DNA of 64,000 nt from contig CALWNP010000011.1 in assembly GCA_944382835.1 (NCBI GenBank), positions 535 to 64,534 of the forward strand. The letters are read 5' to 3'. Below the pieces are notes generated by a model. That model searched no databases, had not been told where the DNA came from, and saw only the letters and a program-made list of their open reading frames with translations. Numbering within the stretch: position 1 is the first letter of the stretch; every line of letters begins with the position of its first letter. Below, in pieces: positions 1 to 64,000 of the stretch. Made by a program: the position numbers and the translations under genes. The DNA comes from an uncultured Gemmiger sp. GTDB taxonomy: Bacteria; Bacillota; Clostridia; Oscillospirales; Ruminococcaceae.

Positions 1-204
1 ACCGCTATACGGCGTTCAATCCTGCATAGCAGCCTTGTACTGATGACGGTGCTGCCGGTGCTGTGGTTTGCGGCGGAAGCGGTGATTCCTCAGAAATATC
101 TTGTCGCTAAACAAATCGTTGGAACGGCAGTGGTGCTGCTGGTTCTGTTGGTCCCTATGATTGTAGCGGGAACCCGGGCGGACAGGCAGCAGAACAAACA
201 ATAA
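1..204 (+). CDS. 3' end of a membrane protein (partial, begins before window)
   Basis: Open frame 1 to TAA at 202-204 encodes two hydrophobic stretches (LVLMTVLPVLWFAAEAVI; IVGTAVVLLVLLVPMIVAG) and is followed by a terminator. Confidence 0.6.
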   Translation, partial: TAIRRSILHSSLVLMTVLPVLWFAAEAVIPQKYLVAKQIVGTAVVLLVLLVPMIVAGTRADRQQNKQ

Positions 205-240
205 AAAGGAGGATCCCCTGGGGTGGGGATCCTCCTTTTC
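203..240. terminator. bidirectional intrinsic terminator
   Basis: AAAAAGGAGGATCCCC-tggggt-GGGGATCCTCCTTTT between convergent genes. Confidence 0.85.
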
Positions 241-247
241 CATCCGA

Positions 248-1441
248 TCAATCCCGGCTGTACAGGTCCCGGGTATAGACCTTGTCGGCCACGTCGGACA
301 GTTCCGGAGCGGCGCGGTTGGCAATAATGATGTCACACATCGACTTGAACGCATCCAGATCGCGCACGACCTTGCTGCGGAAAAATTCGTCCTCCTTCAG
401 GGTGGGCTCATACACCACAACGGGAACACCCTTGGCTTTGATCCGCTTCATCACACCCTGGATGCTGGACTGGCGGAAGTTGTCACTGCCGGACTTCATG
501 GTCAGGCGGTAAACACCCACTACCTGGGGATTGCGGGAGAGAATATCCTCGGCAATAAAGTCCTTGCGGGTGCGGTTGGAATCCACGATGGCCTGGATCA
601 GATTCTGCGGCACATCGTTGTAGTTTGCCAGCAGCTGCTTGGTGTCCTTGGGCAGACAGTAACCGCCATAGCCGAAGCTGGGGTTGTTGTAATGATTGCC
701 GATGCGGGGGTCCAGGCAGACGCCGTCAATGATGTTGCGGGCGTTCAGACCGCGTACCGAAGCGTAGGTGTCCAGCTCATTGAAATAGGAGACACGCAGC
801 GCAAGATAGGTGTTGGCAAACAGCTTGATGGCTTCCGCCTCGGTCAGGCCGGGGAAGAGGGTGGGCACGTCCTGTTTCTGGGCGCCCTGCTGCAGCATCG
901 AGGCAAAGGTATGGGCCTTTGCCTCCAGATCGGGATCGTTGGCGGGAACGCCCACCACAATCCGGCTGGGGAACAGATTGTCATACAAGGCGTGACCTTC
1001 CCGCAAAAACTCAGGGCTGAACAGGATGTGGGGGTTGTGAAACTTTTCCCGGACCTGTACCGTATATCCCACCGGGACGGTGGACTTGATGACGACGGTG
1101 GCTTCGGGGGCATAGTCGGAAATCAGCTTGAGCACCGCCTCCACGCTGGAGGTATCAAAATAGTTCTTTTTGGGATCGTAGTTGGTGGGGGTGGAAATCA
1201 CAATGAAATCCGCACCGGTATAGGCAGCTTTGGCATTGGTGGTGGCGCGCAGGTCCAGCGGGCAGGGGCCACGTCCCGAAAGGAATTCTTCGATTTCCTT
1301 ATCCACAATGGGCGACTTGTGGTTGTTGATCATCTCTACCTTTTCGGGGAGGATGTCCACCGCCCATACCTCATTGTGCTGGGCCAGGAGCAGGCTGATG
1401 GAAAGGCCTACATAGCCGGTACCGGCAACTGCGATTTTCAT
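248..1441 (-). CDS. ugd: UDP-glucose 6-dehydrogenase
   Basis: Rossmann start [22 protein letters not shown], catalytic [10 protein letters not shown]; start trimmed to ATG at 1441. Confidence 0.95.
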
Positions 1442-1491
1442 ACAAACGTCCTTCTTTCTCTTATTTGGGATGGGTGATGTGAAGATACGCA

Positions 1492-2676
1492 TTACCCTTT
1501 GGAGACAACATGTCGGATTGCCTTGGCAAGGCGGTACAAGGGCCACCGGTTCAGTTTGGCCTGGACGGCATCCCGTTGGGCTTCCAGGGCGTGGCAGGTG
1601 CGAAGCGCCCCCTGATAGGCCTCGTCCACCCGGTGCAGCTCCTGCTGCGTCTGAAGCAGCTGAGCGTGGGTGCGCAGGAGGAGATACTGGGGAAAAGCAG
1701 AAAGAACCCGATCATATTCCTGCCGGGCAATGGCTTCAAACAGCTCCTGCTCTGTGGAGTCCGCAACATAGAGCTTTCGTGACAGACAGAGCTGAACAAC
1801 AGGGGTCCATGCTTCCAACAGACGGCGGCGCGAAGCAGCATCCCCGACGCTGGCGCTGACAAAAATCAAGGATAGATAGTGATCGGCATCATGTCCGCAT
1901 TCCTGATCGAAACATGCCGGATATCCGGCCTTTGCGTAAATCTCGTACAGCAGCAAGGTGTCGCCAGCTCTGCCGGCAAGAAAGGCGGCTGTATGGGAAT
2001 GGGAAAGGGAAGTGCTGCGTACCGTAAAACGATAGACCAGCCGGTTCAAAAAAACCATGTGCCGGGACACCATCAGGTATTGTGCCAGGAACAAAACATC
2101 TTCCATGGAACTGTCCGGTTTGAACCGCAGATTATTTTTGACAATAAGGTCGGTTCGATAGATCTTGCACCAGAAAATCTGCCGGACCTCATGAATCTTG
2201 TCATAATCCGCGGGAAAATGGTATTCCTTGCGCGGGTCAGAAATCTCACATCCCGGTCCGAACTCTGCAAGCGGGGTCCCGTCTTCGGTAACCTCTTGGT
2301 ATCGGCCGGTGACGAGATCGGCACCGCTGGATTGGGCTTCCTGATACAGAAGCTCACAGGCTTGCGGCATAAGGGTATCGTCATTGTCCAGAAACATGAC
2401 ATAGGGGGTTCGGAGCTGTTCCAGGGCAAGATTCCGAGGCGCCCCAGCAAAACCAGAATTTTGCTTGGTTTGCAGGACTGTTATGTTGGGATAGGTCTTG
2501 GCCAATTCTGTCTCGTAGGCATAACTTCCGTCGGTGGAACAGTCATCACAAAAAAAGACCTGCAATGCATCAAAACCGATGGTTTGGTCAAGCAGGGATT
2601 TCAGAACCCGTGGAAGGTAGGAGCGGGCATTGTAAACCGGAACCACGACGCTGATTTTTGCCTCAGCCGTTGCCAT
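1492..2676 (-). CDS. GT2 family glycosyltransferase with C-terminal coiled-coil tail
   Basis: [29 protein letters not shown] motifs; AGGAGG RBS before ATG at 2676 (real gene inside the 920-aa ORF call). Confidence 0.9.
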
Positions 2677-2679
2677 GGC

Positions 2680-2708
2680 TTGCACCTCCTGTTGGGTTTG
2701 TGTATAAT
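2680..2708 (+). promoter_or_regulatory. sigma-A promoter for the GT4 operon
   Basis: TTGCAC-N17-TATAAT. Confidence 0.65.
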
Positions 2709-2725
2709 GTCTAAAGAACTCTCTC

Positions 2726-2754
2726 ATTATAACGCATTTTTGCATGGGTAGCAA
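2726..2754 (-). promoter_or_regulatory. sigma-A promoter for GT2-ugd
   Basis: TTGCTA-N17-TATAAT on the minus strand. Confidence 0.65.
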
Positions 2755-2778
2755 GAGGTCATGTTTTGGAGGCCGGTT

Positions 2779-3174
2779 ATGGATAATAAGGTAAATGTGG
2801 AACAAATCATGCAGGAAATCCGCGCCCAGGCGGCACAGCAGCCTGCCTATGAGCCCGACGCGGTGTTTTCTGCCCAGGGATTTGGCACCAAGAAAAAGCT
2901 GCAGCTTGCGGCGCTGCGCACCGGGCGCAAGGTCAAAAACGGCTGCCAGAAGTTTGCAGGAAAATTCATCCGGCTTTTTGTGGCAATGTACCTGTTTGCT
3001 AAAAACCAGTTTGTCAGCGGCAAAAATGTGATCCTGGACAATGCCGCCAAGACCAATGAACTCACCCGTTATGTGCACGGAGACCTGGAAACCCGGTTGG
3101 CTGCACTGGAAGATGAAAATGCCCGTCTGCGGGAAGAAGTGAACCGTCTGAAGGCGGCAAACGGAACCAGATAA
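2779..3174 (+). CDS. small hypothetical protein with C-terminal coiled coil
   Basis: GGAGG RBS before ATG 2779; MDNKVNVEQIMQEIR start and LETRLAALEDENARLREEVNRLK heptads; first gene of the GT4 operon. Confidence 0.75.
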   Translation: MDNKVNVEQIMQEIRAQAAQQPAYEPDAVFSAQGFGTKKKLQLAALRTGRKVKNGCQKFAGKFIRLFVAMYLFAKNQFVSGKNVILDNAAKTNELTRYVHGDLETRLAALEDENARLREEVNRLKAANGTR

Positions 3175-3186
3175 GGGGAGCGGACG

Positions 3187-4275
3187 ATGAGGGTCTTTCA
3201 TATTTTGCCGACGCTGGTCTACGGGGATGCGGTGAGCAACGATGCCCGCGCCCTGAATGTGATTCTGGTGGAGATGGGATACCGCTGCCGGCTGTATGTG
3301 GCGCGGACCATCCCGCGGTTTGAAGGTTCGCTGGCATTTCCCGTGGGGACCATGCCCCGGACACTGCCGGATGACATTCTGATCTACCATCTCTCCACAG
3401 GGGATGCGCTGAACGAGCAGCTGATCTCGATGCCGGGTCACAAGCTGATCATCTATCATAACATCACACCGCCGGAATTTTTCCGGCCCTATTCCCAGGC
3501 GGCAGCCGACCTGACGGCCCGGGGGTATGAGCAGACCAAGGCGCTGGCACCTTATGCCGAGTATTGCATTGCGGATTCGGCCTACAATGCCTCGGAGCTG
3601 CGGCGGATGGGGTATACCTGCCCCATCGATGTGGTTCCGATCCTGATTCCCTTCGAGGATTACCGCCGCACCCCCGATGCGGCGGTGCAGAACCGTTATC
3701 GGGACGGACACACCAATCTGCTTTTTGTGGGACGCATTGCCCCCAACAAGCGGCAGGAAGATGTAATCCGTGCCTTTGATTGCTATAAACGAACCTATGA
3801 CCCCACCGCCCGGCTGTTTCTGGTGGGCAGCTTCAGCCAGGAAGACCTGTACTACGACAATCTCCAGCACTACTGCCGCGAGCTGGGGGTACAGGATGTG
3901 ATCTTCCCGGGGCATATCCGGTTTGAGGAGATTCTGGCCTACTACACCATCAGCGATCTGTTTCTCTGCATGAGCGATCACGAGGGCTTTTGCGTGCCCA
4001 TTGTGGAGGCCATGTGCTTTGATCTGCCCATCGTCGCCAAGGACACCACGGCGGTGGGGGATACCCTGGGCGGCGGGGGATTGTTGCTGCCCGATGCCGA
4101 TCCGAAGGTGGCGGCAGCCGCCATCCACCGTCTGTTGAAGGACGAGGCGTTGAAGGCACAGCTTCATGGGGCACAACAAAAACGGCTGGCCGAATTTGAT
4201 TACGACTGTGTGCGGCGGCAGTTTGAAGACAGCTTCAACCGCTTTCTGGCACAAATTGGAATGGGACGGCAGTGA
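3187..4275 (+). CDS. GT4 family glycosyltransferase
   Basis: LLFVGRIAPNK and SDHEGFCVPIVEAM (EX7E) GT-B motifs. Confidence 0.92.
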   Translation: MRVFHILPTLVYGDAVSNDARALNVILVEMGYRCRLYVARTIPRFEGSLAFPVGTMPRTLPDDILIYHLSTGDALNEQLISMPGHKLIIYHNITPPEFFRPYSQAAADLTARGYEQTKALAPYAEYCIADSAYNASELRRMGYTCPIDVVPILIPFEDYRRTPDAAVQNRYRDGHTNLLFVGRIAPNKRQEDVIRAFDCYKRTYDPTARLFLVGSFSQEDLYYDNLQHYCRELGVQDVIFPGHIRFEEILAYYTISDLFLCMSDHEGFCVPIVEAMCFDLPIVAKDTTAVGDTLGGGGLLLPDADPKVAAAAIHRLLKDEALKAQLHGAQQKRLAEFDYDCVRRQFEDSFNRFLAQIGMGRQ

Positions 4276-5483
4276 ACGAGATGGAAAACAAGAAAAAAAT
4301 CTGCTTTGTCATCCAGCGATACGGGCTGGAGATCAACGGTGGTGCCGAAACCTACTGCCGGGAACTGGCAGAACGACTGCTGGACCGCTATGACGTCAGT
4401 GTGTTTACCACCTGTGCCATCGATTATATGACCTGGGCCAACCAATACCCGGCGGGCCCGTGTGAGATCAACGGGGTCAAGGTGTACCGCTTTCCGGTGG
4501 ACAATCCCCGGCGGCAGGAAGTGTTTGACGAGGTCAATGGCCGTTTCCTGCGGGGGGAAATCTGCAGCAACGCCGAGGAAGACGGCTGGTTTGTGGCCCA
4601 GGGACCCTATTCTCTGGCCTTGCTTGAGGCGCTGCGCCAGGCCCATGACCGGTACGATGTCTTTCTGATGTGCACCTACCTCTATTTTCAGACCGCCTGT
4701 GGCACCGAACTGGTGCGGGATAAAGCAATCCTGATTCCCATGACCCACGATGAGCCCTATCTGCAGATGCGGCGGATCCGGCGGCTGTTCCACCAACCCC
4801 GTGCGTTTCTCTTCCTGACCGAGGAGGAGCGGGACCTGGTGTATCAGAAGTTTGGTGTCAACGGGACACCGGCGGCGGTGGGCGGCGCAGGAGTGGACCT
4901 GCCCGCCGATGTGAATGCCGCCCGGTTTATGGCCAAGTACGGGCTGGAAAATGTTCCGTACATTGTCTATGTGGGGCGGATTGATGCCGGCAAAAACTGT
5001 GATGTGATGTTCCGCTACTGGCAGGCCTATAAGGAGCGCAATCCTGGCCCGCTGCGTCTTGTGCTGATGGGCAAGCCGGTGATCCCGGTACCCCAGCGGG
5101 AGGATATTCTCAGCCTGGGATTTGTCAGCGAACAAGATAAATTTGATGGGGTGGCAGGCGCAAAGTTCCTGCTGCTGCCGTCCCGCTTTGAAAGCCTTTC
5201 CATTGTGGTGCTGGAGGCCATGTCGCTGAAGGTGCCGGTTTTGGTGGACGGGGACTGCGCTGTGCTCAAAGGACATTGTGTCAAGAGCAATGCGGGGTTG
5301 TATTACCAAAGTTATCTCGAATTTGAAGGGGCTGTGAATCTGCTGCTGAAAAACGAGCCGCTGCGGGCGGCGCTGGGGCAGAACGGTCCGGATTATGTGG
5401 AGCAGGAGTATCGCTGGGATGTCATCCTGGACAAGGTATCCGGGTTGATTGAAAAGGTGTCGGAGGGGGAAGACAAACAATGA
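4272..5483 (+). CDS. GT4 family glycosyltransferase
   Basis: GGAE N-terminal motif, YVGRIDAGK, SRFESLSIVVLEAM; overlaps previous stop. Confidence 0.92.
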   Translation: MNEMENKKKICFVIQRYGLEINGGAETYCRELAERLLDRYDVSVFTTCAIDYMTWANQYPAGPCEINGVKVYRFPVDNPRRQEVFDEVNGRFLRGEICSNAEEDGWFVAQGPYSLALLEALRQAHDRYDVFLMCTYLYFQTACGTELVRDKAILIPMTHDEPYLQMRRIRRLFHQPRAFLFLTEEERDLVYQKFGVNGTPAAVGGAGVDLPADVNAARFMAKYGLENVPYIVYVGRIDAGKNCDVMFRYWQAYKERNPGPLRLVLMGKPVIPVPQREDILSLGFVSEQDKFDGVAGAKFLLLPSRFESLSIVVLEAMSLKVPVLVDGDCAVLKGHCVKSNAGLYYQSYLEFEGAVNLLLKNEPLRAALGQNGPDYVEQEYRWDVILDKVSGLIEKVSEGEDKQ

Positions 5484-6673
5484 AAAAACTGGCATTTGTC
5501 ATTCCCTGGTTTTCCAAGGAGATCAGCGGCGGAGCGGAGATTGCGCTGCGGGATCTGACACAGCATCTGGCAGCGGACGGGGTGGAGCTGGAAATTCTGA
5601 CCACCTGCGTCAAAGCTTTTACCAGCGACTGGGGAACCAATTATTTCCCGCTGGGAACCGAGAAAATCAACGGCATCACGGTACGGCGGTTCTGGGCGGA
5701 TGCCCGGGCTCCCAAAGCCTTTGGCGCTCTCAATGTCAAACTCATGGCCGGAACCCGCCTGAACCGGGACGAAGAAACGGTTTTCCTCAACCAGATGGTC
5801 AACAGTGACGATCTCTACGACTATATCCGTCTGCACCATGAGGATTACGGGCTCTTTGTCTTCATTCCCTATATGTTCGGCACCACCTATTTCGGTGCGG
5901 CCGCAGCGGGCGACAAAGCGGTTCTGATTCCCTGCTTCCATGACGAAGCCTATGCCCATATGCGCTGCTTTGAGTACCGCTATTCCCGGGTAAAGGGAAT
6001 GGCCTTTCTGTCCGCCCCGGAAAGTGAGTTCGCCCATTCCCTGTGCAATCTGACTTCGGTCCGCACCGAGGTCCTGGGACTGGGGGTGGAGGAGATCCCA
6101 GGGGACGAGGGGAGATTCCGCCAAAAATATGGTATTCAGGCTCCCTTCATTCTGTATGCCGGCCGCAAAGAAACCGGCAAAAAGGTGGATCTCCTTCTCC
6201 GGCATTTTGCCCGGTATAAGCTGGAATCCCACTCGCCGCTGAAACTGGTCCTGATCGGTGGTGGACAGATTGAGATTCCCGATGAGGTGGCTGAGGATGT
6301 GATGGACCTGGGATTTGTCAGCCGTCAGGATAAATATGACGCCTACGCAGCGGCAACGATTTTCTGCCAGCCGTCCTGGTACGAGAGCTTTTCCATCGTC
6401 ATTATGGAAAGCTGGCTGGCCAAACGTCCGGTCCTGGTCAGTGGCCAGTGTGCCGTGACCCGGGACTTTGTCTGCCGGAGCGGCGGCGGGCTGTATTTCG
6501 AGGACTATCCCACCTTTGCGGGGGCAGTGGAACGGTTGATGCATGACCCGGACCTGGCAAAGCAGATGGGAGAAAACGGTCATGCCTTTGTGCATGAAAA
6601 TTTTGTCTGGTCCAAGGTGACCGAGCGGTACCGCCGGTTCTTTGAGGAGTTGTGCGGAAATTCTCCAGAATAA
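5480..6673 (+). CDS. GT4 family glycosyltransferase (paralog of the preceding gene)
   Basis: GGAE, YAGRKETGK, SWYESFSIVIMESW; ATGA overlap. Confidence 0.92.
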   Translation: MKKLAFVIPWFSKEISGGAEIALRDLTQHLAADGVELEILTTCVKAFTSDWGTNYFPLGTEKINGITVRRFWADARAPKAFGALNVKLMAGTRLNRDEETVFLNQMVNSDDLYDYIRLHHEDYGLFVFIPYMFGTTYFGAAAAGDKAVLIPCFHDEAYAHMRCFEYRYSRVKGMAFLSAPESEFAHSLCNLTSVRTEVLGLGVEEIPGDEGRFRQKYGIQAPFILYAGRKETGKKVDLLLRHFARYKLESHSPLKLVLIGGGQIEIPDEVAEDVMDLGFVSRQDKYDAYAAATIFCQPSWYESFSIVIMESWLAKRPVLVSGQCAVTRDFVCRSGGGLYFEDYPTFAGAVERLMHDPDLAKQMGENGHAFVHENFVWSKVTERYRRFFEELCGNSPE

Positions 6674-6689
6674 GGATTGAGTCCTTTAC

Positions 6690-6718
6690 TTGAATTTTTT
6701 GCCGAAACTGTGTATAGT
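6690..6718 (+). promoter_or_regulatory. sigma-A promoter
   Basis: TTGAAT-N17-TATAGT upstream of the GT2 at 6777. Confidence 0.6.
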
Positions 6719-6776
6719 AAGATAGATATCTGAAGAAAAGAGAAGAAAAAGAGAAGAAAGGAAGTTTCAGCCTGTT

Positions 6777-7808
6777 ATGAAACTGATCATTCAAATTCCA
6801 TGTTACAACGAAGAGGCAACCCTGGATGTGACCATCCGGGATCTCCCGCGCCACATTGATGGTGTGGATGAGATTGAATATCTGATCATCAATGACGGCA
6901 GCAAGGATGGAACAGTGGCCCGCGCCCGGGAGCTGGGTGTGGACCATGTGGTCAGTTTCAAGCAGAATAAGGGCCTTGCCCAGGGGTTCATGGCGGGACT
7001 GGATGCCTGCCTGCATCTGGGCGCCGATATTATTGTCAATACCGATGCCGACAACCAGTATTGCGGCGAGGACATCGAAAAGCTGATCCGTCCCATTCTG
7101 GAAGGCAAGGCGGACATGGTCATCGGGGAACGCCCGATTGACGAGACCGAGCATTTCAGCAAAAAGAAGAAGATGTTCCAGCATCTGGGCAGCTGGGTGG
7201 TCCGGAAAGCCAGCGGCACCGACATCCCCGACGCACCCAGCGGATTCCGCGCTTACAGCCGCGATGCAGCGCTGCGCATCAATGTGACCAACGACTATAC
7301 ATACACTCTGGAGACCATCATCCAGGCCGGACGCAGCAAGATGGCGCTGACCAGCGTTCCCATCCGGACCAACCCGGAGCTGCGCAAGAGCCGCCTGTTC
7401 AAGAGCATGTGGAGCTATATGAAGCGCTCTGCCAGCGTGATCTCCCGCAGCTATGTCATGTATTCGCCCCTCAAGTTCTTTGGCAGCATCGGTGTTGTTG
7501 TCTTTGCCATCGGTGTCATCATGGGAATTGTGCAGCTGTACTATGTCTTCTCGGGAGAGGGCGGAATGCACATCCAAAGCCTGATCCTGACCACCGTCCT
7601 GCTGCTGTTGGGTGCACAGACCTTTTTCATGGGGCTGCAGGCGGATATGATCTCCAAAAACCGCAAGATTCTGGAGGACATTCAGTATCGTCTGCGCCGT
7701 GCCACCAGCGACGAGCGTCCGGATGACCTCCTCACCGAGGAACAGCTCCAGGCGTACTGTGAAGCACACCCTGCCATGCCCCGGGAAGATGACATGGCGA
7801 AGGTGTAA
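6777..7808 (+). CDS. GT2 polyprenol-phosphate glycosyltransferase (DPM1/GtrB-like)
   Basis: IPCYNEE, INDGSKD, NTDADNQY, SGFRAY, two C-terminal TM helices. Confidence 0.88.
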   Translation: MKLIIQIPCYNEEATLDVTIRDLPRHIDGVDEIEYLIINDGSKDGTVARARELGVDHVVSFKQNKGLAQGFMAGLDACLHLGADIIVNTDADNQYCGEDIEKLIRPILEGKADMVIGERPIDETEHFSKKKKMFQHLGSWVVRKASGTDIPDAPSGFRAYSRDAALRINVTNDYTYTLETIIQAGRSKMALTSVPIRTNPELRKSRLFKSMWSYMKRSASVISRSYVMYSPLKFFGSIGVVVFAIGVIMGIVQLYYVFSGEGGMHIQSLILTTVLLLLGAQTFFMGLQADMISKNRKILEDIQYRLRRATSDERPDDLLTEEQLQAYCEAHPAMPREDDMAKV

Positions 7809-7851
7809 TATTTGTGAGGATTGCGGCTGCCATCTGTTGACAGCCGGCATC

Positions 7852-7880
7852 TGCCATGGCCCACTGCCATGGCATTTTTT
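7852..7880 (+). terminator. intrinsic terminator
   Basis: TGCCATGGC-ccact-GCCATGGCA followed by T6. Confidence 0.8.
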
Positions 7881-7962
7881 GTAGATAGAATGCGGGACCA
7901 AGCCCGATACGCCGGAAAAGACACAGGGTAACAGACTGCGTTGTAGAAAGCGGGGAAAGCAT

Positions 7963-8688
7963 ATGATAGAAAAAAAGCGGTTTCATATCACGCCTTTTCG
8001 CATTCTGTTTATGCTGACCCTGATGGTTGTGGTGGTGACCGGCGGGCTTCTCTGGTATATCTTTTCCACAAGCACCAACCCACTGTTTTCTATTCGGCGG
8101 GATGTGGAGATTCCGACGCTCACCGGATTGACCCGGGATGAAATTGACAGCCGGCCGGAGGCATTAAAGCTGACCATCCAGTGGGAGGAAGCCTTTTCTC
8201 CCACCTATGAGGCCGGTGTGGTGTTCCGGCAGCGTCCCCAGGCGGGGCGGACGGTCAAAGAGGGCCAGAAACTGGTCCTGACGGTCAGCAAGGGGGCGGA
8301 CTGGCGCACAGTTCCCGATGTCCAGGGGCAGCTCCGGGAGGACGCCCTGGCAGCACTTCAAGCCGAAGGACTTTCCACATCGGTGGAGTTTTTGGAGGAC
8401 GGCACGGTAACCGCCTATACCGTCATCCGCACCGAGCCCGCCGCCGGTACCCAGGCGCTGGCAGGGGACCGGGTCAAGGTGGTGGTGGCATGCCCGGTGC
8501 CGGATCCCTTCCGCAGCGTGCCCAATGTGATCGGTCTTTCCCTGGCAGAAGCCCGGCGCAAGCTGCTGGAAGTGGGGCTGCAGCCCATCGCAGTTCCCTC
8601 TAACGCCACCGAAGGGACGGTATCCAGCCAAGACCCCCTGCCCAGCCACCTGGTCCGGGTCAATGAGAAAATATATCTGTATCTTTGA
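7963..8688 (+). CDS. membrane-anchored PASTA-repeat protein without catalytic domain
   Basis: One N-terminal TM helix then three PASTA-like repeats (IPTLTG, VPDVQG, VPNVIG; Q.P.AG..V..G..V.L.VS). Confidence 0.85.
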   Translation: MIEKKRFHITPFRILFMLTLMVVVVTGGLLWYIFSTSTNPLFSIRRDVEIPTLTGLTRDEIDSRPEALKLTIQWEEAFSPTYEAGVVFRQRPQAGRTVKEGQKLVLTVSKGADWRTVPDVQGQLREDALAALQAEGLSTSVEFLEDGTVTAYTVIRTEPAAGTQALAGDRVKVVVACPVPDPFRSVPNVIGLSLAEARRKLLEVGLQPIAVPSNATEGTVSSQDPLPSHLVRVNEKIYLYL

Positions 8689-8697
8689 AGACAAAAC

Positions 8698-8760
8698 AAG
8701 CCGTACCATTCTGCAATGGCGTCGATTGGAGCACTTTTGCGGGGAGGGTACGGCTTTTCT
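8698..8760 (+). terminator. long stem-loop, probable terminator
   Basis: AAGCCGTACC...GGTACGGCTT followed by TTCT. Confidence 0.6.
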
Positions 8761-8864
8761 GCGGTTTACAGTGTGGATTCTTGTGATAAAAAATAGTATT
8801 ATGGAAAAGACAGGAAAATAAGTGGAAACTTTGACAGGTTGCACCGTATGGGAAAGGAAGATGC

Positions 8865-9650
8865 GTGTTGGCCAAGATTCTCATACAGATCATTCCGTTT
8901 CTGGTAGGGACTGCCTTTTTCTCCTTCTGTGATCTGGTGGTTTACCGGCTGCCGCGGGGTGAAAAGATCCTGCTGGGAAGGAGCCGGTGCGAACACTGCG
9001 GCAAGGTGCTGCCGCCCCAGGATCTGGTACCGGTGATGGGGTGGTTGACACGGCGGGGACATTGCCGCTTTTGCGGCGGGTCGATCCCGGTCCATTGCCT
9101 TGCCATGGAAGTGACAGGAGGTCTGCTCAGCCTGCTGATGGCCTGGAAATACGGTGGCGGCTGGGCACTGGAAGAGGGCGGCCTGGGGCTGTCCTGGCGA
9201 GCCTGGTGGGCGTTGCTGGTGGCTGGAATTTTGGTGATGGTGGCACGGATGGATGGCAAGACCAACCTGATCCCGGACCCCCTGAATGGGGCACTTCTGG
9301 CGGCAGGAATCTGGTCGGGGCTGCTTTTCCCGTCGCCCGGCTGGACGGCTCGCTTGCTGGGGACCGTCTGCGTCAGCTTGCCGATGTATCTTCTTTGCCG
9401 GGTGATTCCGGATGCCTTTGGCGGCGGTGACATCAAACTGATGGCAGCGGCCGGTCTGATGCTGGGATGGCAGCGGAATCTTCTGGCCTTCTTTCTGGCT
9501 TTGCTGGGTGGCGGTGCAGTTGCGGCGGTACTGCTGCTCACCGCCCGGATCAAGCCAAGGGACCATCTGGCGTTTGGCCCGTATCTCTGCGCCGGGATTG
9601 GTGTTTCCATGCTGTTTGGCGATAAGATCCTGGCCTGGTATCTTGGCTGA
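8865..9650 (+). CDS. pilD: prepilin peptidase, A24 family
   Basis: Two CxxC pairs (CEHC, CRFC), GGGDIKL catalytic motif, FGPYL, multiple TM helices. Confidence 0.92.
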   Translation: MLAKILIQIIPFLVGTAFFSFCDLVVYRLPRGEKILLGRSRCEHCGKVLPPQDLVPVMGWLTRRGHCRFCGGSIPVHCLAMEVTGGLLSLLMAWKYGGGWALEEGGLGLSWRAWWALLVAGILVMVARMDGKTNLIPDPLNGALLAAGIWSGLLFPSPGWTARLLGTVCVSLPMYLLCRVIPDAFGGGDIKLMAAAGLMLGWQRNLLAFFLALLGGGAVAAVLLLTARIKPRDHLAFGPYLCAGIGVSMLFGDKILAWYLG

Positions 9651-9676
9651 CAGGTTGAACAAGGGGGGAGAGCAGT

Positions 9677-10882
9677 TTGCCAAAGTACTATTACAAAGCC
9701 GAAAATACTGCAGGGGAGCTCTGCCGCGGCGTGACACAGGCCTCCTCACCGGAGCATCTGGAAACCTTTCTGTTGGTGCAGGGAAAGCGGCTTTTGTCCT
9801 ATCACAGGCTGCCGGAATGGACGCTGTTGGAGAACCGCCCGCTTTCCCCGGGCCAGACGTCCGCCTTTTGCCGGAGCCTGGGCACCTTGCTGGAGGCGGG
9901 AATCCCGGCAGTTCCGGCCTTGGAAATTCTGGAAAAGGAAACCGGTGTGTCAGCAGTGCTCAAGCGCAGCTGCCGCAAAATCCGGGAAGCGGTCTGCAGG
10001 GGGCAGCCATTGTCCGAGGCGATGGAGCGCTGCGGCCAGGTGTTTCCGCAGCAGGTCATTCAGTCCTTCCGCAGTGCTGAACACAGCGGGACACTGGGCA
10101 AGAATGCCTTGCGGATGGCCGAACAGTATGGCCGGGAGGCACAGATCCGGCGCGCCGTGCACAGCTGTATGATTTATCCCATCTTTCTGGCAGGGCTGAC
10201 GGTGGTTGTCCTGGGCATCCTGATGAACTTTGTGATTCCCCAGTTTGCCGAGCTGTTTTCCCACCTGGATCCCATGCCGCTGTCCACTCGGATTTTGCTG
10301 GCCGTCAGTGGGGTGACTCAATCTTTTTGGCGGGAAATCCTGCTGGGGATTCTCATTGCGGTGCTTTTTCTGTCGCTGCTGGGGCGGCTCCCATCGGTCC
10401 GGCGGCGCAGGGACCGCCGAAAACTGCATCTGCCATGGGTTGGAGGGTTGTATCGGAAACTGTGCACAGCACGGTTTTCCAGAACCTATTGCGTCATGTA
10501 TCAGAGTGGAATCCCGGTTCTGACCAGTTTGCAGGCTGCCGGGGAGGCTGCCGGAAACCGCTGGATCTCGGCCCAGCTGGAACGGGCCATCCAGAAGGTA
10601 CAAAACGGCAGCTCCCTTTCCGAGGCGCTGTCCCGGGTGGACGGCTTTGACCGCCGTTTGGCCATCTGTCTGCGGCTGGGGGAGGAGAGCGGCCGTGCGG
10701 ATGAACTGCTGCAGGCGGTGGCAAAGACGCTGGAAAATGAAGCGGAAACCGAGGTCAAGGAGGCCGTTGCACTGTTGGAACCGGTCATGGTGGTTGTGAT
10801 GGCAGTGATCATCGGTTTTGTAGTGATCTCGGTCATGCTGCCGCTCTACCAATCCTATGAACAAATCGGAATGGGGTATTAA
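9677..10882 (+). CDS. pilC: type IV pilus / T2SS platform protein (PilC/GspF family)
   Basis: Two T2SSF repeats (LLEAGIPAVPALEIL; AEHSGTL; GEESGR; LLEPVM), three TM helices; TTG start. Confidence 0.92.
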   Translation: MPKYYYKAENTAGELCRGVTQASSPEHLETFLLVQGKRLLSYHRLPEWTLLENRPLSPGQTSAFCRSLGTLLEAGIPAVPALEILEKETGVSAVLKRSCRKIREAVCRGQPLSEAMERCGQVFPQQVIQSFRSAEHSGTLGKNALRMAEQYGREAQIRRAVHSCMIYPIFLAGLTVVVLGILMNFVIPQFAELFSHLDPMPLSTRILLAVSGVTQSFWREILLGILIAVLFLSLLGRLPSVRRRRDRRKLHLPWVGGLYRKLCTARFSRTYCVMYQSGIPVLTSLQAAGEAAGNRWISAQLERAIQKVQNGSSLSEALSRVDGFDRRLAICLRLGEESGRADELLQAVAKTLENEAETEVKEAVALLEPVMVVVMAVIIGFVVISVMLPLYQSYEQIGMGY

Positions 10883-10884
10883 CC

Positions 10885-12138
10885 ATGCAGATGCCTTTCA
10901 AAAAGCCAACCTTTCCCGCCGGGTTGTTTCCGCAAAAGCCGGAGCTGGGGGAAGATTCCGCAGAGCCCGTGGAAAGCGAGGACACGGCACCGGCAGTTTT
11001 GCTCATCAACAGCCTGCTGCAGCGCGCCATGGAAGCCCATGCCACCGACATCCACCTGGAACCCTTCGGGCAAAGCGCTTCCATCCGGCTGCGCATTGAC
11101 GGATCGTTGGTGGATTACGGCACGGTGGATCCCGAACACCACAAAAGTGCGGTGGCTCGGGTCAAGGTCCTGGCCAAGCTGGACATTGCCAAACACCACA
11201 TTGCGCAGGATGGCCATTTTGTGGCATCACTGCCCCAGGGGGAGGTCGATGTCCGGGTCTCGGTTCTGCCGACCATCCACGGCGAAAAGGCTGTTTTGCG
11301 GGTGCTGGCTAACAATGTGGAAATCCTTCATGCCGATCACTTCGGCATGTCGGACGACATCTATCAACGGTTTGTCCCGCTGCTGCGGCGGGGCAACGGG
11401 ATTTTGTATCTGACCGGCCCCACCGGTTGCGGAAAATCCACCACCATGTACCTGGCCCTGCAGCGTCTGGCAGAGGGACCGGTGAATGTGACCACCATTG
11501 AGGACCCGGTGGAACGGAACCTGGATCAGGTCAACCAGATTCAGATTAACCCCGAAGCCGGCCTGACCTTTGCCGACGGTCTGCGAGCGGTGCTGCGCCA
11601 GGACCCCGATGTGATCATGGTGGGGGAGACCCGGGATCTGGAAACCGCCAGAACTTCCATCCATGCGGCGATGACCGGGCATCTGGTGCTCTCCACCCTG
11701 CACACCAACGGCGCATTGGAATCGGTGGCGCGGCTGGAGGATATGGGCATCCAGCCCTATGACATCGCCAGCGCGGTCATCGGCTTTGTGGCACAGCGGC
11801 TGGTGCGCCGGGTGTGTCCCTACTGCGGCAGACCAGTGCCGGCAACCGCAGCGGAACAAAGCATGCTGGAACGGTCCATCCCTACCGTGATGCGGGGCAC
11901 CGGATGTGAGCACTGCCATGGCACCGGCTATCTGGGGCGGGTTGCCGTCCACGAGATGGTGCTGCTGGACCGGGAGCTGCGCCGGATGATCCTGAAACAG
12001 GAGCCGATGGATGCCATGATGGAAGTGGCACGCAGACACCAGAAGATGCGGCGCGTATGGGAAGCGGCGGTGGATCTGGTGGCCGAGGGAATCACCACCC
12101 CCGAAGAAGCGGAACGGGTGAAAAATGGCGGTGCATAG
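10885..12138 (+). CDS. pilB: pilus assembly ATPase (PilB/GspE family), lacking the long N-terminal domain
   Basis: ATDIHLEP, Walker A GPTGCGKST, TIEDPVE, LRQDPDVIMVGETRD, TGHLVLSTLHTN, CxxC...CxxC zinc motif. Confidence 0.93.
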   Translation: MQMPFKKPTFPAGLFPQKPELGEDSAEPVESEDTAPAVLLINSLLQRAMEAHATDIHLEPFGQSASIRLRIDGSLVDYGTVDPEHHKSAVARVKVLAKLDIAKHHIAQDGHFVASLPQGEVDVRVSVLPTIHGEKAVLRVLANNVEILHADHFGMSDDIYQRFVPLLRRGNGILYLTGPTGCGKSTTMYLALQRLAEGPVNVTTIEDPVERNLDQVNQIQINPEAGLTFADGLRAVLRQDPDVIMVGETRDLETARTSIHAAMTGHLVLSTLHTNGALESVARLEDMGIQPYDIASAVIGFVAQRLVRRVCPYCGRPVPATAAEQSMLERSIPTVMRGTGCEHCHGTGYLGRVAVHEMVLLDRELRRMILKQEPMDAMMEVARRHQKMRRVWEAAVDLVAEGITTPEEAERVKNGGA

Positions 12139-12150
12139 GAGGCGTGGAAT

Positions 12151-12696
12151 GTGAAGGGATTGGATGCCCGCGGGTTCACCCTGGCAGAGCTGATGGTGGT
12201 GCTGGCCATTCTGGCGTTGGGATCGGCTTTGACCGTTGCAGGGCTGAACGGCTATCAAAAACACGCCCTTGCCGTCCAGAATCGGGCGGGGGCGCAGCGG
12301 GTGTACCAGACAGCCGAAGCCGGACTGGCAGAGCTCAAGGCCACCGGACAGCTGGCGTCGTGGCTGCGGTTGGTGGAGCAGGACACAGCAGACGAGGCGG
12401 AGACGGTGACCCTGTTTCTGGATCGGCAGCAGCGGACCGGCGCTGTCTGGCAGTTGTTGCAGAATGCCCTGACGGAGGAAGAACTGGATGCAGCCATCTG
12501 CCTGCAGCTGGATACCGATGCCGGCCATCTGGTGGCTGTGTATTATGATGCTACCGCAGATACTTTGCGCCGGGAAGACTTGAATAACGCGGAAGTGGGC
12601 TGCTGGATGGGGGATGCTCCCGCAAAGCCGGCGGCTGCCCCGCCTCCGGAGGAAGCCCTTCTTTGGAGACAGGCAACGCCGGAGGAGGCGGGTTGA
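12151..12696 (+). CDS. type IV pilin-like protein
   Basis: Class III signal peptide RG|FTLAELMVVLAILAL with E at +5. Confidence 0.85.
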   Translation: MKGLDARGFTLAELMVVLAILALGSALTVAGLNGYQKHALAVQNRAGAQRVYQTAEAGLAELKATGQLASWLRLVEQDTADEAETVTLFLDRQQRTGAVWQLLQNALTEEELDAAICLQLDTDAGHLVAVYYDATADTLRREDLNNAEVGCWMGDAPAKPAAAPPPEEALLWRQATPEEAG

Positions 12697-13430
12697 TGAA
12701 CAAGACAGGGATGAGCATCCGGGACCAGGCAGGCGTTTCACTGGCCATTGTGCTCTGCATCGGGGCACTTCTGGTCACCCTGTCTGCCGTCCTGGTGCGG
12801 TCCGGCAGCAATTTGACGGATTCCGCCCGCCGGACCATAGAACAAGAACGGGCGTATCAGCTGGCGGTCAGCTTTTCTGACCAACTGAAGGCATCCCTTT
12901 GCACCGATTCCGCCCGGCAGGACAGCCTGGGCGCTTTCCTCGATCAGCATTTCCTGACCCCCGAGTATGGGGCGGAACCGTTGACCCTGGACTGTGCCGA
13001 ACAGACGGCGGAGGAGTATGGCCAGATCTCTCTGACCCTGGAAAAACAACAACTGCCGATGACCCGGACGTTTCAGCTCTCCCGGGACGGATGGGAACCT
13101 GCCCTGCCCTCGCCGGAGGGGGCGCGGGTGGCGGATTATCTGGTTCAGGTGACGGTGACAGCCACCCTGCCGGAGGCGTCCTTTTCCTACACCGAATCCT
13201 ATCACCGGTGGGTTGACTGCACGGCAGTGTACGAATATGAGGGCGCAAGCTACCGGTATGCCGGAAACCTGACCTTTCAACCGGCAGAAGGGGCGGGGGC
13301 GGACCTCGTTCTTTCCGGGGAGCAAGCCCTGGTCTGCCGCTTTGAACCCAAACAGGCGGCCGACACCGGGTATACATCTGTGGCGGAGGAGTGGTACGAT
13401 GAGAGCAAAACTGCGGCAACAATCCGGTGA
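12696..13430 (+). CDS. PilX/GspK-like minor pilin
   Basis: AG|VSLAIVLCIGALLVTL with no E at +5, followed by EQERAYQLA; ATG overlaps previous TGA. Confidence 0.7.
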   Translation: MNKTGMSIRDQAGVSLAIVLCIGALLVTLSAVLVRSGSNLTDSARRTIEQERAYQLAVSFSDQLKASLCTDSARQDSLGAFLDQHFLTPEYGAEPLTLDCAEQTAEEYGQISLTLEKQQLPMTRTFQLSRDGWEPALPSPEGARVADYLVQVTVTATLPEASFSYTESYHRWVDCTAVYEYEGASYRYAGNLTFQPAEGAGADLVLSGEQALVCRFEPKQAADTGYTSVAEEWYDESKTAATIR

Positions 13431-13752
13431 GACGCTGGCAGAGGTCCTGGTGGCCTTTGCGGTGCTGGCCCTGTTCGCCACCCTTTTTCTGGGGGCGGTT
13501 CGCTTTGCGGACCGGATGAATCTGGTGATAGAGACAGAGGAAGAGACTGTGACCGGAATCCTGCAATCCCTTTATGCGGGGGAAGGCCAGGTGACACAGC
13601 ATCCAGCGGAAGAATATACCTTCCTGACCCCGGACGGCACACCGGCATTTTCCATCCAGCCGCCTCGCCAGACGGTGACCCTGACCGTGGAGGAAGGCGG
13701 ACAGGAACGGCAGTATTCCTTCCGTCGGTTTGCCGGGGAGGCGGAACCATGA
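13399..13752 (+). CDS. small type IV pilin-like protein
   Basis: SG|ETLAEVLVAFAVLALF with E at +5; start trimmed to ATG 13399 behind GGAGGAG. Confidence 0.8.
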   Translation: MRAKLRQQSGETLAEVLVAFAVLALFATLFLGAVRFADRMNLVIETEEETVTGILQSLYAGEGQVTQHPAEEYTFLTPDGTPAFSIQPPRQTVTLTVEEGGQERQYSFRRFAGEAEP

Positions 13753-14456
13753 TCCGGCACAGCCAGCGGGGCACAACTCTGGCAGAAGTATTGGTGGCCA
13801 TGGCGCTGATGGCCATTCTGGCGGCGTCGGCTGTGTCCCTGGTGCGCCCCACCTTTTCCATTTATCAAAAGTACTGGAGCCGCGAGACCGCCCGGACGAT
13901 TGCCCAGGCGGTGCTGGATCAGCTGCGCGGCGAATTGTTGGACGCCCAGGGATTTCTGTGCCTTGTCCCGGCGGGAGAGGACCCCGACCTGGTGTTTACG
14001 GCAGGTGAGAACCCGGCGCAGGGCAATGCCCTGTTTTTTCAAAGCACTGCCGGAACCCTGGTGCTTCTGGATGCGGGTGCGGTGGAACAAACTGCCCTGC
14101 AGGCACCGCAGTCTGACGAAGGGACTGTCGGTCCGCTGACGGCCGGCACTTTGCACCGGCGGGAATTTCTCCGGGAGGAATCGGGACAATGGCAGACGGG
14201 AGAACCTGATGCAAGGCAGGCCTGGTCCTGCGTGGAGCTGCTGCCGCAGACGTTTTACGAGGACAATACCATCACCCTGGAGTTTTCGGTGGCATCCAGC
14301 GAGGAAGACTTGGCGCAGGAAGGGCTTCTCCGGGTACAGGCATTGACTGCCGAGGTCTCGGTCTGGTGTGATGGCAGGGTGGTGGCACAGCGCACCGCTG
14401 TGCTTCCGCTGCCCAAAAAGCCGATGCTCTGGCAGCGGGAGACGGCAGAAAATTAG
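13749..14456 (+). CDS. type IV pilin-like protein
   Basis: RG|TTLAEVLVAMALMAIL with E at +5; ATGA overlap. Confidence 0.82.
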   Translation: MIRHSQRGTTLAEVLVAMALMAILAASAVSLVRPTFSIYQKYWSRETARTIAQAVLDQLRGELLDAQGFLCLVPAGEDPDLVFTAGENPAQGNALFFQSTAGTLVLLDAGAVEQTALQAPQSDEGTVGPLTAGTLHRREFLREESGQWQTGEPDARQAWSCVELLPQTFYEDNTITLEFSVASSEEDLAQEGLLRVQALTAEVSVWCDGRVVAQRTAVLPLPKKPMLWQRETAEN

Positions 14457-14522
14457 AATGGAAAATAAATGAACGAAACAGCGAGAAAAGCAAAAAACGT
14501 TGAATTTTTTTTGAAAAAATGC

Positions 14523-14551
14523 TTGACTTTCCCCCAGGCCGATGGTATTAT
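14523..14551 (+). promoter_or_regulatory. sigma-A promoter of tRNA-Arg
   Basis: TTGACT-N17-TATTAT with TGn extension and an A/T-rich upstream tract. Confidence 0.8.
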
Positions 14552-14565
14552 ACTAACTGTTCCTC

Positions 14566-14642
14566 GCGCCGGTAGCTCAGCTGGATAGAGTGTCTGACTA
14601 CGAATCAGAAGGTCGGGGGTTCGAGTCCCTTCCGGCGCACCA
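14566..14642 (+). tRNA. tRNA-Arg (anticodon ACG)
   Basis: GCGCCGG/CCGGCGC acceptor stem, D-arm AGCTCAGCTGGATAGAG, anticodon arm TCTGA-CTACGAA-TCAGA, GGTTCGAG T-loop, encoded CCA. Confidence 0.98.
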
Positions 14643-14678
14643 ATGCCCACAGCGTTTGCTGTGGGCATTTTTGTTTTT
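14642..14678 (+). terminator. intrinsic terminator after tRNA
   Basis: AATGCCCACAGC-gttt-GCTGTGGGCATT followed by a T-rich tail. Confidence 0.88.
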
Positions 14679-14793
14679 CCGATGAAAAAGGATTTTTCTC
14701 GACTTTTCTATTGAGGATAAGACCGCTTTATGGTATAGTAAGGCTGTATCATCAGATTTTGCGGCCGGTTTTGCCGCAGAGCGGAGGAATGGG

Positions 14794-15906
14794 ATGGATC
14801 AGTTGCAGGAGGCCCGTGCAGAGATCGACCAGATTGATGCGCAGATGGCAGAACTTTTTGAGCGCCGGATGCAGGCAGTGGCAAAGGTGGCAGCCTATAA
14901 GGCGGCCACCGGCAAGGCGGTGTTTGACCCGGAACGGGAGGAAACCCTGATCCGCAACAACACCTTGCGTCTGCAGGATGCGGCGCTGCGTCCTTATTAC
15001 AAGGTATTTTTGCAGCAGGCAATGGGGGTCTCCCGGGCATACCAGCGCTGGATCCTGGGCCGGGACACCGCCGCCTATCAAGGGGTGGAGGGGGCCTGGT
15101 CCCACATCGCCCTCAAGCGGCTGTTCCCCTTTGCCAAGGCCAAAGCTTTTGCCACCTGGGCCCAGGTGTTTGAGGCGGTGGAAAACGGAGAAACCCAGTT
15201 CGGGGTCCTGCCCTTTGAAAACTCCAACGCCGGGGATGTCTCCACCGTTCTGGATCTGCTCTACGCCCATCCGGGGCTGACGGTGACCCATCTCTGCGAC
15301 CTGCCCATCCGGCAGGACCTGCTGGCGCTGCCCGGCAGCTCTCTTTCGGACATTCGCACCGTCATCAGCCACCAGCAGGCGCTGGCGCAGAGCACCCCCT
15401 ATCTGAAAGCCCATCATTTTGCCACCAAGGCATGGGGCAATACGGCGGATGCGGCCCGGTATGTGGCGGAACAGAAAGACCCCTCTCTGGCGGCCATCGC
15501 CTCAGCCCAGACCGCCGAGCTGTACGGGCTGCAGATCCTGGCCGAGGGAATCAATGAGGACGGCGACAACACCACCCGGTTCATTGTCATTGAAAAGAGC
15601 GATCCCAACCAGAAGCCTCTGCCCGGCCCGGGCCGGCGGATGGCCCTGCTCTTTACGGTGGACCACAAGCCCGGCAAGCTGGCCAAGGTGATCCAGCTGC
15701 TGGGTGAGCAGGGATACAATATGGAATGTATCAAAAGCCGCCCGCTGCCCCATGTGCAGTTCGAGTACTATTTCTATGTGCAGCTGATCTGCCCGGCGCA
15801 AGAGCTGCCCGAAAACGGCGGTTTGCTGTTGCGGTCGCTGGACAATGTCTGCCGGACGGTGCGCGTCCTGGGCGTTTTTGCTCCCGGAGATCTGGCCGGG
15901 GATTGA
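14794..15906 (+). CDS. pheA: chorismate mutase / prephenate dehydratase
   Basis: N-terminal AroQ-type CM (RAEIDQIDAQMAELFERRM), PDT motifs AYQGVEGAWS, LPFENS, NTTRF, C-terminal ACT (IKSRP). Confidence 0.95.
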   Translation: MDQLQEARAEIDQIDAQMAELFERRMQAVAKVAAYKAATGKAVFDPEREETLIRNNTLRLQDAALRPYYKVFLQQAMGVSRAYQRWILGRDTAAYQGVEGAWSHIALKRLFPFAKAKAFATWAQVFEAVENGETQFGVLPFENSNAGDVSTVLDLLYAHPGLTVTHLCDLPIRQDLLALPGSSLSDIRTVISHQQALAQSTPYLKAHHFATKAWGNTADAARYVAEQKDPSLAAIASAQTAELYGLQILAEGINEDGDNTTRFIVIEKSDPNQKPLPGPGRRMALLFTVDHKPGKLAKVIQLLGEQGYNMECIKSRPLPHVQFEYYFYVQLICPAQELPENGGLLLRSLDNVCRTVRVLGVFAPGDLAGD

Positions 15907-15921
15907 ATAGGAGGAAGAGCC

Positions 15922-16953
15922 ATGAAATTGACTATGCAGCTGGGAAAACGCAGCTATGATATTATCCTCAAGCGCGGTTGCCTCGCCAACCTGCATCAGT
16001 TCGCCAACCTGTCCCATCGCAAGGTGTTTGTCCTCACCGATACCGGGGTGCCGGCCCAGTTTGCCCAGACGGTTCTGGACCAGTGCCAGGATGGGATGAT
16101 CTATACCGTGCCCCAGGGGGAGGGGAGCAAATGCCTCAAGACCTACGGCACGGTGCTGCAGGCCATGCTGGAATTTGGCATGACCCGCCGGGATGTGGTG
16201 GTCTCGGTGGGCGGCGGCGTCATCGGAGATCTGGGCGGTTTCTGCGCCGCCAGCTATATGCGCGGCATTGATTTTATCAACTGCCCCACCACCACCCTTT
16301 CTCAGATTGATTCCTCCATCGGCGGCAAGACCGGCATTGACCTGGGGGATACCAAAAATATTGTCGGCGCTTTCTGGCAGCCCAAGGTGGTCCTGGTGGA
16401 CCCCGATACCCTGGAAACGCTGCCCCGGCGCCATTTTGTTAACGGCCTGGCCGAAGCGGTCAAGGCCGGTCTCATTGCTGATCCCGAACTGTTTGCCCTG
16501 TTTGAGAAGGGCAACGTCCGGGAGGACATTGAACAGATCATCTACCGCAGCCTGCGGGTGAAGAAAAACATTGTGGAGCAGGACGAGCGGGAAGCCGGAC
16601 CCCGGAAGGCCCTCAACTTTGGCCACACCATTGGACATGGCATCGAGGCGGTCAAGGGGGTCAAGGGACGCCGCACCAACGGCCTGTTCCACGGCGAGTG
16701 CGTGGCCCTGGGCATGCTGCCGATGATCGAGGACAAGGCCCTGGCCAAGCGCACCCGCGCGGTGCTGCGGTCGCTGGGGCTGCCGACCCGCACCGGGGTG
16801 GACAAGAAAAAGGTCCTGGCCCAGATGCAGCATGACAAAAAGAGCCAGGGCGATTCCATCACCATCATCAAGGTGCCCGGCCTGGGCTGCTGGCGGGCAG
16901 ATTCGCTGCCCATGCGGGAACTGCCCACATTGCTGGGCCTGGACGAGGAATAA
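15922..16953 (+). CDS. aroB: 3-dehydroquinate synthase
   Basis: GGGVIGDLGGF, PTTTLSQIDSSIGGKTG, LNFGHTIGHGIE. Confidence 0.96.
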   Translation: MKLTMQLGKRSYDIILKRGCLANLHQFANLSHRKVFVLTDTGVPAQFAQTVLDQCQDGMIYTVPQGEGSKCLKTYGTVLQAMLEFGMTRRDVVVSVGGGVIGDLGGFCAASYMRGIDFINCPTTTLSQIDSSIGGKTGIDLGDTKNIVGAFWQPKVVLVDPDTLETLPRRHFVNGLAEAVKAGLIADPELFALFEKGNVREDIEQIIYRSLRVKKNIVEQDEREAGPRKALNFGHTIGHGIEAVKGVKGRRTNGLFHGECVALGMLPMIEDKALAKRTRAVLRSLGLPTRTGVDKKKVLAQMQHDKKSQGDSITIIKVPGLGCWRADSLPMRELPTLLGLDEE

Positions 16954-16969
16954 TACAAGAGGATCAACG

Positions 16970-18082
16970 ATGAAAAATACCTTTGGCAATGCGGTGTCCA
17001 TGACCATTTTCGGCGAAAGCCACGGCCCCGCCATCGGCGCAGTGCTGGATGGCTTGGCGGCCGGGCTGCCGGTGGACGCCGATCTGATTGCGGACCGGAT
17101 GGATCGCCGTCGGGCCCGGGGAGATGGATTGTCCACCTCCCGCACCGAGCCGGACCAGGTGGAATTTCTGTCCGGCGTTCTGGACGGGCACACTACCGGC
17201 ACCCCGGTGACCCTGATGGTGCGCAACACCAATACCCGCAGCGGGGACTACGCAGCCACCGCGGCGCTGCTGCGGCCCGGCCATGCCGATTATACCGCCT
17301 TCGCCAAGTACGAGGGTTGGCAGGACGCTCGGGGCGGAGGCCATTTCTCGGGGCGGATCACCGCGGCTTCGGTGGCGGCGGGGGCCCTCTGCGAGGGAAT
17401 CCTCCGGGAGCTGGGCATCCGGGTGTACACCCACATTGCCCAGTGCGCCGGGATCAGCGATTCCCCGCTGTCCAGCGCGGCGGGGCTGGTCTGCCCCGAG
17501 CCGGCGCCCGGCCATTTTGCCCTGCTGGACCCCGGCAAGGAGATCCCCATGCAGGAGGCCATCCGTGCCGCCGGCGGCGTGGGGGACAGTGTGGGCGGTA
17601 TTTTGGAAACCATCATCACCGGCGTCCCGGCCGGGGTGGGGGAGCCCTTCTTTGACAGCGTGGAGAGCGAGCTGAGCCACCTGATGTTCTCGGTTCCTGC
17701 GGTGAAGGGCATCGAGTTCGGCGCCGGGTTTGCCCTTGCCCGGATGCGGGGCAGCGAGGCAAATGATCCCTTCGTCATGCGGGAGGGAAAGGTGGCCACG
17801 GCCACCAACCGCAACGGCGGGATCAACGGCGGCATCACCAATGGCATGCCCATCCTGCTGCGCACCGTGGTCAAGCCCACGCCCAGCATCTACAAACCGC
17901 AGCAGACGGTGGATTATACCCATTACACCGATGCCACCCTCCAGATCCAGGGGCGGCATGATCCCTGTATTGTTCCCCGCGCCGCCGTGGTGCAGAATAC
18001 CATGGCCGCGTTCGGAATCCTGGACCTTCTCACCGTCCGATACGGCACCCTGGCCCAAAAACACGGCCTGCCGCAACAATAA
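16970..18082 (+). CDS. aroC: chorismate synthase
   Basis: TIFGESHG, RPGHADY, GGGHFSGR, GRHDPCIVPRA; start trimmed to ATG 16970. Confidence 0.96.
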   Translation: MKNTFGNAVSMTIFGESHGPAIGAVLDGLAAGLPVDADLIADRMDRRRARGDGLSTSRTEPDQVEFLSGVLDGHTTGTPVTLMVRNTNTRSGDYAATAALLRPGHADYTAFAKYEGWQDARGGGHFSGRITAASVAAGALCEGILRELGIRVYTHIAQCAGISDSPLSSAAGLVCPEPAPGHFALLDPGKEIPMQEAIRAAGGVGDSVGGILETIITGVPAGVGEPFFDSVESELSHLMFSVPAVKGIEFGAGFALARMRGSEANDPFVMREGKVATATNRNGGINGGITNGMPILLRTVVKPTPSIYKPQQTVDYTHYTDATLQIQGRHDPCIVPRAAVVQNTMAAFGILDLLTVRYGTLAQKHGLPQQ

Positions 18083-18120
18083 CACAGAAACAATCCAAAC
18101 AAACAAGGGGGAGATTTTGG

Positions 18121-19371
18121 ATGGAGTATGGTTTGATTGGCGCAAAACTGGGCCACAGCTACTCCCGGCTCATTCATCAACTGGTCGGGGGCTACGATTA
18201 CACCCACCTGGCACTGCCCACCGAGGCCGACGTCCGCGCCTTTCTGGAAAAGCGGGACTTCAAGGCAATCAATGTGACCATTCCCTACAAGCGGCTGGTC
18301 ATTCCGCTCTGCGATGAGGTGGACCAGCGGGCCGCCGACATCGGTGCGGTCAACACCATTGTAAACCGCGGCGGCCGCCTGTACGGCTACAACACCGACT
18401 ACGGCGGATTCGCTTACCTGGCCCGGCGGCACGGCATCAATTTTGCCGGCAAGTCGGTGCTGATTCTGGGAACTGGCGGCACCAGCAAGACGGTCACCGC
18501 CGTCTGCCGGGATGCCGGTGCCCGCAGCATTCTGGTGGCCAGCCGCACCGGGCGGGGCAATGCCGTGACCTATGACCAGATTGCCCGCTATCCCGAAACC
18601 CAGATCGTCATCAACACCACCCCGGCCGGCATGTATCCCGACAACGGCAGTTGCCTGCTGGATCTGTCGGGGCTGCCCATGGTGGAAGCGGTGCTGGATG
18701 TGGTGTACAACCCCTTCCAGACCGAGCTGCTGCTCCGTGCCAAGGAACGGGGCATCCCCGGTTACTGCGGCTTTGAGATGCTGGTGGCCCAGGCGGTGTA
18801 TGCCGCCGAGTTGTTCACCGGCAAGAAGTACCACGACGATGTGATCGAGGAAGTACATCACACCCTCAAGCGGGGAATCAGCAACCTGTCCCTGATCGGG
18901 ATGCCGGGCTGCGGCAAGAGCACCTTGGCTGCGGCTCTGGCCCGCCGTCTGGAAAAGACCTATGTGGATCTGGATGAGGTCATCGAAAAGACGGCCGGCA
19001 TCCCCATCACTGAGATCTTTGCCCGCCAGGGGGAGGATGCTTTCCGCCGCATCGAACAGCAGGCGGTGGAACGGGTTTCCAAGGAGAGTGGCCAGGTCAT
19101 CGCCTGCGGCGGCGGTGTGGTCAAAACCCCGGGCAACGTCCGGATGCTGCATCAGAATGGCCCGGTTCTCTGGGTCCGCCGCCCGGTGGAGTTTCTTGCC
19201 ACCACCGGCCGGCCGCTTTCCACCGGTCGGGATGCCCTGATGCGGATGCAGAAGGAACGCTCGCCGCTCTACGATGCCGCCAGCGATGCCTCCATCGACA
19301 ACACCAGCACCCTGCAGGAAACGGTGGACGCCGCCGCTGCCGCCTTTGAGCGGATCTTTGATTATCAATAA
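18121..19371 (+). CDS. aroE: fused shikimate dehydrogenase / shikimate kinase (AroE-AroK)
   Basis: GHSYS, NVTIPYK, GAVNT, NTDYGG, GTGG; C-terminal kinase P-loop GMPGCGKS, DLD and GGGVV. Confidence 0.93.
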   Translation: MEYGLIGAKLGHSYSRLIHQLVGGYDYTHLALPTEADVRAFLEKRDFKAINVTIPYKRLVIPLCDEVDQRAADIGAVNTIVNRGGRLYGYNTDYGGFAYLARRHGINFAGKSVLILGTGGTSKTVTAVCRDAGARSILVASRTGRGNAVTYDQIARYPETQIVINTTPAGMYPDNGSCLLDLSGLPMVEAVLDVVYNPFQTELLLRAKERGIPGYCGFEMLVAQAVYAAELFTGKKYHDDVIEEVHHTLKRGISNLSLIGMPGCGKSTLAAALARRLEKTYVDLDEVIEKTAGIPITEIFARQGEDAFRRIEQQAVERVSKESGQVIACGGGVVKTPGNVRMLHQNGPVLWVRRPVEFLATTGRPLSTGRDALMRMQKERSPLYDAASDASIDNTSTLQETVDAAAAAFERIFDYQ

Positions 19372-19440
19372 TTCCCACAAAAGAGGGAAATTCCGGCTTT
19401 GGGCCGAAAAATGTAGGAAACAGAAAGAGGTTTGTAGTAT

Positions 19441-20457
19441 ATGATTATCTCCACCAAAAAAGGTACTCCGCAAAAGGAACTGGACGCCATCATCCACAAT
19501 TTCGAAAAACAGGGTCTCTCGGTGACCTTGATCCGCGGCACCGATTACAACGTGTTCGGTCTGGTGGGCGACACCACCAAAATCGCCGAAAAGGATGTTC
19601 TGGCCAATCCCTGGGTGGAGAACGTCACCCGTGTGTCGGCGCCCTACAAGCGGGCCAACCGGCTGTTCCATCCCGAGGACACCGTCATCGATGTGAACGG
19701 AATCAAGATCGGCGGCAACAACCCGGTGGTGGTGATGGCCGGCCCCTGCAGCATCGAGGGCAAGGAGCACACCCTGAAGATGGCCAAGCTGGTCAAGGAT
19801 GGCGGCGCCAACTTCCTGCGCGGCGGCGCCTACAAGCCGCGCACCAGCCCCTACTCCTTCCAAGGGCTGGGCACCGAGGGCATTCTGGACATGGTGGCAG
19901 CCCGGGAGGAAACCGGCCTGCCCATTGTCAGCGAACTGATGGATGAGGCCCACATCGATGAGTTTGAGCAGTATGTGGACATCGTCCAGATCGGCGCGCG
20001 CAACATGCAGAACTTCCAGCTGCTGAAGGCGGTGGGCAAGATGCACAAGCCAGTGCTGCTCAAGCGCGGCCTGGCCAACACCATCGAGGAGTGGATCATG
20101 TCTGCCGAATACATCATGGCGGGCGGCAACGAGCAGGTCATCCTCTGTGAGCGGGGCATCCGCACCTTCGAGCGCTACACCCGCAACACCCTGGACCTGT
20201 CCGCGGTGCCGGTGGTCAAGGAAAAGACCCACCTGCCGGTCATTGTGGACCCCAGCCACGCCACCGGCGACTGGAAACTGGTGGAGAGCATGGCCCTGGC
20301 CGCAGTGGCGGCCGGCGCCGACGGCCTGGAAGTGGAAGTGCACGACAACCCGCAGTGCGCCTGGAGCGACGGTGCCCAGTGCCTCAAGCCGGACAAGTTT
20401 GCCGAGATGGTGGCCAAGTGCCGCAAGGTGGCGGCAGCGGTCGGCCGTGAGATGTAA
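19441..20457 (+). CDS. aroF: DAHP synthase type I-beta with N-terminal regulatory domain
   Basis: AGPCSIE, KPRTSPYSFQG, QIGARNMQN, LCERGIRT, DPSH. Confidence 0.96.
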   Translation: MIISTKKGTPQKELDAIIHNFEKQGLSVTLIRGTDYNVFGLVGDTTKIAEKDVLANPWVENVTRVSAPYKRANRLFHPEDTVIDVNGIKIGGNNPVVVMAGPCSIEGKEHTLKMAKLVKDGGANFLRGGAYKPRTSPYSFQGLGTEGILDMVAAREETGLPIVSELMDEAHIDEFEQYVDIVQIGARNMQNFQLLKAVGKMHKPVLLKRGLANTIEEWIMSAEYIMAGGNEQVILCERGIRTFERYTRNTLDLSAVPVVKEKTHLPVIVDPSHATGDWKLVESMALAAVAAGADGLEVEVHDNPQCAWSDGAQCLKPDKFAEMVAKCRKVAAAVGREM

Positions 20458-20480
20458 GGCTCGCCCGGTAAGGAAATGAG

Positions 20481-21770
20481 GTGACAGCCTTGGACGCAAA
20501 ACTTTATGTCAGCCGCCTGGGCGGCAAGGCGGCGGTTCCGCCCAGCAAAAGCGCGGCCCACCGTGCGGTGCTCTGCGCAGGGCTGGCCTACGGCACCAGC
20601 CGTATTGACAACATCCAGTATTCCGACGATATCCGGGTGACCCTGGGGGCGGTGCGCCAGCTGGGGGCCAAGATTGTGGAGGAGGAACATGCGGTGGTCA
20701 TCACCGGACGTGGCTCCGACGGTTTTGTCACGGTGACCCGGCCGGTCTACTGCAAGGAGAGCGGCAGCACCCTGAGGCTGCTGATCCCGGTGTTCAGCCT
20801 TACCGCCCAGAAGGTGCACTTCACCGGGGCGGAGCGGCTGTTTGCCCGCCCCCAGGAAGTCTACCGCCTGCTGTTCAACCGGCAGGGGCTCCGGTTTGAG
20901 CAGGGACCGGATGGCATCACCATCTTTGGCCGGCTGCGTCCCGGCGGATTTACCCTGCCCGGGGACGTCTCCAGCCAGTTCATCAGCGGCCTGCTCTTTG
21001 CTGCGCCGCTGATGGAATCCGAGAGCACCATCGAGGTGCGCCCGCCCTACGAGAGCCACAGCTATGTGGATTTGACGGTGGATGCTATGCAGCGCTTCGG
21101 TGTCAAGGTCACCGCCCGCACTCATCGGGATGGGGCGGTGGTCTACCGGGTGGCCGCCCCCCAGCGCTACACCGCCTGCGATTTCGCGGTGGAAGGGGAT
21201 TACAGCCAGGCCGCGTTCCTGGCGGTGCTGGGCACCATCATCGGGGGCATCTCGGTCACCGGCCTCAATGCCTCCTCCCGCCAGGGGGATAAGGTCATTC
21301 TGGACATCCTCAAGCGCTGCGGGGCCAAATATTCGGTGCGGGGAGATACGATTCAGTTCTCCCGCAGCCTGCTGCGTGCCACCGAGATTGATCTGTCGGA
21401 CTGCCCGGATCTGGGTCCCATCCTGATCGCCATGGGCTGCTTCTGCAGTGGGACCACCATCATCCGCAACGCCGGTCGGCTGCGCATCAAGGAATCCGAC
21501 CGCATCGAGTCGATGCAGACCGAGCTGGCCAAGATGGGCGCCCGGGTGGAGGTGGAAGGGGATACCCTGACCGTCTCGGGGGTGCCGCTGCACGCCCCCA
21601 ATGCCCCGCTGGAAAGCCACAACGACCATCGGGTGGCCATGAGCCTGTCGGTGGCGGCCTATGCGGCAGGGGTTCCTGCGCTGCTGCGCGGGGCGGAATC
21701 GGTCAACAAGAGCTGGCCGGACTTTTTTGAGGTTCTGCGCGGTTTGGGCGCAAAAATCACACTGGAATAA
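20481..21770 (+). CDS. aroA: EPSP synthase
   Basis: PPSKS, ESGSTLR, SSQFISGLL, RIKESDRI, DHRVAM. Confidence 0.95.
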   Translation: MTALDAKLYVSRLGGKAAVPPSKSAAHRAVLCAGLAYGTSRIDNIQYSDDIRVTLGAVRQLGAKIVEEEHAVVITGRGSDGFVTVTRPVYCKESGSTLRLLIPVFSLTAQKVHFTGAERLFARPQEVYRLLFNRQGLRFEQGPDGITIFGRLRPGGFTLPGDVSSQFISGLLFAAPLMESESTIEVRPPYESHSYVDLTVDAMQRFGVKVTARTHRDGAVVYRVAAPQRYTACDFAVEGDYSQAAFLAVLGTIIGGISVTGLNASSRQGDKVILDILKRCGAKYSVRGDTIQFSRSLLRATEIDLSDCPDLGPILIAMGCFCSGTTIIRNAGRLRIKESDRIESMQTELAKMGARVEVEGDTLTVSGVPLHAPNAPLESHNDHRVAMSLSVAAYAAGVPALLRGAESVNKSWPDFFEVLRGLGAKITLE

Positions 21771-21799
21771 ATCGTGTTGAAATAAGGGAGGGGTGAAGG

Positions 21800-22651
21800 A
21801 TGGACGCATCCAAAACCTATCTGATTGTCGGGTTGGGGCTGCTGGGCGGTAAATATGCCCAGACCCTTTCGGGAAAGGGATTTACCGTGACCGGGATTGA
21901 CTGCAACCCCGATACCATTCGTTATGCGCTGGAAAAGGCGTACATCAGTGCCGGCGCCACCGAACAGTTTGAAGATCTGGTCCGCCAGGCGGATGTGATC
22001 ATCTTTGGGCTGTATCCCACCGCTTTGCTGGATTGGGTGCGGCAATACGGCCAATGGATCCAGCCCGGTACCCTGGTCACCGATGTCTGCGGCGTCAAGC
22101 GGGGGGTTGTGGGCCCGGTGCAGGAGATGCTGCCCCAGGGGGTGGAGTTCATCGCCAGCCATCCCATGGCCGGTCGGGAAACCAGCGGCATCACCCACAG
22201 CGCCGAGGTGGATTTTGCCCCGGCCAACTTCATCATCACCCCCACCGCCCGCAATACCCAGGCGGCCATCGACTGGTGCCGGGATCTGGCCCACACTTTG
22301 GGCTTTGCCCGGATCACCACCCTGACGGTGGCGGAACATGACCGGATGATCGGCTATGTCAGCCAGCTCTGCCATGCCATTGCGGTCAGCCTGATGTGCG
22401 CCAGCGACAATGCCGACTTGGCCTGCTACACCGGCGATTCCTTCCGAGATCTGACCCGCATTGCCCGCATCAACGACAAGATGTGGGCGGAGCTGTTCCT
22501 CTGGAACAAGGACAATCTGATCGGAGAGATCGATATGTTCAGCACCGCGCTGGGGGAACTGCGCCAGAAACTGGTGGCGGACGACCGGAAAGGGCTGGAA
22601 GAGATGTTCCGCCTTTCCACCCAGCGCCGCAAGGCGTTCGACAAAAAATAA
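21800..22651 (+). CDS. tyrA: prephenate dehydrogenase
   Basis: GLGLLGG Rossmann motif, SHPMAGRE, HD..I...SQL.H, TGDSFRDLTRIA. Confidence 0.92.
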   Translation: MDASKTYLIVGLGLLGGKYAQTLSGKGFTVTGIDCNPDTIRYALEKAYISAGATEQFEDLVRQADVIIFGLYPTALLDWVRQYGQWIQPGTLVTDVCGVKRGVVGPVQEMLPQGVEFIASHPMAGRETSGITHSAEVDFAPANFIITPTARNTQAAIDWCRDLAHTLGFARITTLTVAEHDRMIGYVSQLCHAIAVSLMCASDNADLACYTGDSFRDLTRIARINDKMWAELFLWNKDNLIGEIDMFSTALGELRQKLVADDRKGLEEMFRLSTQRRKAFDKK

Positions 22652-22670
22652 CAACAGGGGGGCTTCTGCG

Positions 22671-23666
22671 ATGCCGCGTAAAGAAGGTCAAAAACTCAAA
22701 CTTCTGGTTCTGCTGGAGATCCTGACCCGCGAGACAGACGAAAATCATCCGTTGAGCGTGCCGCGTCTGGTGGAACTGCTGCGCGCCCGCGGGGTGGATG
22801 CCGAGCGCAAGAGCGTCTATGATGACATCCAGACCCTCAACGAGATGCCCGGCTCTCCCATTGAGATTGTCCAGCAGCGGGGACGGGGCGGCGGTTACTA
22901 TATGACCGACGCTCCCTTTGAACTGGCGGAACTCAAACTGCTGGTGGACGCTGTCTATGCCAGCAAATTCATCACCGCCCGCAAAAGCAGGGTCCTGATC
23001 GAAAAGCTGGGTCGTTTCACCAGCCGTTACCGCCAGGAAGAACTGGACCGCAAGGTTCTGGTTTCGGGACGGGTGAAAAGCCAGGATGAACACATTCTGT
23101 ACAGCGTGGACACGCTGCATGGGGCCATCACGGCGGGGTGCCAGGTCCAGTTCAAATACTGTGACTGGGACCTGCAAAAACGGATGACCCCCCGCCACCG
23201 CGGCCAGCTGTATCAGGTCAGCCCCTGGGTGCTGGTCTGGGAGAACGGCAACTACTATCTGATCGCCTATACCGAGGGGCGGCTGAAGCACTACCGGGTG
23301 GACAAGATGGCACGGGTGGAGATGCTGCCCGAGACCAAGCGGGAAGGGGCCGATGAGTATGCGGCCTTTGATGTCAACGTCTACATGCAGCAGATGTTCG
23401 GCATGTTCAACGGCCCGCTGAAAAAGGTCACCCTGCAATGCGAAAACCGCTTTGCGGGGGCCATGATCGACCGGTTTGGCACCGCCCCGGTGCTGGTGCC
23501 GCTGCCGGACAAGGAACACTTTACCATCTCGGTGGAAATCCAGGTCAGCCCCCAGTTCTTTGGCTGGGTGGCCGGCTTTGGCACCGGGGTGGAAATTCTG
23601 GGCCCGGCGGATGTGCGGGCGGAAATGAAGCGCACCCTGGACAATCTGCAGGGGCTGTATCGCTGA
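22671..23666 (+). CDS. WYL-domain transcriptional regulator (wHTH-WYL-WCX)
   Basis: N-terminal HTH (ERKSVYDDIQTL), VSPWVLVWENGNYYL and HYRVDKM WYL core, FFGWV in WCX. Confidence 0.9.
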   Translation: MPRKEGQKLKLLVLLEILTRETDENHPLSVPRLVELLRARGVDAERKSVYDDIQTLNEMPGSPIEIVQQRGRGGGYYMTDAPFELAELKLLVDAVYASKFITARKSRVLIEKLGRFTSRYRQEELDRKVLVSGRVKSQDEHILYSVDTLHGAITAGCQVQFKYCDWDLQKRMTPRHRGQLYQVSPWVLVWENGNYYLIAYTEGRLKHYRVDKMARVEMLPETKREGADEYAAFDVNVYMQQMFGMFNGPLKKVTLQCENRFAGAMIDRFGTAPVLVPLPDKEHFTISVEIQVSPQFFGWVAGFGTGVEILGPADVRAEMKRTLDNLQGLYR

Positions 23667-23683
23667 CGGGGGAGAAGGCACAG

Positions 23684-25771
23684 ATGGAACACAAGCCGGC
23701 CAAACGAGGAATTCTGCGGCGGATGCTGCTCTGGCTGCTGCTTCTGGCCGTTCTGGCCGGATTGGCGGCGGCACGGGGGTTGGCTGCCAGCCAGGACATC
23801 GGGTACGAGATCATGAACGGTGATTTCCAGAACTACAACCCGGTGCGCCGACTGCTGGCCGGCCAGATTCCGTTCCGGGACTTTACCGTCTATCTGGGGG
23901 CCGGAGAACTGTACAGTGTCTCTGCCATCCTGCTGGTCATCGGAAACAGCTTTGGCCGCAGTATGTTTGCCACCAACTTCCTGACCTGGTTCTTCTTTGA
24001 AGTCCTAATTCTCGCTGTCTGTACCGTGGTGCTGGGCCGTGTACGCTGGGCCTGGGGACTGACGATGGTTTTGTCGGCCTACTTTTTTGCGGTGGTTTCA
24101 GGGATTCCGGTTCCTCTGGCGGCACAGGCGGGCAGCCTGCTGAGCTACGCGGCCCGCAACGGCAACAGTGCCCGGATGATGCGGTCGGCGGCGCTGCCCA
24201 TCGCGGTGCTGCTCATTGCCGCCGGACTGCACCGCTGGAACACCCGGGGACGCCCCGGCGGACGCCAGCTGCTGCGGCCGGATGTGCTGGTGCCGCTGGT
24301 GGCGGGGGCGCTGGTCCCCTGGAGCAATGATATGGGGGCAGCGCTTTACATTGCAATTGCCCTGGGCTACGGGCTGTTCCTGCTCCGCCTTTATCACAGA
24401 GATTTCCGGCGGGTTCTGCTCAAAACCGTCCAGTTCATCGGCATCAGCATTCTGGGGCTGGGAGCGGCGGTTCTGCTGGTCAGCTGGGGTCACCCGCTGG
24501 CCTGGCTGCTCCAGACCCGGGGGATCAGCAGCTATCAGGCATGGTATTATGGAACGGCACCGGACGGCAAGCTGTACTACCTCTCCCAGCTTCAGCCGGA
24601 TCTCTGGTTTGGCCTTTGTCTTGTGCTGGCGGTGGCCTTTGCGGTGGGCATCTTTTGCTGCCGCAGCCCCCGCAGCGCGGTTCTTGCCGCCGGCGGTTTT
24701 GCCCTGACATTGGGGATGGCACTGTGGAACCTGCTCTACTGCATCCTGTCCTCCAACATCGAGGGACCTCTCGGCGGTGGGCAGGCGCTGATGGCTGCCA
24801 TGATCCCGGCCCTGGTGGTGCGCGGCATCCTCATGGGGGCAGAGCACCTTCCTGCACATTCGGTCAAGATCTGGGTGGGACGGATTGTCTCTGTGGCCTG
24901 TGCCGGTGTGGCAGGCCTTGTCATGATCGGCGGCGTGTGGGGAGAACTGAGCACCCGCCAGGCAGAGCGCGAAGCGGCCGGCCTGACCTATGTGGAGGCG
25001 CTGGGCGGCTGGACCGGCGACCAGGCGGAAAAGCTGGCCACCGAGCAGAGCATCCAGGCAGGCCGCACCGTCTGGAGCACCTATGCCAGCGCGCTGGAAG
25101 CCATGACCGGGCAGTTCCAGCCCAGCGGCACCGATTACATCATCCATGTGATGGGGGACCGGCAGCGGCTGGCCTATCTGCAGCAGTTCCAGGCCGGCGG
25201 GTTTGATCTGGTGGAAACCCCCAGCCCCAAGGTCTCCTCCTCCGAGCGGTGGAGCCGCAACGCCAACTGGTGGTTCTACCGGGAACTCTACCGCTACTGG
25301 CAGCCAGTGGGAACCACCTTCGCCTGCGGTGGAATGCACCTGTTCTGGGAGAGAACGGGGGTGGACAATGATCTGGCCCAGCCCTGCACCGTGACGGTGG
25401 ATCAGGATTCCGCCAGCCATCTGACCCTGACGGTGACCACCGAAGACCCGTCCTTTTGTGGGGTGGCGGACCTGCATCTGGAATATCAGTTCTCTGTGGC
25501 AAAGAATTTCCGGCTGCGGGGGGGCTTGGGCAGCTTCCTGCATCTGACCGCGGTGACGGAAAACCAGCTTTGTGAAGCGGCTGGCCGGGATACCCATGCG
25601 GGCGACTTCTTTCTGCCCACCGACCGGGGCGTCTATGACATTCCGGTGACCATCAACCAGGGCACTGGAGTGGTGGAGCTGACCGCACTGCCCGGGGATG
25701 CCGCCTCCATCCAGGTGGTCGGTACCTCGGTCAGCGGAACCTTTACCGATTGGGAGTACTTTTTTGAATGA
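23684..25771 (+). CDS. large polytopic membrane protein, GT-C-like
   Basis: ATG 23684 behind GGAGAAGG; roughly 10 or more hydrophobic segments then a soluble C-terminal domain; first loop GQIPFRDFTVYLG recalls GT-C enzymes (family by inference). Confidence 0.7.
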   Translation: MEHKPAKRGILRRMLLWLLLLAVLAGLAAARGLAASQDIGYEIMNGDFQNYNPVRRLLAGQIPFRDFTVYLGAGELYSVSAILLVIGNSFGRSMFATNFLTWFFFEVLILAVCTVVLGRVRWAWGLTMVLSAYFFAVVSGIPVPLAAQAGSLLSYAARNGNSARMMRSAALPIAVLLIAAGLHRWNTRGRPGGRQLLRPDVLVPLVAGALVPWSNDMGAALYIAIALGYGLFLLRLYHRDFRRVLLKTVQFIGISILGLGAAVLLVSWGHPLAWLLQTRGISSYQAWYYGTAPDGKLYYLSQLQPDLWFGLCLVLAVAFAVGIFCCRSPRSAVLAAGGFALTLGMALWNLLYCILSSNIEGPLGGGQALMAAMIPALVVRGILMGAEHLPAHSVKIWVGRIVSVACAGVAGLVMIGGVWGELSTRQAEREAAGLTYVEALGGWTGDQAEKLATEQSIQAGRTVWSTYASALEAMTGQFQPSGTDYIIHVMGDRQRLAYLQQFQAGGFDLVETPSPKVSSSERWSRNANWWFYRELYRYWQPVGTTFACGGMHLFWERTGVDNDLAQPCTVTVDQDSASHLTLTVTTEDPSFCGVADLHLEYQFSVAKNFRLRGGLGSFLHLTAVTENQLCEAAGRDTHAGDFFLPTDRGVYDIPVTINQGTGVVELTALPGDAASIQVVGTSVSGTFTDWEYFFE

Positions 25772-25802
25772 GCCGGGGCAGGACATATGCTGTGGCCTTT
25801 GG

Positions 25803-25831
25803 TTGAAAGAATCGGCGGTTTGTGGTATCCT
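25803..25831 (+). promoter_or_regulatory. sigma-A promoter of the second glycan locus
   Basis: TTGAAA-N17-TATCCT with TGn extension. Confidence 0.6.
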
Positions 25832-25883
25832 TAATAGGATCATGACGGCGAGAGCTATCGTGTAAGGAAGGGAGGCCGGCACA

Positions 25884-27296
25884 TTGCTGGAGAAAAACCA
25901 ACGAATCAAGGCCTTGTGCAGCGGTGCCCTGGATGCGGTGCTGCTGTTTGCCGCCTTCCTGCTGGCTAATTATCTGCGATTCAACTACCTGCGGTACTTC
26001 CAGCCCGGCGGAGCCGGCCCGGCGCTGCTCATCGCCCGGGACCACCGGACGGTGCTGGCCGGGGCTCTCTATGGCATCATTGCTGCCCTGGTGTTTGGGA
26101 TCTGCGGGCTTTATAATGCCTCCCGTCTGCGGGGACTGTGGCGCCGCTGCCGGACCATTGTGCTGGTCAATGCGGTTGGCATCCTGATCTTTGAGGCATT
26201 GCTCTATCAATTCCGGATAACTGATTTTTCCCGGATGGTCATTGGATTGTTTTACCTCTTCGGCACCGGCTTTTTGATTGCCAAGCGACTGTGTGTGCGC
26301 TGGTATGACCGCTGCCTGCGGCGCAAAGGGGAGGGCTTCCGTCACATTCTGCTGGTGGGGGGAGGCCGGATGGCCGGCCAGTACCTGCTGGCATTGGAAC
26401 GCAATCCCTATTATGGCTTCCAGGTGGATGGCTACCTGGCGCCGGCCGAAAACCCTTCGCTGAAGGCAAAATATTTGGGCGGATACGACAAGATGGACCA
26501 GTGCCTGGATGACCCCGCGGTGGAGGAGGTTTTGGTCGCGCTGGACGCCGATGAGATGGCCATGATTCCCAAGGCTTTCGCAGCCTGTGACAAACACGGC
26601 ACCCGCATCACCATGGTGCCCTTTTACAACGATTATCTGCCGGCACGCCCCACCATCGATGTGGTGGGCAACTGCAAACTCATCAACGTCCGCCAAACCC
26701 CCTTTGACAACATCCTCAATGCGGCGGTCAAGCGGCTGATGGATATTGTGGGAAGTCTGATCCTCATTGTCCTCACCAGCCCGGTGATGCTGGCGGTGGC
26801 CATCGGGGTCAAGCTGTCCAGCCCGGGACCCATCATCTTCCGGCAGGAGCGCATCGGGCTGAACAAGCGCCCCTTTATGATGTACAAGTTCCGGTCCATG
26901 CGGGTCAATGCCCAGCAGGATACCGGCTGGTCCACCGGAACCGATCCTCGCAAAACCCGGTTCGGCAGCCTGATCCGCAAATTCAGCCTGGATGAACTGC
27001 CGCAGTTTTTCAATGTCTTGAAAGGGGATATGAGCCTGGTGGGCCCGCGCCCCGAGGTGCCCTTTCATGTGGAGCACTTCAAGGAGGAAATTCCCCGGTA
27101 TCTAGTGCGGCAGCAGGTTCGCCCCGGATGCACCGGATGGGCCCAGATCAACGGCCTGCGCGGCGATACCGACATTGCCGAGCGGATCCGGTATGACATC
27201 TGGTACATCGAAAACTGGACCGTCGCGCTGGATATCAAGATTATTTTCCGTACCGTCTTTGGCGGTAAGATGGTCAACGATGAGAAAATTGGGTGA
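25884..27296 (+). CDS. wcaJ: undecaprenyl-phosphate hexose-1-phosphate transferase (initiating GT)
   Basis: Four N-terminal TM helices, CoA-binding-like middle domain, KFRSM, DELPQFFNVLKGDMSLVGPRPE, GWAQING. Confidence 0.93.
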   Translation: MLEKNQRIKALCSGALDAVLLFAAFLLANYLRFNYLRYFQPGGAGPALLIARDHRTVLAGALYGIIAALVFGICGLYNASRLRGLWRRCRTIVLVNAVGILIFEALLYQFRITDFSRMVIGLFYLFGTGFLIAKRLCVRWYDRCLRRKGEGFRHILLVGGGRMAGQYLLALERNPYYGFQVDGYLAPAENPSLKAKYLGGYDKMDQCLDDPAVEEVLVALDADEMAMIPKAFAACDKHGTRITMVPFYNDYLPARPTIDVVGNCKLINVRQTPFDNILNAAVKRLMDIVGSLILIVLTSPVMLAVAIGVKLSSPGPIIFRQERIGLNKRPFMMYKFRSMRVNAQQDTGWSTGTDPRKTRFGSLIRKFSLDELPQFFNVLKGDMSLVGPRPEVPFHVEHFKEEIPRYLVRQQVRPGCTGWAQINGLRGDTDIAERIRYDIWYIENWTVALDIKIIFRTVFGGKMVNDEKIG

Positions 27297-27320
27297 ATGC
27301 ACCTGGAAAGAAGGCAACAG

Positions 27321-28481
27321 ATGCAAAACAAAAAGCTGAAAGTGGCCATCGTGCATGACTGGCTGGTCTCCTATGCGGGAGCCGACCGGGTGGTGGACTG
27401 TATGCACCACGTCTTTCCCGATGCACCCATCTATACCCTGGTCTACGACCAGAAAAAGATGCCAGAGTGGTTCAAGGACTACGACATCCGCACCACCTAC
27501 ATCCAGAAATTGCCCTTTGCCACCCGGCTGTACAAGGCACTGCTGCCCTGGATGCCCCGGGCGTTCGAGGCGCTGGATCTTTCGGAGTATGATCTGGTGA
27601 TCTCCTCCTGCTCTTCCTGCAGCAAGGGGGTCATCACCCGGCCGGACGCGGTGCACATCTGCTACTGCAACACCCCGACCCGGTATATCTGGGATTTCTA
27701 CTACACCTATCGGGACAATGCCAACCCCCTGGTGCGTGCGGTCATGCCGGGACAGATCTACAAGCTGCGCCAGTGGGACAAGTGCGCCGCCGACCGGGTG
27801 GATTATTTCATTGCCAATTCCCACTACATTGCCCAGCGCATCAAGAAGTATTACCGCCGGGACAGTGATGTGATCTACCCCTGCGTTCACATCAATGAGG
27901 CGCCCTTTGTCCCCAAGGAGGACTTCTATCTGGTGGTGGGCCGCTTTACCTGGTACAAGCGGATGGACCTGGCGGTGGCTGCCTGCACCAAACTGGGCCG
28001 GCGGCTGGTGGTGATCGGCACCGGCGACGAGGAACGTGCTCTGCGCGCCATGGCAGGCCCCACCGTCGAGTTCAAGGGCAGCCTGTCCGACGCCGAAATC
28101 CGGGAGTACTATCTGCGGGCCAAGGCCTTCTTGTTCCCCGGAGAGGAAGACTTCGGCATCACCCCGGTGGAGGCCCAGAGCGCCGGAACCCCGGTGCTGG
28201 CCTTCCACCGTGGCGGCGCCTGTGAGACGGTGGTGGACGGAAAAACCGGCTTGTTCTTTGAGGCCCAGACCCCGGACAGTCTGGCGGACTGCATCCAGCG
28301 GTTCGAGCGGGAAGGGGTGGCCTGCAGCCCGGAGGAAATCCGGGAACACAGCCGGAAGTTCAGCGAGGCACGGTTTGAGTCCGAACTCCGGGACTATTGT
28401 GAACGCCGGGTGAAGGACTGGGCGGCGGAGCTGCGCGCCTGTTCCCACTGGGATCAGCAAGAAACGGAGGATACACTGTGA
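27321..28481 (+). CDS. GT4 glycosyltransferase (WbaZ-like mannosyltransferase family)
   Basis: VAIVHDWL, SKGVIT, YCNTPTRYIWD, EEDFGITPVEAQ. Confidence 0.9.
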   Translation: MQNKKLKVAIVHDWLVSYAGADRVVDCMHHVFPDAPIYTLVYDQKKMPEWFKDYDIRTTYIQKLPFATRLYKALLPWMPRAFEALDLSEYDLVISSCSSCSKGVITRPDAVHICYCNTPTRYIWDFYYTYRDNANPLVRAVMPGQIYKLRQWDKCAADRVDYFIANSHYIAQRIKKYYRRDSDVIYPCVHINEAPFVPKEDFYLVVGRFTWYKRMDLAVAACTKLGRRLVVIGTGDEERALRAMAGPTVEFKGSLSDAEIREYYLRAKAFLFPGEEDFGITPVEAQSAGTPVLAFHRGGACETVVDGKTGLFFEAQTPDSLADCIQRFEREGVACSPEEIREHSRKFSEARFESELRDYCERRVKDWAAELRACSHWDQQETEDTL

Positions 28482-29530
28482 AGCCCATTGTAATCAATGG
28501 CACGGTGCTGTGTGACACCATCACCGGCATCCCGCGCTATGTCTATGAGGTGGTCACCCGGCTGGACCCCCTGCTGGAGGGTACCGGTCTGGACGTCCGC
28601 CTCTGCTATCGGGACGATGGGCGGCCGCTGCATCTGCCTGCGCTGAAAAACATCCGCCTTGTGCCGCTGCATGCGGTGCGCTATGGCTATAACATGGTGG
28701 TTTTACCCCATTATCTGCGCCGGAACCATGCCTTTTACTGCGGCCTTGCCAGCGATGTGATCCTCACCCGCCACAGTGCGGTGGTGCTCCATGACATCCG
28801 TCCCCTGGTTCTGGAAGGGGACAAGGCTTTTTTCCGGTTCAAGTTCTGGGTCCATTGCCAGACCATCAAATGGTTTGCCGGGCAGATCTTTACTGACAGC
28901 TATAATCAGAAGGATTTGATCTGCAGCAAGCTGCACATTGCCCCCGATCGAGTGGAGGTGGTCTGGGCCGGCTGGGAGCATATCCAGCCGCTGGTCCCCG
29001 ATGAGACCATCTTTGACCGGATTCCGCAGCTCAAGCGGGGAGAATATTTTTATGCCCTGGGCAGTCTGGCCGCCCACAAAAACTACAAGTGGATCCGGGA
29101 AGTGGCCCGCCGCAACCCCGACAAGACCTTCGCGGTGGCGGGGGGCAAGGACCTGCGGGCTTTCGGTGAAGACAAGGAAGCGGTGGATACCCACAACATC
29201 CTCTACCTCGGCTATGTGACCGACGAGGAAAACAAGGCACTGATGCAGCATTGCCGGGCCTTTTTGCACCCGGCGGTCTTTGAGGGGTTCGGCATCCCGC
29301 CCCTGGAGGCGCTTTCGGTGGGGGCCAAAGTCCTGCTCTCCAAGGCCAGCTGCCTGCCCGAACTCTACGGTGATTGTGCCGCCTATTTTGACCCCAATGA
29401 TTATGAGGTGGATCTGGACGCCCTGCTGCAGACCCCGGTACAATCCCCCGAAGCGCTGCTGAAGAAATTCAGCTGGGATCGGATGGCCCGCTACTGGCTG
29501 GAACAGTTCCGCCGGTATGCGGCCGAATGA
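28478..29530 (+). CDS. GT4 glycosyltransferase
   Basis: TGIPRY, HDIRP, LGSLAAHKN, FEGFGIPPLEAL. Confidence 0.9.
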   Translation: MKPIVINGTVLCDTITGIPRYVYEVVTRLDPLLEGTGLDVRLCYRDDGRPLHLPALKNIRLVPLHAVRYGYNMVVLPHYLRRNHAFYCGLASDVILTRHSAVVLHDIRPLVLEGDKAFFRFKFWVHCQTIKWFAGQIFTDSYNQKDLICSKLHIAPDRVEVVWAGWEHIQPLVPDETIFDRIPQLKRGEYFYALGSLAAHKNYKWIREVARRNPDKTFAVAGGKDLRAFGEDKEAVDTHNILYLGYVTDEENKALMQHCRAFLHPAVFEGFGIPPLEALSVGAKVLLSKASCLPELYGDCAAYFDPNDYEVDLDALLQTPVQSPEALLKKFSWDRMARYWLEQFRRYAAE

Positions 29531-29543
29531 ATGAGGTGAAGCC

Positions 29544-30488
29544 ATGGACAAGATCGCGGTGATGATCCCCTGCTACAACGAGGCCAAAACGGTGGAAAAA
29601 GTGGTTTCGGATTTCCGCCGTGTCCTGCCCGAGGCGGTGGTGTATGTCTATGACAACAACTCCACCGACGGCACCCCGGAACTGGCGGAGGCCGCCGGCG
29701 CGGTGGTGCGGCATGAATACCGCCAGGGCAAGGGCAATGTGATGCGCCGGATGTTCCGGGAGATTGATGCCGAGGCCTATATTCTGGTGGACGGCGATGA
29801 TACCTACCCCGCCGAGGCAGCCCCCGGAATGATCCGGGCGGTGCTGGAGCGGCAGGCGGACATGGTGGTGGGGGACCGGCTTTCCAGCACCTATTTTACC
29901 CAGAACAAGCGTCCCTTCCACAATTTCGGCAACAGTCTGGTCCGCTTTTCCATCAACTGGCTGTTCGGCAGCCAGATCAAGGATATCATGACGGGATACC
30001 GCGCTTTCAGTTATCTCTTTGTGAAGACCTACCCGGTGCTCTCCCACGGGTTCGAGATTGAAACCGAAATGTCCATCCACGCGGTGCAGCGCTCGATGCA
30101 GATTGAAAATGTGGTGATCGACTACCGGGACCGTCCGGCGGGCAGCGAGAGCAAGCTGAACACCTATTCCGATGGAATGAAGGTCCTTTGGACCATCCTG
30201 CGGCTGTTCAAAAATTATCGCCCCTTTGGATTCTTCAGCATCCTGGCTGCGGTGATCGCGGTGCTCAGTGTTCTGTTTATGCTGCCGGTGGTGGGGGAGT
30301 ATTTGGTGACCGGGCTGGTGCCCCGTTTCCCGACCCTCATTGTCTGTGGCTGTGCCATGGTAGGGGCGCTGCTGCTTTTTGTCTCGGGCATCATTCTGTC
30401 CCAGATGCTGGACAAGGACCGCCGGGATTTTGAATTTCATCTTCAACAAGTGGAACATTGGAAAAAACAAGGAGACCGTCCTGCCTGA
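29544..30488 (+). CDS. GT2 polyprenol-phosphate glycosyltransferase (DPM1/GtrB-like)
   Basis: IPCYNE, YDNNSTD, GKGNV, LVDGDDTY, TGYRAF, two C-terminal TM helices. Confidence 0.9.
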   Translation: MDKIAVMIPCYNEAKTVEKVVSDFRRVLPEAVVYVYDNNSTDGTPELAEAAGAVVRHEYRQGKGNVMRRMFREIDAEAYILVDGDDTYPAEAAPGMIRAVLERQADMVVGDRLSSTYFTQNKRPFHNFGNSLVRFSINWLFGSQIKDIMTGYRAFSYLFVKTYPVLSHGFEIETEMSIHAVQRSMQIENVVIDYRDRPAGSESKLNTYSDGMKVLWTILRLFKNYRPFGFFSILAAVIAVLSVLFMLPVVGEYLVTGLVPRFPTLIVCGCAMVGALLLFVSGIILSQMLDKDRRDFEFHLQQVEHWKKQGDRPA

Positions 30489-30525
30489 AGAACAGGCTTA
30501 CGGATCCTGATGGGAGGAAATTGCT

Positions 30526-31659
30526 TTGAAACAGTATGATTATCTGATTGTCGGTGCAGGCCTGTTTGGCGCTGTGTTTGCCCACGAAGCCACCAAGGCG
30601 GGGCGGCGCTGCATGGTGATTGACAAGCGGGAGCACATTGCCGGCAATGTCTATACCGAGGAGATCGAGGGCATCAACGTCCACCGCTACGGGGCGCATA
30701 TCTTCCACACCAACAATAAGGAAGTGTGGGATTATGTCAACGGGTTTGCCACCTTCAACCGCTATACCAACTCCCCGGTGGCCAACTTCCACGGCGAGAT
30801 CTACAACCTTCCCTTCAATATGAACACCTTCAACAAGATGTGGGGAGTCGTTACGCCGGCAGAAGCCATGGCCAAGATCGAGGAGCAGCGGGCCCAGCAC
30901 TTTACGCCGGATCCCAAAAACCTGGAGGAACAGGCCATCAACCTGGTGGGCACCGACATCTACGACAAGCTGGTCAAGGGCTACACCGAGAAGCAGTGGG
31001 GCCGCCCCTGCACCGAACTGCCCGCCTTCATCATCAAGCGGATCCCGGTGCGCTACACCTATGACAACAATTATTTCAATGCATTGTATCAGGGCATTCC
31101 CTGTGGCGGCTACACCAAGATGGTGGAGCGGATGCTGGAGGGGGTTGAGGTGCGGCTGAACACCAACTACCTTCAGAACAAGGCCGAGCTGGATGCCCTG
31201 GCCGGCCGGGTGATTTATACCGGCCCTGTGGATGCCTACTTCGACTATGCCCTCGGCGCCCTGCAATACCGCAGTGTCCGTTTCGAGACCGAAGTGCTGG
31301 ACTGCCCCAACTACCAGGGCAATGCGGTGGTCAACTACACCGACCGGGAAACCCCCTATACCCGGGTCATCGAGCACAAGCATTTCGAGTTCGGCTCCAC
31401 CGAGCCCGGTACCAAAACGGTCATCAGCCGGGAGTACAGCGCCGAGTGGACACCGGGGGATGAACCCTATTATCCCGTCAACGATGACACCAACAACGCC
31501 CTCTACGCCCGGTACAAGGCGATGGCGGATGCGGAGCCTCATGTGGTGTTCGGGGGCCGTCTGGGCGAATATCGCTACTATGACATGGACAAAGTGATCG
31601 AGAGTGCACTGGCCTGTGTCAAGGTCCAGTTGGGAAAAATCAATCAGTATAACGTGTAA
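30526..31659 (+). CDS. glf: UDP-galactopyranose mutase
   Basis: GAGLFG FAD motif, HRYGAHIFHT, YTEKQWG, EPYYP, GRLGEYRYYDMD. Confidence 0.97.
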   Translation: MKQYDYLIVGAGLFGAVFAHEATKAGRRCMVIDKREHIAGNVYTEEIEGINVHRYGAHIFHTNNKEVWDYVNGFATFNRYTNSPVANFHGEIYNLPFNMNTFNKMWGVVTPAEAMAKIEEQRAQHFTPDPKNLEEQAINLVGTDIYDKLVKGYTEKQWGRPCTELPAFIIKRIPVRYTYDNNYFNALYQGIPCGGYTKMVERMLEGVEVRLNTNYLQNKAELDALAGRVIYTGPVDAYFDYALGALQYRSVRFETEVLDCPNYQGNAVVNYTDRETPYTRVIEHKHFEFGSTEPGTKTVISREYSAEWTPGDEPYYPVNDDTNNALYARYKAMADAEPHVVFGGRLGEYRYYDMDKVIESALACVKVQLGKINQYNV

Positions 31660-31671
31660 TCATCAAACATT

Positions 31672-31718
31672 GCGGCTGTCCTGCACCAACCGGTTTGGCG
31701 ACAGGACAGCCGCTTTTT
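31672..31718 (+). terminator. intrinsic terminator
   Basis: GCGGCTGTCCTG...CAGGACAGCCGC followed by a T run. Confidence 0.88.
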
Positions 31719-31747
31719 GGGATTTGTGGGATTTTTGATGCCGGGGT

Positions 31748-31776
31748 TTGATTTTTAGATACGGTTAAGGTACAAT
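31748..31776 (+). promoter_or_regulatory. sigma-A promoter of the rpe operon
   Basis: TTGATT-N17-TACAAT. Confidence 0.7.
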
Positions 31777-31831
31777 ATAGCTGTATATGGATTTGTGCCA
31801 TTGCGGGCACCAGGGGAAAGGATATTGAAAG

Positions 31832-32485
31832 ATGATTCAAGTAAGCGCCTCCATTCTGTCGGCAGATTTCGCCACCTTGGGGCAGGAGTGTATCCGGGTT
31901 TTGGATGCCGGGGCCGATATGCTGCATTACGATGTGATGGACGGGCATTTTGTTCCCAACATCACCTATGGAATACCGGTTCTTGCCAGTCTGTGCCGTG
32001 CACTGCCCCAGGCGTGCTTTGACGCACATCTGATGATCCGGGACCCGATCCGCTATACGCCGCAGTTTATCAAAGCCGGTGCCGAGTGGATTACCTTCCA
32101 TCTGGAAGCGGTTCCCGATGCGGTGGAGCAGACCATTGACCTGATCCACCAGTCCGGTGCCAAGGCCGGGGGTTCCATCTGCCCGGCAACGCCTGTGGAG
32201 GCGCTGGACCCCTATCTGGACAAGCTGGACCTGGTCCTGATCATGGGGGTGGAGCCGGGATTCGGCGGACAGAAATTCCTGCCCCAAACCCCTGAACGGG
32301 TTGCCGCGGTGGCAAAGGCCTGCGCGGCACGCAATCTGCACCCGGTCATCCAGGTGGACGGCGGCATCAATGCCCAGACGGCCCCCCTCTGCGTCGCAGC
32401 AGGGGCCAACAACCTGGTGATGGGCAGCGCCCTGTTTGGGGCAAACGACCCCGCCGAAGTTGTCCGCGCGGTCAAATCTCTCTGA
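31832..32485 (+). CDS. rpe: ribulose-phosphate 3-epimerase
   Basis: SILSADF, DVMDGHFVPNIT, DAHLM, MGVEPGFGGQKF, VDGGI. Confidence 0.97.
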   Translation: MIQVSASILSADFATLGQECIRVLDAGADMLHYDVMDGHFVPNITYGIPVLASLCRALPQACFDAHLMIRDPIRYTPQFIKAGAEWITFHLEAVPDAVEQTIDLIHQSGAKAGGSICPATPVEALDPYLDKLDLVLIMGVEPGFGGQKFLPQTPERVAAVAKACAARNLHPVIQVDGGINAQTAPLCVAAGANNLVMGSALFGANDPAEVVRAVKSL

Positions 32486-32519
32486 ATGCAGTCTCTTCCG
32501 CCGGGACCAAGGAGGAACC

Positions 32520-33533
32520 ATGCCAAGACTACCCAGAATTGAGAAAAGTGTCAATTACGACTATTATGCCGATCTTTTGTGGTGCTGCGTGCCGCTGATG
32601 GCCATGAGCGTTTACTATTATGGCCTGCGCCCATTGCTGCTGATGGCGGTGGCGCTGCTGACCGCCTATATCTGTGACTGTCTGGTGACCCCGCTGCACG
32701 CTGCGGGGTATCGCCCTCATGAGCCCAGCAGCGAGTGTTTCGCCGCACTGATCACCCTGCTGATGCCGGCCACCGTGCCCTACGCCATCCTGGTGGTGGC
32801 AGTCATTACCGCGGTGATGGCCAAGGAGGCATTCGGCGGGGAAGGGCATTATCCTTTCCACCCCACTGCGGTGGGAATTGCTGTGGCCGCCATCTCCTGG
32901 CCCAACACCCTCTTCAGCTATCCCATTCCGGGAACCAAATTGCCGCTGTGGAATCCGACCGATGTCACCCTGACCAGCGGGATGCAGGCAACCCTGCGCA
33001 CCGGTGGTCTGCCTTCGGCCAGTACCATGAACCTGCTGGTGGGGAATGTGGAGGGCCCCTTGGGCACCTGTGCTGTGCTGGTGATCTGTGCCTGCGGCCT
33101 GTTCCTGCTGGTGCGCAAACACCTGCATCTCTCCATCTTTCTGCCTTATCTGGCGGTGCTGGTGGTGCTGCCCTGGCTGTTCCCCAGCCTGAATGAGCTG
33201 CCCAACCTGTCCTTCCCTTGGGAATATGTCCGCCAGCGCATCTATCTGGAAAAGTATATTCTGCTGTCCGGAACCTCGCTGTTCGGCGGACTGTTCCTGG
33301 CCAGTGAGCCGGTCACCTGTCCCAACCGCACAGCCAGTCGGATCATCTACGGGTTGGTGCTGGGCGTTGCGGCAGTGGCTTTCCGCTATTTCAGCATCTA
33401 TGAAACCGGCATCTGCTTCGCCTTGCTGATTGTGGGCGCCTTCCCCGAGTGGCTGGATCTCGTGGGCCGCCGTGCCGAGCGGATGAGATTTATGAAGAAG
33501 GAGGAGAAGCGGCTTGCCAAACATGGAGCATAA
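32520..33533 (+). CDS. rnfD: RnfD/NqrB-family membrane protein, divergent
   Basis: YYYGLRPLLL, AKEAFGGEG, GNVEGPLG, FLASEPVTCP, IIYGLVLG align by eye to RnfD; S/T-A-T-P FMN motif not seen; AAGGAGG RBS. Confidence 0.8.
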   Translation: MPRLPRIEKSVNYDYYADLLWCCVPLMAMSVYYYGLRPLLLMAVALLTAYICDCLVTPLHAAGYRPHEPSSECFAALITLLMPATVPYAILVVAVITAVMAKEAFGGEGHYPFHPTAVGIAVAAISWPNTLFSYPIPGTKLPLWNPTDVTLTSGMQATLRTGGLPSASTMNLLVGNVEGPLGTCAVLVICACGLFLLVRKHLHLSIFLPYLAVLVVLPWLFPSLNELPNLSFPWEYVRQRIYLEKYILLSGTSLFGGLFLASEPVTCPNRTASRIIYGLVLGVAAVAFRYFSIYETGICFALLIVGAFPEWLDLVGRRAERMRFMKKEEKRLAKHGA

Positions 33534-34395
33534 CAATCCCAAACGGAAGAAAAAGCCTGTTCAGCATACGCAAACCGTTATCATTCCTCAGATCACGCCG
33601 GAAATCCTGGAACAGGCCCGGCGTGCGGCCGAAACGCCGCCCACGCCGCCACAGCCTGCACCGGAACAGCCCCGGCAGGAACAGCGGACTGAACAACCCC
33701 GGCCGGCGGCGCAGCAGACCCATGCCAAACCGGCCAAGCGGACCCGGGCCGAAGCCGAGGCGGAGCTGTATCAGAGCATCCATGACGACCACCTGTGGCT
33801 GAACAACCCGGTGATGGTCCGTGGCCTGGGCTTGGCCCCGGTGGTGGCGGTGGCCAGCGATGGCGACAATGCCCTGATGCTGTGCGCGGCGGCCATCCTG
33901 TTGCTGACCACCACCCGAATGCTGGCGGTAGCGGTGTGCCACCTGACCGGAAACCGGTTCCGTGCCCTGGTGTATTCCTTCTCGGCCGCGGTACTGTACA
34001 TTCCGGCCTATCTGATCCTGTATCACCTGTTTGGTGCCGACCTTTCGGTGCTGGGCATTTATCTGCCGCTGCTGGTGGTGGAACCTGCCATCATCAAGCG
34101 CTTGGAGGCACCGGAACTGGAATCGGTGGGAGAGGCCTTCCGTCGGGGCATCAACAATACCGTCGGCCTTTGCATCTCACTGCTGCTGGTGGGAAGCCTG
34201 CGGGAGGTTCTCTCGGTGGGCACCCTGTTCGGCCATACAATTCTGAACACCCAGCTCCTTCCGCTGGCCAGCCAGCCGGCGGGCGGTTTCCTGCTGCTGG
34301 GATTCATCTCGGCCATCTGGACCGCAGTAGGCGGCGCCTACGTCCATTACAAACGGGAGGAGGTGCGCCATCTGTATGGTAACCGGAAGCATTGA
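33514..34395 (+). CDS. rnfE: RnfE/NqrD-family membrane protein with Pro/Gln-rich N-terminal extension, divergent
   Basis: NNPVMVRGLGLAP, YLPLLVV, LLLVGSLREVLSVGTLFG, PAGGFLLLG. Confidence 0.8.
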   Translation: MPNMEHNNPKRKKKPVQHTQTVIIPQITPEILEQARRAAETPPTPPQPAPEQPRQEQRTEQPRPAAQQTHAKPAKRTRAEAEAELYQSIHDDHLWLNNPVMVRGLGLAPVVAVASDGDNALMLCAAAILLLTTTRMLAVAVCHLTGNRFRALVYSFSAAVLYIPAYLILYHLFGADLSVLGIYLPLLVVEPAIIKRLEAPELESVGEAFRRGINNTVGLCISLLLVGSLREVLSVGTLFGHTILNTQLLPLASQPAGGFLLLGFISAIWTAVGGAYVHYKREEVRHLYGNRKH

Positions 34396-35026
34396 GATGA
34401 CGGTTTTTCAGGCAATCGGGCAGTTCATCAGCTATGCGGTGCTGGCCATCTTTGCTGAGAACGTGGTGTTCTCCCGGGCCCTGGGCGTGTCTCGCCTTAC
34501 CAAACTGGTGTCGGACCCCGATGTCAAAACCTGGCAGTATTGCACTCCGGTCATTCTGGTGCAGCTGCTCAGCGCCCCCGCCGGATGGGCGGCACACAAC
34601 CTTCTCTTCAACTGGATTCGCACCTGGCTGCCTGCCTGGATGCCGATTGCAACGCTTCGTCCGGTAATCTACCTGACCTGTGCTGCGTTGGCCATGGCGG
34701 TGGTATGGCTGTTGCTCTCGGTTTTTCCGGCCGGGCAGCGGGCGGCTTTTCGGGAACAGCTTCCCCTGGCCACCTGCAACTGTTGTGTCTTGGGCACCCT
34801 GCTGATTTGCGCCAACCAGAATTACACCCTGTTGCAGTACATTGCCTTTGGTCTGGGCAGCGGCGTGGGTTATCTGGTGGCGGTGCTGGTGGTGGATGAA
34901 GGCCGCCGCCGGCTGCGCAGCAAGGATATTCCGGCCGTGTTCCGGGGGTTGCCCAGCTATCTGATCTATATTGGCATTCTTTCCTTGGCCATCTATGGCC
35001 TGATGGGGCATGGTGTGACCCTTTAA
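34376..35026 (+). CDS. rnfA: RnfA/NqrE-family membrane protein, divergent
   Basis: ENVVFSRALG, LPLATCNCCVLG, GLGSGVGYLVA, IPAVFRGLP. Confidence 0.82.
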   Translation: MVTGSIEMTVFQAIGQFISYAVLAIFAENVVFSRALGVSRLTKLVSDPDVKTWQYCTPVILVQLLSAPAGWAAHNLLFNWIRTWLPAWMPIATLRPVIYLTCAALAMAVVWLLLSVFPAGQRAAFREQLPLATCNCCVLGTLLICANQNYTLLQYIAFGLGSGVGYLVAVLVVDEGRRRLRSKDIPAVFRGLPSYLIYIGILSLAIYGLMGHGVTL

Positions 35027-35051
35027 ATTATCAGGAATCAGGTGAATCAAA

Positions 35052-36332
35052 ATGAATCGTTGTTTTCTCCCCGCAGAAATCCTGCTGCCGCCGGAGGGGA
35101 CCCCGCTGGATCCCTGGGCGTGTATTGCGGTGGATCAGTTCACTTCCCAGCCTGAATACTGGCAGAAAGCCGAGGAACGGGCGGCGGGAAAACCCAGTAC
35201 CCTGCACATTGTGCTGCCCGAGGCCTATCTGGGAACCCTACAGGAGGAAGAACGGCTGCGGTCCATCCGTGCCGCGATGGAGGATTACCGTGCCCATCTG
35301 CTGACCCGACAGGTCCATGGCTTTATCTATCTGGAACGGACCCAGATGGACGGAACCATCCGCCAGGGTCTGGTTGGGGCGGTGGATCTGGAAGCGTACA
35401 GCTACGATCCCGGCGCCAAACTGGCCATCCGCCCCAGCGAAAACACCGTTGTCTCCCGGATTCCGCCCCGGCTCAAGGTGCGGCGGGGGGCCAGTCTGGA
35501 AACACCTCATGTGATGATGCTGGCAGACGACCCGGAAGAAACCCTCATCGAGCCGGTGGCTGCCCATAAGGCCCAGCTGCCTCTGTTGTACGACGGTGAG
35601 CTCATGCTGGGCGGCGGCCATCTGCGCGGCTGGGCGGTGGAAGACCCTGCCCTGATCCAGACCATCCAGGATGCCATCGATGGGTTGGGGGATGCCGGAC
35701 GCTTCGCCGCGCGGTGGCCAGATGCCGTCGACCAGCCTCCCATGGTGCTGGCGGTGGGGGATGGCAACCATTCCCTGGCAACAGCCAAGGCCTATTGGGA
35801 GGAACTGAAGGCCACCCTGACACCAGAACAGCAGCAGAATCACCCGGCCCGGTACTGCCTGGCCGAGGTCTGCAATGTTCATTCGCCGGCCATCGAGATC
35901 GAGCCGATCCATCGGGTGGTGTTTGGCAGCAACGCCGGAGAAGTGCGCCAGGCGATGGCGCTCTGGCTGAGCCAACGGGGTGCTGAGCTTGTGGAAGCGC
36001 CGGCGGAGCAGACCTTTGTCCTGGTGGGCGATGGTGCCGAAGAGACGTTGGGCATTCACAATGCCCCGGCCCCCCTGACGGTAGGCACGGTGGAACAATT
36101 CCTGGCAGATTATCTTGCCGCCCACCCCGAAAGTTCGGTGGATTACATCCACGGTGCAGAGACTGCCCGGTCGATGGCCGGGGAAAAGGCCACGGCGCTG
36201 CTGATGCCGGAGTTTGCCAAGGCAGATTTGTTCCGCGGCGTGGTTTTGGGCGGTGTGCTGCCCCGTAAAACCTTCAGCATGGGGCACGCCGAGGAAAAAC
36301 GCTATTACAACGAATGCCGCAGCCTGATCTAA
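35052..36332 (+). CDS. DUF1015 family protein
   Basis: WACIAVDQFTS, PSTLHIVLPE, VGDGNHSLATAK, LPRKTFSMG..EKRYY.ECR. Confidence 0.85.
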   Translation: MNRCFLPAEILLPPEGTPLDPWACIAVDQFTSQPEYWQKAEERAAGKPSTLHIVLPEAYLGTLQEEERLRSIRAAMEDYRAHLLTRQVHGFIYLERTQMDGTIRQGLVGAVDLEAYSYDPGAKLAIRPSENTVVSRIPPRLKVRRGASLETPHVMMLADDPEETLIEPVAAHKAQLPLLYDGELMLGGGHLRGWAVEDPALIQTIQDAIDGLGDAGRFAARWPDAVDQPPMVLAVGDGNHSLATAKAYWEELKATLTPEQQQNHPARYCLAEVCNVHSPAIEIEPIHRVVFGSNAGEVRQAMALWLSQRGAELVEAPAEQTFVLVGDGAEETLGIHNAPAPLTVGTVEQFLADYLAAHPESSVDYIHGAETARSMAGEKATALLMPEFAKADLFRGVVLGGVLPRKTFSMGHAEEKRYYNECRSLI

Positions 36333-36365
36333 CAGAAGACTGCCCGAAACAGAAGGGAAGTACCA

Positions 36366-36845
36366 ATGGCCACAAACGAGAAAAATACACCCAATCAAGC
36401 GGCACCCCAGGGGGCGTCCTCCTCAGCGCGTCGCCGTCGGCGCCGCAGCCATCACAGTGGTGGGAGCACCCAGGCGCAGAGCGGGGGACAGAACGGGGAA
36501 AAGGCAGCTGCGGCACAGCCGAAAAAACAATCCGGTGGCAAGGCAGCTGCCAACCGGCAGCCATCGCAGAACCAAGGTCGCAAGCAGAATGGCCGCGGTA
36601 GTTCCGGGACCAAAAACACCCCGGCCAAAGCCGGTCAGGAGCCCCGCAGCCATCGCGCTGCTGAACCGCGCCGCCGCACATCGGCACGGGAGGAAGATCC
36701 CGGTCTGGTGCTGATTACCCGGCGGCCGCCCAAACAGAAGTTTGCCAATTTTGAAGAGTACATTGCCGCCCACGGCGGAGTGACCGCTCCCATTCCGGGA
36801 GAGGAGGAGACTGACCCCGATGACCGGACGGAGGAGAACAGATGA
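36366..36845 (+). CDS. basic low-complexity hypothetical protein
   Basis: Arg/Lys/Gln/Gly/Ser-rich; short ordered-looking KQKFANFEEYIAAHGGVTAPI near the C-terminus; overlaps the rlmA start. Confidence 0.7.
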   Translation: MATNEKNTPNQAAPQGASSSARRRRRRSHHSGGSTQAQSGGQNGEKAAAAQPKKQSGGKAAANRQPSQNQGRKQNGRGSSGTKNTPAKAGQEPRSHRAAEPRRRTSAREEDPGLVLITRRPPKQKFANFEEYIAAHGGVTAPIPGEEETDPDDRTEENR

Positions 36846-37678
36846 CCCCTGAAACGGTCGGTGGTCTGCGCTGCCCGGTTTGTCACGGTCCTTTGATGCA
36901 GATGGGCCGTTCGCTGCGTTGTGCTAAGGGCCACAGCTTTGATCTGGCCAAGGAAGGCTATGTCAATCTGCTGCCCATCCAGAAAAAGCATGCTGCCGAT
37001 CCCGGCGACGGCAAGGAGATGGTGCGGGCGCGGCGCCGCTTTTTGGAAGGGGAATGGTATGGCCCGTTCCGCCGGATGCTGGCCACCCTCTGCTGCCAGT
37101 ATGCGCCTCAGGATCGCCCGGCCCGGATTGTGGATGCCGGATGCGGCGAGGGAAGCTATGACCGGGCGGTGCTGGATGCTCTGCAGCAGCGAGGGGAGCT
37201 GATCGGCTTTGACCTCTCCAAGGAGGCGGTGCGGCTGGCCGCCCGACTGGTTCCCCAGGCCGCCTTTGCGGTGGGGGGCAGTTTCTGTGCCCCTGTGCGG
37301 GATGGCTGGGCGGATCTACTGCTCAACGTCTTTTCCCCCATGGCACGGGAGGAATTTCTAAGGATGCTGCGGCCCGGCGGCTATCTGATCTATGCGGTCC
37401 CCACCCCGCGGCATCTCTACGGCCTTAAGCAGATTTTATACCAGACGCCCTACGAGAACCCTGTCCAGCAGACCGACTACGAAGGTCTGCGGTTCGTGGA
37501 GCGGCGGGATGTCAGTGATGAGATTACCCTGAAAGGGGACCAGATTCAGGATCTCTTCGCCATGACGCCTTATTACTGGAACACCCCGGCGCAGGGGACA
37601 CAGCGGTTGTCCCAATGCACCCGGCTGACCACCGAAATCGGTTTCGGTTTCCTGGTCTATCAAAAACCCCAACCCTGA
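36842..37678 (+). CDS. rlmA: RlmA-like 23S rRNA m1G745/748 methyltransferase
   Basis: Zinc finger CPVC...CAKGHSFD, GYVNLL, DAGCGEG SAM motif, LFAMTPYYW. Confidence 0.88.
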   Translation: MTPETVGGLRCPVCHGPLMQMGRSLRCAKGHSFDLAKEGYVNLLPIQKKHAADPGDGKEMVRARRRFLEGEWYGPFRRMLATLCCQYAPQDRPARIVDAGCGEGSYDRAVLDALQQRGELIGFDLSKEAVRLAARLVPQAAFAVGGSFCAPVRDGWADLLLNVFSPMAREEFLRMLRPGGYLIYAVPTPRHLYGLKQILYQTPYENPVQQTDYEGLRFVERRDVSDEITLKGDQIQDLFAMTPYYWNTPAQGTQRLSQCTRLTTEIGFGFLVYQKPQP

Positions 37679-37683
37679 CAAAA

Positions 37684-37732
37684 CAAACCCCGCCCCCGTC
37701 TGCTGTGTGCGACAGACGGGGGCGGGGTTTTG
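37684..37732. terminator. bidirectional intrinsic terminator
   Basis: AAACCCCGCCCCCGTCTG...CAGACGGGGGCGGGGTTTT between convergent genes. Confidence 0.9.
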
Positions 37733-37738
37733 CTGTGA

Positions 37739-38053
37739 TTACAGGTCGTCGGCATCCTGGGTGGGGACCTCATGGGTGCCGGGCTCGGGGACACCGGTCC
37801 AGCTCCCCAGGGGGTCGTTGTGGCTGGTCTGGGGCGGAACATCCTTTTTGTTGTCAGCCTGCTGCGGGCTCTGGTCCCGGCTCTCGGCGGGGGTGCGCAG
37901 CTCCCGGGCCGACATCCCGGCCGGAAATCCCGGCATGGCGCCCGGAACACCGGGCAGAAAACCGGGCAGCATATCACTGCCTTCGGGAATGTTGGTCCAG
38001 AAATCTTCCCGCTCTTCCTCGGCGCCGCGGGGGCCGTGCTGATGATGATACAT
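37739..38053 (-). CDS. small acidic Pro/Gly-rich hypothetical protein
   Basis: AAGGAG RBS before ATG 38053; ends DPLGSWTGVP...PTQDADDL, a tail I recall from clostridial hypothetical proteins. Confidence 0.7.
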   Translation of the reverse strand: MYHHQHGPRGAEEEREDFWTNIPEGSDMLPGFLPGVPGAMPGFPAGMSARELRTPAESRDQSPQQADNKKDVPPQTSHNDPLGSWTGVPEPGTHEVPTQDADDL

Positions 38054-38135
38054 CCTTACCACTCCTTTGCCTGGTATAAGCCCGGGCCAATCGACCCAAA
38101 CTATGTTTACAGTTTGCTGCAAAGGAGTGGGTTTT

Positions 38136-38993
38136 ATGCGTTCACGGCCGGGACTTTTTTTTCAGAGCCTGGCTCTAACCCTGTTGTTGTTGCTGCCCAT
38201 GATGGGGGTGGTGCTGTTTCTGGTGGGGCAGCGGGAGGAGCAAAATGAGCTGCGCCAGGCCGCGGCCCGGCAGGGAAGTGTGGCGGTGGAAACCGGCGCC
38301 CAGAACACCCATCGCCTGCTGGTGGCGATACAGGGAGACCCGCCTTCCTTTGTGCTGGTGCGGCTGGATGGCCCGGCCCGCACCATCACCTTCTGCGGGC
38401 TGCCCAGCCGGATGCTGGTAAAGGCCCCCGCAGGGCAGACTACCCTGGGAGACTGTTATATGACGGCCGGGCCAGCCCGGGCAGCCCAACTGCTGGAAGA
38501 CACCCTTGGCCTGGCCCCGGATGCCTACTTTGCAGCCACAGCCGATTGCTACGCCGGATTTCTGGACGAAACGGCCACTGCCCGGGTGGATACCGCCTCG
38601 CTGCTGGAAAAGGAAACCCGGATTGCTCTGGGGTATGGCACCGACACGGTGGCAGAACTGACCCCCGAAACGGCAGAGGACTTTATTGGACAGCTCTCGG
38701 AAGTGTTGGAGGAGCCCCAGGCCTCTTCGGTCCGGGCCGCGGTTTGGGCGGCCTTTCTGCGGCAGGAACCCACCCGGCTGACCCAGATTCCCCAGGTCGC
38801 CCGGGACAACTCCGCCCGCACCCTCACTGATTTGCTGGCCCAGGACCTGTATACCATCGAGGAGACCATGACCTACCTGGCGGGCCAGTCCACCCTGACA
38901 GTCCAGTACCTGGTCCCCACGGGACAGGACGGCGCGGACGGCTGGGTTCTGGATGAGGACGGAACCCAGTTGCTTCAGGAATTGCTGGGCTGA
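38136..38993 (+). CDS. membrane-anchored LytR-CpsA-Psr-like protein, degenerate active site
   Basis: N-terminal TM then FVLVRLD..ARTITFCGLP, LGDCY..AG, LLEDTLGLAPDAYF pattern typical of the LCP fold. Confidence 0.65.
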   Translation: MRSRPGLFFQSLALTLLLLLPMMGVVLFLVGQREEQNELRQAAARQGSVAVETGAQNTHRLLVAIQGDPPSFVLVRLDGPARTITFCGLPSRMLVKAPAGQTTLGDCYMTAGPARAAQLLEDTLGLAPDAYFAATADCYAGFLDETATARVDTASLLEKETRIALGYGTDTVAELTPETAEDFIGQLSEVLEEPQASSVRAAVWAAFLRQEPTRLTQIPQVARDNSARTLTDLLAQDLYTIEETMTYLAGQSTLTVQYLVPTGQDGADGWVLDEDGTQLLQELLG

Positions 38994-40387
38994 TGCTCCA
39001 GCCAGGCGTGGTGCAGCGCTCGGGCCACCAGCGGGATATCCTCGGCGGATAGGGCCGCATAGCCGGCCACTACCGTGTCGGCGGGGCAGCGTTCCGGCCT
39101 GGCCATGTAATAACTGCTCAATCCCACAAGTCGGACCCCCTGGGCGGCGGCTGCATCCACCATGGCAGCCTCCCCTCCGGCATCCGGCAGGGTCAAAAGG
39201 AAGTGCAGGCCGGAATGAGTGCTTCCCAGCCGCAGCTGGGGGCCCAGCTCCCGGCGCAGCGCCTGCCCGAAGGCTTCCATCCGGCGCTTGTAGGCCAGCC
39301 GCATCCGAGCGATGTGGCGGGAAAAATACCCTTCATGGATAAAGCGGCGTAAGGTCTGCTGCTCAAACCGGCTGACGGTGTTGGCATAGACGGCAAAATC
39401 CTGCCGGTAGCGCAGCAAAAGCGGCTGAGGCAGCACCATGCAGGCAATACGGATGCCGGGGGCCAGACTCTTGGAAAAGGTGGTCAAATAGATCACCGGT
39501 CCATTGGGACCGGCCATCCCCTGCAGGCTGGGCAGCGGGCGGGTGTCAAACCGGAATTCCGAGTCATAGTCGTCTTCCAGAATGAAGCGGCCGGGCTGTT
39601 CGGCGGCCCAGGAGAGCAGCTGGGCGCGGCGGGGTGCTGGCATGGTGACCCCGGTGGGAAAATGGTGGCTGGGGGTGATGTAGCAGAGGTTGGCCCCGCT
39701 GGCCACCAACCCGTGCACCGGCAGCCCGCTCTTGTCAATGTCCACCGGAACACAGCGGATGCCGTTGTTCTGCAGCACCGCCCGGGTGCGCCCGTAGCCG
39801 GGATTTTCGATGGCGGCCACACTTTGTTGGAACAGGTGGGCGAGACACCCCAGCAGATACTCGATGCCGGCACCCACAACCACCTGGTCGGGGGTGCAGT
39901 CCACCCCGCGGGAGTCCCGCAGATATGCGGCAATCTCGGTGCGCAGCTCTGCATCCCCCTGCATCGCCCCGCGCTGCAACAGCTCGGGACATTGGTAGAG
40001 CAGTTCCTTCTGGATGCGTCCCCAGCTGCGGGCAGGAAACAGGGCGGTGTCGATGCTCCCGGTGGAGAGGTCAAATCTCGGTTGCTCCGGAGCAGGCGGC
40101 GGCACAGCGGGGGAGAGCATGGCTGGATGAGGTCGGGGGTGAAGCATACCGCCGGTTTCCTGTACATAAAATCCACTGCGGGGCCTGGACTCGGCCAGGC
40201 CCTCGGCAGCCAACATCTGATAGGCGGCGTCCACCGTGTTCACACTGATGCCCAGCCGGGATGCCATGGTCCTGCGCCCCGGCAGGGCACTACCCGGTGC
40301 CAGTGCTCCGGTGCGTATTTCCTCGGCCAGGGCGGCATAGAGCTGTTCATAGAGCGGATTCTTGCTTTCGGTTTCCAATGCAATCAT
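38975..40387 (-). CDS. MocR/GabR (PdxR-like) PLP-dependent transcriptional regulator
   Basis: GntR wHTH (LPGRR.MA..LGISVNTV..AY..L.AEG) fused to an aminotransferase fold (ENPGY, YITPSHHFPTG, EDDYDSEF, TFSKSLAP). Confidence 0.95.
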   Translation of the reverse strand: MIALETESKNPLYEQLYAALAEEIRTGALAPGSALPGRRTMASRLGISVNTVDAAYQMLAAEGLAESRPRSGFYVQETGGMLHPRPHPAMLSPAVPPPAPEQPRFDLSTGSIDTALFPARSWGRIQKELLYQCPELLQRGAMQGDAELRTEIAAYLRDSRGVDCTPDQVVVGAGIEYLLGCLAHLFQQSVAAIENPGYGRTRAVLQNNGIRCVPVDIDKSGLPVHGLVASGANLCYITPSHHFPTGVTMPAPRRAQLLSWAAEQPGRFILEDDYDSEFRFDTRPLPSLQGMAGPNGPVIYLTTFSKSLAPGIRIACMVLPQPLLLRYRQDFAVYANTVSRFEQQTLRRFIHEGYFSRHIARMRLAYKRRMEAFGQALRRELGPQLRLGSTHSGLHFLLTLPDAGGEAAMVDAAAAQGVRLVGLSSYYMARPERCPADTVVAGYAALSAEDIPLVARALHHAWLEHQPSNS

Positions 40388-40391
40388 AAAA

Positions 40392-40450
40392 CTGGCCCCA
40401 TAAAAAAGTTTTATTCTGGCTATTTAAGAGGTACCAGAAGCCGGTATAAT
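40392..40450 (+). promoter_or_regulatory. MocR/PdxR-type operator and -10 box
   Basis: CTGGC direct repeats at 40392 and 40416 (24-bp period), inverted TACCAG at 40432-40437, TATAAT at 40445-40450 with a poor -35. Confidence 0.7.
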
Positions 40451-40523
40451 GAGAGCATACCCCGACGGGAGGAAAAAGTCAACCGCCAGGGAAAGAAAAC
40501 GAATTTGGAGAGGATGTTTTACG

Positions 40524-41186
40524 ATGCCGACTTCTGTGATCTGGCTGCTGCTTTTTGTGGTGGTAGCCCTGGTGATGCTCTATGCCGTGCTGTCCAAAAC
40601 ACGCTTTACGGTGCGCAAAATTACCATCATCGGTGTGATGGCTGCACTGAGCTTTGTGGCCTATGAATTTTTCCGCATTCCCAATATTCTGGGCAGCGGT
40701 TCGTCGTTCCATCTGGGCAACACCTTTACTGCACTGACCGCCATGCTGCTGGATGGCGTATCCGGCGGTCTGGCCGGCGCCATCGGGCTGGCCCTGGCGG
40801 ATGTGGTGGCCGGGGACCCCGGTTATGCAGTGACCACCTTCCTGCTCAAGTTCATCATTGGTCTGGTCTGCGGTGTGACTGCTCAAAAGGTCTTCCACCT
40901 GCATGAGCTTTCCCTCAAGACCACGCCGCGGCTGAAATATCTGGCCTGCGTGACCGGAAGCGCTTTCAGCGGACTGCTGGTCAATGTCTTCACCGACCCC
41001 TTCCTGGGCTATTTCCGCAACCGGTTCATTTTCGGTCAGACGGAGGAACTGGCCAGTGTGGTGGTCAAGATCACCGGCGGCGTTACCCTGGTCAACTCGC
41101 TGCTGTCCACTGTTTGTGCGGTGGTGCTGTATCTGGCCCTGTGGCCGGCGCTGAACAAGGCACGGTTGCTGGAAGATCATGAATAA
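40524..41186 (+). CDS. ECF transporter S component (probably vitamin B6)
   Basis: IIGVMAALSFV, FHLGNTF, GGLAGAIGLALAD, six or seven TM helices; substrate inferred from the divergent PdxR-like gene. Confidence 0.8.
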   Translation: MPTSVIWLLLFVVVALVMLYAVLSKTRFTVRKITIIGVMAALSFVAYEFFRIPNILGSGSSFHLGNTFTALTAMLLDGVSGGLAGAIGLALADVVAGDPGYAVTTFLLKFIIGLVCGVTAQKVFHLHELSLKTTPRLKYLACVTGSAFSGLLVNVFTDPFLGYFRNRFIFGQTEELASVVVKITGGVTLVNSLLSTVCAVVLYLALWPALNKARLLEDHE

Positions 41187-41418
41187 ATCAGACCCGGCTT
41201 TTGCTGGGCCTTTTCTGTGTGCGTGGCAGGGGAGGGCAATCCGCTAATTTTGTGCAAAATATGAAAAAAGAGGAAAACACTGGTGCAGCGCTTCAAAATG
41301 GTGTAAAATAAGAGCATTACCGCCCATTGGCAAGTCCTTCTGGCGCGGTGTTGTGGATCAAGAAACCGACCTGCCCGGGCGGCAAAACAACCGGGCGGTG
41401 TGAGGAAAGGACGCATCA

Positions 41419-42885
41419 ATGTCTAGCCGAAACAACAGCTATGGAAAAAGCACCGGTTTCTGGGCGCGGATGAACCAGAAAACCCGGATGTATTTTGTGC
41501 TGGCGCTGTGCTGCGCCGTGTTGATGATCACCTCGGGCATCTGCCTGTTTCTCATGCGCGGCGGGTCCCACCAGGGAACCGAGACCCCGTCAGCGGACAG
41601 TGAGGTGCTGGTGGTGGACAGCGGATATGACAAAGATCAGAACACCATCGACACCACCCAGTACACCTCCACCATCCTGGAGGAAAGTGACGATGCCGGC
41701 CAGGAATATGTGGATGAGACCCTCTTCTTGGGGGATTCCAACACTGCCCGGATGATATTGCTGAACTACTGTACGAAGGATAATGCCATCGGTTCGGTGG
41801 GGATGACCGCCCGCTCGCTGGCTACCTTTGCCTGTGCAGGGTTTGAAGGATATTCCGGGTACAAGACCATGGCCGAGGCGGTGGCCTTGATGCAGCCCCG
41901 CCGGGTGATTCTGACCTTCGGTACCAACGATCTGAGCCCCGATTACAGCACCGAGAGCTTCATTGAAAACTACAAAGCCGGGATCCAGTCCATCCAGGAA
42001 GCCTATCCCAGCGTGGATATTATTGTCAACTCCATCCCGCCCCTGGGGCAGGAGCACTCCAACCAGTCGCTGACCCAGAGTCAGGTGGATGCCTACAACC
42101 AGGGCATTGTCCAGATGTGCCAGGACAACGGCTGGAAATATCTCAACAGTGCGGAGGTGCTCAAAGACCCCTCTACGGGTTATGCGAAGGATGGTTATGT
42201 GATCAGTGATGGCATTCATCTGACCAGCACTGCGATGGACGCCTTCTTCAACTATGTGCGAACCCACAGCTATATCACCGAGGATGATCGTCCCACTTTG
42301 ACTGCCATTCCGAAGCGCGGTGAAGACAAAGACGCGAGTTCTAGTTCCACGGCTTTGTCCACGCCTGCCCCCGCCACCGAGACCCCGGTGGAGACCCCTG
42401 CCCCCGCCACCGAGACCCCGGTGGAGACCCCTGCACCGGAGACCAGCACCTCTCAGGAAAGCGGCTCTCAGGAAAGCCAGGAGGTCACCTACACCTACTG
42501 GGACGAGACCATCGCCCCCAGCTGTACCACCGAGGGATACACCCTGCACCACTGCAACGAGGATTCCAGCCGGGACTACACCGATTCCTACACGCCGGCA
42601 CTGGGCCATGACCCGGTGACCAACGCAGATGGCAGCGTTACCTGCAACCGCTGCGGTGCGGTATTGCAGGCTGCGGCGGCAACGCCGGAGCCCACCCCCG
42701 CGCCTGAAGTCAGCACCCCCACTCCGCCTCCGTCAGAGAGCACGTCTTCGGATTCGGTTGTCTCTCAGCCCACTTCCGAAGCCACTTCCACCGATACCAC
42801 ATCTTCGCAGCCGACCTCGGAAAGCACCACCACAGAGCCCGAAAGCAGCGCCAACGGCGGTGAAATCCAGATCGGTACCAACTAA
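41419..42885 (+). CDS. membrane-anchored SGNH/GDSL hydrolase with Pro/Thr/Ser-rich tail
   Basis: N-terminal TM; blocks LFLGDSNT, TFGTND, SDGIHL; tail with APSCTTEGYT..C...LGH..C..CG module. Confidence 0.85.
   Translation: MSSRNNSYGKSTGFWARMNQKTRMYFVLALCCAVLMITSGICLFLMRGGSHQGTETPSADSEVLVVDSGYDKDQNTIDTTQYTSTILEESDDAGQEYVDETLFLGDSNTARMILLNYCTKDNAIGSVGMTARSLATFACAGFEGYSGYKTMAEAVALMQPRRVILTFGTNDLSPDYSTESFIENYKAGIQSIQEAYPSVDIIVNSIPPLGQEHSNQSLTQSQVDAYNQGIVQMCQDNGWKYLNSAEVLKDPSTGYAKDGYVISDGIHLTSTAMDAFFNYVRTHSYITEDDRPTLTAIPKRGEDKDASSSSTALSTPAPATETPVETPAPATETPVETPAPETSTSQESGSQESQEVTYTYWDETIAPSCTTEGYTLHHCNEDSSRDYTDSYTPALGHDPVTNADGSVTCNRCGAVLQAAAATPEPTPAPEVSTPTPPPSESTSSDSVVSQPTSEATSTDTTSSQPTSESTTTEPESSANGGEIQIGTN
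42364..42444 (+). repeat. 33-bp tandem repeat, two exact copies plus a partial third (PAPATETPVET)
   Basis: CCTGCCCCCGCCACCGAGACCCCGGTGGAGACC at 42364-42396 and 42397-42429. Confidence 0.95.
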
Positions 42886-42902
42886 AATCGATTCAATAGA
42901 TA

Positions 42903-42947
42903 GTCAGCGCGCATCCACTCGAGAGGGAGTCTGGGATGCGCGCTGAC
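42903..42947 (+). terminator. strong stem-loop (terminator or mRNA stabiliser)
   Basis: GTCAGCGCGCATCC...GGATGCGCGCTGAC; weak U-tract. Confidence 0.55.
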
Positions 42948-42967
42948 CTTATGGGAGGAATATTTGG

Positions 42968-44149
42968 ATGCTACTGGATACATGGATTGACAGATTTTGC
43001 GGCGGGGAAACGGCCGACCGCGCCAAGGTGGGCAAAAAGACCAGCCTGGTGGGGATCGGCTGCAACCTGATTCTGTTTGTTATCAAACTGGTGGCCGGCC
43101 TTCTTTCCGGCTCGTTGGCGGTGGCGGCAGATGCAGTGAACAACCTGTCGGACGCCTCTTCCAGTGTCATCAGCCTGCTGGGCTTTCAGATGGGGTCCAA
43201 GCCGGCGGACGCGGAACACCCCTATGGGCATGGCCGGTACGAGTATCTGGCCGGTCTCAGCGTTGCGGTGCTGATTCTTGTCATCGGGGTGGAGCTGCTC
43301 AAGACCAGCGTGGAGCGGACCCTGCACCCCGAGCCGGTGGATTTTACCGTGGTGACCGGCGGGGTTCTGGTGATCTCTATTATCATCAAGGCCGGCATGC
43401 AGGTCTTTTACAAGAAGGTGGGACGGAAGATTGATTCCAGCACCCTGGAAGCCACTGCCGCCGACAGCCGCAATGATGTGCTGACCACCACCGGCGTCCT
43501 GCTGGGCATGCTGGTGACCTACTTTACTGCTATCTCACTGGATGGCCCGGTGGGCCTTGCGGTGGCAGCCTTTATCCTGTACAGTGGGTTTGGGCTGATC
43601 CGGGATACCCTGGACCCGTTGCTGGGTCGGGCTCCCGAACCGGAAGAGGTGGAAGCCATCCGGCAGAAAATTCTCAGCTATCCCGGTGTGATCGGCACCC
43701 ATGACCTGCTGATCCACGACTACGGCCCCGGCCGGCAGTTCGCCAGCGCCCATGTGGAGATGTCGGCTGCGGCCGATCCCATGCAAGCCCATGACGTAAT
43801 TGACCAGATCGAGCGGGATTTCCTGGCCCAGAAGGGGCTGAATCTGGTGGTCCACATGGACCCGGTGGCTGAGGTGGATACCGCTCTGGGCCAGATGAAT
43901 GAATGGCTCTCTGCCCAGGTGCGCAGCATCGACAACACTTTGTCGGTTCACGACCTGCGGGTCATGAGCGAGGAGGATGGCCGGACCTTGCTGGAGTTTG
44001 ACTGCATGGTGCCCCGGGAAACCAACATCTCTGACGATACCCTGCGTTCCGAAGTGACCCGGCTGGTACAGAAGCGCTGGCCCCGGTCGGATTGCCGGAT
44101 CACGGTGGATCATGACTACGCCGCACTGCCCCACACTGCAGAGCGGTAA
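42968..44149 (+). CDS. cation diffusion facilitator family transporter
   Basis: ADAVNNLSD, HPYGHGRYE, DSRNDV, HDLLIHDYG; duplicated C-terminal metal-binding domain. Confidence 0.93.
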   Translation: MLLDTWIDRFCGGETADRAKVGKKTSLVGIGCNLILFVIKLVAGLLSGSLAVAADAVNNLSDASSSVISLLGFQMGSKPADAEHPYGHGRYEYLAGLSVAVLILVIGVELLKTSVERTLHPEPVDFTVVTGGVLVISIIIKAGMQVFYKKVGRKIDSSTLEATAADSRNDVLTTTGVLLGMLVTYFTAISLDGPVGLAVAAFILYSGFGLIRDTLDPLLGRAPEPEEVEAIRQKILSYPGVIGTHDLLIHDYGPGRQFASAHVEMSAAADPMQAHDVIDQIERDFLAQKGLNLVVHMDPVAEVDTALGQMNEWLSAQVRSIDNTLSVHDLRVMSEEDGRTLLEFDCMVPRETNISDDTLRSEVTRLVQKRWPRSDCRITVDHDYAALPHTAER

Positions 44150-44162
44150 ACAATCATAAAAC

Positions 44163-44203
44163 AATGCCGTCTGTCTCAGGCTGAGGCAGACGGCACTGTT
44201 TTT
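44163..44203. terminator. bidirectional terminator
   Basis: TGCCGTCTGTCTCAG/CTGAGGCAGACGGCA between convergent genes. Confidence 0.8.
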
Positions 44204-44618
44204 ACTTTTTGGCAGCGGGGGGACACAGATCCTGTAGGGTGACATGGTCGATGTAGTCGTTGATGGCCTGGTTGAGCCCTTCCCAAAAGGAAAGGGTCCG
44301 GCACTGGGGGCGGCGGGGGCAATCCTCGGCATCCGCGGCCAGACAGGGGATGGGGATGACCTCGCCCTCCACGGCGCGCAGAATATCTCCGGCCGTTATT
44401 TCAGCGGCGGGGCGGGTGAGTTGGTAGCCGCCCTGGCTGCCCCGTTCGCTGGCCAGCAGCCCGGCCCGTGCCAGAGGGGTGACGATCTGTTCCAGATATT
44501 TCAAACTGATATCCTGGCTGGTGCTGATGGCTTTGAGGGGGACAAAGGTCTCGGGTGGGCGGCTGGCCAGTTCCACCATCATCCGCAGTGCATAGCGATC
44601 TTTGGTCGAAAACTTCAT
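44202..44618 (-). CDS. Rrf2 family regulator (IscR/CymR-like) with three Cys
   Basis: RYALR, YLEQI, S.RG..GGY.L, C-X7-C-X5-C. Confidence 0.93.
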   Translation of the reverse strand: MKFSTKDRYALRMMVELASRPPETFVPLKAISTSQDISLKYLEQIVTPLARAGLLASERGSQGGYQLTRPAAEITAGDILRAVEGEVIPIPCLAADAEDCPRRPQCRTLSFWEGLNQAINDYIDHVTLQDLCPPAAKK

Positions 44619-44749
44619 GCAGTGGTCCTTCCTTTGTTTGATCTTGAGTATAGCATATCAAATTTCTATGAAACAGGCAAGGGAGCAGCCGACAATTCCT
44701 TTTAACTTTGTAGGATATTACAAATTTCTTCCGTTTATGGCCAAACGGC

Positions 44750-44778
44750 TTGACAGACAGAGAAATTCAAGCTATACT
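44750..44778 (+). promoter_or_regulatory. sigma-A promoter of the met leader and metQNI
   Basis: TTGACA-N17-TATACT. Confidence 0.9.
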
Positions 44779-44827
44779 GACGCCATAGCGATGTATCGCA
44801 AACCAGAATCGGAAAGGGGATGCTGTC

Positions 44828-44929
44828 ATGTCTCAGACTTTTGAACGCCGTGATGGCATGATGATGTGCATGTGCAGTGTGCTTCGGCAACCTGTACTTG
44901 CTTTCCCCTGCGCGTTTTTGGGAGCGTGA
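44828..44929 (+). CDS. 33-aa Met/Cys-rich leader peptide MSQTFERRDGMMMCMCSVLRQPVLAFPCAFLGA
   Basis: GGAAAGGGGA RBS 7 nt before ATG; ATG ATG ATG TGC ATG TGC at 44858-44875; TGA 44927-44929; lies between promoter and terminator. Confidence 0.8.
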   Translation: MSQTFERRDGMMMCMCSVLRQPVLAFPCAFLGA

Positions 44930-44944
44930 ACAGGGAGAATCGAG

Positions 44945-44979
44945 TGGCAGGGTGCCAGAAGGCATCCTGCCATTTTTTT
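44945..44979 (+). terminator. attenuator terminator upstream of metQ
   Basis: TGGCAGGGTGCC-agaa-GGCATCCTGCCA followed by T7. Confidence 0.9.
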
Positions 44980-45014
44980 GTCTCTTTGTTTGCAGAAAAG
45001 AGGAGGAGCCCACG

Positions 45015-45059
45015 ATGATTTACAGCCCCCGATGCCGGCAGCCGGGTGTGCGAATGTGA
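45015..45059 (+). CDS. possible 14-aa small ORF MIYSPRCRQPGVRM
   Basis: Strong GAGGAGGAG RBS about 6 nt before ATG 45015. Confidence 0.4.
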   Translation: MIYSPRCRQPGVRM

Positions 45060-45108
45060 CGCTGATCCCATCCGCCATCCACACTGACCGAACACAAAAG
45101 GAGAATGA

Positions 45109-46056
45109 ATGATGAAAAAGTTGATTTCTGCCCTGCTTGCAGCAGCCCTGACTCTGGGCCTGTCCGCCTGCGGTTCCACCGCCACCGTGGACAGCACCGC
45201 TTCTTCACAGAGCACCGCCGCTTCTTCCGAAGCCGCCTCGGAGGCAACCTCCGAAGCTACCTCGGACACTGCTTTTACCGGCGACGGTTTCGCTGCCGAT
45301 GTGGACTATGCTTCCCTGGCCGGCACCACCATCAAGGTGGGCGCCTCGCCGGTGCCCCATGCCGAGATCCTTAAGGTGGCAGGGGAGATCCTGGCCCAGG
45401 CGGACATTACCCTGGATGTGGTGGAGTTCACCGATTACATCCAGCCCAACCTGGCCACCGAGAATGGCTCGGTGGACGCCAACTACTTCCAGCACATCCT
45501 GTACCTGCAGGACTTCAACGAGCAGAACGGAACTCATCTGGTGAGCGCGGCTTCTGTCCATTACGAGCCCCTGGGCATCTACCCGGGCAAGACCACCAGC
45601 CTGGATGCCCTGGCGGACGGCGCTAAGGTGGCCGTTCCCAACGACGCCACCAACGAGGGCCGTGCCCTGCAGCTGCTGGCAGCCCAGGGATTGATCACCC
45701 TGCGGGATGGCGCCGGCCTGACCGCCACCAAGAATGACATCGTGGAAAATCCCAAGAATCTGGACATCGTCGAGATGGAAGCTGCCCAGCTGCCCCGCAC
45801 CCTGGCGGATGTGGATCTGGCGGTGATCAACGGCAACTATGCGGAACAGGCCGGCTTCTCCGCTGCCTCGGATGCCCTGGCCATCGAGGATGCCAACAGT
45901 GACATCATCAAGGACAACTACGTCAACGTCCTGGTGGTCAAGGAAGGCAACGAGAACACCCCCGCCATCAAGGCCCTGGCCGCTGCGCTGCGCAGCCAGA
46001 AGGTCAAGGACTTCATCAACGAGACCTACAATGGTGCCGTTGTGGCGGTGTTCTGA
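45109..46056 (+). CDS. metQ: methionine ABC transporter lipoprotein (MetQ/NlpA)
   Basis: Lipobox LSAC, VGASPVPHAEIL, FTDYIQPN, DANYFQH..YL, VPNDATNEGRAL. Confidence 0.95.
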   Translation: MMKKLISALLAAALTLGLSACGSTATVDSTASSQSTAASSEAASEATSEATSDTAFTGDGFAADVDYASLAGTTIKVGASPVPHAEILKVAGEILAQADITLDVVEFTDYIQPNLATENGSVDANYFQHILYLQDFNEQNGTHLVSAASVHYEPLGIYPGKTTSLDALADGAKVAVPNDATNEGRALQLLAAQGLITLRDGAGLTATKNDIVENPKNLDIVEMEAAQLPRTLADVDLAVINGNYAEQAGFSAASDALAIEDANSDIIKDNYVNVLVVKEGNENTPAIKALAAALRSQKVKDFINETYNGAVVAVF

Positions 46057-46133
46057 GAAAAAACATCAGAAAACCCGTGCAGGGAACGTCGGATTCCGGC
46101 GTTCCCTGTCGTTGTGAGACAGGGAGGCTACCC

Positions 46134-47135
46134 ATGATCGAGATTCAACACATGACCAAGCGCTTCGCCACCCAAAGCGGCACGGTGGTGGCTCTGCGGG
46201 ACATCTCGTTGAGCATCCGGGACCGGGATATCTACGGCATCATCGGGATGTCCGGCGCCGGCAAATCCACCCTGGTGCGCTGCATCAATATGCTGGAGCG
46301 CCCCGATGAGGGCACGGTGGTGGTCAACGGCCGGGAGATGAATAACTTGAACGCTGCCGAGCTGCGGGCGGCCCGGCGGGAGATCACCATGATCTTTCAG
46401 CAGTTCAATCTTTTGATGCAGCGCACCTGCCTCAAAAACATCTGTTTCCCCATGGAGCTGGCCAAGGTTCCCAAGGCCGAGGCCGTCAAGCGCGCCCGGG
46501 AGCTGCTGGAACTGGTGGGCCTTCCCGATAAAGCGGATGCCTACCCGGCCCAGCTCTCGGGCGGCCAGAAACAGCGCATTGCCATTGCCCGTGCCCTGGC
46601 CACCAATCCCAAGGTGCTGCTCTGCGATGAGGCCACCAGCGCTCTGGACCCCAACACCACCCATTCCATCCTGCAGCTGATCCGCAAGATCAACCAGGAA
46701 CTGGGCATTACGGTGGTCATCATCACCCATCAGATGAGCGTGGTGGAGGAAATCTGCAATCGGGTTGCCATCCTGGACGAGGGCACCGTGGTAGAAGAAG
46801 GGGAGGTGCAGGCCATCTTCTCCAATCCTCAGTCTGCTGCGGCAAGGCGCCTGGTCTTCCCGGGCGGAGCCGCCCGCAGCGAGATGCTGCCCGGCCGGCG
46901 GATGGTACGGGTGGCCTTCAACGGTACCCAGACCACCGACAAACCCCTGGTGGCCAGCCTGGCCATCGAGTGTGGGGCGCTGGTCTCCATCGTGGCCGCC
47001 GATACCCGCATTGTCAACGGCCAGACCCTGGGCAGCATGCTGCTGGCATTGCCCGAAAGCCGGGAGGACGCCGAAAAGGCCATGGCCTACATCCGCAATT
47101 ATCCCGGCATCACCTGTGAGGAGGTTGAAGCATGA
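46134..47135 (+). CDS. metN: methionine ABC transporter ATPase
   Basis: GMSGAGKST, LSGGQKQR, LCDEATSALDP, C-terminal NIL domain. Confidence 0.95.
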   Translation: MIEIQHMTKRFATQSGTVVALRDISLSIRDRDIYGIIGMSGAGKSTLVRCINMLERPDEGTVVVNGREMNNLNAAELRAARREITMIFQQFNLLMQRTCLKNICFPMELAKVPKAEAVKRARELLELVGLPDKADAYPAQLSGGQKQRIAIARALATNPKVLLCDEATSALDPNTTHSILQLIRKINQELGITVVIITHQMSVVEEICNRVAILDEGTVVEEGEVQAIFSNPQSAAARRLVFPGGAARSEMLPGRRMVRVAFNGTQTTDKPLVASLAIECGALVSIVAADTRIVNGQTLGSMLLALPESREDAEKAMAYIRNYPGITCEEVEA

Positions 47136-47830
47136 GTGCCCTGTTTGCATCCGAAGAATGGCAGGTCCTGATGGACAATCTGCCCACCCTCCCTTTTGCC
47201 ACCTGGGAGAGCTTTTATGCCACCATTCTGTCCACCTTCCTGGCGCTGGTCATCGGGATTCCTCTGGGGGTTCTGCTGGTGGCAGGGGAGCAGGGGGGCG
47301 TATTGCCGCTGCCCCGCTGGCTGATGCAGCTGCTCAACGTGGTCATCAATCTGCTGCGCAGCGTTCCTTTTTTGATTCTGATGATCTTTGTCATTCCTCT
47401 TTCCCAGGCCATTGTGGGTACCTCCATCGGGACGGTGGCCTCCATTGTGCCACTGGTCATTGCTTCCTTTCCCTTTGTCTCCCGTCTGGTGGAATCCAGT
47501 CTGCGGGAGGTGGACGGCGGCGTCATTGAGGCGGCCCAGAGCATGGGTGCCACCCCCATGCAGATCATCGCCAAGGTGATGATCCCCGAAAGCATGCCCA
47601 GCCTGATCTCCAACATCACCATCGCCCTGACCACCATCCTGGGCTACTCGGCCATGGCGGGCATCATCGGCGGCGGTGGACTGGGCCAGATTGCCATCAA
47701 CTATGGCTATTACCGCTACAAATATCTGATCATGGCGGTGGCCACCGCGCTGTTGGTGGTGATGGTTCAGGTGTTCCAGAGCCTGGGCACCTGGCTGGCC
47801 ACCCACTGCGACAAACGGCTGCGCCGCTGA
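47132..47830 (+). CDS. metI: methionine ABC transporter permease
   Basis: NLLRSVPFLILM, EAAQSMGA, GYSAMAG.IGGGGLG..AI.YGY.RY. Confidence 0.95.
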   Translation: MSALFASEEWQVLMDNLPTLPFATWESFYATILSTFLALVIGIPLGVLLVAGEQGGVLPLPRWLMQLLNVVINLLRSVPFLILMIFVIPLSQAIVGTSIGTVASIVPLVIASFPFVSRLVESSLREVDGGVIEAAQSMGATPMQIIAKVMIPESMPSLISNITIALTTILGYSAMAGIIGGGGLGQIAINYGYYRYKYLIMAVATALLVVMVQVFQSLGTWLATHCDKRLRR

Positions 47831-47918
47831 GGACGGTTCAAAAAAAGTTCAAGGTTTCTTACCATTTTTTTCAAAACACTTTTATAAGTTTACCACACAC
47901 CGCCGGTATACTGTAACC

Positions 47919-48045
47919 GTAGTCAAAAAGACCACCGGTTCTGCACAACAGACCGTCATTTCTTCACTGCGTCTTTGCCATGCGAGGGCAATAGTCCGGC
48001 AAAGACCAGACAACCAATTCGGCCAGGTACCGGCCTTTTGAATAG
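47919..48045 (+). ncRNA. candidate 6S-like RNA (rod-shaped hairpin with central bubble)
   Basis: TATACT -10 at 47907; nested pairings TCAAAA/TTTTGA, CCGGT/ACCGG, CCG/CGG, unpaired bubble, GTCTTTGCC/GGCAAAGAC; downstream terminator; shorter than typical 6S. Confidence 0.5.
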
Positions 48046-48058
48046 ATGGCAAAGCAAC

Positions 48059-48104
48059 AAAGCCCCGGGCGCCAAATCACAGGATTTGACGTCCGGGGCT
48101 TTTG
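48059..48104. terminator. bidirectional terminator
   Basis: AAAGCCCCGGGCGCCAAATC-acag-GATTTGACGTCCGGGGCTTT. Confidence 0.88.
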
Positions 48105-48121
48105 TCTGCGTATCGGAAAAA

Positions 48122-49174
48122 TTACAGCGCTGCGATGTCGGCCAGCAGTGCCTCCACATCCTCGTCCCGGGTGGCCCAGCTGGTGCAGAACCGCACGGCG
48201 GTGTGGGAATCGTCACACCGGGCAATCCAGGAGGTGGCGTATTTCTGGTTCAAAGTTTCCAGCCAGGCATCCGGCAGGATGGGGAACTGCTGGTTGGTGG
48301 GGCTGTCAAAGAGCATCTTGCAGCCTTTGGCCTCCAGCGCACGGCGGATCTTCATGGCCTGGTTGTTGGCCTTGGCGGCCATCTGGAAATAGGCGCTTTT
48401 GCCGGTGCCGTCCTCACCGTCCAGCAGGGCCAGGAACTGCAGTCCCAGCAAACGGCCCTTGGCCAGCATCCCGCCGTGCTGCTTGATGGCATAGCGGAAA
48501 TCCTTTTTCAGATCCTCATTGAGGATGACCAGCGCCTCGCCGAAGAGGGCACCGCACTTGGTACCGCCCAGATAAAAGACATCGCAGAGCGAGGCATAGT
48601 CCTCCAGCGACAGGTCGTTGCCCTCGCTGGTCAGGCCGTAGGCCATCCGGGCGCCGTCCACAAAGAGGTAGAGCCCGCAGTCGTAGCAGACCGCCGAGAG
48701 ATCGGTCAGGTCTTCCTTGGTGTACAGGGTGCCGTCCTCGGTGGGGTTGGAGATGTACACCATGCCGGGCTGCACCACATGCTCGTGGTTGTCCAGCGCC
48801 CAGTGTTCTTCGTAGGCATCCTTGACCTGCTGGGCGGTGATTTTGCCCTGCACCGACGGCAAGGCCAGGCATTTGTGCCCGGTGGCTTCCACCGAACCGG
48901 TCTCATGGACATTGATATGGCCGCTATCGGCGCACAGAACCCCCTGCCAAGGCTTGAGGGCCGCATCGATGACGGTCAGGTTGGCCTGGGTGGCGCCCAC
49001 CATGAAATGGACATCGGCCTGGGGGGCATCGCACAGACGGCGGATCAGCTCCTGGGCCTTGGCACAGTATTCATCCATGCCGTAGCCGGGGGTCTGCTCC
49101 AGATTGGTCTTCTGCATCAGATCCAGCACCGGCTGGGCGGCACCTTCCCCGTAATCGCACTCAAAACGAATCAT
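48122..49174 (-). CDS. ltaE: low-specificity L-threonine aldolase family enzyme
   Basis: F.CDY.EG, HINVHETG, YISNPTEDGT.Y, DGARM, GGTKCG (PLP lysine). Confidence 0.9.
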   Translation of the reverse strand: MIRFECDYGEGAAQPVLDLMQKTNLEQTPGYGMDEYCAKAQELIRRLCDAPQADVHFMVGATQANLTVIDAALKPWQGVLCADSGHINVHETGSVEATGHKCLALPSVQGKITAQQVKDAYEEHWALDNHEHVVQPGMVYISNPTEDGTLYTKEDLTDLSAVCYDCGLYLFVDGARMAYGLTSEGNDLSLEDYASLCDVFYLGGTKCGALFGEALVILNEDLKKDFRYAIKQHGGMLAKGRLLGLQFLALLDGEDGTGKSAYFQMAAKANNQAMKIRRALEAKGCKMLFDSPTNQQFPILPDAWLETLNQKYATSWIARCDDSHTAVRFCTSWATRDEDVEALLADIAAL

Positions 49175-49192
49175 ATACTTCCACACTCACGT

Positions 49193-49564
49193 TTAGCTTT
49201 GTTCCCCAAAATATTTGCGGATGCAGCGCATGCTTTCCTCGCTGATCACATGCTCGATGCGGCAGGCATCCTGCGCCGCAACTTCGGGGCTGACCCCAAT
49301 TTTTTCCAGGACGGCGGTCAGAGCGCGGTGCCGGCCGTACACGCCCTGTGCCAGGGCCAGACCCTCCTCGGTCAGGGTCAGCGCCCCGTCATGGGGGTCC
49401 ATCTCCAGCAGCCCGCTGCTTTTCAGCAGACTGATGGCGCGGCTGACACTGGGCTTGGTCACGCCCAGATGCTCAGCCACATCGATGCTGCGCACATAGG
49501 GATTTTCCTGACTGAGCATGAGGATGGTTTCGAGGTAATCCTCGCGTGATTCGGTCGGACGCAT
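49193..49564 (-). CDS. DtxR/MntR-family metal-dependent regulator (short form)
   Basis: EDYLETI, VRSIDVAEHLGVTKPSVS, DACRIEHVIS. Confidence 0.92.
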   Translation of the reverse strand: MRPTESREDYLETILMLSQENPYVRSIDVAEHLGVTKPSVSRAISLLKSSGLLEMDPHDGALTLTEEGLALAQGVYGRHRALTAVLEKIGVSPEVAAQDACRIEHVISEESMRCIRKYFGEQS

Positions 49565-49658
49565 GAATGATTCGTCCCCTTTCTATGGATTGGGTGTCAG
49601 TTTTACTCTCATTGTACGACTTTTTTTGCCCGGTGTAAAGACGCAGGGGTCAGGGTGG

Positions 49659-49687
49659 TTGACAGGCAGGGGATGGTCGGATATAAT
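49659..49687 (+). promoter_or_regulatory. sigma-A promoter
   Basis: TTGACA-N17-TATAAT, exact consensus. Confidence 0.92.
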
Positions 49688-49693
49688 AACCTG

Positions 49694-49752
49694 CGGGAAT
49701 GAAGTTCTCCCGTGGGAAACCAAAACCGCTTTTGACGAGCTGATGACTTCTG
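49694..49752 (+). ncRNA. fluoride riboswitch (crcB motif)
   Basis: GGGAATGAAGTTCTCCC...AAACCGCT...GCTGATGACTTCT matches the crcB aptamer pattern including the GAAGT/ACTTC pseudoknot. Confidence 0.92.
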
Positions 49753-49787
49753 TGATGGAATGGATCGCAGAAGGCATCAGCTCTTTT
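49737..49787 (+). terminator. riboswitch expression-platform terminator
   Basis: GAGCTGATGACTTCTGTGAT/ATCGCAGAAGGCATCAGCTC 20-bp stem plus TTTT, overlapping the 3' half of the aptamer. Confidence 0.85.
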
Positions 49788-49809
49788 GCGTCCGAAAGGA
49801 GTTTTGTGT

Positions 49810-51030
49810 ATGTTGACCTCCCTGGCACTGATCTTTTTGGTGGGGCTGTCGCTGGCAGCCCTCTGTCAGCAGCTGCGGCTGCCCCGCATCATCGGGATGC
49901 TCTTCACCGGCATCCTGTTGGGGCCCCATCTGCTCAACCTTTTGGACCCGTCCATCCTCTCCATCTCAGCGGATCTGCGGCAGATGGCCCTGATCATTAT
50001 TCTGATCAAGGCCGGTCTGTCCCTGAACCTGGCCGACCTCAAGCGGGTGGGGCGCCCGGCCGTCCTGATGTGCTTTCTACCCGCCTCCTTTGAAATGCTG
50101 GCGTTCTGGCTGCTGGCGCCCTCCTTGCTGGGCATCACCCGGGTGGAAGCAGCGGTCATGGGGGCAGTGCTGGGGGCGGTATCTCCCGCTATTGTGGTGC
50201 CCCGGATGGTCCAGCTTATGGAAACCGGGTACGGTACCAAGAAGGGCATCCCTCAGATGATCCTGGCGGGGGCTTCCTGCGACGACATCTATGTGATTGT
50301 GCTGTTCACCACCTTCACCGGCATGGCCCAGGGGAGCGATGCCAGCCTGTGGGCACTGGCTGGGGTGCCGGTGTCCATCCTATTGGGGGTTCTGCTGGGC
50401 GCCCTGGTGGGGGTGGGACTGGCGTACTTTTTTGAAACGGCCTATGCCCACCGGCACTATGTCCGCAACAGCATGAAGGTGATCCTGGTGCTGGGCATTG
50501 CCTTTCTGTTGATTGCAGTGGAAAACGCCCTCAAAGGCATTGTACCGGTTTCGGGGCTGCTGGCGGTGGTCAGCATGGCCTGCGTACTCCATATAAAATG
50601 CACCCCGTTTGTCTCCTGCCGCTTGGCCGAGAAGTTCGGCAAGCTGTGGCTGGCCGCCGAGGTCATCCTCTTTGTCCTGGTGGGGGCGGCGGTGGACATC
50701 CGCTACACCCTGGAGGCCGGTCCGATGGCGGTGCTGATGATCCTGCTGGCGCTGGTGTTCCGGATGCTCGGGGTGCAGCTCTGTGTGCTGGGCACCTCGC
50801 TGACCCGGCGGGAACGGCTCTTCTGTGCCATTGCCTACCTGCCCAAGGCCACGGTTCAGGCGGCCATCGGTTCGGTGCCGCTGGCCCTGGGGCTGCCCTG
50901 CGGCAAATTGGTGCTCTCGGTGGCGGTGCTGGCCATCCTGATCACCGCACCGCTGGGGGCACTGGGGATCGATCTGAGTTTTCCGCGCTGCCTGGAGCGG
51001 ACAGAATTGCCGGCAGGGGAGAGGCAATAA
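49810..51030 (+). CDS. cation:proton antiporter (CPA1/NHA-like)
   Basis: About 12 TM helices; LRQMALIIILIKAGL, AVSPAIVVP, ASCDDI, YLPKATVQAAIG. Confidence 0.88.
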   Translation: MLTSLALIFLVGLSLAALCQQLRLPRIIGMLFTGILLGPHLLNLLDPSILSISADLRQMALIIILIKAGLSLNLADLKRVGRPAVLMCFLPASFEMLAFWLLAPSLLGITRVEAAVMGAVLGAVSPAIVVPRMVQLMETGYGTKKGIPQMILAGASCDDIYVIVLFTTFTGMAQGSDASLWALAGVPVSILLGVLLGALVGVGLAYFFETAYAHRHYVRNSMKVILVLGIAFLLIAVENALKGIVPVSGLLAVVSMACVLHIKCTPFVSCRLAEKFGKLWLAAEVILFVLVGAAVDIRYTLEAGPMAVLMILLALVFRMLGVQLCVLGTSLTRRERLFCAIAYLPKATVQAAIGSVPLALGLPCGKLVLSVAVLAILITAPLGALGIDLSFPRCLERTELPAGERQ

Positions 51031-51082
51031 AATCTATCGGATCCGGCCGCCTTTTTCCATGCAAGAAGAGGAAAAAATTCTC

Positions 51083-51111
51083 TTGCTTCACTGCAAAAAC
51101 ATCGCTATAAT
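51083..51111 (+). promoter_or_regulatory. sigma-A promoter
   Basis: TTGCTT-N17-TATAAT. Confidence 0.7.
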
Positions 51112-51144
51112 AGCATTTGGTGTAAAAAGATAGGAGGTTTTTGT

Positions 51145-52500
51145 GTGAAACGAGAAAACTTTGCCTCCCGACTGGGCTTTATTCTGGTCAGTGCGGGATG
51201 CGCCATCGGAATCGGCAATGTCTGGCGGTTCCCCACCGTGACCGGGCAGAACGGCGGCGGTGTGTTTGTGCTGTTCTATCTGCTCTTCCTCATCATCATG
51301 GGGATGCCGGTTCTGACCATGGAGCTGGCTGTGGGCCGTGCCGGACGGGGCAGTGCCTGTTCGGCCTACCGGGCACTGGAGCCTGCCGGCAGCAAATGGC
51401 ACCTGCACGGCTGGGTCTGCCTGCTGGGGTGCTGTGTGCTGATGATGTACTATACCACCGTCAGCGGCTGGATGCTTAGCTACTTCTTCAAGTACCTGAC
51501 CGGCACCTTTGTGGGGGTCGAGGGAGATGCGGTGGCAGGCGTATTCAATGCCCTGCTGGCCAACCCGGTGGAGATGGGCTTCTGGACCATCGTCACCGTC
51601 ATTCTTGGCTTCGTGATCTGCAGCTTCGGGCTGCAAAACGGTCTGGAGCGGATCGGCAAGGTGATGATGAGTGCCCTGCTGGTTCTGATCCTGGTGCTGG
51701 TGGTACACAGCTTTACCCTCAGCGGTGCCAAGGACGGCCTGGCATTCTACCTGCTGCCCGATTGGAACCGTGCCAGCGAGGTGGGCCTGGGGACGGTGAT
51801 CAGCGCGGCCATGAACCAGTCCTTCTTCACCCTGAGCCTGGGCATCGCGGCCATGGAGATCTTCGGCAGCTACATGAGCCGGGACTACACTTTGCCCGGC
51901 GAGGCGGTGCGGATCTGCGCTCTGGACACCCTGGTGGCCATCAGCGCCGGTCTGATCATCTTCCCGGCCTGCTTCAGCTTTGGGGTCAGCCCCGACAGCG
52001 GCCCGCAGCTCATCTTCATCACCCTGCCCAACGTCTTTGCCAGCATGGCAGGGGGCCGGATCTGGGGCGCTCTGTTCTTCCTCTTCATGACCTTTGCCAG
52101 CTTTACCACCGTCATTGCAGTGTTTGAAAACATCCTCGCCTTCATGATGGACGAGTTCCACTGGACCCGCAAAAAGGCGGCCATCGTGGGCGGCATCGTG
52201 ATCCTGCTTGCCAGCATGCCCTGTGTGCTGGGCTTCAACCTGCTGTCTGCCTTCCAGCCTCTGGGGGAGGGCAGCACGGTACTGGACGGGGAGGACTTCC
52301 TGGTCAGCAATCTGCTGCTGCCCATCGGCAGCCTGATCTACCTGCTCTTCTGTGTTACCAAGTGGGGGTGGGGCTTTGACCGCTACCTCGAGGAGGCCAA
52401 CACCGGCAGCGGCCCCAAGATGCCGCGCTGGCTCAAACCCTATTTCTCGGTGGTTCTGCCCATCCTGATTATCATTATTCTGGTGCAGGGGCTGCTGTAA
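51145..52500 (+). CDS. sodium-dependent transporter, NSS/SNF family
   Basis: RENFASRLGFIL..AG.AIG.GNVWRFP, GGG.F, QSFFTLSLG, GPQLIFITLP. Confidence 0.95.
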   Translation: MKRENFASRLGFILVSAGCAIGIGNVWRFPTVTGQNGGGVFVLFYLLFLIIMGMPVLTMELAVGRAGRGSACSAYRALEPAGSKWHLHGWVCLLGCCVLMMYYTTVSGWMLSYFFKYLTGTFVGVEGDAVAGVFNALLANPVEMGFWTIVTVILGFVICSFGLQNGLERIGKVMMSALLVLILVLVVHSFTLSGAKDGLAFYLLPDWNRASEVGLGTVISAAMNQSFFTLSLGIAAMEIFGSYMSRDYTLPGEAVRICALDTLVAISAGLIIFPACFSFGVSPDSGPQLIFITLPNVFASMAGGRIWGALFFLFMTFASFTTVIAVFENILAFMMDEFHWTRKKAAIVGGIVILLASMPCVLGFNLLSAFQPLGEGSTVLDGEDFLVSNLLLPIGSLIYLLFCVTKWGWGFDRYLEEANTGSGPKMPRWLKPYFSVVLPILIIIILVQGLL

Positions 52501-52514
52501 CTTCAACGCAATAC

Positions 52515-52565
52515 AAAACCGCCGCGGTCGCTTCCCTTGGGAGGCAAACCGCGGCGGTTTTTGTT
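52515..52565. terminator. bidirectional terminator
   Basis: AAAACCGCCGCGGT...ACCGCGGCGGTTTT. Confidence 0.88.
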
Positions 52566-52580
52566 TGGTTGGGTCAGAAA

Positions 52581-52940
52581 TCAGGGCATCTGAAATCCCG
52601 GTTCCCCGGGAAGGATCAGATGGTTGTGTTCCAGCAGCAGGCGAAATTCCTCGTCGCTCATCTCAAAGGTGACCTCCCGGATCATGGCGGGCTCATGGAG
52701 CAGCACATGCCAGGGGGAACCGTTGGGCTGCTGGAGAAAGAGCAGGTTCTCCACCTTGCCCAGGTTTTGCACCGCCTCATCCGCCAACAGGGAGGGGGCG
52801 GGCACCACAAAGTAGTGATCCACCATCCGCCCATCGGCAAAATCATGCTCGATCACAGCGGGAATCTCGTTTTCGGCCTGGGTATTCTTGTACTGCATCC
52901 GCAGTGAGAGAAAATCCGCCGCCGTCAGAACCTTTGGCAT
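52581..52940 (-). CDS. hypothetical protein (119 aa)
   Basis: AAGGAGG RBS before ATG 52940; globular composition; downstream of uraA. Confidence 0.75.
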   Translation of the reverse strand: MPKVLTAADFLSLRMQYKNTQAENEIPAVIEHDFADGRMVDHYFVVPAPSLLADEAVQNLGKVENLLFLQQPNGSPWHVLLHEPAMIREVTFEMSDEEFRLLLEHNHLILPGEPGFQMP

Positions 52941-52968
52941 GGAAAAACCTCCTTGGAAAAAAGCGGGA

Positions 52969-54297
52969 TCAGACGCGCAGGCTGGCACCTTCGCCGGTGC
53001 CCTCGCCGTCGTCAAACTCGTAGTTGTTGCCGGGCAGGATGGCGTTGAGCAGGATGCCCAGGATGGCGGCGATGGCCAGGCCGGACAGGTTGATGCTGAC
53101 ACCGAAGACCACAAAGGTGATGCCGCCCAGCGAATTGAAGCCCAGGGCGGAGACCAGGATCATGGCGGCGATGATCAGGTTGCGGGAGTTGGTGAAGTCC
53201 ACGTTGTTTTCCACCACATTGCGCACGCCGATGGCCGAGATCATGCCGTAGAGCACGAAGCTGATGCCGCCGATGATGCCGGTGGGGATGGTGTTGATGA
53301 TTGCCTCAAACTTGGGGCAGAAGCTCAGGATCACCGCAAAGACAGCGGCGATGCGGATGACCAGGGGATCGTAGATCTTGGTCAGGGCCAGCACACCGGT
53401 GTTTTCGCCGTAGGTGGTGTTGGCCGGGCCGCCCATCAGGCCGGCCATGGTGGTGGCCAGACCGTCGCCCATCAGGGTGCGGTTCAGACCGGGGTCCCGG
53501 ATATAGTTCTTGCCGGTGGTAGCGCTGATGGCGGCAATATCTCCGATGTGTTCCATCATGGTGGCCAGTGCGATGGGGACGATGGTGAAGATGGCGCTGA
53601 TGAAGGCGGAAGAACCGTCAATGGCAAACAGGCCGCTTTCCGCCTTGTGCAGCGGCAGGCCAAACCAGGCCGCCTGACCGATGGCGGTAAAGTCCACCGC
53701 GCCGGTGACCAGGGCCACCGCATAGGAGACCAGCACGCCCAGCAGGATGGGCAGAATCTTGATCATGCCCTTGCCCCAGATGTTGCAGGCAATAACCACG
53801 GCCAGTGCCACAATGGCCAGCAGCCAGTTGCTTTCACAGTTGGTGATGGCGCTGGGGGCCAGAATCAGGCCGATGGCGATGATGATGGGGCCGGTGACCA
53901 CCGGCGGGAAAAACCGCATGATGCGGCGGATGCCGAACACCGAGATCAGGCCGCTGACCACCAGGTACAGCAAGCCGGAAAAGGCCACAGCGGCGCAGGC
54001 ATAGGGCAGGTTTTCCAGGTTTTCCCCATTGTTGGTCACGATGGTGAAGCCGCCCAGATAGGCGAAGGACGAGCCCAGGAAGGCCGGAACCTTACCGCCG
54101 GTGATCAGGTGGAACAACAGAGTGCCCAGGCCGGCGCAGAGCAGGGTGGTGGAGACACTCAGGCCGGTGAGCAGCGGGACCAGCACGGTGGCGCCGAACA
54201 TGGCGAACATGTGCTGGGCACCCAGCACCAGCATCCGGGGCTTGCCCAGAGTACGGGCATCGTAGATGCCTTTGGAATAATCGATCTTTTCGCTCAT
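52969..54297 (-). CDS. uraA: uracil/xanthine permease (NCS2 family)
   Basis: QHMFAMFGATVLVP, FLGSSFAY, EHIGD, PANTTYGENTGV. Confidence 0.95.
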   Translation of the reverse strand: MSEKIDYSKGIYDARTLGKPRMLVLGAQHMFAMFGATVLVPLLTGLSVSTTLLCAGLGTLLFHLITGGKVPAFLGSSFAYLGGFTIVTNNGENLENLPYACAAVAFSGLLYLVVSGLISVFGIRRIMRFFPPVVTGPIIIAIGLILAPSAITNCESNWLLAIVALAVVIACNIWGKGMIKILPILLGVLVSYAVALVTGAVDFTAIGQAAWFGLPLHKAESGLFAIDGSSAFISAIFTIVPIALATMMEHIGDIAAISATTGKNYIRDPGLNRTLMGDGLATTMAGLMGGPANTTYGENTGVLALTKIYDPLVIRIAAVFAVILSFCPKFEAIINTIPTGIIGGISFVLYGMISAIGVRNVVENNVDFTNSRNLIIAAMILVSALGFNSLGGITFVVFGVSINLSGLAIAAILGILLNAILPGNNYEFDDGEGTGEGASLRV

Positions 54298-54341
54298 TCA
54301 AACTTCCTCCTCAAATTTAGATGTAAACCGATTTCGGCCGC

Positions 54342-54382
54342 AAAAAAAGAGGCGATACCGCATGCCACGGTGTAGCCTCTTT
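54342..54382 (-). terminator. leader terminator (attenuator) upstream of uraA
   Basis: Minus strand AAGAGGC...GCCTCTT followed by a T run, about 45 nt before the start codon. Confidence 0.75.
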
Positions 54383-54486
54383 TCCCAACAAAATCCTTCA
54401 AAGCAAACAATACCGGAAAGGGACGGAATGTCATACGGTCGATCATCTCCAAGACCCCTTTCACAGGATGCTTTCATATTGTATAT

Positions 54487-54515
54487 AGTGTATCAGAAAA
54501 TGGCGCAGGATGCAA
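54487..54515 (-). promoter_or_regulatory. sigma-A promoter for uraA
   Basis: TTGCAT-N17-TACACT on the minus strand. Confidence 0.65.
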
Positions 54516-54633
54516 GGCAGAGGAAGGATGGCAAAAGTTGTTTGCCATCCTGCGGAATCGTGTTATACTGGAACCGTTGTGACCCGACCATGGGAGCCAA
54601 CTCCCTGCCGGGCAGTCAGAGGGAGGAATCCTT

Positions 54634-55578
54634 GTGGAAAATTTGATCTTCAGCCTCAACGCCACCCTGCCGGTTTTTCTGCTCATGGTGGTGGGGGGCG
54701 TGCTGGGCAAGCTGGGCTTTCTGCCCCGTTCCTTTTGCTCGGTGGCAGACAAGCTGGTCTTTAAGGTGACCCTGCCGGTGATGCTGTTCTGCGATATGGC
54801 CAGCATCGACCTGGTCCATGATTTTCAGCCCCGGTTCGTGCTGTTCTGCGCTGGGGCCACCGCCATTGCCATCCTGGCCATCTGGTTTTTGGCGCGGCTG
54901 TTTTTGCGGGACAAATCCATGACCGGCGAGTTTGTCCAGGCGGCGTACCGCAGCAGTGCAGCCATCCTGGGGGTGGCCTTTATTCAGAATATCTACGGCA
55001 GTTCCGGGATGGCTCCCCAGATGATCCTGGGCAGTGTGCCGCTCTTCAACATCTTTGCGGTGGTGCTGCTGACGGTGGAAAATCCCGCCCATCGGGAGAA
55101 GGCCAACCCGCGGGCCATCCTCTACGGGGTGGTGACCAACCCGATTATCTTGGGCATTGTGGCGGGCACCCTGTTCAGCCTGCTGCCCTTTGGTCTGCCT
55201 GCCATTGCCCAGAAGACGCTGGACAATCTGGCTTCGCTGACCACGCCGCTGGCATTGCTCTCCATCGGGGCCTGCTTTGAGGGGGCCAAGGCCATCAAAA
55301 AGGTAGTTCCCACCCTGGTGGCGGCGGTCTGCAAGGTGGTGGTGCTGGTGGCCATTTTCCTGCCGGCAGCCATTGCCCTCGGTTTCCGGGATCAGGAGCT
55401 CATTGCGCTGCTCATCATGCTGGGCAGCCCCACCACCCCCAGCAGCTATGTCATGGCCAAAAATATGGGCCATGATGGGGTGCTGTCGGCCAGCGTGATT
55501 GCCGCCACCACCTTGCTTTCGGCCCTGACCCTGACCGGGTGGATTTTTCTGCTGCGCAGCCAGGGATACATCCGCTGA
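54634..55578 (+). CDS. AEC (auxin efflux carrier / malate permease-like) transporter
   Basis: Duplicated 5-TM halves, KLVFKVTLP..LF, TPLALLSIG, PTTPSSYVMA. Confidence 0.88.
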   Translation: MENLIFSLNATLPVFLLMVVGGVLGKLGFLPRSFCSVADKLVFKVTLPVMLFCDMASIDLVHDFQPRFVLFCAGATAIAILAIWFLARLFLRDKSMTGEFVQAAYRSSAAILGVAFIQNIYGSSGMAPQMILGSVPLFNIFAVVLLTVENPAHREKANPRAILYGVVTNPIILGIVAGTLFSLLPFGLPAIAQKTLDNLASLTTPLALLSIGACFEGAKAIKKVVPTLVAAVCKVVVLVAIFLPAAIALGFRDQELIALLIMLGSPTTPSSYVMAKNMGHDGVLSASVIAATTLLSALTLTGWIFLLRSQGYIR

Positions 55579-55667
55579 GTGCACATTCTCTGCCGCTGCC
55601 GCATACAGTGGGTCAGCGGGCAGAGATAAGGGAGATGTCCGCCGATGCAGAGAAAGGGGGATCCCCA

Positions 55668-56153
55668 ATGGCAAGCAATGCGCAGCCTCCGTTTTGGGGC
55701 AAGATACTTCGCAGCGGGGCACAGGGCCCGGATGTGGCTCTGGTCCAGACCTGGCTCAACGGCATCCGCACCCGCTGGGGTGTGATCCGCAAACTGAAGG
55801 TGGATGGCCGATACGGCTCTTCCACCGCCACTGCGGTCAAGACCTTCCAGCGGCTGGACGGCATCCGGGATGATGGGGCGGTGGGCCTGACCACCTGGGA
55901 TCGGTTGTATACCGATTTCGCGGCTCTGAACGGGGAAGGGGTCGTCTGGTTCGGGATCACGATCCAGCGGGGCAACACCGGTGCCACAGTGCAGAGCGCC
56001 CAGCGGCGGTTGAAAAACCTGGTGCCGGATCTGGAAACAGACGGGGATTACGGCCCGCAGACCGAGGAAGCGGTGCGTGCGTTTCAGACCGTCAATGGGC
56101 TGACGGTGGACGGAAAACTGGGCCAGGATACCTGGAAAGTCCTGTATGCCTGA
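55668..56153 (+). CDS. protein of two PG_binding_1 domains, no signal peptide
   Basis: LRSGAQGPDV..VQ..L...VDG.YG..T..AV..FQ...G...DG.VG..TW pattern occurs twice. Confidence 0.88.
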   Translation: MASNAQPPFWGKILRSGAQGPDVALVQTWLNGIRTRWGVIRKLKVDGRYGSSTATAVKTFQRLDGIRDDGAVGLTTWDRLYTDFAALNGEGVVWFGITIQRGNTGATVQSAQRRLKNLVPDLETDGDYGPQTEEAVRAFQTVNGLTVDGKLGQDTWKVLYA

Positions 56154-56252
56154 TCGGTAAGCTGCCCTCCTGCTTTTGTGAAACTTCTGCGCAAAAGCGG
56201 GAGGGTTTTCCGTTGCTGCGCTCTTTTTCCCTTTTCCATCTTCTGCTTTTCG

Positions 56253-56281
56253 TTGACAAGGTTGTAAGAAAGTTGTAAACT
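56253..56281 (+). promoter_or_regulatory. sigma-A promoter with internal WalR-like direct repeat
   Basis: TTGACA-N17-TAAACT; TGTAAG-N5-TGTAAA at 56263-56279. Confidence 0.7.
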
Positions 56282-56345
56282 ATAGAAAGTTCGCGCAGAT
56301 AGCAAGCCGCGCGGAAAATTTCTTGGAAGGGATGTGCGCTCCGGT

Positions 56346-57587
56346 ATGCACAAACGGCTTGCCGCTTTGTTGTTGATTTTTTGCCTGCTCTTTACCATGG
56401 CGCCCGCCGCGTTTGCGGCAACCGATCTGCGCAGCGTGGATGGTCTGTATGCCAAACAGCAGACGGCTTCCACCTGTACCCTGGCCTCGGCTGCGATGAT
56501 GATGCGTCGCCGTGCCTATCTGGATGGAATCGAGGATTGGGATTCCATCACCGAAAGCAGCCTGCGCCGTGTGGCGTGGAGCTATGTGGGACTTTCCCAT
56601 GAATTTACCGCAAAGGGAATCACTGTACAGCATGGGGACTTTACATCAGACACTTCGGTGGAAAACCAGCTGATCACCCTGCTGAAACAGCACCCCGAGG
56701 GGATTGTGGTCTATGACCGCAAGGTGCCCCATGCAATTCTGGTCACCGATTACACCGACGGACAGTTCTACTGTGCCGATCCGTCCAGTGTGGTGGCAGC
56801 GGGACGGATTCCGGCCTCCCAGGCCACCATCTCCATCTCCAAAGCCCAGTATTACTGGTATGTGGCGGCGGATACAAACCGCCCCATCGGCGTCAGCGGA
56901 ACCCTGACCGCCACCGAGCTGGTCTATCCCGCCCGGCTGGGAATGGGCAGCGATTTTGACTTTGCCGGCAAGCTGACTTCGCCGGGCAACATCACCAACG
57001 TGCGCATTACCCTGCAAAATGACAGCGGCAATGTGGCGGCGGATGCCACCGCCCAGCCCAACGCGCCGGAGTATGATCTCAGCGGCATCAACGACCAGCT
57101 GGATCTGAGCAGCCTGAATGTGGGCAACTACACCATGCAGCTCACCGCGGATGATGAGTACGGTGCCCGGATCTGCCTGCGCAAGCAGGTGCTGGTGATG
57201 AAAGGGGACACCACCTCGGGGGTGTACAGCGGCAAGGCGCCGGAGCTGAACAACATCAACGCCGTCAACCTGGTGGAAACCGGCTTTGACGTGGAATGTG
57301 AGGCTACCGATGAGGATGGCACCAACCTGTCTGTGGTCTACTCGGCCTGGGCAGACGGCAAGCAGTTCACCATCAGCCAGATTGCCCAGCGCAACGGCGA
57401 CACCTATACCACCCACATCGATGCCAATGCGTCGCTTCTGGGCATCGACAGCTTCCTGATCAACATTACCGTGATGGATTCCGACGGCAACTCGGCCCGC
57501 GGTGCCTTGCTGGTCAAGGTGGGCGTGGAGGAAGACGACAGCGCCACAACCGGCAGCAGCCTGGTGGCTGATCAAAAAGTCATGTAA
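56346..57587 (+). CDS. secreted protein with papain-like (C39-like) domain and Ig-like domains
   Basis: Signal peptide ending AFA; Q-x(4)-C (QQTASTC), HAILV, ADP triad; beta-rich C-terminal domains. Confidence 0.7.
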   Translation: MHKRLAALLLIFCLLFTMAPAAFAATDLRSVDGLYAKQQTASTCTLASAAMMMRRRAYLDGIEDWDSITESSLRRVAWSYVGLSHEFTAKGITVQHGDFTSDTSVENQLITLLKQHPEGIVVYDRKVPHAILVTDYTDGQFYCADPSSVVAAGRIPASQATISISKAQYYWYVAADTNRPIGVSGTLTATELVYPARLGMGSDFDFAGKLTSPGNITNVRITLQNDSGNVAADATAQPNAPEYDLSGINDQLDLSSLNVGNYTMQLTADDEYGARICLRKQVLVMKGDTTSGVYSGKAPELNNINAVNLVETGFDVECEATDEDGTNLSVVYSAWADGKQFTISQIAQRNGDTYTTHIDANASLLGIDSFLINITVMDSDGNSARGALLVKVGVEEDDSATTGSSLVADQKVM

Positions 57588-57599
57588 TCTACCGTTCAG

Positions 57600-57637
57600 C
57601 ACCCGGTCGGGACATTTGCCCGGCCGGGTGTTTTTCT
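57600..57637 (+). terminator. intrinsic terminator
   Basis: CACCCGGTCGGG-acatttg-CCCGGCCGGGTG followed by TTTTTCT. Confidence 0.85.
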
Positions 57638-57704
57638 GCGGTTTCTTGACCGTCGGCTTTGTTGTATGGTAGGATGTGGAAAGAATCCCGAAAGGAGAAC
57701 GCCC

Positions 57705-58241
57705 ATGGGTGTATTATATTTTACCCGCCACGGCCAGACCATCTGGAATGTGGAAAACAAGATCTGTGGTGCCACCGACATTGCCCTTACCGACCTGGGA
57801 CACTGCCAGGCCGAGGCACTGGGCCGGCGAATTGCTGAGGAGGGGGTGCCGATTGACGCCATTCTCTGTTCGCCCCTGATGCGGGCGGCCGATACCGCCC
57901 GGCACATTGCCGATGCCACCGGGCTGCCGCTGCGGGTGGAGGAACGGCTGCGGGAACAGAACTTCGGCCGGTTTGAGGGAACACCGCGGGATGGTGCCGC
58001 GTTCCGGGAGGCCAAGGCCTGTTTTGTCAGCCGGTTTGGCGGGGGTGAGTCCATGATGCAGGTCGCCCAGCGGATTTACAGCCTGCTGGATGAGCTGCGG
58101 GCCCAGCCGGATCGTACCTATCTGCTGGTGGCCCACAACGGCATCGCCCGGGTGGTTCACTCCTATTTCCACGAGATGACCAACGAGGAATACGCCGCCT
58201 TTGGCATTGACAACTGTGCTCTGATGCAATATACCTTCTAA
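57705..58241 (+). CDS. histidine phosphatase superfamily protein
   Basis: TRHGQT, SPL.RA..TA, LREQNFG.FEG, GGES, VAHNG. Confidence 0.92.
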   Translation: MGVLYFTRHGQTIWNVENKICGATDIALTDLGHCQAEALGRRIAEEGVPIDAILCSPLMRAADTARHIADATGLPLRVEERLREQNFGRFEGTPRDGAAFREAKACFVSRFGGGESMMQVAQRIYSLLDELRAQPDRTYLLVAHNGIARVVHSYFHEMTNEEYAAFGIDNCALMQYTF

Positions 58242-58242
58242 T

Positions 58243-58276
58243 CAAAAAGCCCCGCGCAGCTGCGCGGGGCTTTTTG
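58243..58276. terminator. perfect 34-bp palindrome, bidirectional terminator
   Basis: CAAAAAGCCCCGCGCAG|CTGCGCGGGGCTTTTTG between convergent genes. Confidence 0.9.
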
Positions 58277-58286
58277 CAGAAGGGAA

Positions 58287-59309
58287 TCAGTTGAGTTTCA
58301 TGCCGAAAAATTCCAGCTCGGGCCGCAGGACCTTCATCAGGTCGTCAAACTGATCGGGGGTCAGGCTCTGGGCGCCGTCGCTCTTGGCGCGGGCCGGATC
58401 GTTGTGGACCTCGATCATCAGCCCGTCGGCACCCACCGCCACCGCGGCCTTGGCCAGACTGGGCACCATGAAGGCAATGCCCGCCGCGTGGCTGGGGTCG
58501 ATGACCACCGGAAGGTGGGTCATCTTTTTCAGCATGGGCACAGCGGAAATGTCCAGGGTGTTGCGCATGCTGGTCTCGAAGGTGCGGATGCCCCGCTCAC
58601 ACAGGACCACGTTGGGGTTGCCCTCGGCCATGATGTACTCGGCGCTCATGACCAGCTCTTCGAGGGTGGAGGAGAGGCCGCGTTTGAGCAGCACCGGGAC
58701 ATTGGTACGGCCCACCGCCTTGAGCAGCTCAAAATTCTGCATGTTGCGGGCGCCAATCTGGATCATATCCACCTTTTTATCCAGAAAGAGGGGGATGTGC
58801 TCGTTGTTCATCAGCTCGGTGACGATGGGCTGTCCGGTTACGCTGCGGGCATGGTCCAACAGCTCCAGTCCTTCGGCCCGCAGCCCCTGGAAGCTGTACG
58901 GGCTGGTGCGCGGTTTGAAAGCACCGCCCCGCAGCAGCGAAGCACCTGCTGCCTTGACCCGCTGGGCCACCAGGGTGATCTGCTCCTCGCTCTCCACGCT
59001 GCAGGGGCCGGCCATGATGGCAAAATTGCCCCCGCCGATCTTGACCTTTCCGCCCACTTCTACCACCGTGTCATCGGGGTGGAACTTGCGGTTGGCCTTT
59101 TTGTAGGGCTCGGACACCCGGCGGCAGGTATCCACCACCGGGTTTGCCAGTACCCAGCTCTCACTCAGGGCCTTGGTGTCTCCGATCAGGCCGAGAATAT
59201 GGGTGTTCTGGCCCACCGAGTCGTTGATTTCAAAGCCCATATTGGTCAGCTCTTTGCAGAATGCCTGGACCTGCTGGGCAGGGGCGTTTTGTTTCAAAAC
59301 AATAATCAT
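58287..59309 (-). CDS. aroF: second DAHP synthase type I-beta
   Basis: AGPCSVE, KPRTSPYSFQG, QIGARNMQN, DPSH; N-terminal regulatory domain. Confidence 0.96.
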   Translation of the reverse strand: MIIVLKQNAPAQQVQAFCKELTNMGFEINDSVGQNTHILGLIGDTKALSESWVLANPVVDTCRRVSEPYKKANRKFHPDDTVVEVGGKVKIGGGNFAIMAGPCSVESEEQITLVAQRVKAAGASLLRGGAFKPRTSPYSFQGLRAEGLELLDHARSVTGQPIVTELMNNEHIPLFLDKKVDMIQIGARNMQNFELLKAVGRTNVPVLLKRGLSSTLEELVMSAEYIMAEGNPNVVLCERGIRTFETSMRNTLDISAVPMLKKMTHLPVVIDPSHAAGIAFMVPSLAKAAVAVGADGLMIEVHNDPARAKSDGAQSLTPDQFDDLMKVLRPELEFFGMKLN

Positions 59310-59360
59310 GATGGAATCCTCCTATAATGCAAACACCAACTGTGTCATTTCAGCAAGAAC

Positions 59361-59389
59361 AGTTTAGCGCATTAAATCACTAAAGTCAA
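59361..59389 (-). promoter_or_regulatory. sigma-A promoter with tandem TrpR/HisR(YerC)-like operator
   Basis: Minus strand TTGACT-N17-TAAACT; overlapping TTTA-N6-TAAA dyads fill the spacer. Confidence 0.7.
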
Positions 59390-59473
59390 CCCCTTTTGAC
59401 AATCTTTTTGCCCCGCACTATAATAGGGGCATCTTAGAGCGCCGGTCTGTCCGGCAGAGGAGTGGAAAGTACA

Positions 59474-59968
59474 ATGGGCAAAGAAGCAAAAACCAATGCC
59501 ATGCGGATGCTGGAGCGGGCCAAGGTCTCCTACACCGCGCACGAATATCCTCACGAGGAGGGGGCTGCCGTGGACGGTGCCTCGGTGGCCAAGCTGACCG
59601 GCCAGGACCCGGCCAAGGTGTTCAAGACGCTGGTGACCCAGGGGGCGGATCATGCCTACTACGTCTTTGTGGTGCCGGTTCTGGAGGAGCTGGATCTGAA
59701 AAAGGCGGCCAAATCGGTGGGGGTCAAGAGTGTGGCCATGATTCATGTGGCCGATATCAACAAGGTCACCGGATACATCCGGGGCGGTTGCAGCCCTGTG
59801 GGGATGAAAAAACAGTTTGTGACGGTCTTTGACGAGAGCTGTCTGGCCCAGTCCACCATCCTGGTCTCGGGCGGCCGCATCGGCACCCAGATCGAATGCG
59901 CTCCGCAGGACCTGATCAAGGTGACCCGGGGCAAGACCGCGGCCATCGCCGTGCAGGTGGCACAATGA
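59474..59968 (+). CDS. ybaK: Cys-tRNA(Pro) deacylase YbaK/EbsC
   Basis: KTNAMR.L, VFKTLV, TGYIRGGCSPVGMKK, VSGGRIG.QI. Confidence 0.95.
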   Translation: MGKEAKTNAMRMLERAKVSYTAHEYPHEEGAAVDGASVAKLTGQDPAKVFKTLVTQGADHAYYVFVVPVLEELDLKKAAKSVGVKSVAMIHVADINKVTGYIRGGCSPVGMKKQFVTVFDESCLAQSTILVSGGRIGTQIECAPQDLIKVTRGKTAAIAVQVAQ

Positions 59969-60693
59969 TGCGCCTGGACCGATATCTGGCCGAGCGGTTG
60001 GGGATCACCCGCAGCGACAGCCGGAAACTGATCACCAAGGGCCAGGTTATGGTAAATGGTGTCCTGTGCAAAAAGGCGGATACCCAGCTGGACGAGAATG
60101 CCGCCCAGGTCACGGCGGCGGGGCGGTCCCTGGGCGGGTACCAGAAATATGTCTACCTGATGCTCAACAAGCCCGAGGGGGTGGTCTCGGCCAGCCGGGA
60201 CCGGCGGGATACCACCGTCACCGACCTGGTCCGGGAGGACTTTCCCCGGCGGCAGCTTTTCCCGGCGGGACGGCTGGACAAGACCAGCACCGGCTTTGTG
60301 CTGCTCACCGACGACGGCGGCCTGGCCCATGATCTGCTGGCTCCCGGCCGCCATGTGCCCAAACGCTATCTGGTCACCCTGGATACCCCGCTGACCGAAA
60401 GGATGCGGGCCGGTTTCGCGGCAGGGGTGACCCTGGCCGACGGGACGCAGCTTGCCCCGGCGGGGGTGGAGGCGGTGGACCCTCGGGACCCCTGCCGGGT
60501 GCGGGTGGAACTGCGCCAGGGGGTCTATCACCAGATCAAACGGATGTTCGGCGTCTACGATGCCGGGGTCAATGCCCTGCACCGGGAGGCCATCGGCCCG
60601 GTGGAACTGGACCCTGCCCTGGCCCCCGGAGAATGGCGGGAACTGAGTGGGGAAGAGGTCTCGGCACTGAAGGAGGCAACTGGCAAAATTTGA
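59965..60693 (+). CDS. rsuA: RsuA-family pseudouridine synthase
   Basis: S4 domain MRLDRYL, LNKP.G, AGRLDKTSTG, V.K.Y, QGVYHQIKRMF. Confidence 0.9.
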   Translation: MMRLDRYLAERLGITRSDSRKLITKGQVMVNGVLCKKADTQLDENAAQVTAAGRSLGGYQKYVYLMLNKPEGVVSASRDRRDTTVTDLVREDFPRRQLFPAGRLDKTSTGFVLLTDDGGLAHDLLAPGRHVPKRYLVTLDTPLTERMRAGFAAGVTLADGTQLAPAGVEAVDPRDPCRVRVELRQGVYHQIKRMFGVYDAGVNALHREAIGPVELDPALAPGEWRELSGEEVSALKEATGKI

Positions 60694-60788
60694 GCGGCTT
60701 TTTCAAAAAGAACTTGATTCCGTTCAAAAATCGTTCAAAAACCTGTGATATCCTAATAGGGATGGCTGGGATCAAACCGGCCCAAGAC

Positions 60789-60817
60789 TTGCAAAAAATG
60801 CAAAAACACGGTACAAT
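60789..60817 (+). promoter_or_regulatory. sigma-A promoter
   Basis: TTGCAA-N17-TACAAT. Confidence 0.7.
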
Positions 60818-60868
60818 AAATTGATTATGACTTTATTACTTTGAGAGACCCTATCGGGAGGTTCACCC

Positions 60869-63787
60869 ATGAGAGTTGGCTTGGACATTGGATCCACCAC
60901 CATCAAATGCGTCGCGCTCAATGATGCCGACGAGATCATTTTTTCTACATATGAACGCCATTACAGCCATATTTTGGAAAAGGGGCGGGAGCTCCTGACC
61001 CATGTTGCCACCCAGGTCATCCCCGGCGGCAAGGCCAAGCTGGCCATCTCCGGCTCGGCCGGCATGGGCCTTGCGGACAGTTGCAAGGTCCCCTTTGTGC
61101 AGGAGGTTTTTGCCACCCGTGTGGCCGCCAATCGTCTGGCCCCGGGCACCGACTGCATCATCGAACTGGGCGGCGAGGACGCCAAAATTCTGTTTTTGAC
61201 CAACGGCACCGAGGTCCGGATGAACGGCAGCTGTGCCGGCGGTACCGGCGCCTTCATCGATCAGATGGCCACCCTGCTCAAGATGTCGGCCGATGAGATG
61301 GACAAGGCGGCCCAGAAGGCCACCCGGACCTACACCATCGCATCCCGCTGCGGTGTCTTTGCAAAAAGCGACATCCAGCCCCTGATCAACCAGGGCGCCC
61401 AGGCGGGGGATATTGCCGCCTCCATCTATCAGGCGGTGGTCAACCAGACCATTGCCGGTCTGGCCCAGGGCCGGCCCATTCAGGGCAAGATCCTCTATCT
61501 CGGCGGCCCGCTGACCTTCTCGGCCACCCTGCGCAAGAGCTTTGACAATACGCTGCACACCACCGGCACCTGCCCCGAAAACAGCCTGCTGTATGTGGCA
61601 CTGGGCGCAGCCTATTATGCCGACGAGACCTTTGACCTGGCGGATGTGGCCAACCGGCTGGAACAGTACAGCGCCACTGCTACCTACGCCAGCCAGCCGC
61701 CGTTGTTTGCCAACAAGCAGGAATATGAGGAATTTCATGCTCGCCATATGAAGGCTTCGGTGCCCTGTGTGCCCTTCTCGGCAGACTGCGGCCCGGTGCA
61801 CATCGGCATCGATTCCGGTTCCACCACCATCAAACTGGTGGTCATTGACCAGAATGACAACATCCTCTTCACCAGCTATCAGCCCAACCTGGGTAACCCA
61901 CTGCCCATCGTCCGCAAGACCCTGCTGGGCATCTACGAAAATCACCCCGAGCTGCAGGTGGCCAGTGTGACCACCACCGGCTACGGCGAGGAGCTGGTGA
62001 AGAACGCCTTCCACTGTGACCGTGGCCTGGTGGAGACGGTGGCCCATTTTACCGCGGCCCGGCATTTTATGCCCAACGTGGATTTCATCATCGACATCGG
62101 TGGCCAGGACATGAAGTGCTTCAAGATTGAGGACGGCGCCATCAGCAATATTTTCCTCAACGAGGCATGCTCCTCCGGCTGCGGCAGCTTTTTGCAGACC
62201 TTTGCCGAGGCCCTGGGCTACAATGTCAAGGAGTTCGCGGCGCTGGGCCTCTTTGCCGACCGCCCGGTGGACCTGGGCAGCCGCTGCACCGTCTTTATGA
62301 ACTCTTCGGTCAAGCAGGCCCAGAAGGACGGCGCCTCCATTGAGAACATCAGCGCCGGTCTGTCTATCTCGGTGGTCAAGAATGCCCTGTACAAGGTTAT
62401 CCGCGCCTCCAGCCCCGAGGAGCTGGGCCGCAACATTGTGGTGCAGGGCGGCACCTTCTACAACGAAGCGGTGCTGCGTGCCTTTGAGAAGGAAATGGGG
62501 GTGGAAGTCATCCGCCCCGACATCGCCGGCCTGATGGGCGCCTACGGTGCAGCTCTGTTCGGCAAGGCTCATGCCCGGCCCGGCAGCCACAGTACCCTGC
62601 TCAACCGGGAAGAACTGGAAAACTTCAGCCAGAAGGTCAACAACGTCCAGTGCAAGGGCTGCGGCAACCATTGCCAGCTGACCATCAACATCTTTGCCGA
62701 CGGCAAACGGTTTATTTCGGGCAACCGCTGCGACAAACCGGTGACCGGCAAGGCCAGCAACGAAGAACTGGACCTTTACGCCTACAAGCTGGATCTTTTG
62801 CTGGGCTACAAGCCCGGCCCTGCCACCCGGGGCACCATCGGCATTCCGCTGTGCCTGAACATGTACGAGCTGCTGCCCTTCTGGCACACCCTGTTCACCA
62901 AGCTGGGCTTTGCGGTCAAGGTCAGCCCGGTCTCCAACCGGGACATCTACCAGGAAGGACAGGCCACCATCCCCAGCGATACCGCCTGCTTCCCGGCCAA
63001 GCTCAGCCATGGCCACATTGCCGAGCTGGTCAAGATGGGGGTGGATGCCATCTTCTACCCCTGCATGAGCTACAACATTGATGAACACCTGGGCGATAAC
63101 CATTACAACTGCCCGGTGGTGGCCTACTATCCCGAGGTTCTGGCCGGCAACTGCCCCGAACTGGCCCACACCACCTTCATCTATGATTACCTGGACCTGG
63201 CCCGTCGGAAGGATTTCACCAAGAAATTCCCGGCCGTGCTGGACAAGTATTTCCCCGGCATGCCCAAACATGAGGTCAAACAGGCCATTGATGCGGCATA
63301 TGATGAGTATGCCCGTCACATGGCGCTGGTCCGTGCCCGGGGCGCCGAGATCATCGAAAAGGCCCGGCAGGAGCACCGCCGCATCATTGTGCTGGCCGGC
63401 CGTCCCTACCATGTGGACCCCGAGGTCAACCACGGCATTGACAAGCTGATCCTGCGCCAGGGGGCTGCGGTGGTTACCGAGGATTCGGTCAGCTATCTGG
63501 TGGACAAATTCCAGACCTCGGTCCTCAACCAGTGGACCTACCACAGCCGGCTGTACGCCGCGGCACGGTACTGCACCACCCAGAAGGATATGGACCTGGT
63601 TCAGCTGGTTTCCTTCGGCTGCGGTCTGGACGCCATCACCACCGATGAGACCCGGGAGATCCTGCAGGAGGGCGGCAAGCTGTACACCCAGCTCAAGATC
63701 GACGAGATCACCAACCTGGGCGCTGTCAACATCCGGCTGCGCAGTCTGTTTGCGGCGCTGGAGGAACAGGCCGAGGACAGAAAATAA
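60869..63787 (+). CDS. 2-hydroxyacyl-CoA dehydratase activase-related protein (two ASKHA domains plus DUF2229-like region)
   Basis: GLDIGSTTIK and GIDSGSTTIK; MNGSCAGGTG, SRCGVFAKSD, NEACSSGCGSF, SRCTVF; SFGCGLDA. Confidence 0.92.
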   Translation: MRVGLDIGSTTIKCVALNDADEIIFSTYERHYSHILEKGRELLTHVATQVIPGGKAKLAISGSAGMGLADSCKVPFVQEVFATRVAANRLAPGTDCIIELGGEDAKILFLTNGTEVRMNGSCAGGTGAFIDQMATLLKMSADEMDKAAQKATRTYTIASRCGVFAKSDIQPLINQGAQAGDIAASIYQAVVNQTIAGLAQGRPIQGKILYLGGPLTFSATLRKSFDNTLHTTGTCPENSLLYVALGAAYYADETFDLADVANRLEQYSATATYASQPPLFANKQEYEEFHARHMKASVPCVPFSADCGPVHIGIDSGSTTIKLVVIDQNDNILFTSYQPNLGNPLPIVRKTLLGIYENHPELQVASVTTTGYGEELVKNAFHCDRGLVETVAHFTAARHFMPNVDFIIDIGGQDMKCFKIEDGAISNIFLNEACSSGCGSFLQTFAEALGYNVKEFAALGLFADRPVDLGSRCTVFMNSSVKQAQKDGASIENISAGLSISVVKNALYKVIRASSPEELGRNIVVQGGTFYNEAVLRAFEKEMGVEVIRPDIAGLMGAYGAALFGKAHARPGSHSTLLNREELENFSQKVNNVQCKGCGNHCQLTINIFADGKRFISGNRCDKPVTGKASNEELDLYAYKLDLLLGYKPGPATRGTIGIPLCLNMYELLPFWHTLFTKLGFAVKVSPVSNRDIYQEGQATIPSDTACFPAKLSHGHIAELVKMGVDAIFYPCMSYNIDEHLGDNHYNCPVVAYYPEVLAGNCPELAHTTFIYDYLDLARRKDFTKKFPAVLDKYFPGMPKHEVKQAIDAAYDEYARHMALVRARGAEIIEKARQEHRRIIVLAGRPYHVDPEVNHGIDKLILRQGAAVVTEDSVSYLVDKFQTSVLNQWTYHSRLYAAARYCTTQKDMDLVQLVSFGCGLDAITTDETREILQEGGKLYTQLKIDEITNLGAVNIRLRSLFAALEEQAEDRK

Positions 63788-63814
63788 CCCAACCATTGCA
63801 AGCGAGGCATTTTT

Positions 63815-64000
63815 ATGGAGTATATGACCCCGAATTTCACCAAGGACATGATCCACACCCACAAGATCCTGATCCCCAACATGGCAGTGACCCAGTTCCG
63901 CCTGATGGAGGCGGCTCTGGCCTGCGAAGGCTATCAGGTGGAGGTGCTGGGCAACTGCGGCAGCCAGGTGGCACAGCTTGGCCTGAAATATGTCCATAAC
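63815..64000 (+). CDS. 2-hydroxyacyl-CoA dehydratase-like partner subunit (partial, runs off window)
   Basis: FTKDM...HKILIPNM...GY.VEVL...GLKYVHN resembles the C-terminal module of full-length activase fusions. Confidence 0.75.
   Translation, partial: MEYMTPNFTKDMIHTHKILIPNMAVTQFRLMEAALACEGYQVEVLGNCGSQVAQLGLKYVHN

Follow-up and report, generated by a model that had tools for sequence, protein, structure and literature searches.

The genes D', E' and A' (32520-35026, + strand), which encode homologues of RnfD, RnfE and RnfA, lie in a 64-kb stretch of DNA from an uncultured Gemmiger (hereafter the window) and are interpreted here, with a probability of roughly 45%, as a paralogue of the Rnf membrane core that lacks cofactors and works as a redox-independent translocator of cations or solutes. 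Cofactor ligands that never or hardly ever vary among 51-77 canonical sequences have been exchanged in both the window and its family, and it is therefore very likely that the trio is not a ferredoxin:NAD+ oxidoreductase, although the activity itself has not been assayed. Because the residues that hold the cluster and the flavins have been lost, redox pumping is probably not what the trio does in this Gemmiger and in related bacteria such as Faecalibacterium. Translocation of a cation or solute is the likeliest function by inference only, there being no data on function, expression or ligand binding for any member of the family.

Annotation pipelines and at least one study of Faecalibacterium count the trio as Rnf. 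If it is cofactor-free, the "two rnf operons" that enter energy-conservation schemes and metabolic models would be wrong for butyrate producers that rank among the most abundant in human and animal guts. The family is widespread in abundant gut Clostridia (such as Faecalibacterium, Gemmiger, and Subdoligranulum). In evolutionary terms, it shows a redox pump being stripped step by step, with some relatives keeping a degenerate RnfC (RnfC') and the riboflavin ligands and the window lineage keeping neither.

Layout of the locus

The ORF list, together with Pfam and NCBIfam matches, places the trio in a gene unit that runs, in order, rpe, D', E', A', a DUF1015 gene, a gene for a basic protein, and rlmA. 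Its features are as follows.

31748..31776, + strand: sigma-70-like promoter candidate upstream of rpe, TTGATT-17-TACAAT (consensus scan, 9/12 matches; weak alone)
31832..32485, + strand: rpe, ribulose-phosphate 3-epimerase, first gene in the unit (PF00834, E=2e-67)
32520..33533, + strand: D', 337-aa homologue of RnfD/NqrB that lacks the threonine for covalent FMN (PF03116, E=8e-49, 167 bits)
33514..34395, + strand: E', RnfE/NqrD homologue of 293 aa (PF02508, E=6e-28, 98.5 bits)
34376..35026, + strand: A', RnfA/NqrE homologue of 216 aa (PF02508, E=3e-23, 83 bits)
35052..36332, + strand: DUF1015 protein (SerBK family), co-oriented and 3' of A' (PF06245, E=5e-58)
36366..36845, + strand: basic protein of 159 aa, sole homology to a DEAD-box helicase C-terminal tail
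36842..37678, + strand: rlmA-like 23S rRNA methyltransferase, final gene of the unit (PF21302 and NF008300, 8e-72)
37685..37730, no strand assigned: GC-rich hairpin of 19 bp with TTTT after it on the + strand, a likely bidirectional terminator

The three ORFs of the trio are intact and translationally coupled, with overlaps of 20 nt at both the D'/E' and the E'/A' junctions and a Shine-Dalgarno sequence (AAGGAGG) 6 nt 5' of D'; the start codon of E' is ambiguous (TTG at 33514 or ATG at 33523). The DUF1015 gene is probably carried on the same transcript. No riboswitch or other RNA element was found 5' of the operon in the window or in eight related loci. In Faecalibacterium, the position of the 159-aa protein is occupied by a DEAD-box helicase with a tail that resembles it. 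A function for the DUF1015/SerBK family has been proposed (bioRxiv 10.1101/2024.10.14.618325), and a link to serine metabolism was considered, given DUF1015/SerBK in the window and serC and serA in locus L086, and was rejected as not general, loci L087-L090 being without it. The window DNA has been found in chicken-gut metagenomes only, none of the runs being RNA data fit for use.

Partner subunits and cofactor positions

A sequence-only reading of this DNA had held that the only Rnf subunits encoded between promoter and terminator are homologues of RnfD, RnfE and RnfA, with no RnfB, RnfC, RnfG or ApbE, and the ORF, Pfam and NCBIfam analyses confirm it. Those four are missing from the operon and from the 64-kb window, a statement that does not extend to the remaining genome. 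Window ORFs of at least 60 aa include no paralogue of the trio, no RnfC-like gene and no DUF4015 gene, and Pfam searches with 40 more ORFs from the window were negative for Rnf, Fer4, FMN_bind and ApbE. The motifs cited by the same reading were located where it had placed them, namely DVTLTSGMQ at the FMN site and FHPTA (the NPA motif reading HPT) in D', GLGLAP and VVEP in E', and LGVSR and ATCNCCV in A', and its inferences that the FMN threonine and three of the four intramembrane Fe-S ligands are missing agree with the formal alignments. These alignments were made against solved Rnf/Nqr structures and ~50-77 canonical operons, the latter being Rnf operons from a metagenome scan that returned mostly canonical ones, and place the cofactor columns, numbered on A. 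woodii, at the following codons.

32859..32861, + strand: D' His114, equivalent to riboflavin ligand RnfD Asn123
32979..32981, + strand: D' Gly154, equivalent to the FMN-bearing RnfD Thr156 (multiple alignments)
33306..33308, + strand: D' Glu263, equivalent to riboflavin ligand RnfD Asp249
33835..33837, + strand: E' Ala108, equivalent to cluster ligand RnfE Cys25
34081..34086, + strand: E' Glu190-Pro191, equivalent to RnfE Asn107-Cys108
34490..34495, + strand: A' Ser39-Arg40, equivalent to RnfA Cys25-Pro26
34781..34783, + strand: A' Cys136, equivalent to RnfA Cys113, the sole cluster-ligand position retained

D' is confidently modeled by AlphaFold (pLDDT 92.9), and its model is matched by Foldseek to RnfD chains 9eri_D and 8ahx_D with TM 0.76-0.80. 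It scores only 119 bits against the curated NCBIfam rnfD cut-off of 207. The FMN-threonine column is T in 75 of 77 canonical sequences and is unconserved in the D' family (G 63, S 24, A 4, T 4). A pairwise HMMER alignment taken alone would instead set Thr147 of an "NPT" opposite the FMN threonine, whereas the multiple alignments give Gly154; at the position of Thr147, the closest single representative (P0074, 66% identical) has Val, as read by eye. Both riboflavin ligands, which are invariant in the canonical set (N and D in 77/77 each), are changed as well, the Asn123 column reading H in 72 and N in 22 family members and the Asp249 column E in 81 and D in 14. The ligand role of Asn123 is taken from PMC11889175. 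His and Glu are conservative replacements, and hydrogen bonding of a flavin by His114 and Glu263 remains possible.

E' and A' score 75 and 73 bits against NCBIfam cut-offs of 213 (rnfE) and 229 (rnfA), respectively; the core fold of E' resembles both 9eri_E and NqrD (TM 0.75), and A' has a phmmer match to NqrE (7xk3_E, 2e-15). Three of the four [2Fe-2S] cluster cysteines are gone from the window, being replaced by E' Ala108, E' Pro191, and A' Ser39. The RnfE Cys25 column is C in 64/64 canonical sequences and A in 84/91 of the E' family, the Asn107-Cys108 columns are N-C in 56/64 and carry E/D in 84/91 and P in 81/91 of the family, and the RnfA Cys25 column is C in 51/51 and S/T in 87/90. Even the retained position is weakly kept, since RnfA Cys113, present in 50/51 canonical sequences, is C in only 29/90 of the A' family (T 32, S 25), though Cys136 of the window could bind metal together with Cys134 and Cys137.

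What has been gained at the former cluster site is a buried pair of charges. An acidic residue at the RnfE Asn107 position of E' occurs together with an Arg after the RnfA Cys25 position of A' in 77 of 90 family loci and in no canonical operon compared. The two positions flank one cluster in the canonical structure (PMC11889175, PMC12174285), and a contact between E' Glu190 and A' Arg40 is inferred from homology alone, the complex not having been modeled. TM4 of the E' monomer model runs unbroken through Glu190, leaving the half-helix break unresolved, with a local confidence of only ~63. Elsewhere in the core, the RnfE R67/E115 ion pair is kept as E' Arg150 and Glu198 (R 83/91 and E 63/91 in the family). 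This pair is required for Na+ entry in A. woodii. RnfA N112 and R154 are likewise kept in A', and RnfA Lys32, the proposed helper in sensing the RnfB cluster, is not. E' also has an N-terminal extension of ~85 aa that is rich in Pro, Gln, Ala, and Glu and disordered (pLDDT <50 over residues 1-27 and 41-72).

The wider family and what the trio may do

The trio is syntenic in 80 genomes of Gemmiger, Subdoligranulum, and Faecalibacterium, and the D' family comprises at least 165 clusters at 50% identity (E<1e-30). In a neighbor-joining tree of D sequences, re-rooted on NqrB because midpoint rooting was uninformative, 82/82 family sequences form one clade with no canonical RnfD or NqrB inside, without bootstrap support having been calculated. 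The window trio fits the definition of this clade, in that D' groups with it, E' directly follows D' without an intervening RnfG, and rpe lies upstream, and it carries the clade signature of Ala and Glu-Pro in E' and Ser-Arg in A' at the cluster positions. Most of the genomes behind the family residue counts are related to one another, so the counts do not represent independent events. The most constant neighbor is rpe: almost all loci with the upstream flank recovered have it immediately 5' of D' or of mecA-RnfC'-D'. A downstream DUF1015 gene is conserved in the Gemmiger-Faecalibacterium loci. The conserved neighbors (rpe, mecA, DUF4015, and DUF1015) give no hint of transport. Two apparent rpe-D' fusion proteins (P0045 and P0354) were considered as Rosetta-stone fusions and rejected as frameshift artefacts.

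Decaying remnants of a duplicated rnf operon, which would explain the loss of partner subunits and cofactor residues, can practically be discounted in view of the intact coupled ORFs, a trio dN/dS of 0.15-0.37 that equals that of its neighbors rpe, DUF1015, and rlmA (pairwise, saturated estimates), a family conserved over ~30% to 100% identity, and its new, family-specific conserved residues. The cofactor-site losses are a family-wide trait and not decay. The earlier inference of repurposing is supported by the 80-genome synteny and the dN/dS values (roughly 0.2-0.3) as well as by the large monophyletic family and the confident RnfD and RnfE folds.

Distant members of the family carry additional genes that are absent from the window. 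Some of their loci encode RnfC', in which both [4Fe-4S] motifs are kept, and a DUF4015 protein; RnfG and RnfB are absent from every distant locus examined. Both riboflavin ligands (N123 and D249) are present in 8/8 RnfC'-bearing loci, and in members without RnfC' they are mostly changed, including in the whole Gemmiger/Faecalibacterium clade, with L086 keeping both. The co-occurrence of [4Fe-4S] motifs and riboflavin ligands in distant loci suggests some redox activity in the ancestor of the family. Of the RnfC' sequences, the one aligned to RnfC already has a degenerate Gly-rich FMN/NADH loop, and two more look the same when read by eye. Every Faecalibacterium-type locus and most of the distant ones with the downstream flank recovered encode a membrane-anchored DUF4015 protein 3' of A'; it is found neither in the window nor in the Gemmiger/Subdoligranulum loci. 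The only solved relative of DUF4015 is an uncharacterized protein (4S1A), and one paper mentions the domain in passing. Across the family, the C-terminus of D' or the N-terminus of E' bears variable, charged, disordered extensions of up to ~430 aa.

The trio family is a distinct monophyletic group that split from true Rnf and no longer has RnfG, RnfB, the [2Fe-2S] cluster within the membrane, or covalent FMN; in the window lineage the degenerate RnfC is gone as well, and both riboflavin ligands are different. On the translocator reading, the complex would retain a transporter-like build, with D' providing a presumed Amt/urea-transporter-like fold and E'/A' a pseudo-symmetric heterodimer that may alternate between inward- and outward-open states, so that Na+, H+ or a small solute could be moved with no redox reaction to drive it. 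The buried carboxylate of E' Glu190, together with A' Arg40, would fill the former cluster space and might supply a fixed charge and a gate, the role played by the reduced cluster in the real pump. Non-redox transport with Glu-Arg at the cluster site remains a tentative mechanism that is somewhat less likely to be right than wrong. Equally guarded is the suggestion that, with D'E'A', the Rnf/Nqr superfamily has its first member without redox function, a secondary ion or solute translocator descended from a respiratory redox pump in which Glu-Arg binds and gates a cation in place of [2Fe-2S]. The route taken by Na+ through these complexes is disputed, having been assigned to RnfD/NqrB or to RnfA/E (PMC12174285, PMC11889175). 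A cofactor-free D'E'A', if true, would separate transport architecture from redox chemistry and provide a natural system bearing on this question, which the Glu-Arg pair makes directly testable.

Three other accounts leave the trio in active service. The trio could be a scaffold or sensor without transport activity, positioning or regulating an extracytoplasmic cell-envelope enzyme (the DUF4015 TIM-barrel) or signaling through disordered cytoplasmic tails, as the DUF4015 genes that follow A' in Faecalibacterium-type and most distant loci and the long charged extensions would suggest. This is unlikely, given that the trio is under similar constraint where DUF4015 is absent (the window and Gemmiger/Subdoligranulum) and that conservation is highest within the membrane core rather than on surfaces. 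A residual redox function, in which D' binds a non-covalent flavin and passes electrons across or along the membrane to an unknown partner and E'/A' are only structural, draws on the distant RnfC' proteins, with their [4Fe-4S] motifs and accompanying riboflavin ligands, and on the conservative His/Glu replacements of the window. It appears rather improbable for a lineage that lacks both RnfC' and the FMN threonine and whose operon encodes no partner able to bind Fe-S or FMN. Most RnfC'-less members have, moreover, changed the riboflavin ligands, and the FMN/NADH loop is itself degenerate in the RnfC' sequences compared.

It is very doubtful that the trio serves as an alternative membrane module of a real Rnf, assembling with RnfB, RnfC and RnfG from a canonical operon elsewhere in the genome and still coupling ferredoxin:NAD+ electron transfer to ion pumping, as the Faecalibacterium literature assumes. 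The folds are conserved, D' is named "RnfABCDGE type electron transport complex subunit D" by NCBI, and rnfDEA and rnfCDGEAB have been listed as two putative rnf operons for the NADH:ferredoxin oxidoreductase (PMC10781979), but the electron path requires the four-Cys [2Fe-2S] and the RnfD FMN, and mutation of cluster cysteines or riboflavin ligands in A. woodii abolishes activity and growth (PMC11889175). Three of the four cysteines, the threonine, and both riboflavin ligands are changed here, Lys32 is not kept, the scores fall far under the NCBIfam cut-offs, and E' is called only "Rnf-Nqr domain containing protein" by NCBI.

Comparison with known systems

The cofactor-less translocator proposed here resembles Rnf (RnfABCDGE; 7ZC6, 8AHX, 9ERI) in its Pfam families, its folds (TM 0.75-0.80), the gene order D-E-A, the RnfE R67/E115 and RnfA N112/R154 residues, and FGG...NPA-type motifs. 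It differs in having no RnfG between D' and E' and no RnfB or RnfC, in the loss of the FMN threonine and of three of four cluster cysteines, in the change of both riboflavin ligands, in scoring below the family cut-offs, and in its new Glu/Arg pair and disordered E' extension. Membership of Rnf, in terms of the six-subunit set, four cluster cysteines, FMN threonine, riboflavin ligands, and NCBIfam cut-offs, is met on none of these points; membership of the Rnf/Nqr membrane-subunit superfamily (PF03116, PF02508, and fold) is met.

Faecalibacterium loci (e.g., F. prausnitzii L077) have the order rpe-D'-E'-A' with the same substitutions, and, judging from these, the rnfDEA genes of F. duncaniae A2-165 (CG447_09830-09840) very probably belong to the same family. 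F. duncaniae carries both rnfDEA and a complete rnfCDGEAB operon (PMC10781979), which makes the trio an additional paralogue in that species. In that study, rnfDEA is credited, as a second rnf operon, with a share in NADH:ferredoxin oxidoreductase activity, and the missing cofactor sites are not remarked on. Apart from this mention, literature searches turned up no described non-redox or partial rnfDEA/rnfCDEA system. Partial Rnf/Nqr sets around an NqrB/RnfD homologue are also seen in the NQR/RNF-like flavinylation-associated systems (Meheust et al. 2021; PMC8238504), which are redox systems mainly of Actinobacteria and CPR bacteria in which an RnfD-like domain is fused to the NAD-binding domain of NqrF (PF00175) and adjoins an FMN-binding or ApbE gene. 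Unlike these, D' is a stand-alone PF03116 protein, with no PF00175, FMN_bind, or ApbE among the scanned window ORFs.

Na+-NQR (NqrABCDEF) belongs to the same superfamily as the trio, which does not qualify as one, there being no NqrA, NqrC, or NqrF in the window and no N-terminal quinone-binding helices of NqrB in D', whose alignment to NqrB begins only at NqrB residue 150. NqrA is an RnfC homologue that has been stripped of all cofactors and yet remains in the complex (PMC12174285), and the trio complements this known case of cofactor loss in the superfamily. The membrane core of NQR, however, keeps the [2Fe-2S], both covalent FMNs, and riboflavin, whereas in the trio it is the core itself that has been stripped. 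According to PMC12174285, RnfD/NqrB is akin in structure and ancestry to the ammonium (Amt/Rh) and urea transporters, and Rh, urea-transporter, and Amt chains are the next, albeit remote, matches of the D' model (TM 0.3-0.46, E>0.05). A cofactor-free D' would be nearer in kind to these Amt/Rh/urea solute channels, but it differs from them in keeping, on a pairwise alignment read by eye, both gating-Phe positions of the NqrB constriction proposed to stop continuous flow.

Gene run and genomic setting

The RnfD, RnfE and RnfA homologues of the window (D', E' and A', together the trio) are best read, with a probability of roughly 0.85-0.9, as a constrained, non-Rnf, cofactor-poor complex. They lie in a co-oriented plus-strand run from glf to an RlmA-like gene, and the promoter and terminator places named in a sequence-only reading are matched by the two flanking signals listed here.

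Features of the gene run
30526-31659, +, glf
31748-31776, promoter-like site
31832-32485, +, rpe
32520-33533, +, D', RnfD homologue, 337 aa (PF03116, E=8e-49)
33514-34395, +, E', RnfE homologue, 293 aa (PF02508, E=6e-28)
34376-35026, +, A', RnfA homologue, 216 aa (PF02508, E=3e-23)
35052-36332, +, DUF1015 protein
36366-36845, +, basic protein, 159 aa (no Pfam match)
36842-37678, +, RlmA-like rRNA methyltransferase
37685-37730, 19-bp GC hairpin then TTTT

A ribosome-binding site (AAGGAGG) lies 6 nt upstream of D', and the D'/E' and E'/A' overlaps are 20 nt each. Curated NCBIfam cut-offs are missed by far (D' 119 against 207 bits for rnfD, E' 75 against 213 for rnfE, A' 73 against 229 for rnfA); in NCBI, D' goes under the name "RnfABCDGE type electron transport complex subunit D", and E' carries just the label "Rnf-Nqr domain containing protein". 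Neither a second copy of D', E' or A' nor an RnfC-like or DUF4015 gene was found among window ORFs of at least 60 aa, and Pfam assigned none of 40 further window ORFs to an Rnf-related, Fer4, FMN_bind or ApbE family.

The window resembles Gemmiger (best D' match in the genome scan, G. gallinarum, 72%), and its DNA occurs in chicken-gut metagenomes. Close D' homologues (63-100% identity) are labelled Gemmiger or Subdoligranulum where named, and an exhaustive D' search gave 918 50%-identity clusters at E<1e-10, of which 165 reached E<1e-30. Eighty loci came from the genome scan, mainly labelled Gemmiger, Subdoligranulum, Faecalibacterium and Fournierella; the order rpe-D'-E'-A' holds in all with enough flank, followed in most by DUF1015, a basic protein or helicase, and rlmA.

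The sole match of the 159-aa basic protein is to the C-terminal tail (…DPGLVLISRRPPQQKFTNFEEY…) of a DEAD-box RNA helicase of 657 aa found at the same position in Faecalibacterium (locus L077, 12825-14798), where Gemmiger-type loci have only a tail-like short gene. The DUF1015 gene after the trio, in the window and Faecalibacterium, is a proposed SerBK serine kinase/phosphoserine phosphatase substitute, and pgk, tpi, gpmI, serC and serA lie downstream of the trio in L086 (11320-17206); these two separate neighbour links to serine/central carbon metabolism are absent in L087-L090. Upstream in the window (7963-14456, 25884-31659) are a PASTA-domain protein, a prepilin peptidase, a T2SS-F-like protein and an N-methylation-motif pilin, together with an exopolysaccharide cluster (a Bac_transf priming transferase and several GT1/GT2 glycosyltransferases) whose last gene, just before rpe, is glf. 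The S component of an ECF-type riboflavin transporter (PF07155; 40449-41186, +) is encoded some 5 kb downstream of the trio, after a GntR/aminotransferase (MocR-type) regulator in divergent orientation (38975-40387). A fluoride riboswitch (49686-49759, +; 42.7 bits, gathering score 34) stands directly upstream of a Na_H_Exchanger-family gene (49786-51030, +), with a sodium:neurotransmitter symporter-family gene next.

For D', AlphaFold gives a confident model (pLDDT 92.9), which superposes on RnfD with TM 0.76-0.80, NqrB being next. The E' core (pLDDT around 76-86) gives TM 0.75 to RnfE/NqrD; most of the ~77 residues before it are disordered (pLDDT <50 at 1-27 and 41-72). Many distant D' proteins (L089, 4228-6507; P0196, P0197, P0199, P0203, P0225) have Lys/Glu-rich low-complexity C-terminal tails of 150-430 aa; the Gemmiger clade has a comparable disordered stretch on the E' N-terminus, not on D', and Subdoligranulum E' reaches 429 aa. 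Two apparent Rpe-RnfD' fusion proteins (P0045, P0354) have Rpe C-termini out of frame and look like frameshift or assembly artefacts.

Residues at the cofactor sites

According to the Acetobacterium woodii structure with mutagenesis (PMC11889175) and a 2025 review (PMC12174285), the [2Fe-2S] cluster is ligated by RnfA C25 and C113 and RnfE C25 and C108, FMN is covalently bound at RnfD T156, and riboflavin is held by RnfD N123 and D249. The window proteins were aligned with fragments of solved Rnf/Nqr chains and 51-77 canonical operon sequences, which were incidental returns of the metagenome scan recognised by their C-D-(G)-E-A order, and window codons at the sites were checked. These alignments uphold the by-eye motif comparison of the sequence-only reading: three of the four cluster ligands are missing, the FMN threonine is lost, and its "NPA reads HPT" concerns the riboflavin ligand N123 itself, the Asn of NPA.

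Cofactor-site residues (A. woodii numbering; canonical operons; window)
RnfD T156; T in 75/77; Gly154
RnfD N123; N in 77/77; His114
RnfD D249; D in 77/77; Glu263
RnfE C25; C in 64/64; Ala108
RnfE C108; C in 56/64; Pro191
RnfA C25; C in 51/51; Ser39
RnfA C113; C in 50/51; Cys136 (kept)

One caveat is that pairwise HMMER alignments pair the FMN threonine with Thr147 ("NPT"). Three multiple alignments consistently place Gly154 there, and P0074, the nearest 50%-identity representative (66% identical), has Val at the Thr147 position, as read by eye. Across about 90 loci of the family, in counts dominated by related genomes, the E' C25 position is Ala in 84 of 91 and Cys in only 3, Cys never occurs at E' C108 or A' C25 and is found at A' C113 in only 29 of 90, and the FMN position is unconserved (Gly, Ser, Ala or Thr).

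C108 is also absent from eight canonical-context RnfE sequences of one subgroup, so this ligand is not universal even among apparently complete operons. Those of L118, L136, L139, L140, L144, L145, L147 and L150 read IVAFA[SI]… where others have IVVNCIILARAE, and hence lack it; their loci have the RnfD threonine and RnfE C25, and both RnfA cysteines in all seven with RnfA on the contig.

With the predicted electron path broken at the cluster, FMN and riboflavin site, and with none of the subunits for electron entry, exit and shuttling found in the window, sequence comparison shows that the trio is not a ferredoxin:NAD+ oxidoreductase.

The vacated cluster site and possible translocation

The residue before RnfE C108 (N107) is Glu in 70 family members and Asp in 14, and that after RnfA C25 (P26) is Arg; the combination of acid and Arg occurs in 77 of 90 family loci and never in canonical operons, which have N plus P or S. 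Since RnfE C108 and RnfA C25 ligate one cluster in solved complexes, the side chains of the window pair, E' Glu190 and A' Arg40, should meet in the vacated space, a contact inferred from homology without a model of the complex. Also kept are the RnfE R67/E115 pair (Arg150, Glu198), implicated in initial Na+ binding by A. woodii mutagenesis (PMC11889175), RnfA N112 and R154, and in D', from a pairwise alignment read by eye, both Phe positions proposed as the NqrB channel gate and the acidic residue of the "TD" motif. RnfA K32, a proposed aid in sensing the terminal RnfB cluster, is not kept.

Both transporter-like pump modules would be retained, an Amt/urea-transporter-like D' and an E'/A' dimer of the rocker-switch kind. 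The reduced cluster, through its negative charge, draws Na+ into the E/A core in the A. woodii model (PMC11889175); a carboxylate fixed at that spot and balanced by an arginine would be expected of a redox-independent cation or solute site or gate. That D'E'A' translocates a cation or solute by way of the Glu-Arg site remains a tentative inference, with no experiment, expression data or complex model behind it.

Distant relatives and competing explanations

Members at 30-40% identity carry rpe, a mecA in divergent orientation, a degenerate RnfC homologue (RnfC'), D', E', A' and a membrane-anchored DUF4015 protein, and reveal an older, richer arrangement. The full block is present in L088-L090, and parts of it in L005 and L091-L094, on shorter or differently flanked contigs. 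DUF4015 also lies downstream of A' in Faecalibacterium-type loci and is absent from Gemmiger-type loci, as from the window. It is unlikely, if conceivable, that the trio serves as scaffold or sensor for this envelope enzyme or for the disordered tails.

The L088 RnfC' can be aligned from end to end with A. woodii RnfC (125 bits). It has retained the two [4Fe-4S] motifs, and in it the Gly-rich FMN/NADH loop is degenerate (GLGGATFPTHVK to IDEIDG--VPLYVK); two further RnfC' sequences, read by eye, are alike. RnfC' is missing from L003, L086, L087 and every Gemmiger or Faecalibacterium locus, and in the family loci examined there is no RnfG gene between D' and E' and RnfB was not found. In a distance-based neighbour-joining tree rooted on NqrB, without bootstrap and only indicative, all 82 family D' group in a single clade that includes no canonical sequence, and those RnfC'-less loci that were examined share one subclade. 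Both riboflavin ligands are kept in all 8 RnfC'-bearing loci, and at least one is changed in most loci without RnfC', L086 having both. On this association rests a stepwise reading, in which RnfG, RnfB, cluster and FMN would have gone first, and the lineage of the window would have shed RnfC' and the riboflavin site afterwards. Residual flavin-based electron transfer by the trio, for which such retained ligands would leave room, is somewhat less probable still than a scaffold or sensor role.

Another stripped variant, on environmental contig Ga0265293_10013691 (L165, 1672-6120), has RnfC, RnfD, then E and A homologues without cluster cysteines; its RnfD still has the FMN threonine, and three FMN-binding-like repeats (SGATxSS motifs) form part of the same protein by fusion.

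A swap-in module for canonical Rnf appears improbable. A separate complete rnf operon, for which the sequence-only reading had suggested a check, is present (rnfCDGEAB) in the relative Faecalibacterium duncaniae beside a trio already seen there and assumed to be Rnf (PMC10781979); this settles the point for that relative and not for the window's genome. Decay, which that reading had argued against, can be dismissed, given the synteny and pairwise dN/dS against 13 Gemmiger-type orthologues (D' 0.19-0.38, E' 0.15-0.35, A' 0.18-0.33) in the same range as the neighbours (rpe 0.21-0.36, DUF1015 0.14-0.29, rlmA 0.13-0.33). With dS near saturation these values are rough; the three genes are nevertheless clearly constrained. 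At non-synonymous sites rpe (dN about 0.35 against Gemmiger orthologues) is faster than the trio (about 0.2-0.3), glf being at about 0.09.

A literature search found no paper on a non-redox Rnf-like family or on cofactor-site loss. Among partial systems with a formal description, the NQR/RNF-like flavinylation cluster (PMC8238504) comes closest, and its defining features differ from those of D'E'A'.

Follow-up and report, generated by a model that had tools for sequence, protein, structure and literature searches.

The methionine ABC importer genes of an uncultured Gemmiger sp. (Oscillospirales) are preceded by a leader that we interpret as a ribosome-mediated transcription attenuator, in which the supply of charged Met-tRNA, and in this genome probably of Cys-tRNA as well, would set the level of read-through into metQNI. 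We put the probability of this interpretation at roughly 0.7; function is inferred, and there are no usable expression data. Because every test that could be run came out in its favour, the core reading, a trp-type leader-peptide attenuator ahead of a methionine importer, is supported at the level of sequence comparison. The same comparison makes it look like the first methionine-sensing attenuator of the trp type. Such an attenuator had been proposed from the sequence of this one locus, and the proposal gained from related genomes: the open reading frame (ORF), its Shine-Dalgarno (SD) site, the Met run, the position of the stop codon and the terminator are kept in 22 diverged species.

The leader ORF and its methionine codons

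The stretch of DNA analysed, which we call the window, is 64,000 nucleotides long. By re-reading the sequence and by scans and folds, we found each of the features described in the original prediction where it had been placed. The anti-antiterminator, the start-codon helix, the second upstream ORF (uORF) and the divergent Rrf2 gene were not part of that description. The features, in window coordinates, are:

44202-44618, minus strand: divergent Rrf2-family regulator gene (IscR/CymR-like; Pfam Rrf2, E=1e-39)
44707-44724, no strand assigned: candidate operator, an inverted repeat TTTGTA-N6-TACAAA with GTAGGA inside, from sequence reading and without binding data
44750-44778, plus strand: sigma-70-type promoter TTGACA-17-TATACT, both hexamers kept in related loci
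44811-44819, plus strand: SD site of the leader ORF, GGAAAGGGG; a purine-rich SD precedes an in-frame start in all copies
44820-44859, plus strand: predicted helix 0, AUGCUGUCAUG (44820-30) with CGUGAUGGCAU (44849-59), enclosing the start codon together with the variable N-terminal codons; 97% of cells paired (17 sequences)
44828-44929, plus strand: leader ORF of 33 codons, MSQTFERRDGMMMCMCSVLRQPVLAFPCAFLGA and a stop, present in 22 species-level genomes, where the start shifts but the frame holds
44858-44875, plus strand: regulatory codons Met-Met-Met-Cys-Met-Cys, codons 11-16 of the leader ORF
44868-44901, plus strand: putative anti-antiterminator 1:2, GCAUGUGCAG (44868-77) with CCUGUACUUGC (44892-901), from pairing, covariation and a predicted -15.7 kcal/mol
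44883-44960, plus strand: putative antiterminator 2:3, 44886-44911 with 44931-44956, which includes the terminator 5' arm; from shortened folds and covariation
44927-44929, plus strand: stop codon of the leader ORF, located in the loop that separates regions 2 and 3, from stop spacing across copies
44942-44979, plus strand: intrinsic terminator 3:4 with U7, from a terminator scan, in every copy
44999-45059, plus strand: second uORF, with a strong SD, AGAGGAGGAG (44999-45008), and ORF2 (45015-45059), MIYSPRCRQPGVRM and a stop; from peptide conservation
45060-45095, plus strand: C-rich, G-poor spacer from ORF2 to the metQ ribosome-binding site (C 0.44, G 0.14)
45109-47830, plus strand: metQ (45109-46056), metN (46077-47135) and metI (47132-47830), from Pfam and NCBIfam

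The promoter, with hexamers 17 nt apart that match the consensus at 11 of 12 positions, had been recognised before, and a promoter scan returned it as the sole promoter-like site within 44000-46000. The downstream genes are those of a methionine ABC transporter, as had been claimed. Pfam identifies an NlpA lipoprotein (metQ), ABC_tran and NIL domains (metN) and BPD_transp_1 (metI); the top NCBIfam matches are the MetQ, MetN and MetI models, all below their curated cut-offs. The ribosome-binding site and the 33-codon ORF of the original prediction were also recovered, with the SD at 44811-44819 and the ATG at 44828, 8 nt further on. So was the run of six sulfur amino-acid codons, ATG ATG ATG TGC ATG TGC, at 44858-44875. 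This run is not attributable to chance: over both strands and all frames of the window, about 0.0009 runs of six or more Met/Cys codons are expected, and one was observed.

We found the element upstream of metQ in 21 further species-level genomes, from Gemmiger, Subdoligranulum, Faecalibacterium-type MAGs and Cibiobacter. The 22 species copies comprise 16 genomes retrieved with a core pattern, five added with a pattern for ORF2, and the window. In 16/16 of the core-pattern genomes the element lies directly upstream of a metQ-like lipoprotein gene; the leaders of the five extra copies are variant. MetQ of the carrier genomes is 63-77% identical to that of the window, and the leader core is nearly invariant. 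Constant across the copies are the SD, an in-frame but mobile start, AUG-AUG-AUG, the position of the stop and an intrinsic terminator of lineage-specific sequence.

Since methionine has a single codon, an invariant AUGAUGAUG is what coding constraint predicts. This stretch, situated in an unpaired linker, is identical in 22/22 species copies, and it is kept in every metagenome contig except one. There are three to five internal Met codons per leader, and the genes downstream are metQNI. C14 is replaced by R once and M15 by L once, and C16 is Y in one metagenome variant as well as in three of the species copies. As judged from these replacements, the conserved signal is Met and not Cys. The dual Met/Cys sensing that had been suggested is only partly supported, because the Cys codons are not invariant: the Met run holds throughout, but the Cys codons are lost in some lineages.

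The ends of the ORF are held as well. In related loci L081, L082, L093, L099, L103 and L104 the start is relocated yet in frame, and where its position is kept (window, Gemmiger and L089 types) the distance from start to core varies by whole codons only. Measured from the GAY codon, the stop is 66 or 75 nt away in each of the first 17 copies, although 1-nt indels alter the C-terminal frame in some of them, and one codon further on in a later copy, L103; in all copies it falls just 5' of the antiterminator 3' arm. Within the leader peptide, the ERRDG and LRQP segments are also kept, while the C-terminal part is unconserved and its very frame changes. Synonymous variation is restricted, with GAT, AGT, CGG and CCT hardly varying, so constraint at the RNA level is strong and an RNA-only sensor is not excluded. 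Neither the leader peptide nor the ORF2 peptide has a Pfam or NCBIfam match, and an exact-sequence look-up of seven leader peptides found none among public gene calls.

Of 82 sources, the window and L001 were the only two matched by a covariance model running from the SD through helix 0 and the Met run to helix 1:2. When the Met/Cys codons were left free, a metagenome scan returned mostly one abundant species, with about 10 chance matches in unrelated genes. A different Met/Cys-rich uORF with a terminator stands ahead of another metQ in two near-identical MAGs (L003/L004). It has no homology to the window leader detectable with the covariance model, and a pattern scan for its own type returned the same two MAGs only. 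When 20 other metQ loci were scanned with Rfam, one (L011) gave a T-box and none an S-box, a result that sheds little light on what the leader replaced.

Alternative RNA structures and the proposed switch

The leader is predicted to fold 5.7 sd better than dinucleotide shuffles, with three conserved helices: the start-codon helix (helix 0), the UNCG-capped helix that contains the Cys-Met-Cys codons (1:2) and the antiterminator. Helix 0, at -14.0 kcal/mol, retains its core GCYGUC/GAUGGY even where the start codon has been relocated into the loop, and in the window lineage the start codon is partly paired within it. It is a possible pause or synchronisation hairpin. Helix 1:2 overlaps the regulatory codons, since the Cys-Met-Cys codons are part of the pairing with 44892-44901, and its tip is GC-UUCG-GC (44881-88). 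About 92.6-96% of it is paired, compared to 20-48% in slid controls. One of its pairs occurs as G-U (8), G-C (6) and A-U (4), and variation in the tetraloop is confined to UNCG.

The original prediction had placed an antiterminator between GGCAACCTG (44886-94) and CAGGGTGCC (44948-56), extending inward. The two segments are complementary at 8 of 9 positions and the extension folds too, but the arms alone give no significant signal: the duplex energy of region 2 with the terminator 5' arm was no better than with shuffled region 2 (p 0.16-0.9). The signal is located instead in the contact between apex and loop. There, an outer helix UNCGGC x GCCGNR, which would join the tetraloop to the terminator loop, covaries (CG 3, GC 3, UA 3, UG 3), and its observed score was reached by 2/500 shuffles. 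The 12-bp terminator that had been described was confirmed, with its core at 44945-44956 / 44961-44972, an AGAA loop and a T7 tract at 44973-44979; the scan lengthens it to 15 pairs (44942-44975) with a predicted -26.7 kcal/mol. Terminators of all copies fall into three sequence types, always with GCCG at the apex.

Folding of both states, which had been put forward as a check, gave a mixed outcome. The terminator is present in every full-length minimum-energy fold, including those with a stalled-ribosome constraint; such constrained folding cannot discriminate the states of the switch, and we used truncated folds instead. In these, the antiterminator formed, at -29 to -42 kcal/mol, in 15 representatives of the lineages, and under the stalled-ribosome constraint it formed in most lineages, less clearly in the L089/L095 type. 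Because the terminator wins all full-length folds, the switch as modelled must be kinetic, as in trp, and would need co-transcriptional folding.

We propose that transcription begins from the promoter at 44750-44778 and that a ribosome loads at the SD and AUG (44811-44830) and reads the 33-codon ORF. The 1:2 hairpin would sequester region 2 (44883-44911), which could alternatively pair with region 3 (44931-44956), the segment containing the terminator 5' arm. When Met-tRNA is scarce, the ribosome would stall on the Met run and cover arm 1, so that region 2 could pair with the emerging region 3; this would block the terminator (44942-44979) and let RNA polymerase proceed into ORF2 and metQNI. 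When Met is abundant, the ribosome would reach the stop at 44927 and cover the inner antiterminator, the fast-folding 1:2 hairpin would re-form behind it, and the terminator would form and end transcription. Without translation, 1:2 and 3:4 would form and transcription would likewise end.

The size of the ribosome footprint is well established. From it and the coordinates, a ribosome stalled at Met12 to Met15 is expected to cover 44868-77 and leave 44883 onward free, and one at the stop to cover about 44912-44941. Helix 0 may serve to pause RNA polymerase or to time the loading of ribosomes. A further layer of control, at initiation, probably comes from the divergent Rrf2 regulator. A shortage of Met should also restrict initiation with fMet-tRNA, and the response of the attenuator could be blunted. 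As to transcripts, one gut metatranscriptome holds a single weak adaptor-flanked fragment spanning 44810-44935, four raw-read metatranscriptome runs gave zero reads, and chicken-gut metatranscriptome contigs on a homologue cover metQ and not the leader.

Neighbouring elements and rival explanations

The divergent gene scores above the cut-off of the NCBIfam model rrf2_super and below those of the IscR and CymR equivalog models, and its start is kept in most related loci. Most related loci have boxes resembling (A/G)TAGGAAA ahead of the -35, and we take the candidate operator at 44707-44724 to resemble a CymR box. Downstream of the terminator, 21 loci share the ORF2 peptide x-x-[SG]-P-x-C-x-Q-P-G-V-R-M, with third codon positions free to change; 2-4 synonymous codons are in use for each of its residues P, C, Q, P, G and V. 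ORF2 always has a CGA Arg codon followed by AUG and then UGA or UGY, and in 16/16 copies measured the spacer behind it has more C than G. As no more than a lead, we compare ORF2 to the regulatory nascent peptides of the TnaC or SpeFL type, which are likewise short uORFs with a conserved amino-acid sequence, a strong SD and a C-rich spacer before the regulated gene, although there is no sequence similarity and no evidence for arrest, a ligand or Rho. A two-tier leader is conceivable, with the Met hungry-codon attenuator followed by an arrest peptide, ORF2, which would stall the ribosome at its last codons in line with sulfur amino-acid status and thereby control either the loading of Rho or the translation of metQ at the C-rich spacer. 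We offer this tentatively and think it unlikely; if true, it would be a new family of regulatory arrest peptides in abundant gut commensals.

An S-box or T-box match would have refuted the original prediction, and neither model matched at the site. No Rfam model reached its gathering score near it in a search of the whole window. Within 44600-45150 the best match was asX1, which scored 29 bits where its gathering score is 70 and covered nothing but the terminator hairpin; at E up to 10 the region gave just this sub-threshold match and two chance matches to microRNAs. We rejected S-box/SAM-I and the other SAM classes (no match in 44600-45150, whether at the gathering score or with E relaxed to 10), the T-box (RF00230; no match here, while the same method detects the T-box in L011) and the mycobacterial polycysteine type of uORF (the leader ORF has an SD, a 5' leader of about 40 nt, an intrinsic terminator and at most two Cys codons, non-adjacent).

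The conservation of core nucleotides goes beyond what codon sensing needs, synonymous sites are restricted, and the linker is invariant though unpaired. All of this could point to an undescribed riboswitch, or to an RNA that binds a protein or tRNA, with the ORF being incidental. In the riboswitch version, a pocket built from helix 0, the unvarying linker GAUGAUGU and helix 1:2 with its UNCG cap would bind SAM, Met or a similar metabolite and so stabilise the anti-antiterminator. Riboswitches use the same terminator/antiterminator logic, and met genes of Firmicutes are usually under RNA sensors. We nevertheless consider this quite unlikely, given the absence of an Rfam match with all SAM classes and the T-box included, and a structure of two simple hairpins in which neither a multi-stem junction nor a pseudoknot is evident. 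An incidental ORF also fits poorly with an SD and in-frame start that survive rearrangement of the 5' region, with a stop fixed at the same two distances across frame-shifting indels, and with the distinct Met-rich uORF in L003/L004.

If the ORF is translated and controls the terminator, it might still report general translation capacity or coupling, or its peptide might act in trans. The kept ERRDG and LRQP segments are compatible with this, helix 0 could tune initiation, and trans-acting leader peptides are known, peTrpL among them (PMC7298713). However, the non-Met codons that are conserved fall on nucleotides paired in helix 0 or helix 1:2, and RNA structure therefore accounts for their conservation. 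The C-terminal peptide is not conserved even in frame, no Pfam or NCBIfam family or public gene annotation includes these peptides, and the invariant run is of the very amino acid that the downstream transporter imports; we regard this explanation as very unlikely. We give very little credence to the idea that a CymR/IscR-like Rrf2 repressor is the main control and the leader a constitutive partial terminator or RNA-stability element. The Rrf2 gene and ATAGGAAA-like boxes are indeed kept beside the promoter, and the terminator is thermodynamically dominant across all folds, but this would leave the invariant Met run and the conserved ORF boundaries unexplained. Moreover, the covariation between tetraloop and terminator loop demands a mutually exclusive second structure, and L081, L103 and L104 keep the leader without a divergent start in the 150 nt displayed upstream of the promoter.

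Relation to known leaders and significance

Leader-peptide attenuation is textbook for Trp, His, Phe, Leu, Thr and Ile/Val, and Met genes are known to be under SAM riboswitches, T-boxes or protein regulators. The original prediction knew of no characterised Met- or dual Met/Cys-sensing case. For Met, a literature search found no published leader-peptide attenuator. Cys-sensing uORFs are already characterised: in mycobacteria, ribosome stalling on polycysteine leaderless uORFs controls sulfur genes (Canestrari et al., bioRxiv 10.1101/834739). Cys leaders have also been predicted in Actinobacteria (PMC1262725). The mycobacterial uORFs resemble the window leader in that hungry codons for a sulfur amino acid control downstream sulfur-metabolism genes. 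They are leaderless, carry Cys runs and unmask a downstream ribosome-binding site without involving an intrinsic terminator, whereas the window type is an SD-led ORF with a Met run, only 0-2 Cys codons and an intrinsic terminator.

Regulatory codons matched to the cognate pathway are the classical signature of attenuation (PMC1183508). Like the enteric attenuators (trpL, hisL, pheL, thrL, leuL, ilvL/ivbL), the metQNI leader has a short ORF with a cluster of cognate codons and three overlapping helices, namely 1:2 as anti-antiterminator, 2:3 as antiterminator and 3:4 as intrinsic terminator. Its stop is positioned such that a ribosome that has not stalled would prevent 2:3, and its terminator is stabler than the antiterminator, with kinetic control (PMC1183508 and established knowledge). 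Unlike them, it is inferred to sense Met, for which we found no described case, and it controls an importer and not a biosynthetic operon. It comes from Clostridia (Oscillospirales), has an extra start-codon helix and is followed by a second conserved uORF. Its 1:2 helix is UNCG-capped, and in the alternative fold the variable base of this cap is paired to the terminator loop. It shares no sequence similarity with the enteric leaders and has no match in NCBIfam or Pfam.

S-box (SAM-I) and Met T-box leaders occupy the same position and give the same terminator/antiterminator output on Met uptake genes, but there SAM or uncharged tRNA is sensed directly by a large structured RNA without an ORF. 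Leader-peptide attenuators do occur in Firmicutes, as in the His leader of hisS/hisZ paralogues in bacilli (PMC2965389) and the Leu-rich ilv-leu attenuator peptide of S. aureus (PMC5794164). These place the mechanism in Gram-positive bacteria beside T-boxes, although they concern other amino acids and other taxa and their sequences are unrelated to ours.

This conserved Met-codon attenuator, if real, would close the methionine gap and be a rare case of leader-peptide control in Clostridia. As Met is also the initiator amino acid, a Met-hungry leader poses the puzzle of how a ribosome starts the ORF but stalls within it. The system lends itself to clean mutational tests, both through the contact in which tetraloop and terminator loop covary and through the second uORF in tandem, and it may give a handle on how gut commensals of the Gemmiger, Subdoligranulum and Faecalibacterium group sense sulfur amino acids.

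The methionine leader and its relatives

The region before metQNI has the features below; helices are called 0 (around the start codon), 1:2 (anti-antiterminator), 2:3 (antiterminator) and 3:4 (terminator).

44202-44618, minus strand: Rrf2-family regulator gene, upstream of and divergent from the leader
44707-44724: inverted repeat TTTGTAGGATATTACAAA, beside the Rrf2 gene
44750-44778: promoter TTGACA-17 nt-TATACT, 11/12 consensus positions matched
44811-44819: Shine-Dalgarno site GGAAAGGGG, 8 nt 5' of the ATG at 44828
44820-44830 with 44849-44859: helix 0, AUGCUGUCAUG with CGUGAUGGCAU, 97% paired across 17 sequences
44828-44929: leader ORF, 33 codons, translation MSQTFERRDGMMMCMCSVLRQPVLAFPCAFLGA and stop
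44858-44875: six sulfur amino-acid codons in a row, read from the sequence
44868-44877 with 44892-44901: helix 1:2, GCAUGUGCAG (Cys-Met-Cys-Ser codons) with CCUGUACUUGC
44942-44979: terminator hairpin followed by T7, predicted -26.7 kcal/mol
44999-45059: element 3' of the terminator, with a strong Shine-Dalgarno site AGAGGAGGAG for a second upstream ORF (ORF2)
45015-45059: ORF2, 14 codons, translation MIYSPRCRQPGVRM and stop, 3' of the terminator

Downstream lie metQ, of the NlpA lipoprotein family, metN, for an ABC ATPase that has a NIL domain, and metI. The promoter, Shine-Dalgarno site, 33-codon ORF, Met/Cys run and hairpin with T7 of the original prediction each lie where it had placed them in the sequence, and a scan of 44000-46000 gave no second promoter-like site. 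Met/Cys-codon runs of at least six are expected 0.0009 times in the window (both strands, all frames), the leader run being the only one, and the predicted fold of the leader beats dinucleotide shuffles by 5.7 sd. The Rrf2 gene, whose scores miss the equivalog cut-offs for CymR and IscR, and (A/G)TAGGAAA-like boxes 5' of the -35 are conserved in most related loci, suggesting additional control at initiation; the inverted repeat and boxes are probably the putative operator for it. Directly 3' of metI is a 524-aa ORF (47975-49549, plus strand) without a Pfam or NCBIfam match, and a fluoride riboswitch (49686-49759; Rfam RF01734, 42.7 bits) lies directly 5' of a Na+/H+ exchanger family gene (49786-51030).

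In the comparisons, L numbers denote other loci, genomes or metagenome contigs. A homologous leader is carried by one locus, L001, out of 80 that encode MetQ relatives. An exact-pattern scan with GAYGGNATGATGATGTGYATGTG (one genome per species) matched 16 genomes labelled Gemmiger, Subdoligranulum, Faecalibacterium (MAGs), Cibiobacter or Oscillospiraceae, all 16 with a metQ-like lipoprotein gene directly downstream; scanning with the ORF2 pattern added six loci, five of which have variant leaders that GAYGGNATGATGATGTGYATGTG had missed. MetQ in leader-carrying genomes is only 63-77% identical to that of the window, and the carriers are well diverged while the leader core is nonetheless almost invariant.

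Signs of translation and the proposed regulatory codons

Every leader copy has a purine-rich Shine-Dalgarno site and then an in-frame start, whose position moves between lineages with the frame into the Met run kept in all. The start is the AUG within GUCAUG in the window and Gemmiger types and 5 nt further on in L082/L086, a UUG is the only in-frame start in L093, and the N-terminus is shortened to MYRR in L081, L099, L103 and L104. Where the start is fixed (window, Gemmiger and L089 types), the stretch from start to core differs by whole codons only. Single-nucleotide indels 3' of the Met run in L082 and L089 shift the frame relative to homologous nucleotides, so the C-terminal peptide is not conserved. 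From a conserved GAY codon to the stop the distance is 66 or 75 nt in each of the first 17 copies, which puts the stop immediately 5' of region 3 (44931-44956, including the terminator 5' arm); in L103 the stop comes one codon later.

The sequence AUGAUGAUG is invariant in 22/22 species copies. Since it sits in an unpaired linker between two helices of the predicted structures, base pairing does not explain this invariance; coding for Met, an amino acid with a single codon, does. With nine Met and nine Cys-Met-Cys nucleotide positions left free, a scan of metagenomes returned about 87 true leader copies, and MMM was kept in all but one contig, which reads MMK. The original prediction had also invoked dual sensing of Met and Cys. 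The comparison supports its Met half, but the Cys-Met-Cys codons after the Met run, though mostly kept, are dispensable: L100 has R for C14, L099 has L for M15, and C16 is replaced by Y in L101, L103, L104 and L128 (a metagenome contig from a close relative of the window). The TGC-to-TAC change at C16 is accompanied by a change in its pairing-partner base, so conservation of these codons is partly structural. Judged from the sequences, Met is the conserved signal of the leader family. Cys sensing is plausible in the window genome, where stalling at either of the two Cys codons would act structurally alike, but the family as a whole has not conserved it.

A match to an Rfam S-box or T-box model, named beforehand as a refutation, was not found at the leader. 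Only a tRNA and the fluoride riboswitch, both elsewhere, reached the Rfam gathering score across the window, and a permissive scan of 44600-45150 gave at best asX1 (29 bits against a gathering score of 70), merely over the terminator hairpin, besides two microRNA matches judged to be chance. S-box, other SAM classes and T-box were excluded on this basis. Neither Pfam nor NCBIfam recognised the leader peptides, and none of seven looked up in public gene calls was present; kept ORF boundaries with an unconserved tail would be predicted for a regulatory leader and not for a functional small protein. A sensor made of RNA only is not excluded: the leader core has little synonymous variation, which implies strong RNA-level constraint. 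A different Met/Cys-rich upstream ORF precedes another metQ in two Oscillospiraceae MAGs (L003:1209-1392 and L004), with its own Shine-Dalgarno site, its own terminator and a plausible antiterminator; in its peptide, MTGSFGFVIMSMENMCSMRMCFVMPISGKYSDQAKKPAV, the internal Met codons (six) and the Cys codons (two) are spread across 15 codons. A covariance model built from the window-type leader did not detect it as a homologue, and it is known from two near-identical contigs only. If of independent origin, it supports selection on codons over a particular RNA sequence.

Two predicted, mutually exclusive folds

Substitutions in helix 0 run from G-U to G-C and from U-G to C-G, and the GCYGUC/GAUGGY core is kept also in copies whose start codon now lies in the loop. 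Helix 1:2 is 92.6% paired, against 20-48% with the partner slid; one of its pairs is G-U in eight sequences, G-C in six and A-U in four, and unpaired in none. The helix is tipped by C(UNCG)G in nearly every copy (UUCG, UGCG or UCCG; variants are CUCG in L099 and UACG in one metagenome contig). A terminator is present in every copy, in three sequence types (GGCAGGGCGCC..., GCGGCGGCGUGCCG... and GAGCGGAACGCCG...).

For the antiterminator, each transcript was folded only as far as the terminator loop, before the 3' arm exists. In 15 lineage representatives region 2 (44883-44911) paired with region 3, including the terminator 5' arm, with predicted energies between -29 and -42 kcal/mol; those of the terminators were -22 to -32. 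The pairing also formed with the nucleotides under a stalled ribosome forced single-stranded, less clearly in the L089/L095 type. The duplex energy of region 2 with the terminator 5' arm alone was no better than with shuffled region 2.

The outermost antiterminator helix joins UNCGGC (the 1:2 tetraloop and closing pairs) to GCCGNR (terminator apex and loop), and here the variable base N of the tetraloop and its terminator-loop partner covary, as U-A in Gemmiger, L100 and L101, G-C in L081, L093, L103 and L104, C-G in L082/L086 and L095, U-G in the window, L089 and L094/L128, with two exceptions, L099 and one metagenome singleton. As a caveat, the small alignment was assembled by a rule (last GC[CU][GA] in the terminator 5' arm and loop) that ignores the identity of N. 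In it, 95.2% of cells pair (shuffles, 89.0 +/- 2.0); the score for covariation reaches 0.295 versus 0.159, equalled or passed by 2/500 shuffles, and both-side changes occur in seven cells where 1.7 are expected (1 of 500). Being the third base of a Leu codon, N can change without altering the peptide. Contact between the loops of two hairpins makes sense only with a second, mutually exclusive RNA fold, and we regard this covariation as the decisive observation for the switch. The proposed antiterminator is supported by the truncated folds and by covariation with the terminator loop. Against the switch, minimum-energy folding of the full-length leader gave the terminator whatever state was imposed; the decision must therefore be kinetic, as in trp.

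Proposed mechanism, ORF2 and known attenuators

The calculated leader geometry agrees with the trp paradigm if the established ribosome footprint, about 15 nt on the 5' side and 12-15 nt on the 3' side of the A-site codon, is assumed. An A-site stall at Met12 to Met15 would cover arm 1 (44868-44877) and leave 44883 onward free, so that region 2 could capture region 3 as it is made, giving read-through. A ribosome at the stop (44927-44929) would cover about 44912-44941, the inner part of the antiterminator; the UNCG-nucleated 1:2 hairpin would re-form behind it and the terminator would form. Without translation 1:2 and 3:4 would form, and transcription would end too. The first Met codon is where helix 0 ends. 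In the window lineage this helix partly pairs the start codon (-14 kcal/mol), a point against the attenuator reading; we speculate that it may make the polymerase pause, or hold ribosomes back from loading, keeping transcription and translation in step. Met shortage also limits charging of initiator tRNA, which counts against a Met attenuator. One gut metatranscriptome (run X1) has a contig from a related strain, with adaptors at both ends, that covers window positions 44810-44935 with 4 mismatches. It is confined to the leader, reaching from shortly 5' of the Shine-Dalgarno site to shortly 3' of the stop; this is weak evidence for a short leader RNA in vivo. Four other metatranscriptome runs gave no reads, and chicken-gut metatranscriptome contigs on the Gemmiger formicilis homologue cover the ORF2 end and metQ but not the leader.

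ORF2 has homologues in L082-L104 and is absent from L081. Its peptide M-x-x-[S/G]-P-x-C-x-Q-P-G-V-R-M is kept in 21 loci while third positions vary freely (Pro CCC/CCG/CCT/CCA, Gly GGT/GGC/GGG, Gln CAG/CAA, Cys TGC/TGT), which points to purifying selection on the peptide itself. The Arg codon is CGA without exception, then AUG, then UGA or UGY, so that the ORF ends at UGA or extends through a Cys codon. It has no family match in Pfam or NCBIfam. What it does is unknown; of the possibilities, a regulatory nascent peptide would be the most interesting. The spacer that follows ORF2, up to the ribosome-binding site of metQ (45060-45095 and equivalents), is variable in length, without conserved structure, and C-rich and G-poor in 16/16 measured copies (C 0.21-0.44, G 0.12-0.27), resembling a Rho-loading site. 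In L102 (Candidatus Gemmiger avicola), ORF2 and metQ occur without the Met leader at a hairpin-rich contig end, where several short GC-rich palindromes (AGCCCCTTAAGGGGC, GGCCCCTTGAGGGGC, CCCCCGGCTTCGCCGGGGG) take its place and may be an inserted repeat element.

In Firmicutes, leader peptides are known for His (PMC2965389) and reported for Leu (PMC5794164). An Actinobacteria survey saw no RNA regulatory structure upstream of methionine operons (PMC1262725), and the Cys-responsive upstream ORFs of mycobacteria differ in being leaderless and acting on translation (bioRxiv 10.1101/834739). No account of a leader-peptide attenuator with Met codons turned up in full-text literature, although coverage was incomplete and an earlier description elsewhere is not excluded. 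The sequence-level features that define leader-peptide attenuators were all tested and all met; with function only inferred, we put the probability that this leader is a Met attenuator at roughly 70%. It would be a classical leader-peptide attenuator, sharing the kinetic decision and stall geometry of trp attenuation: what is new relative to known attenuators is the amino acid, the taxon and the target, and the mechanism is the same.
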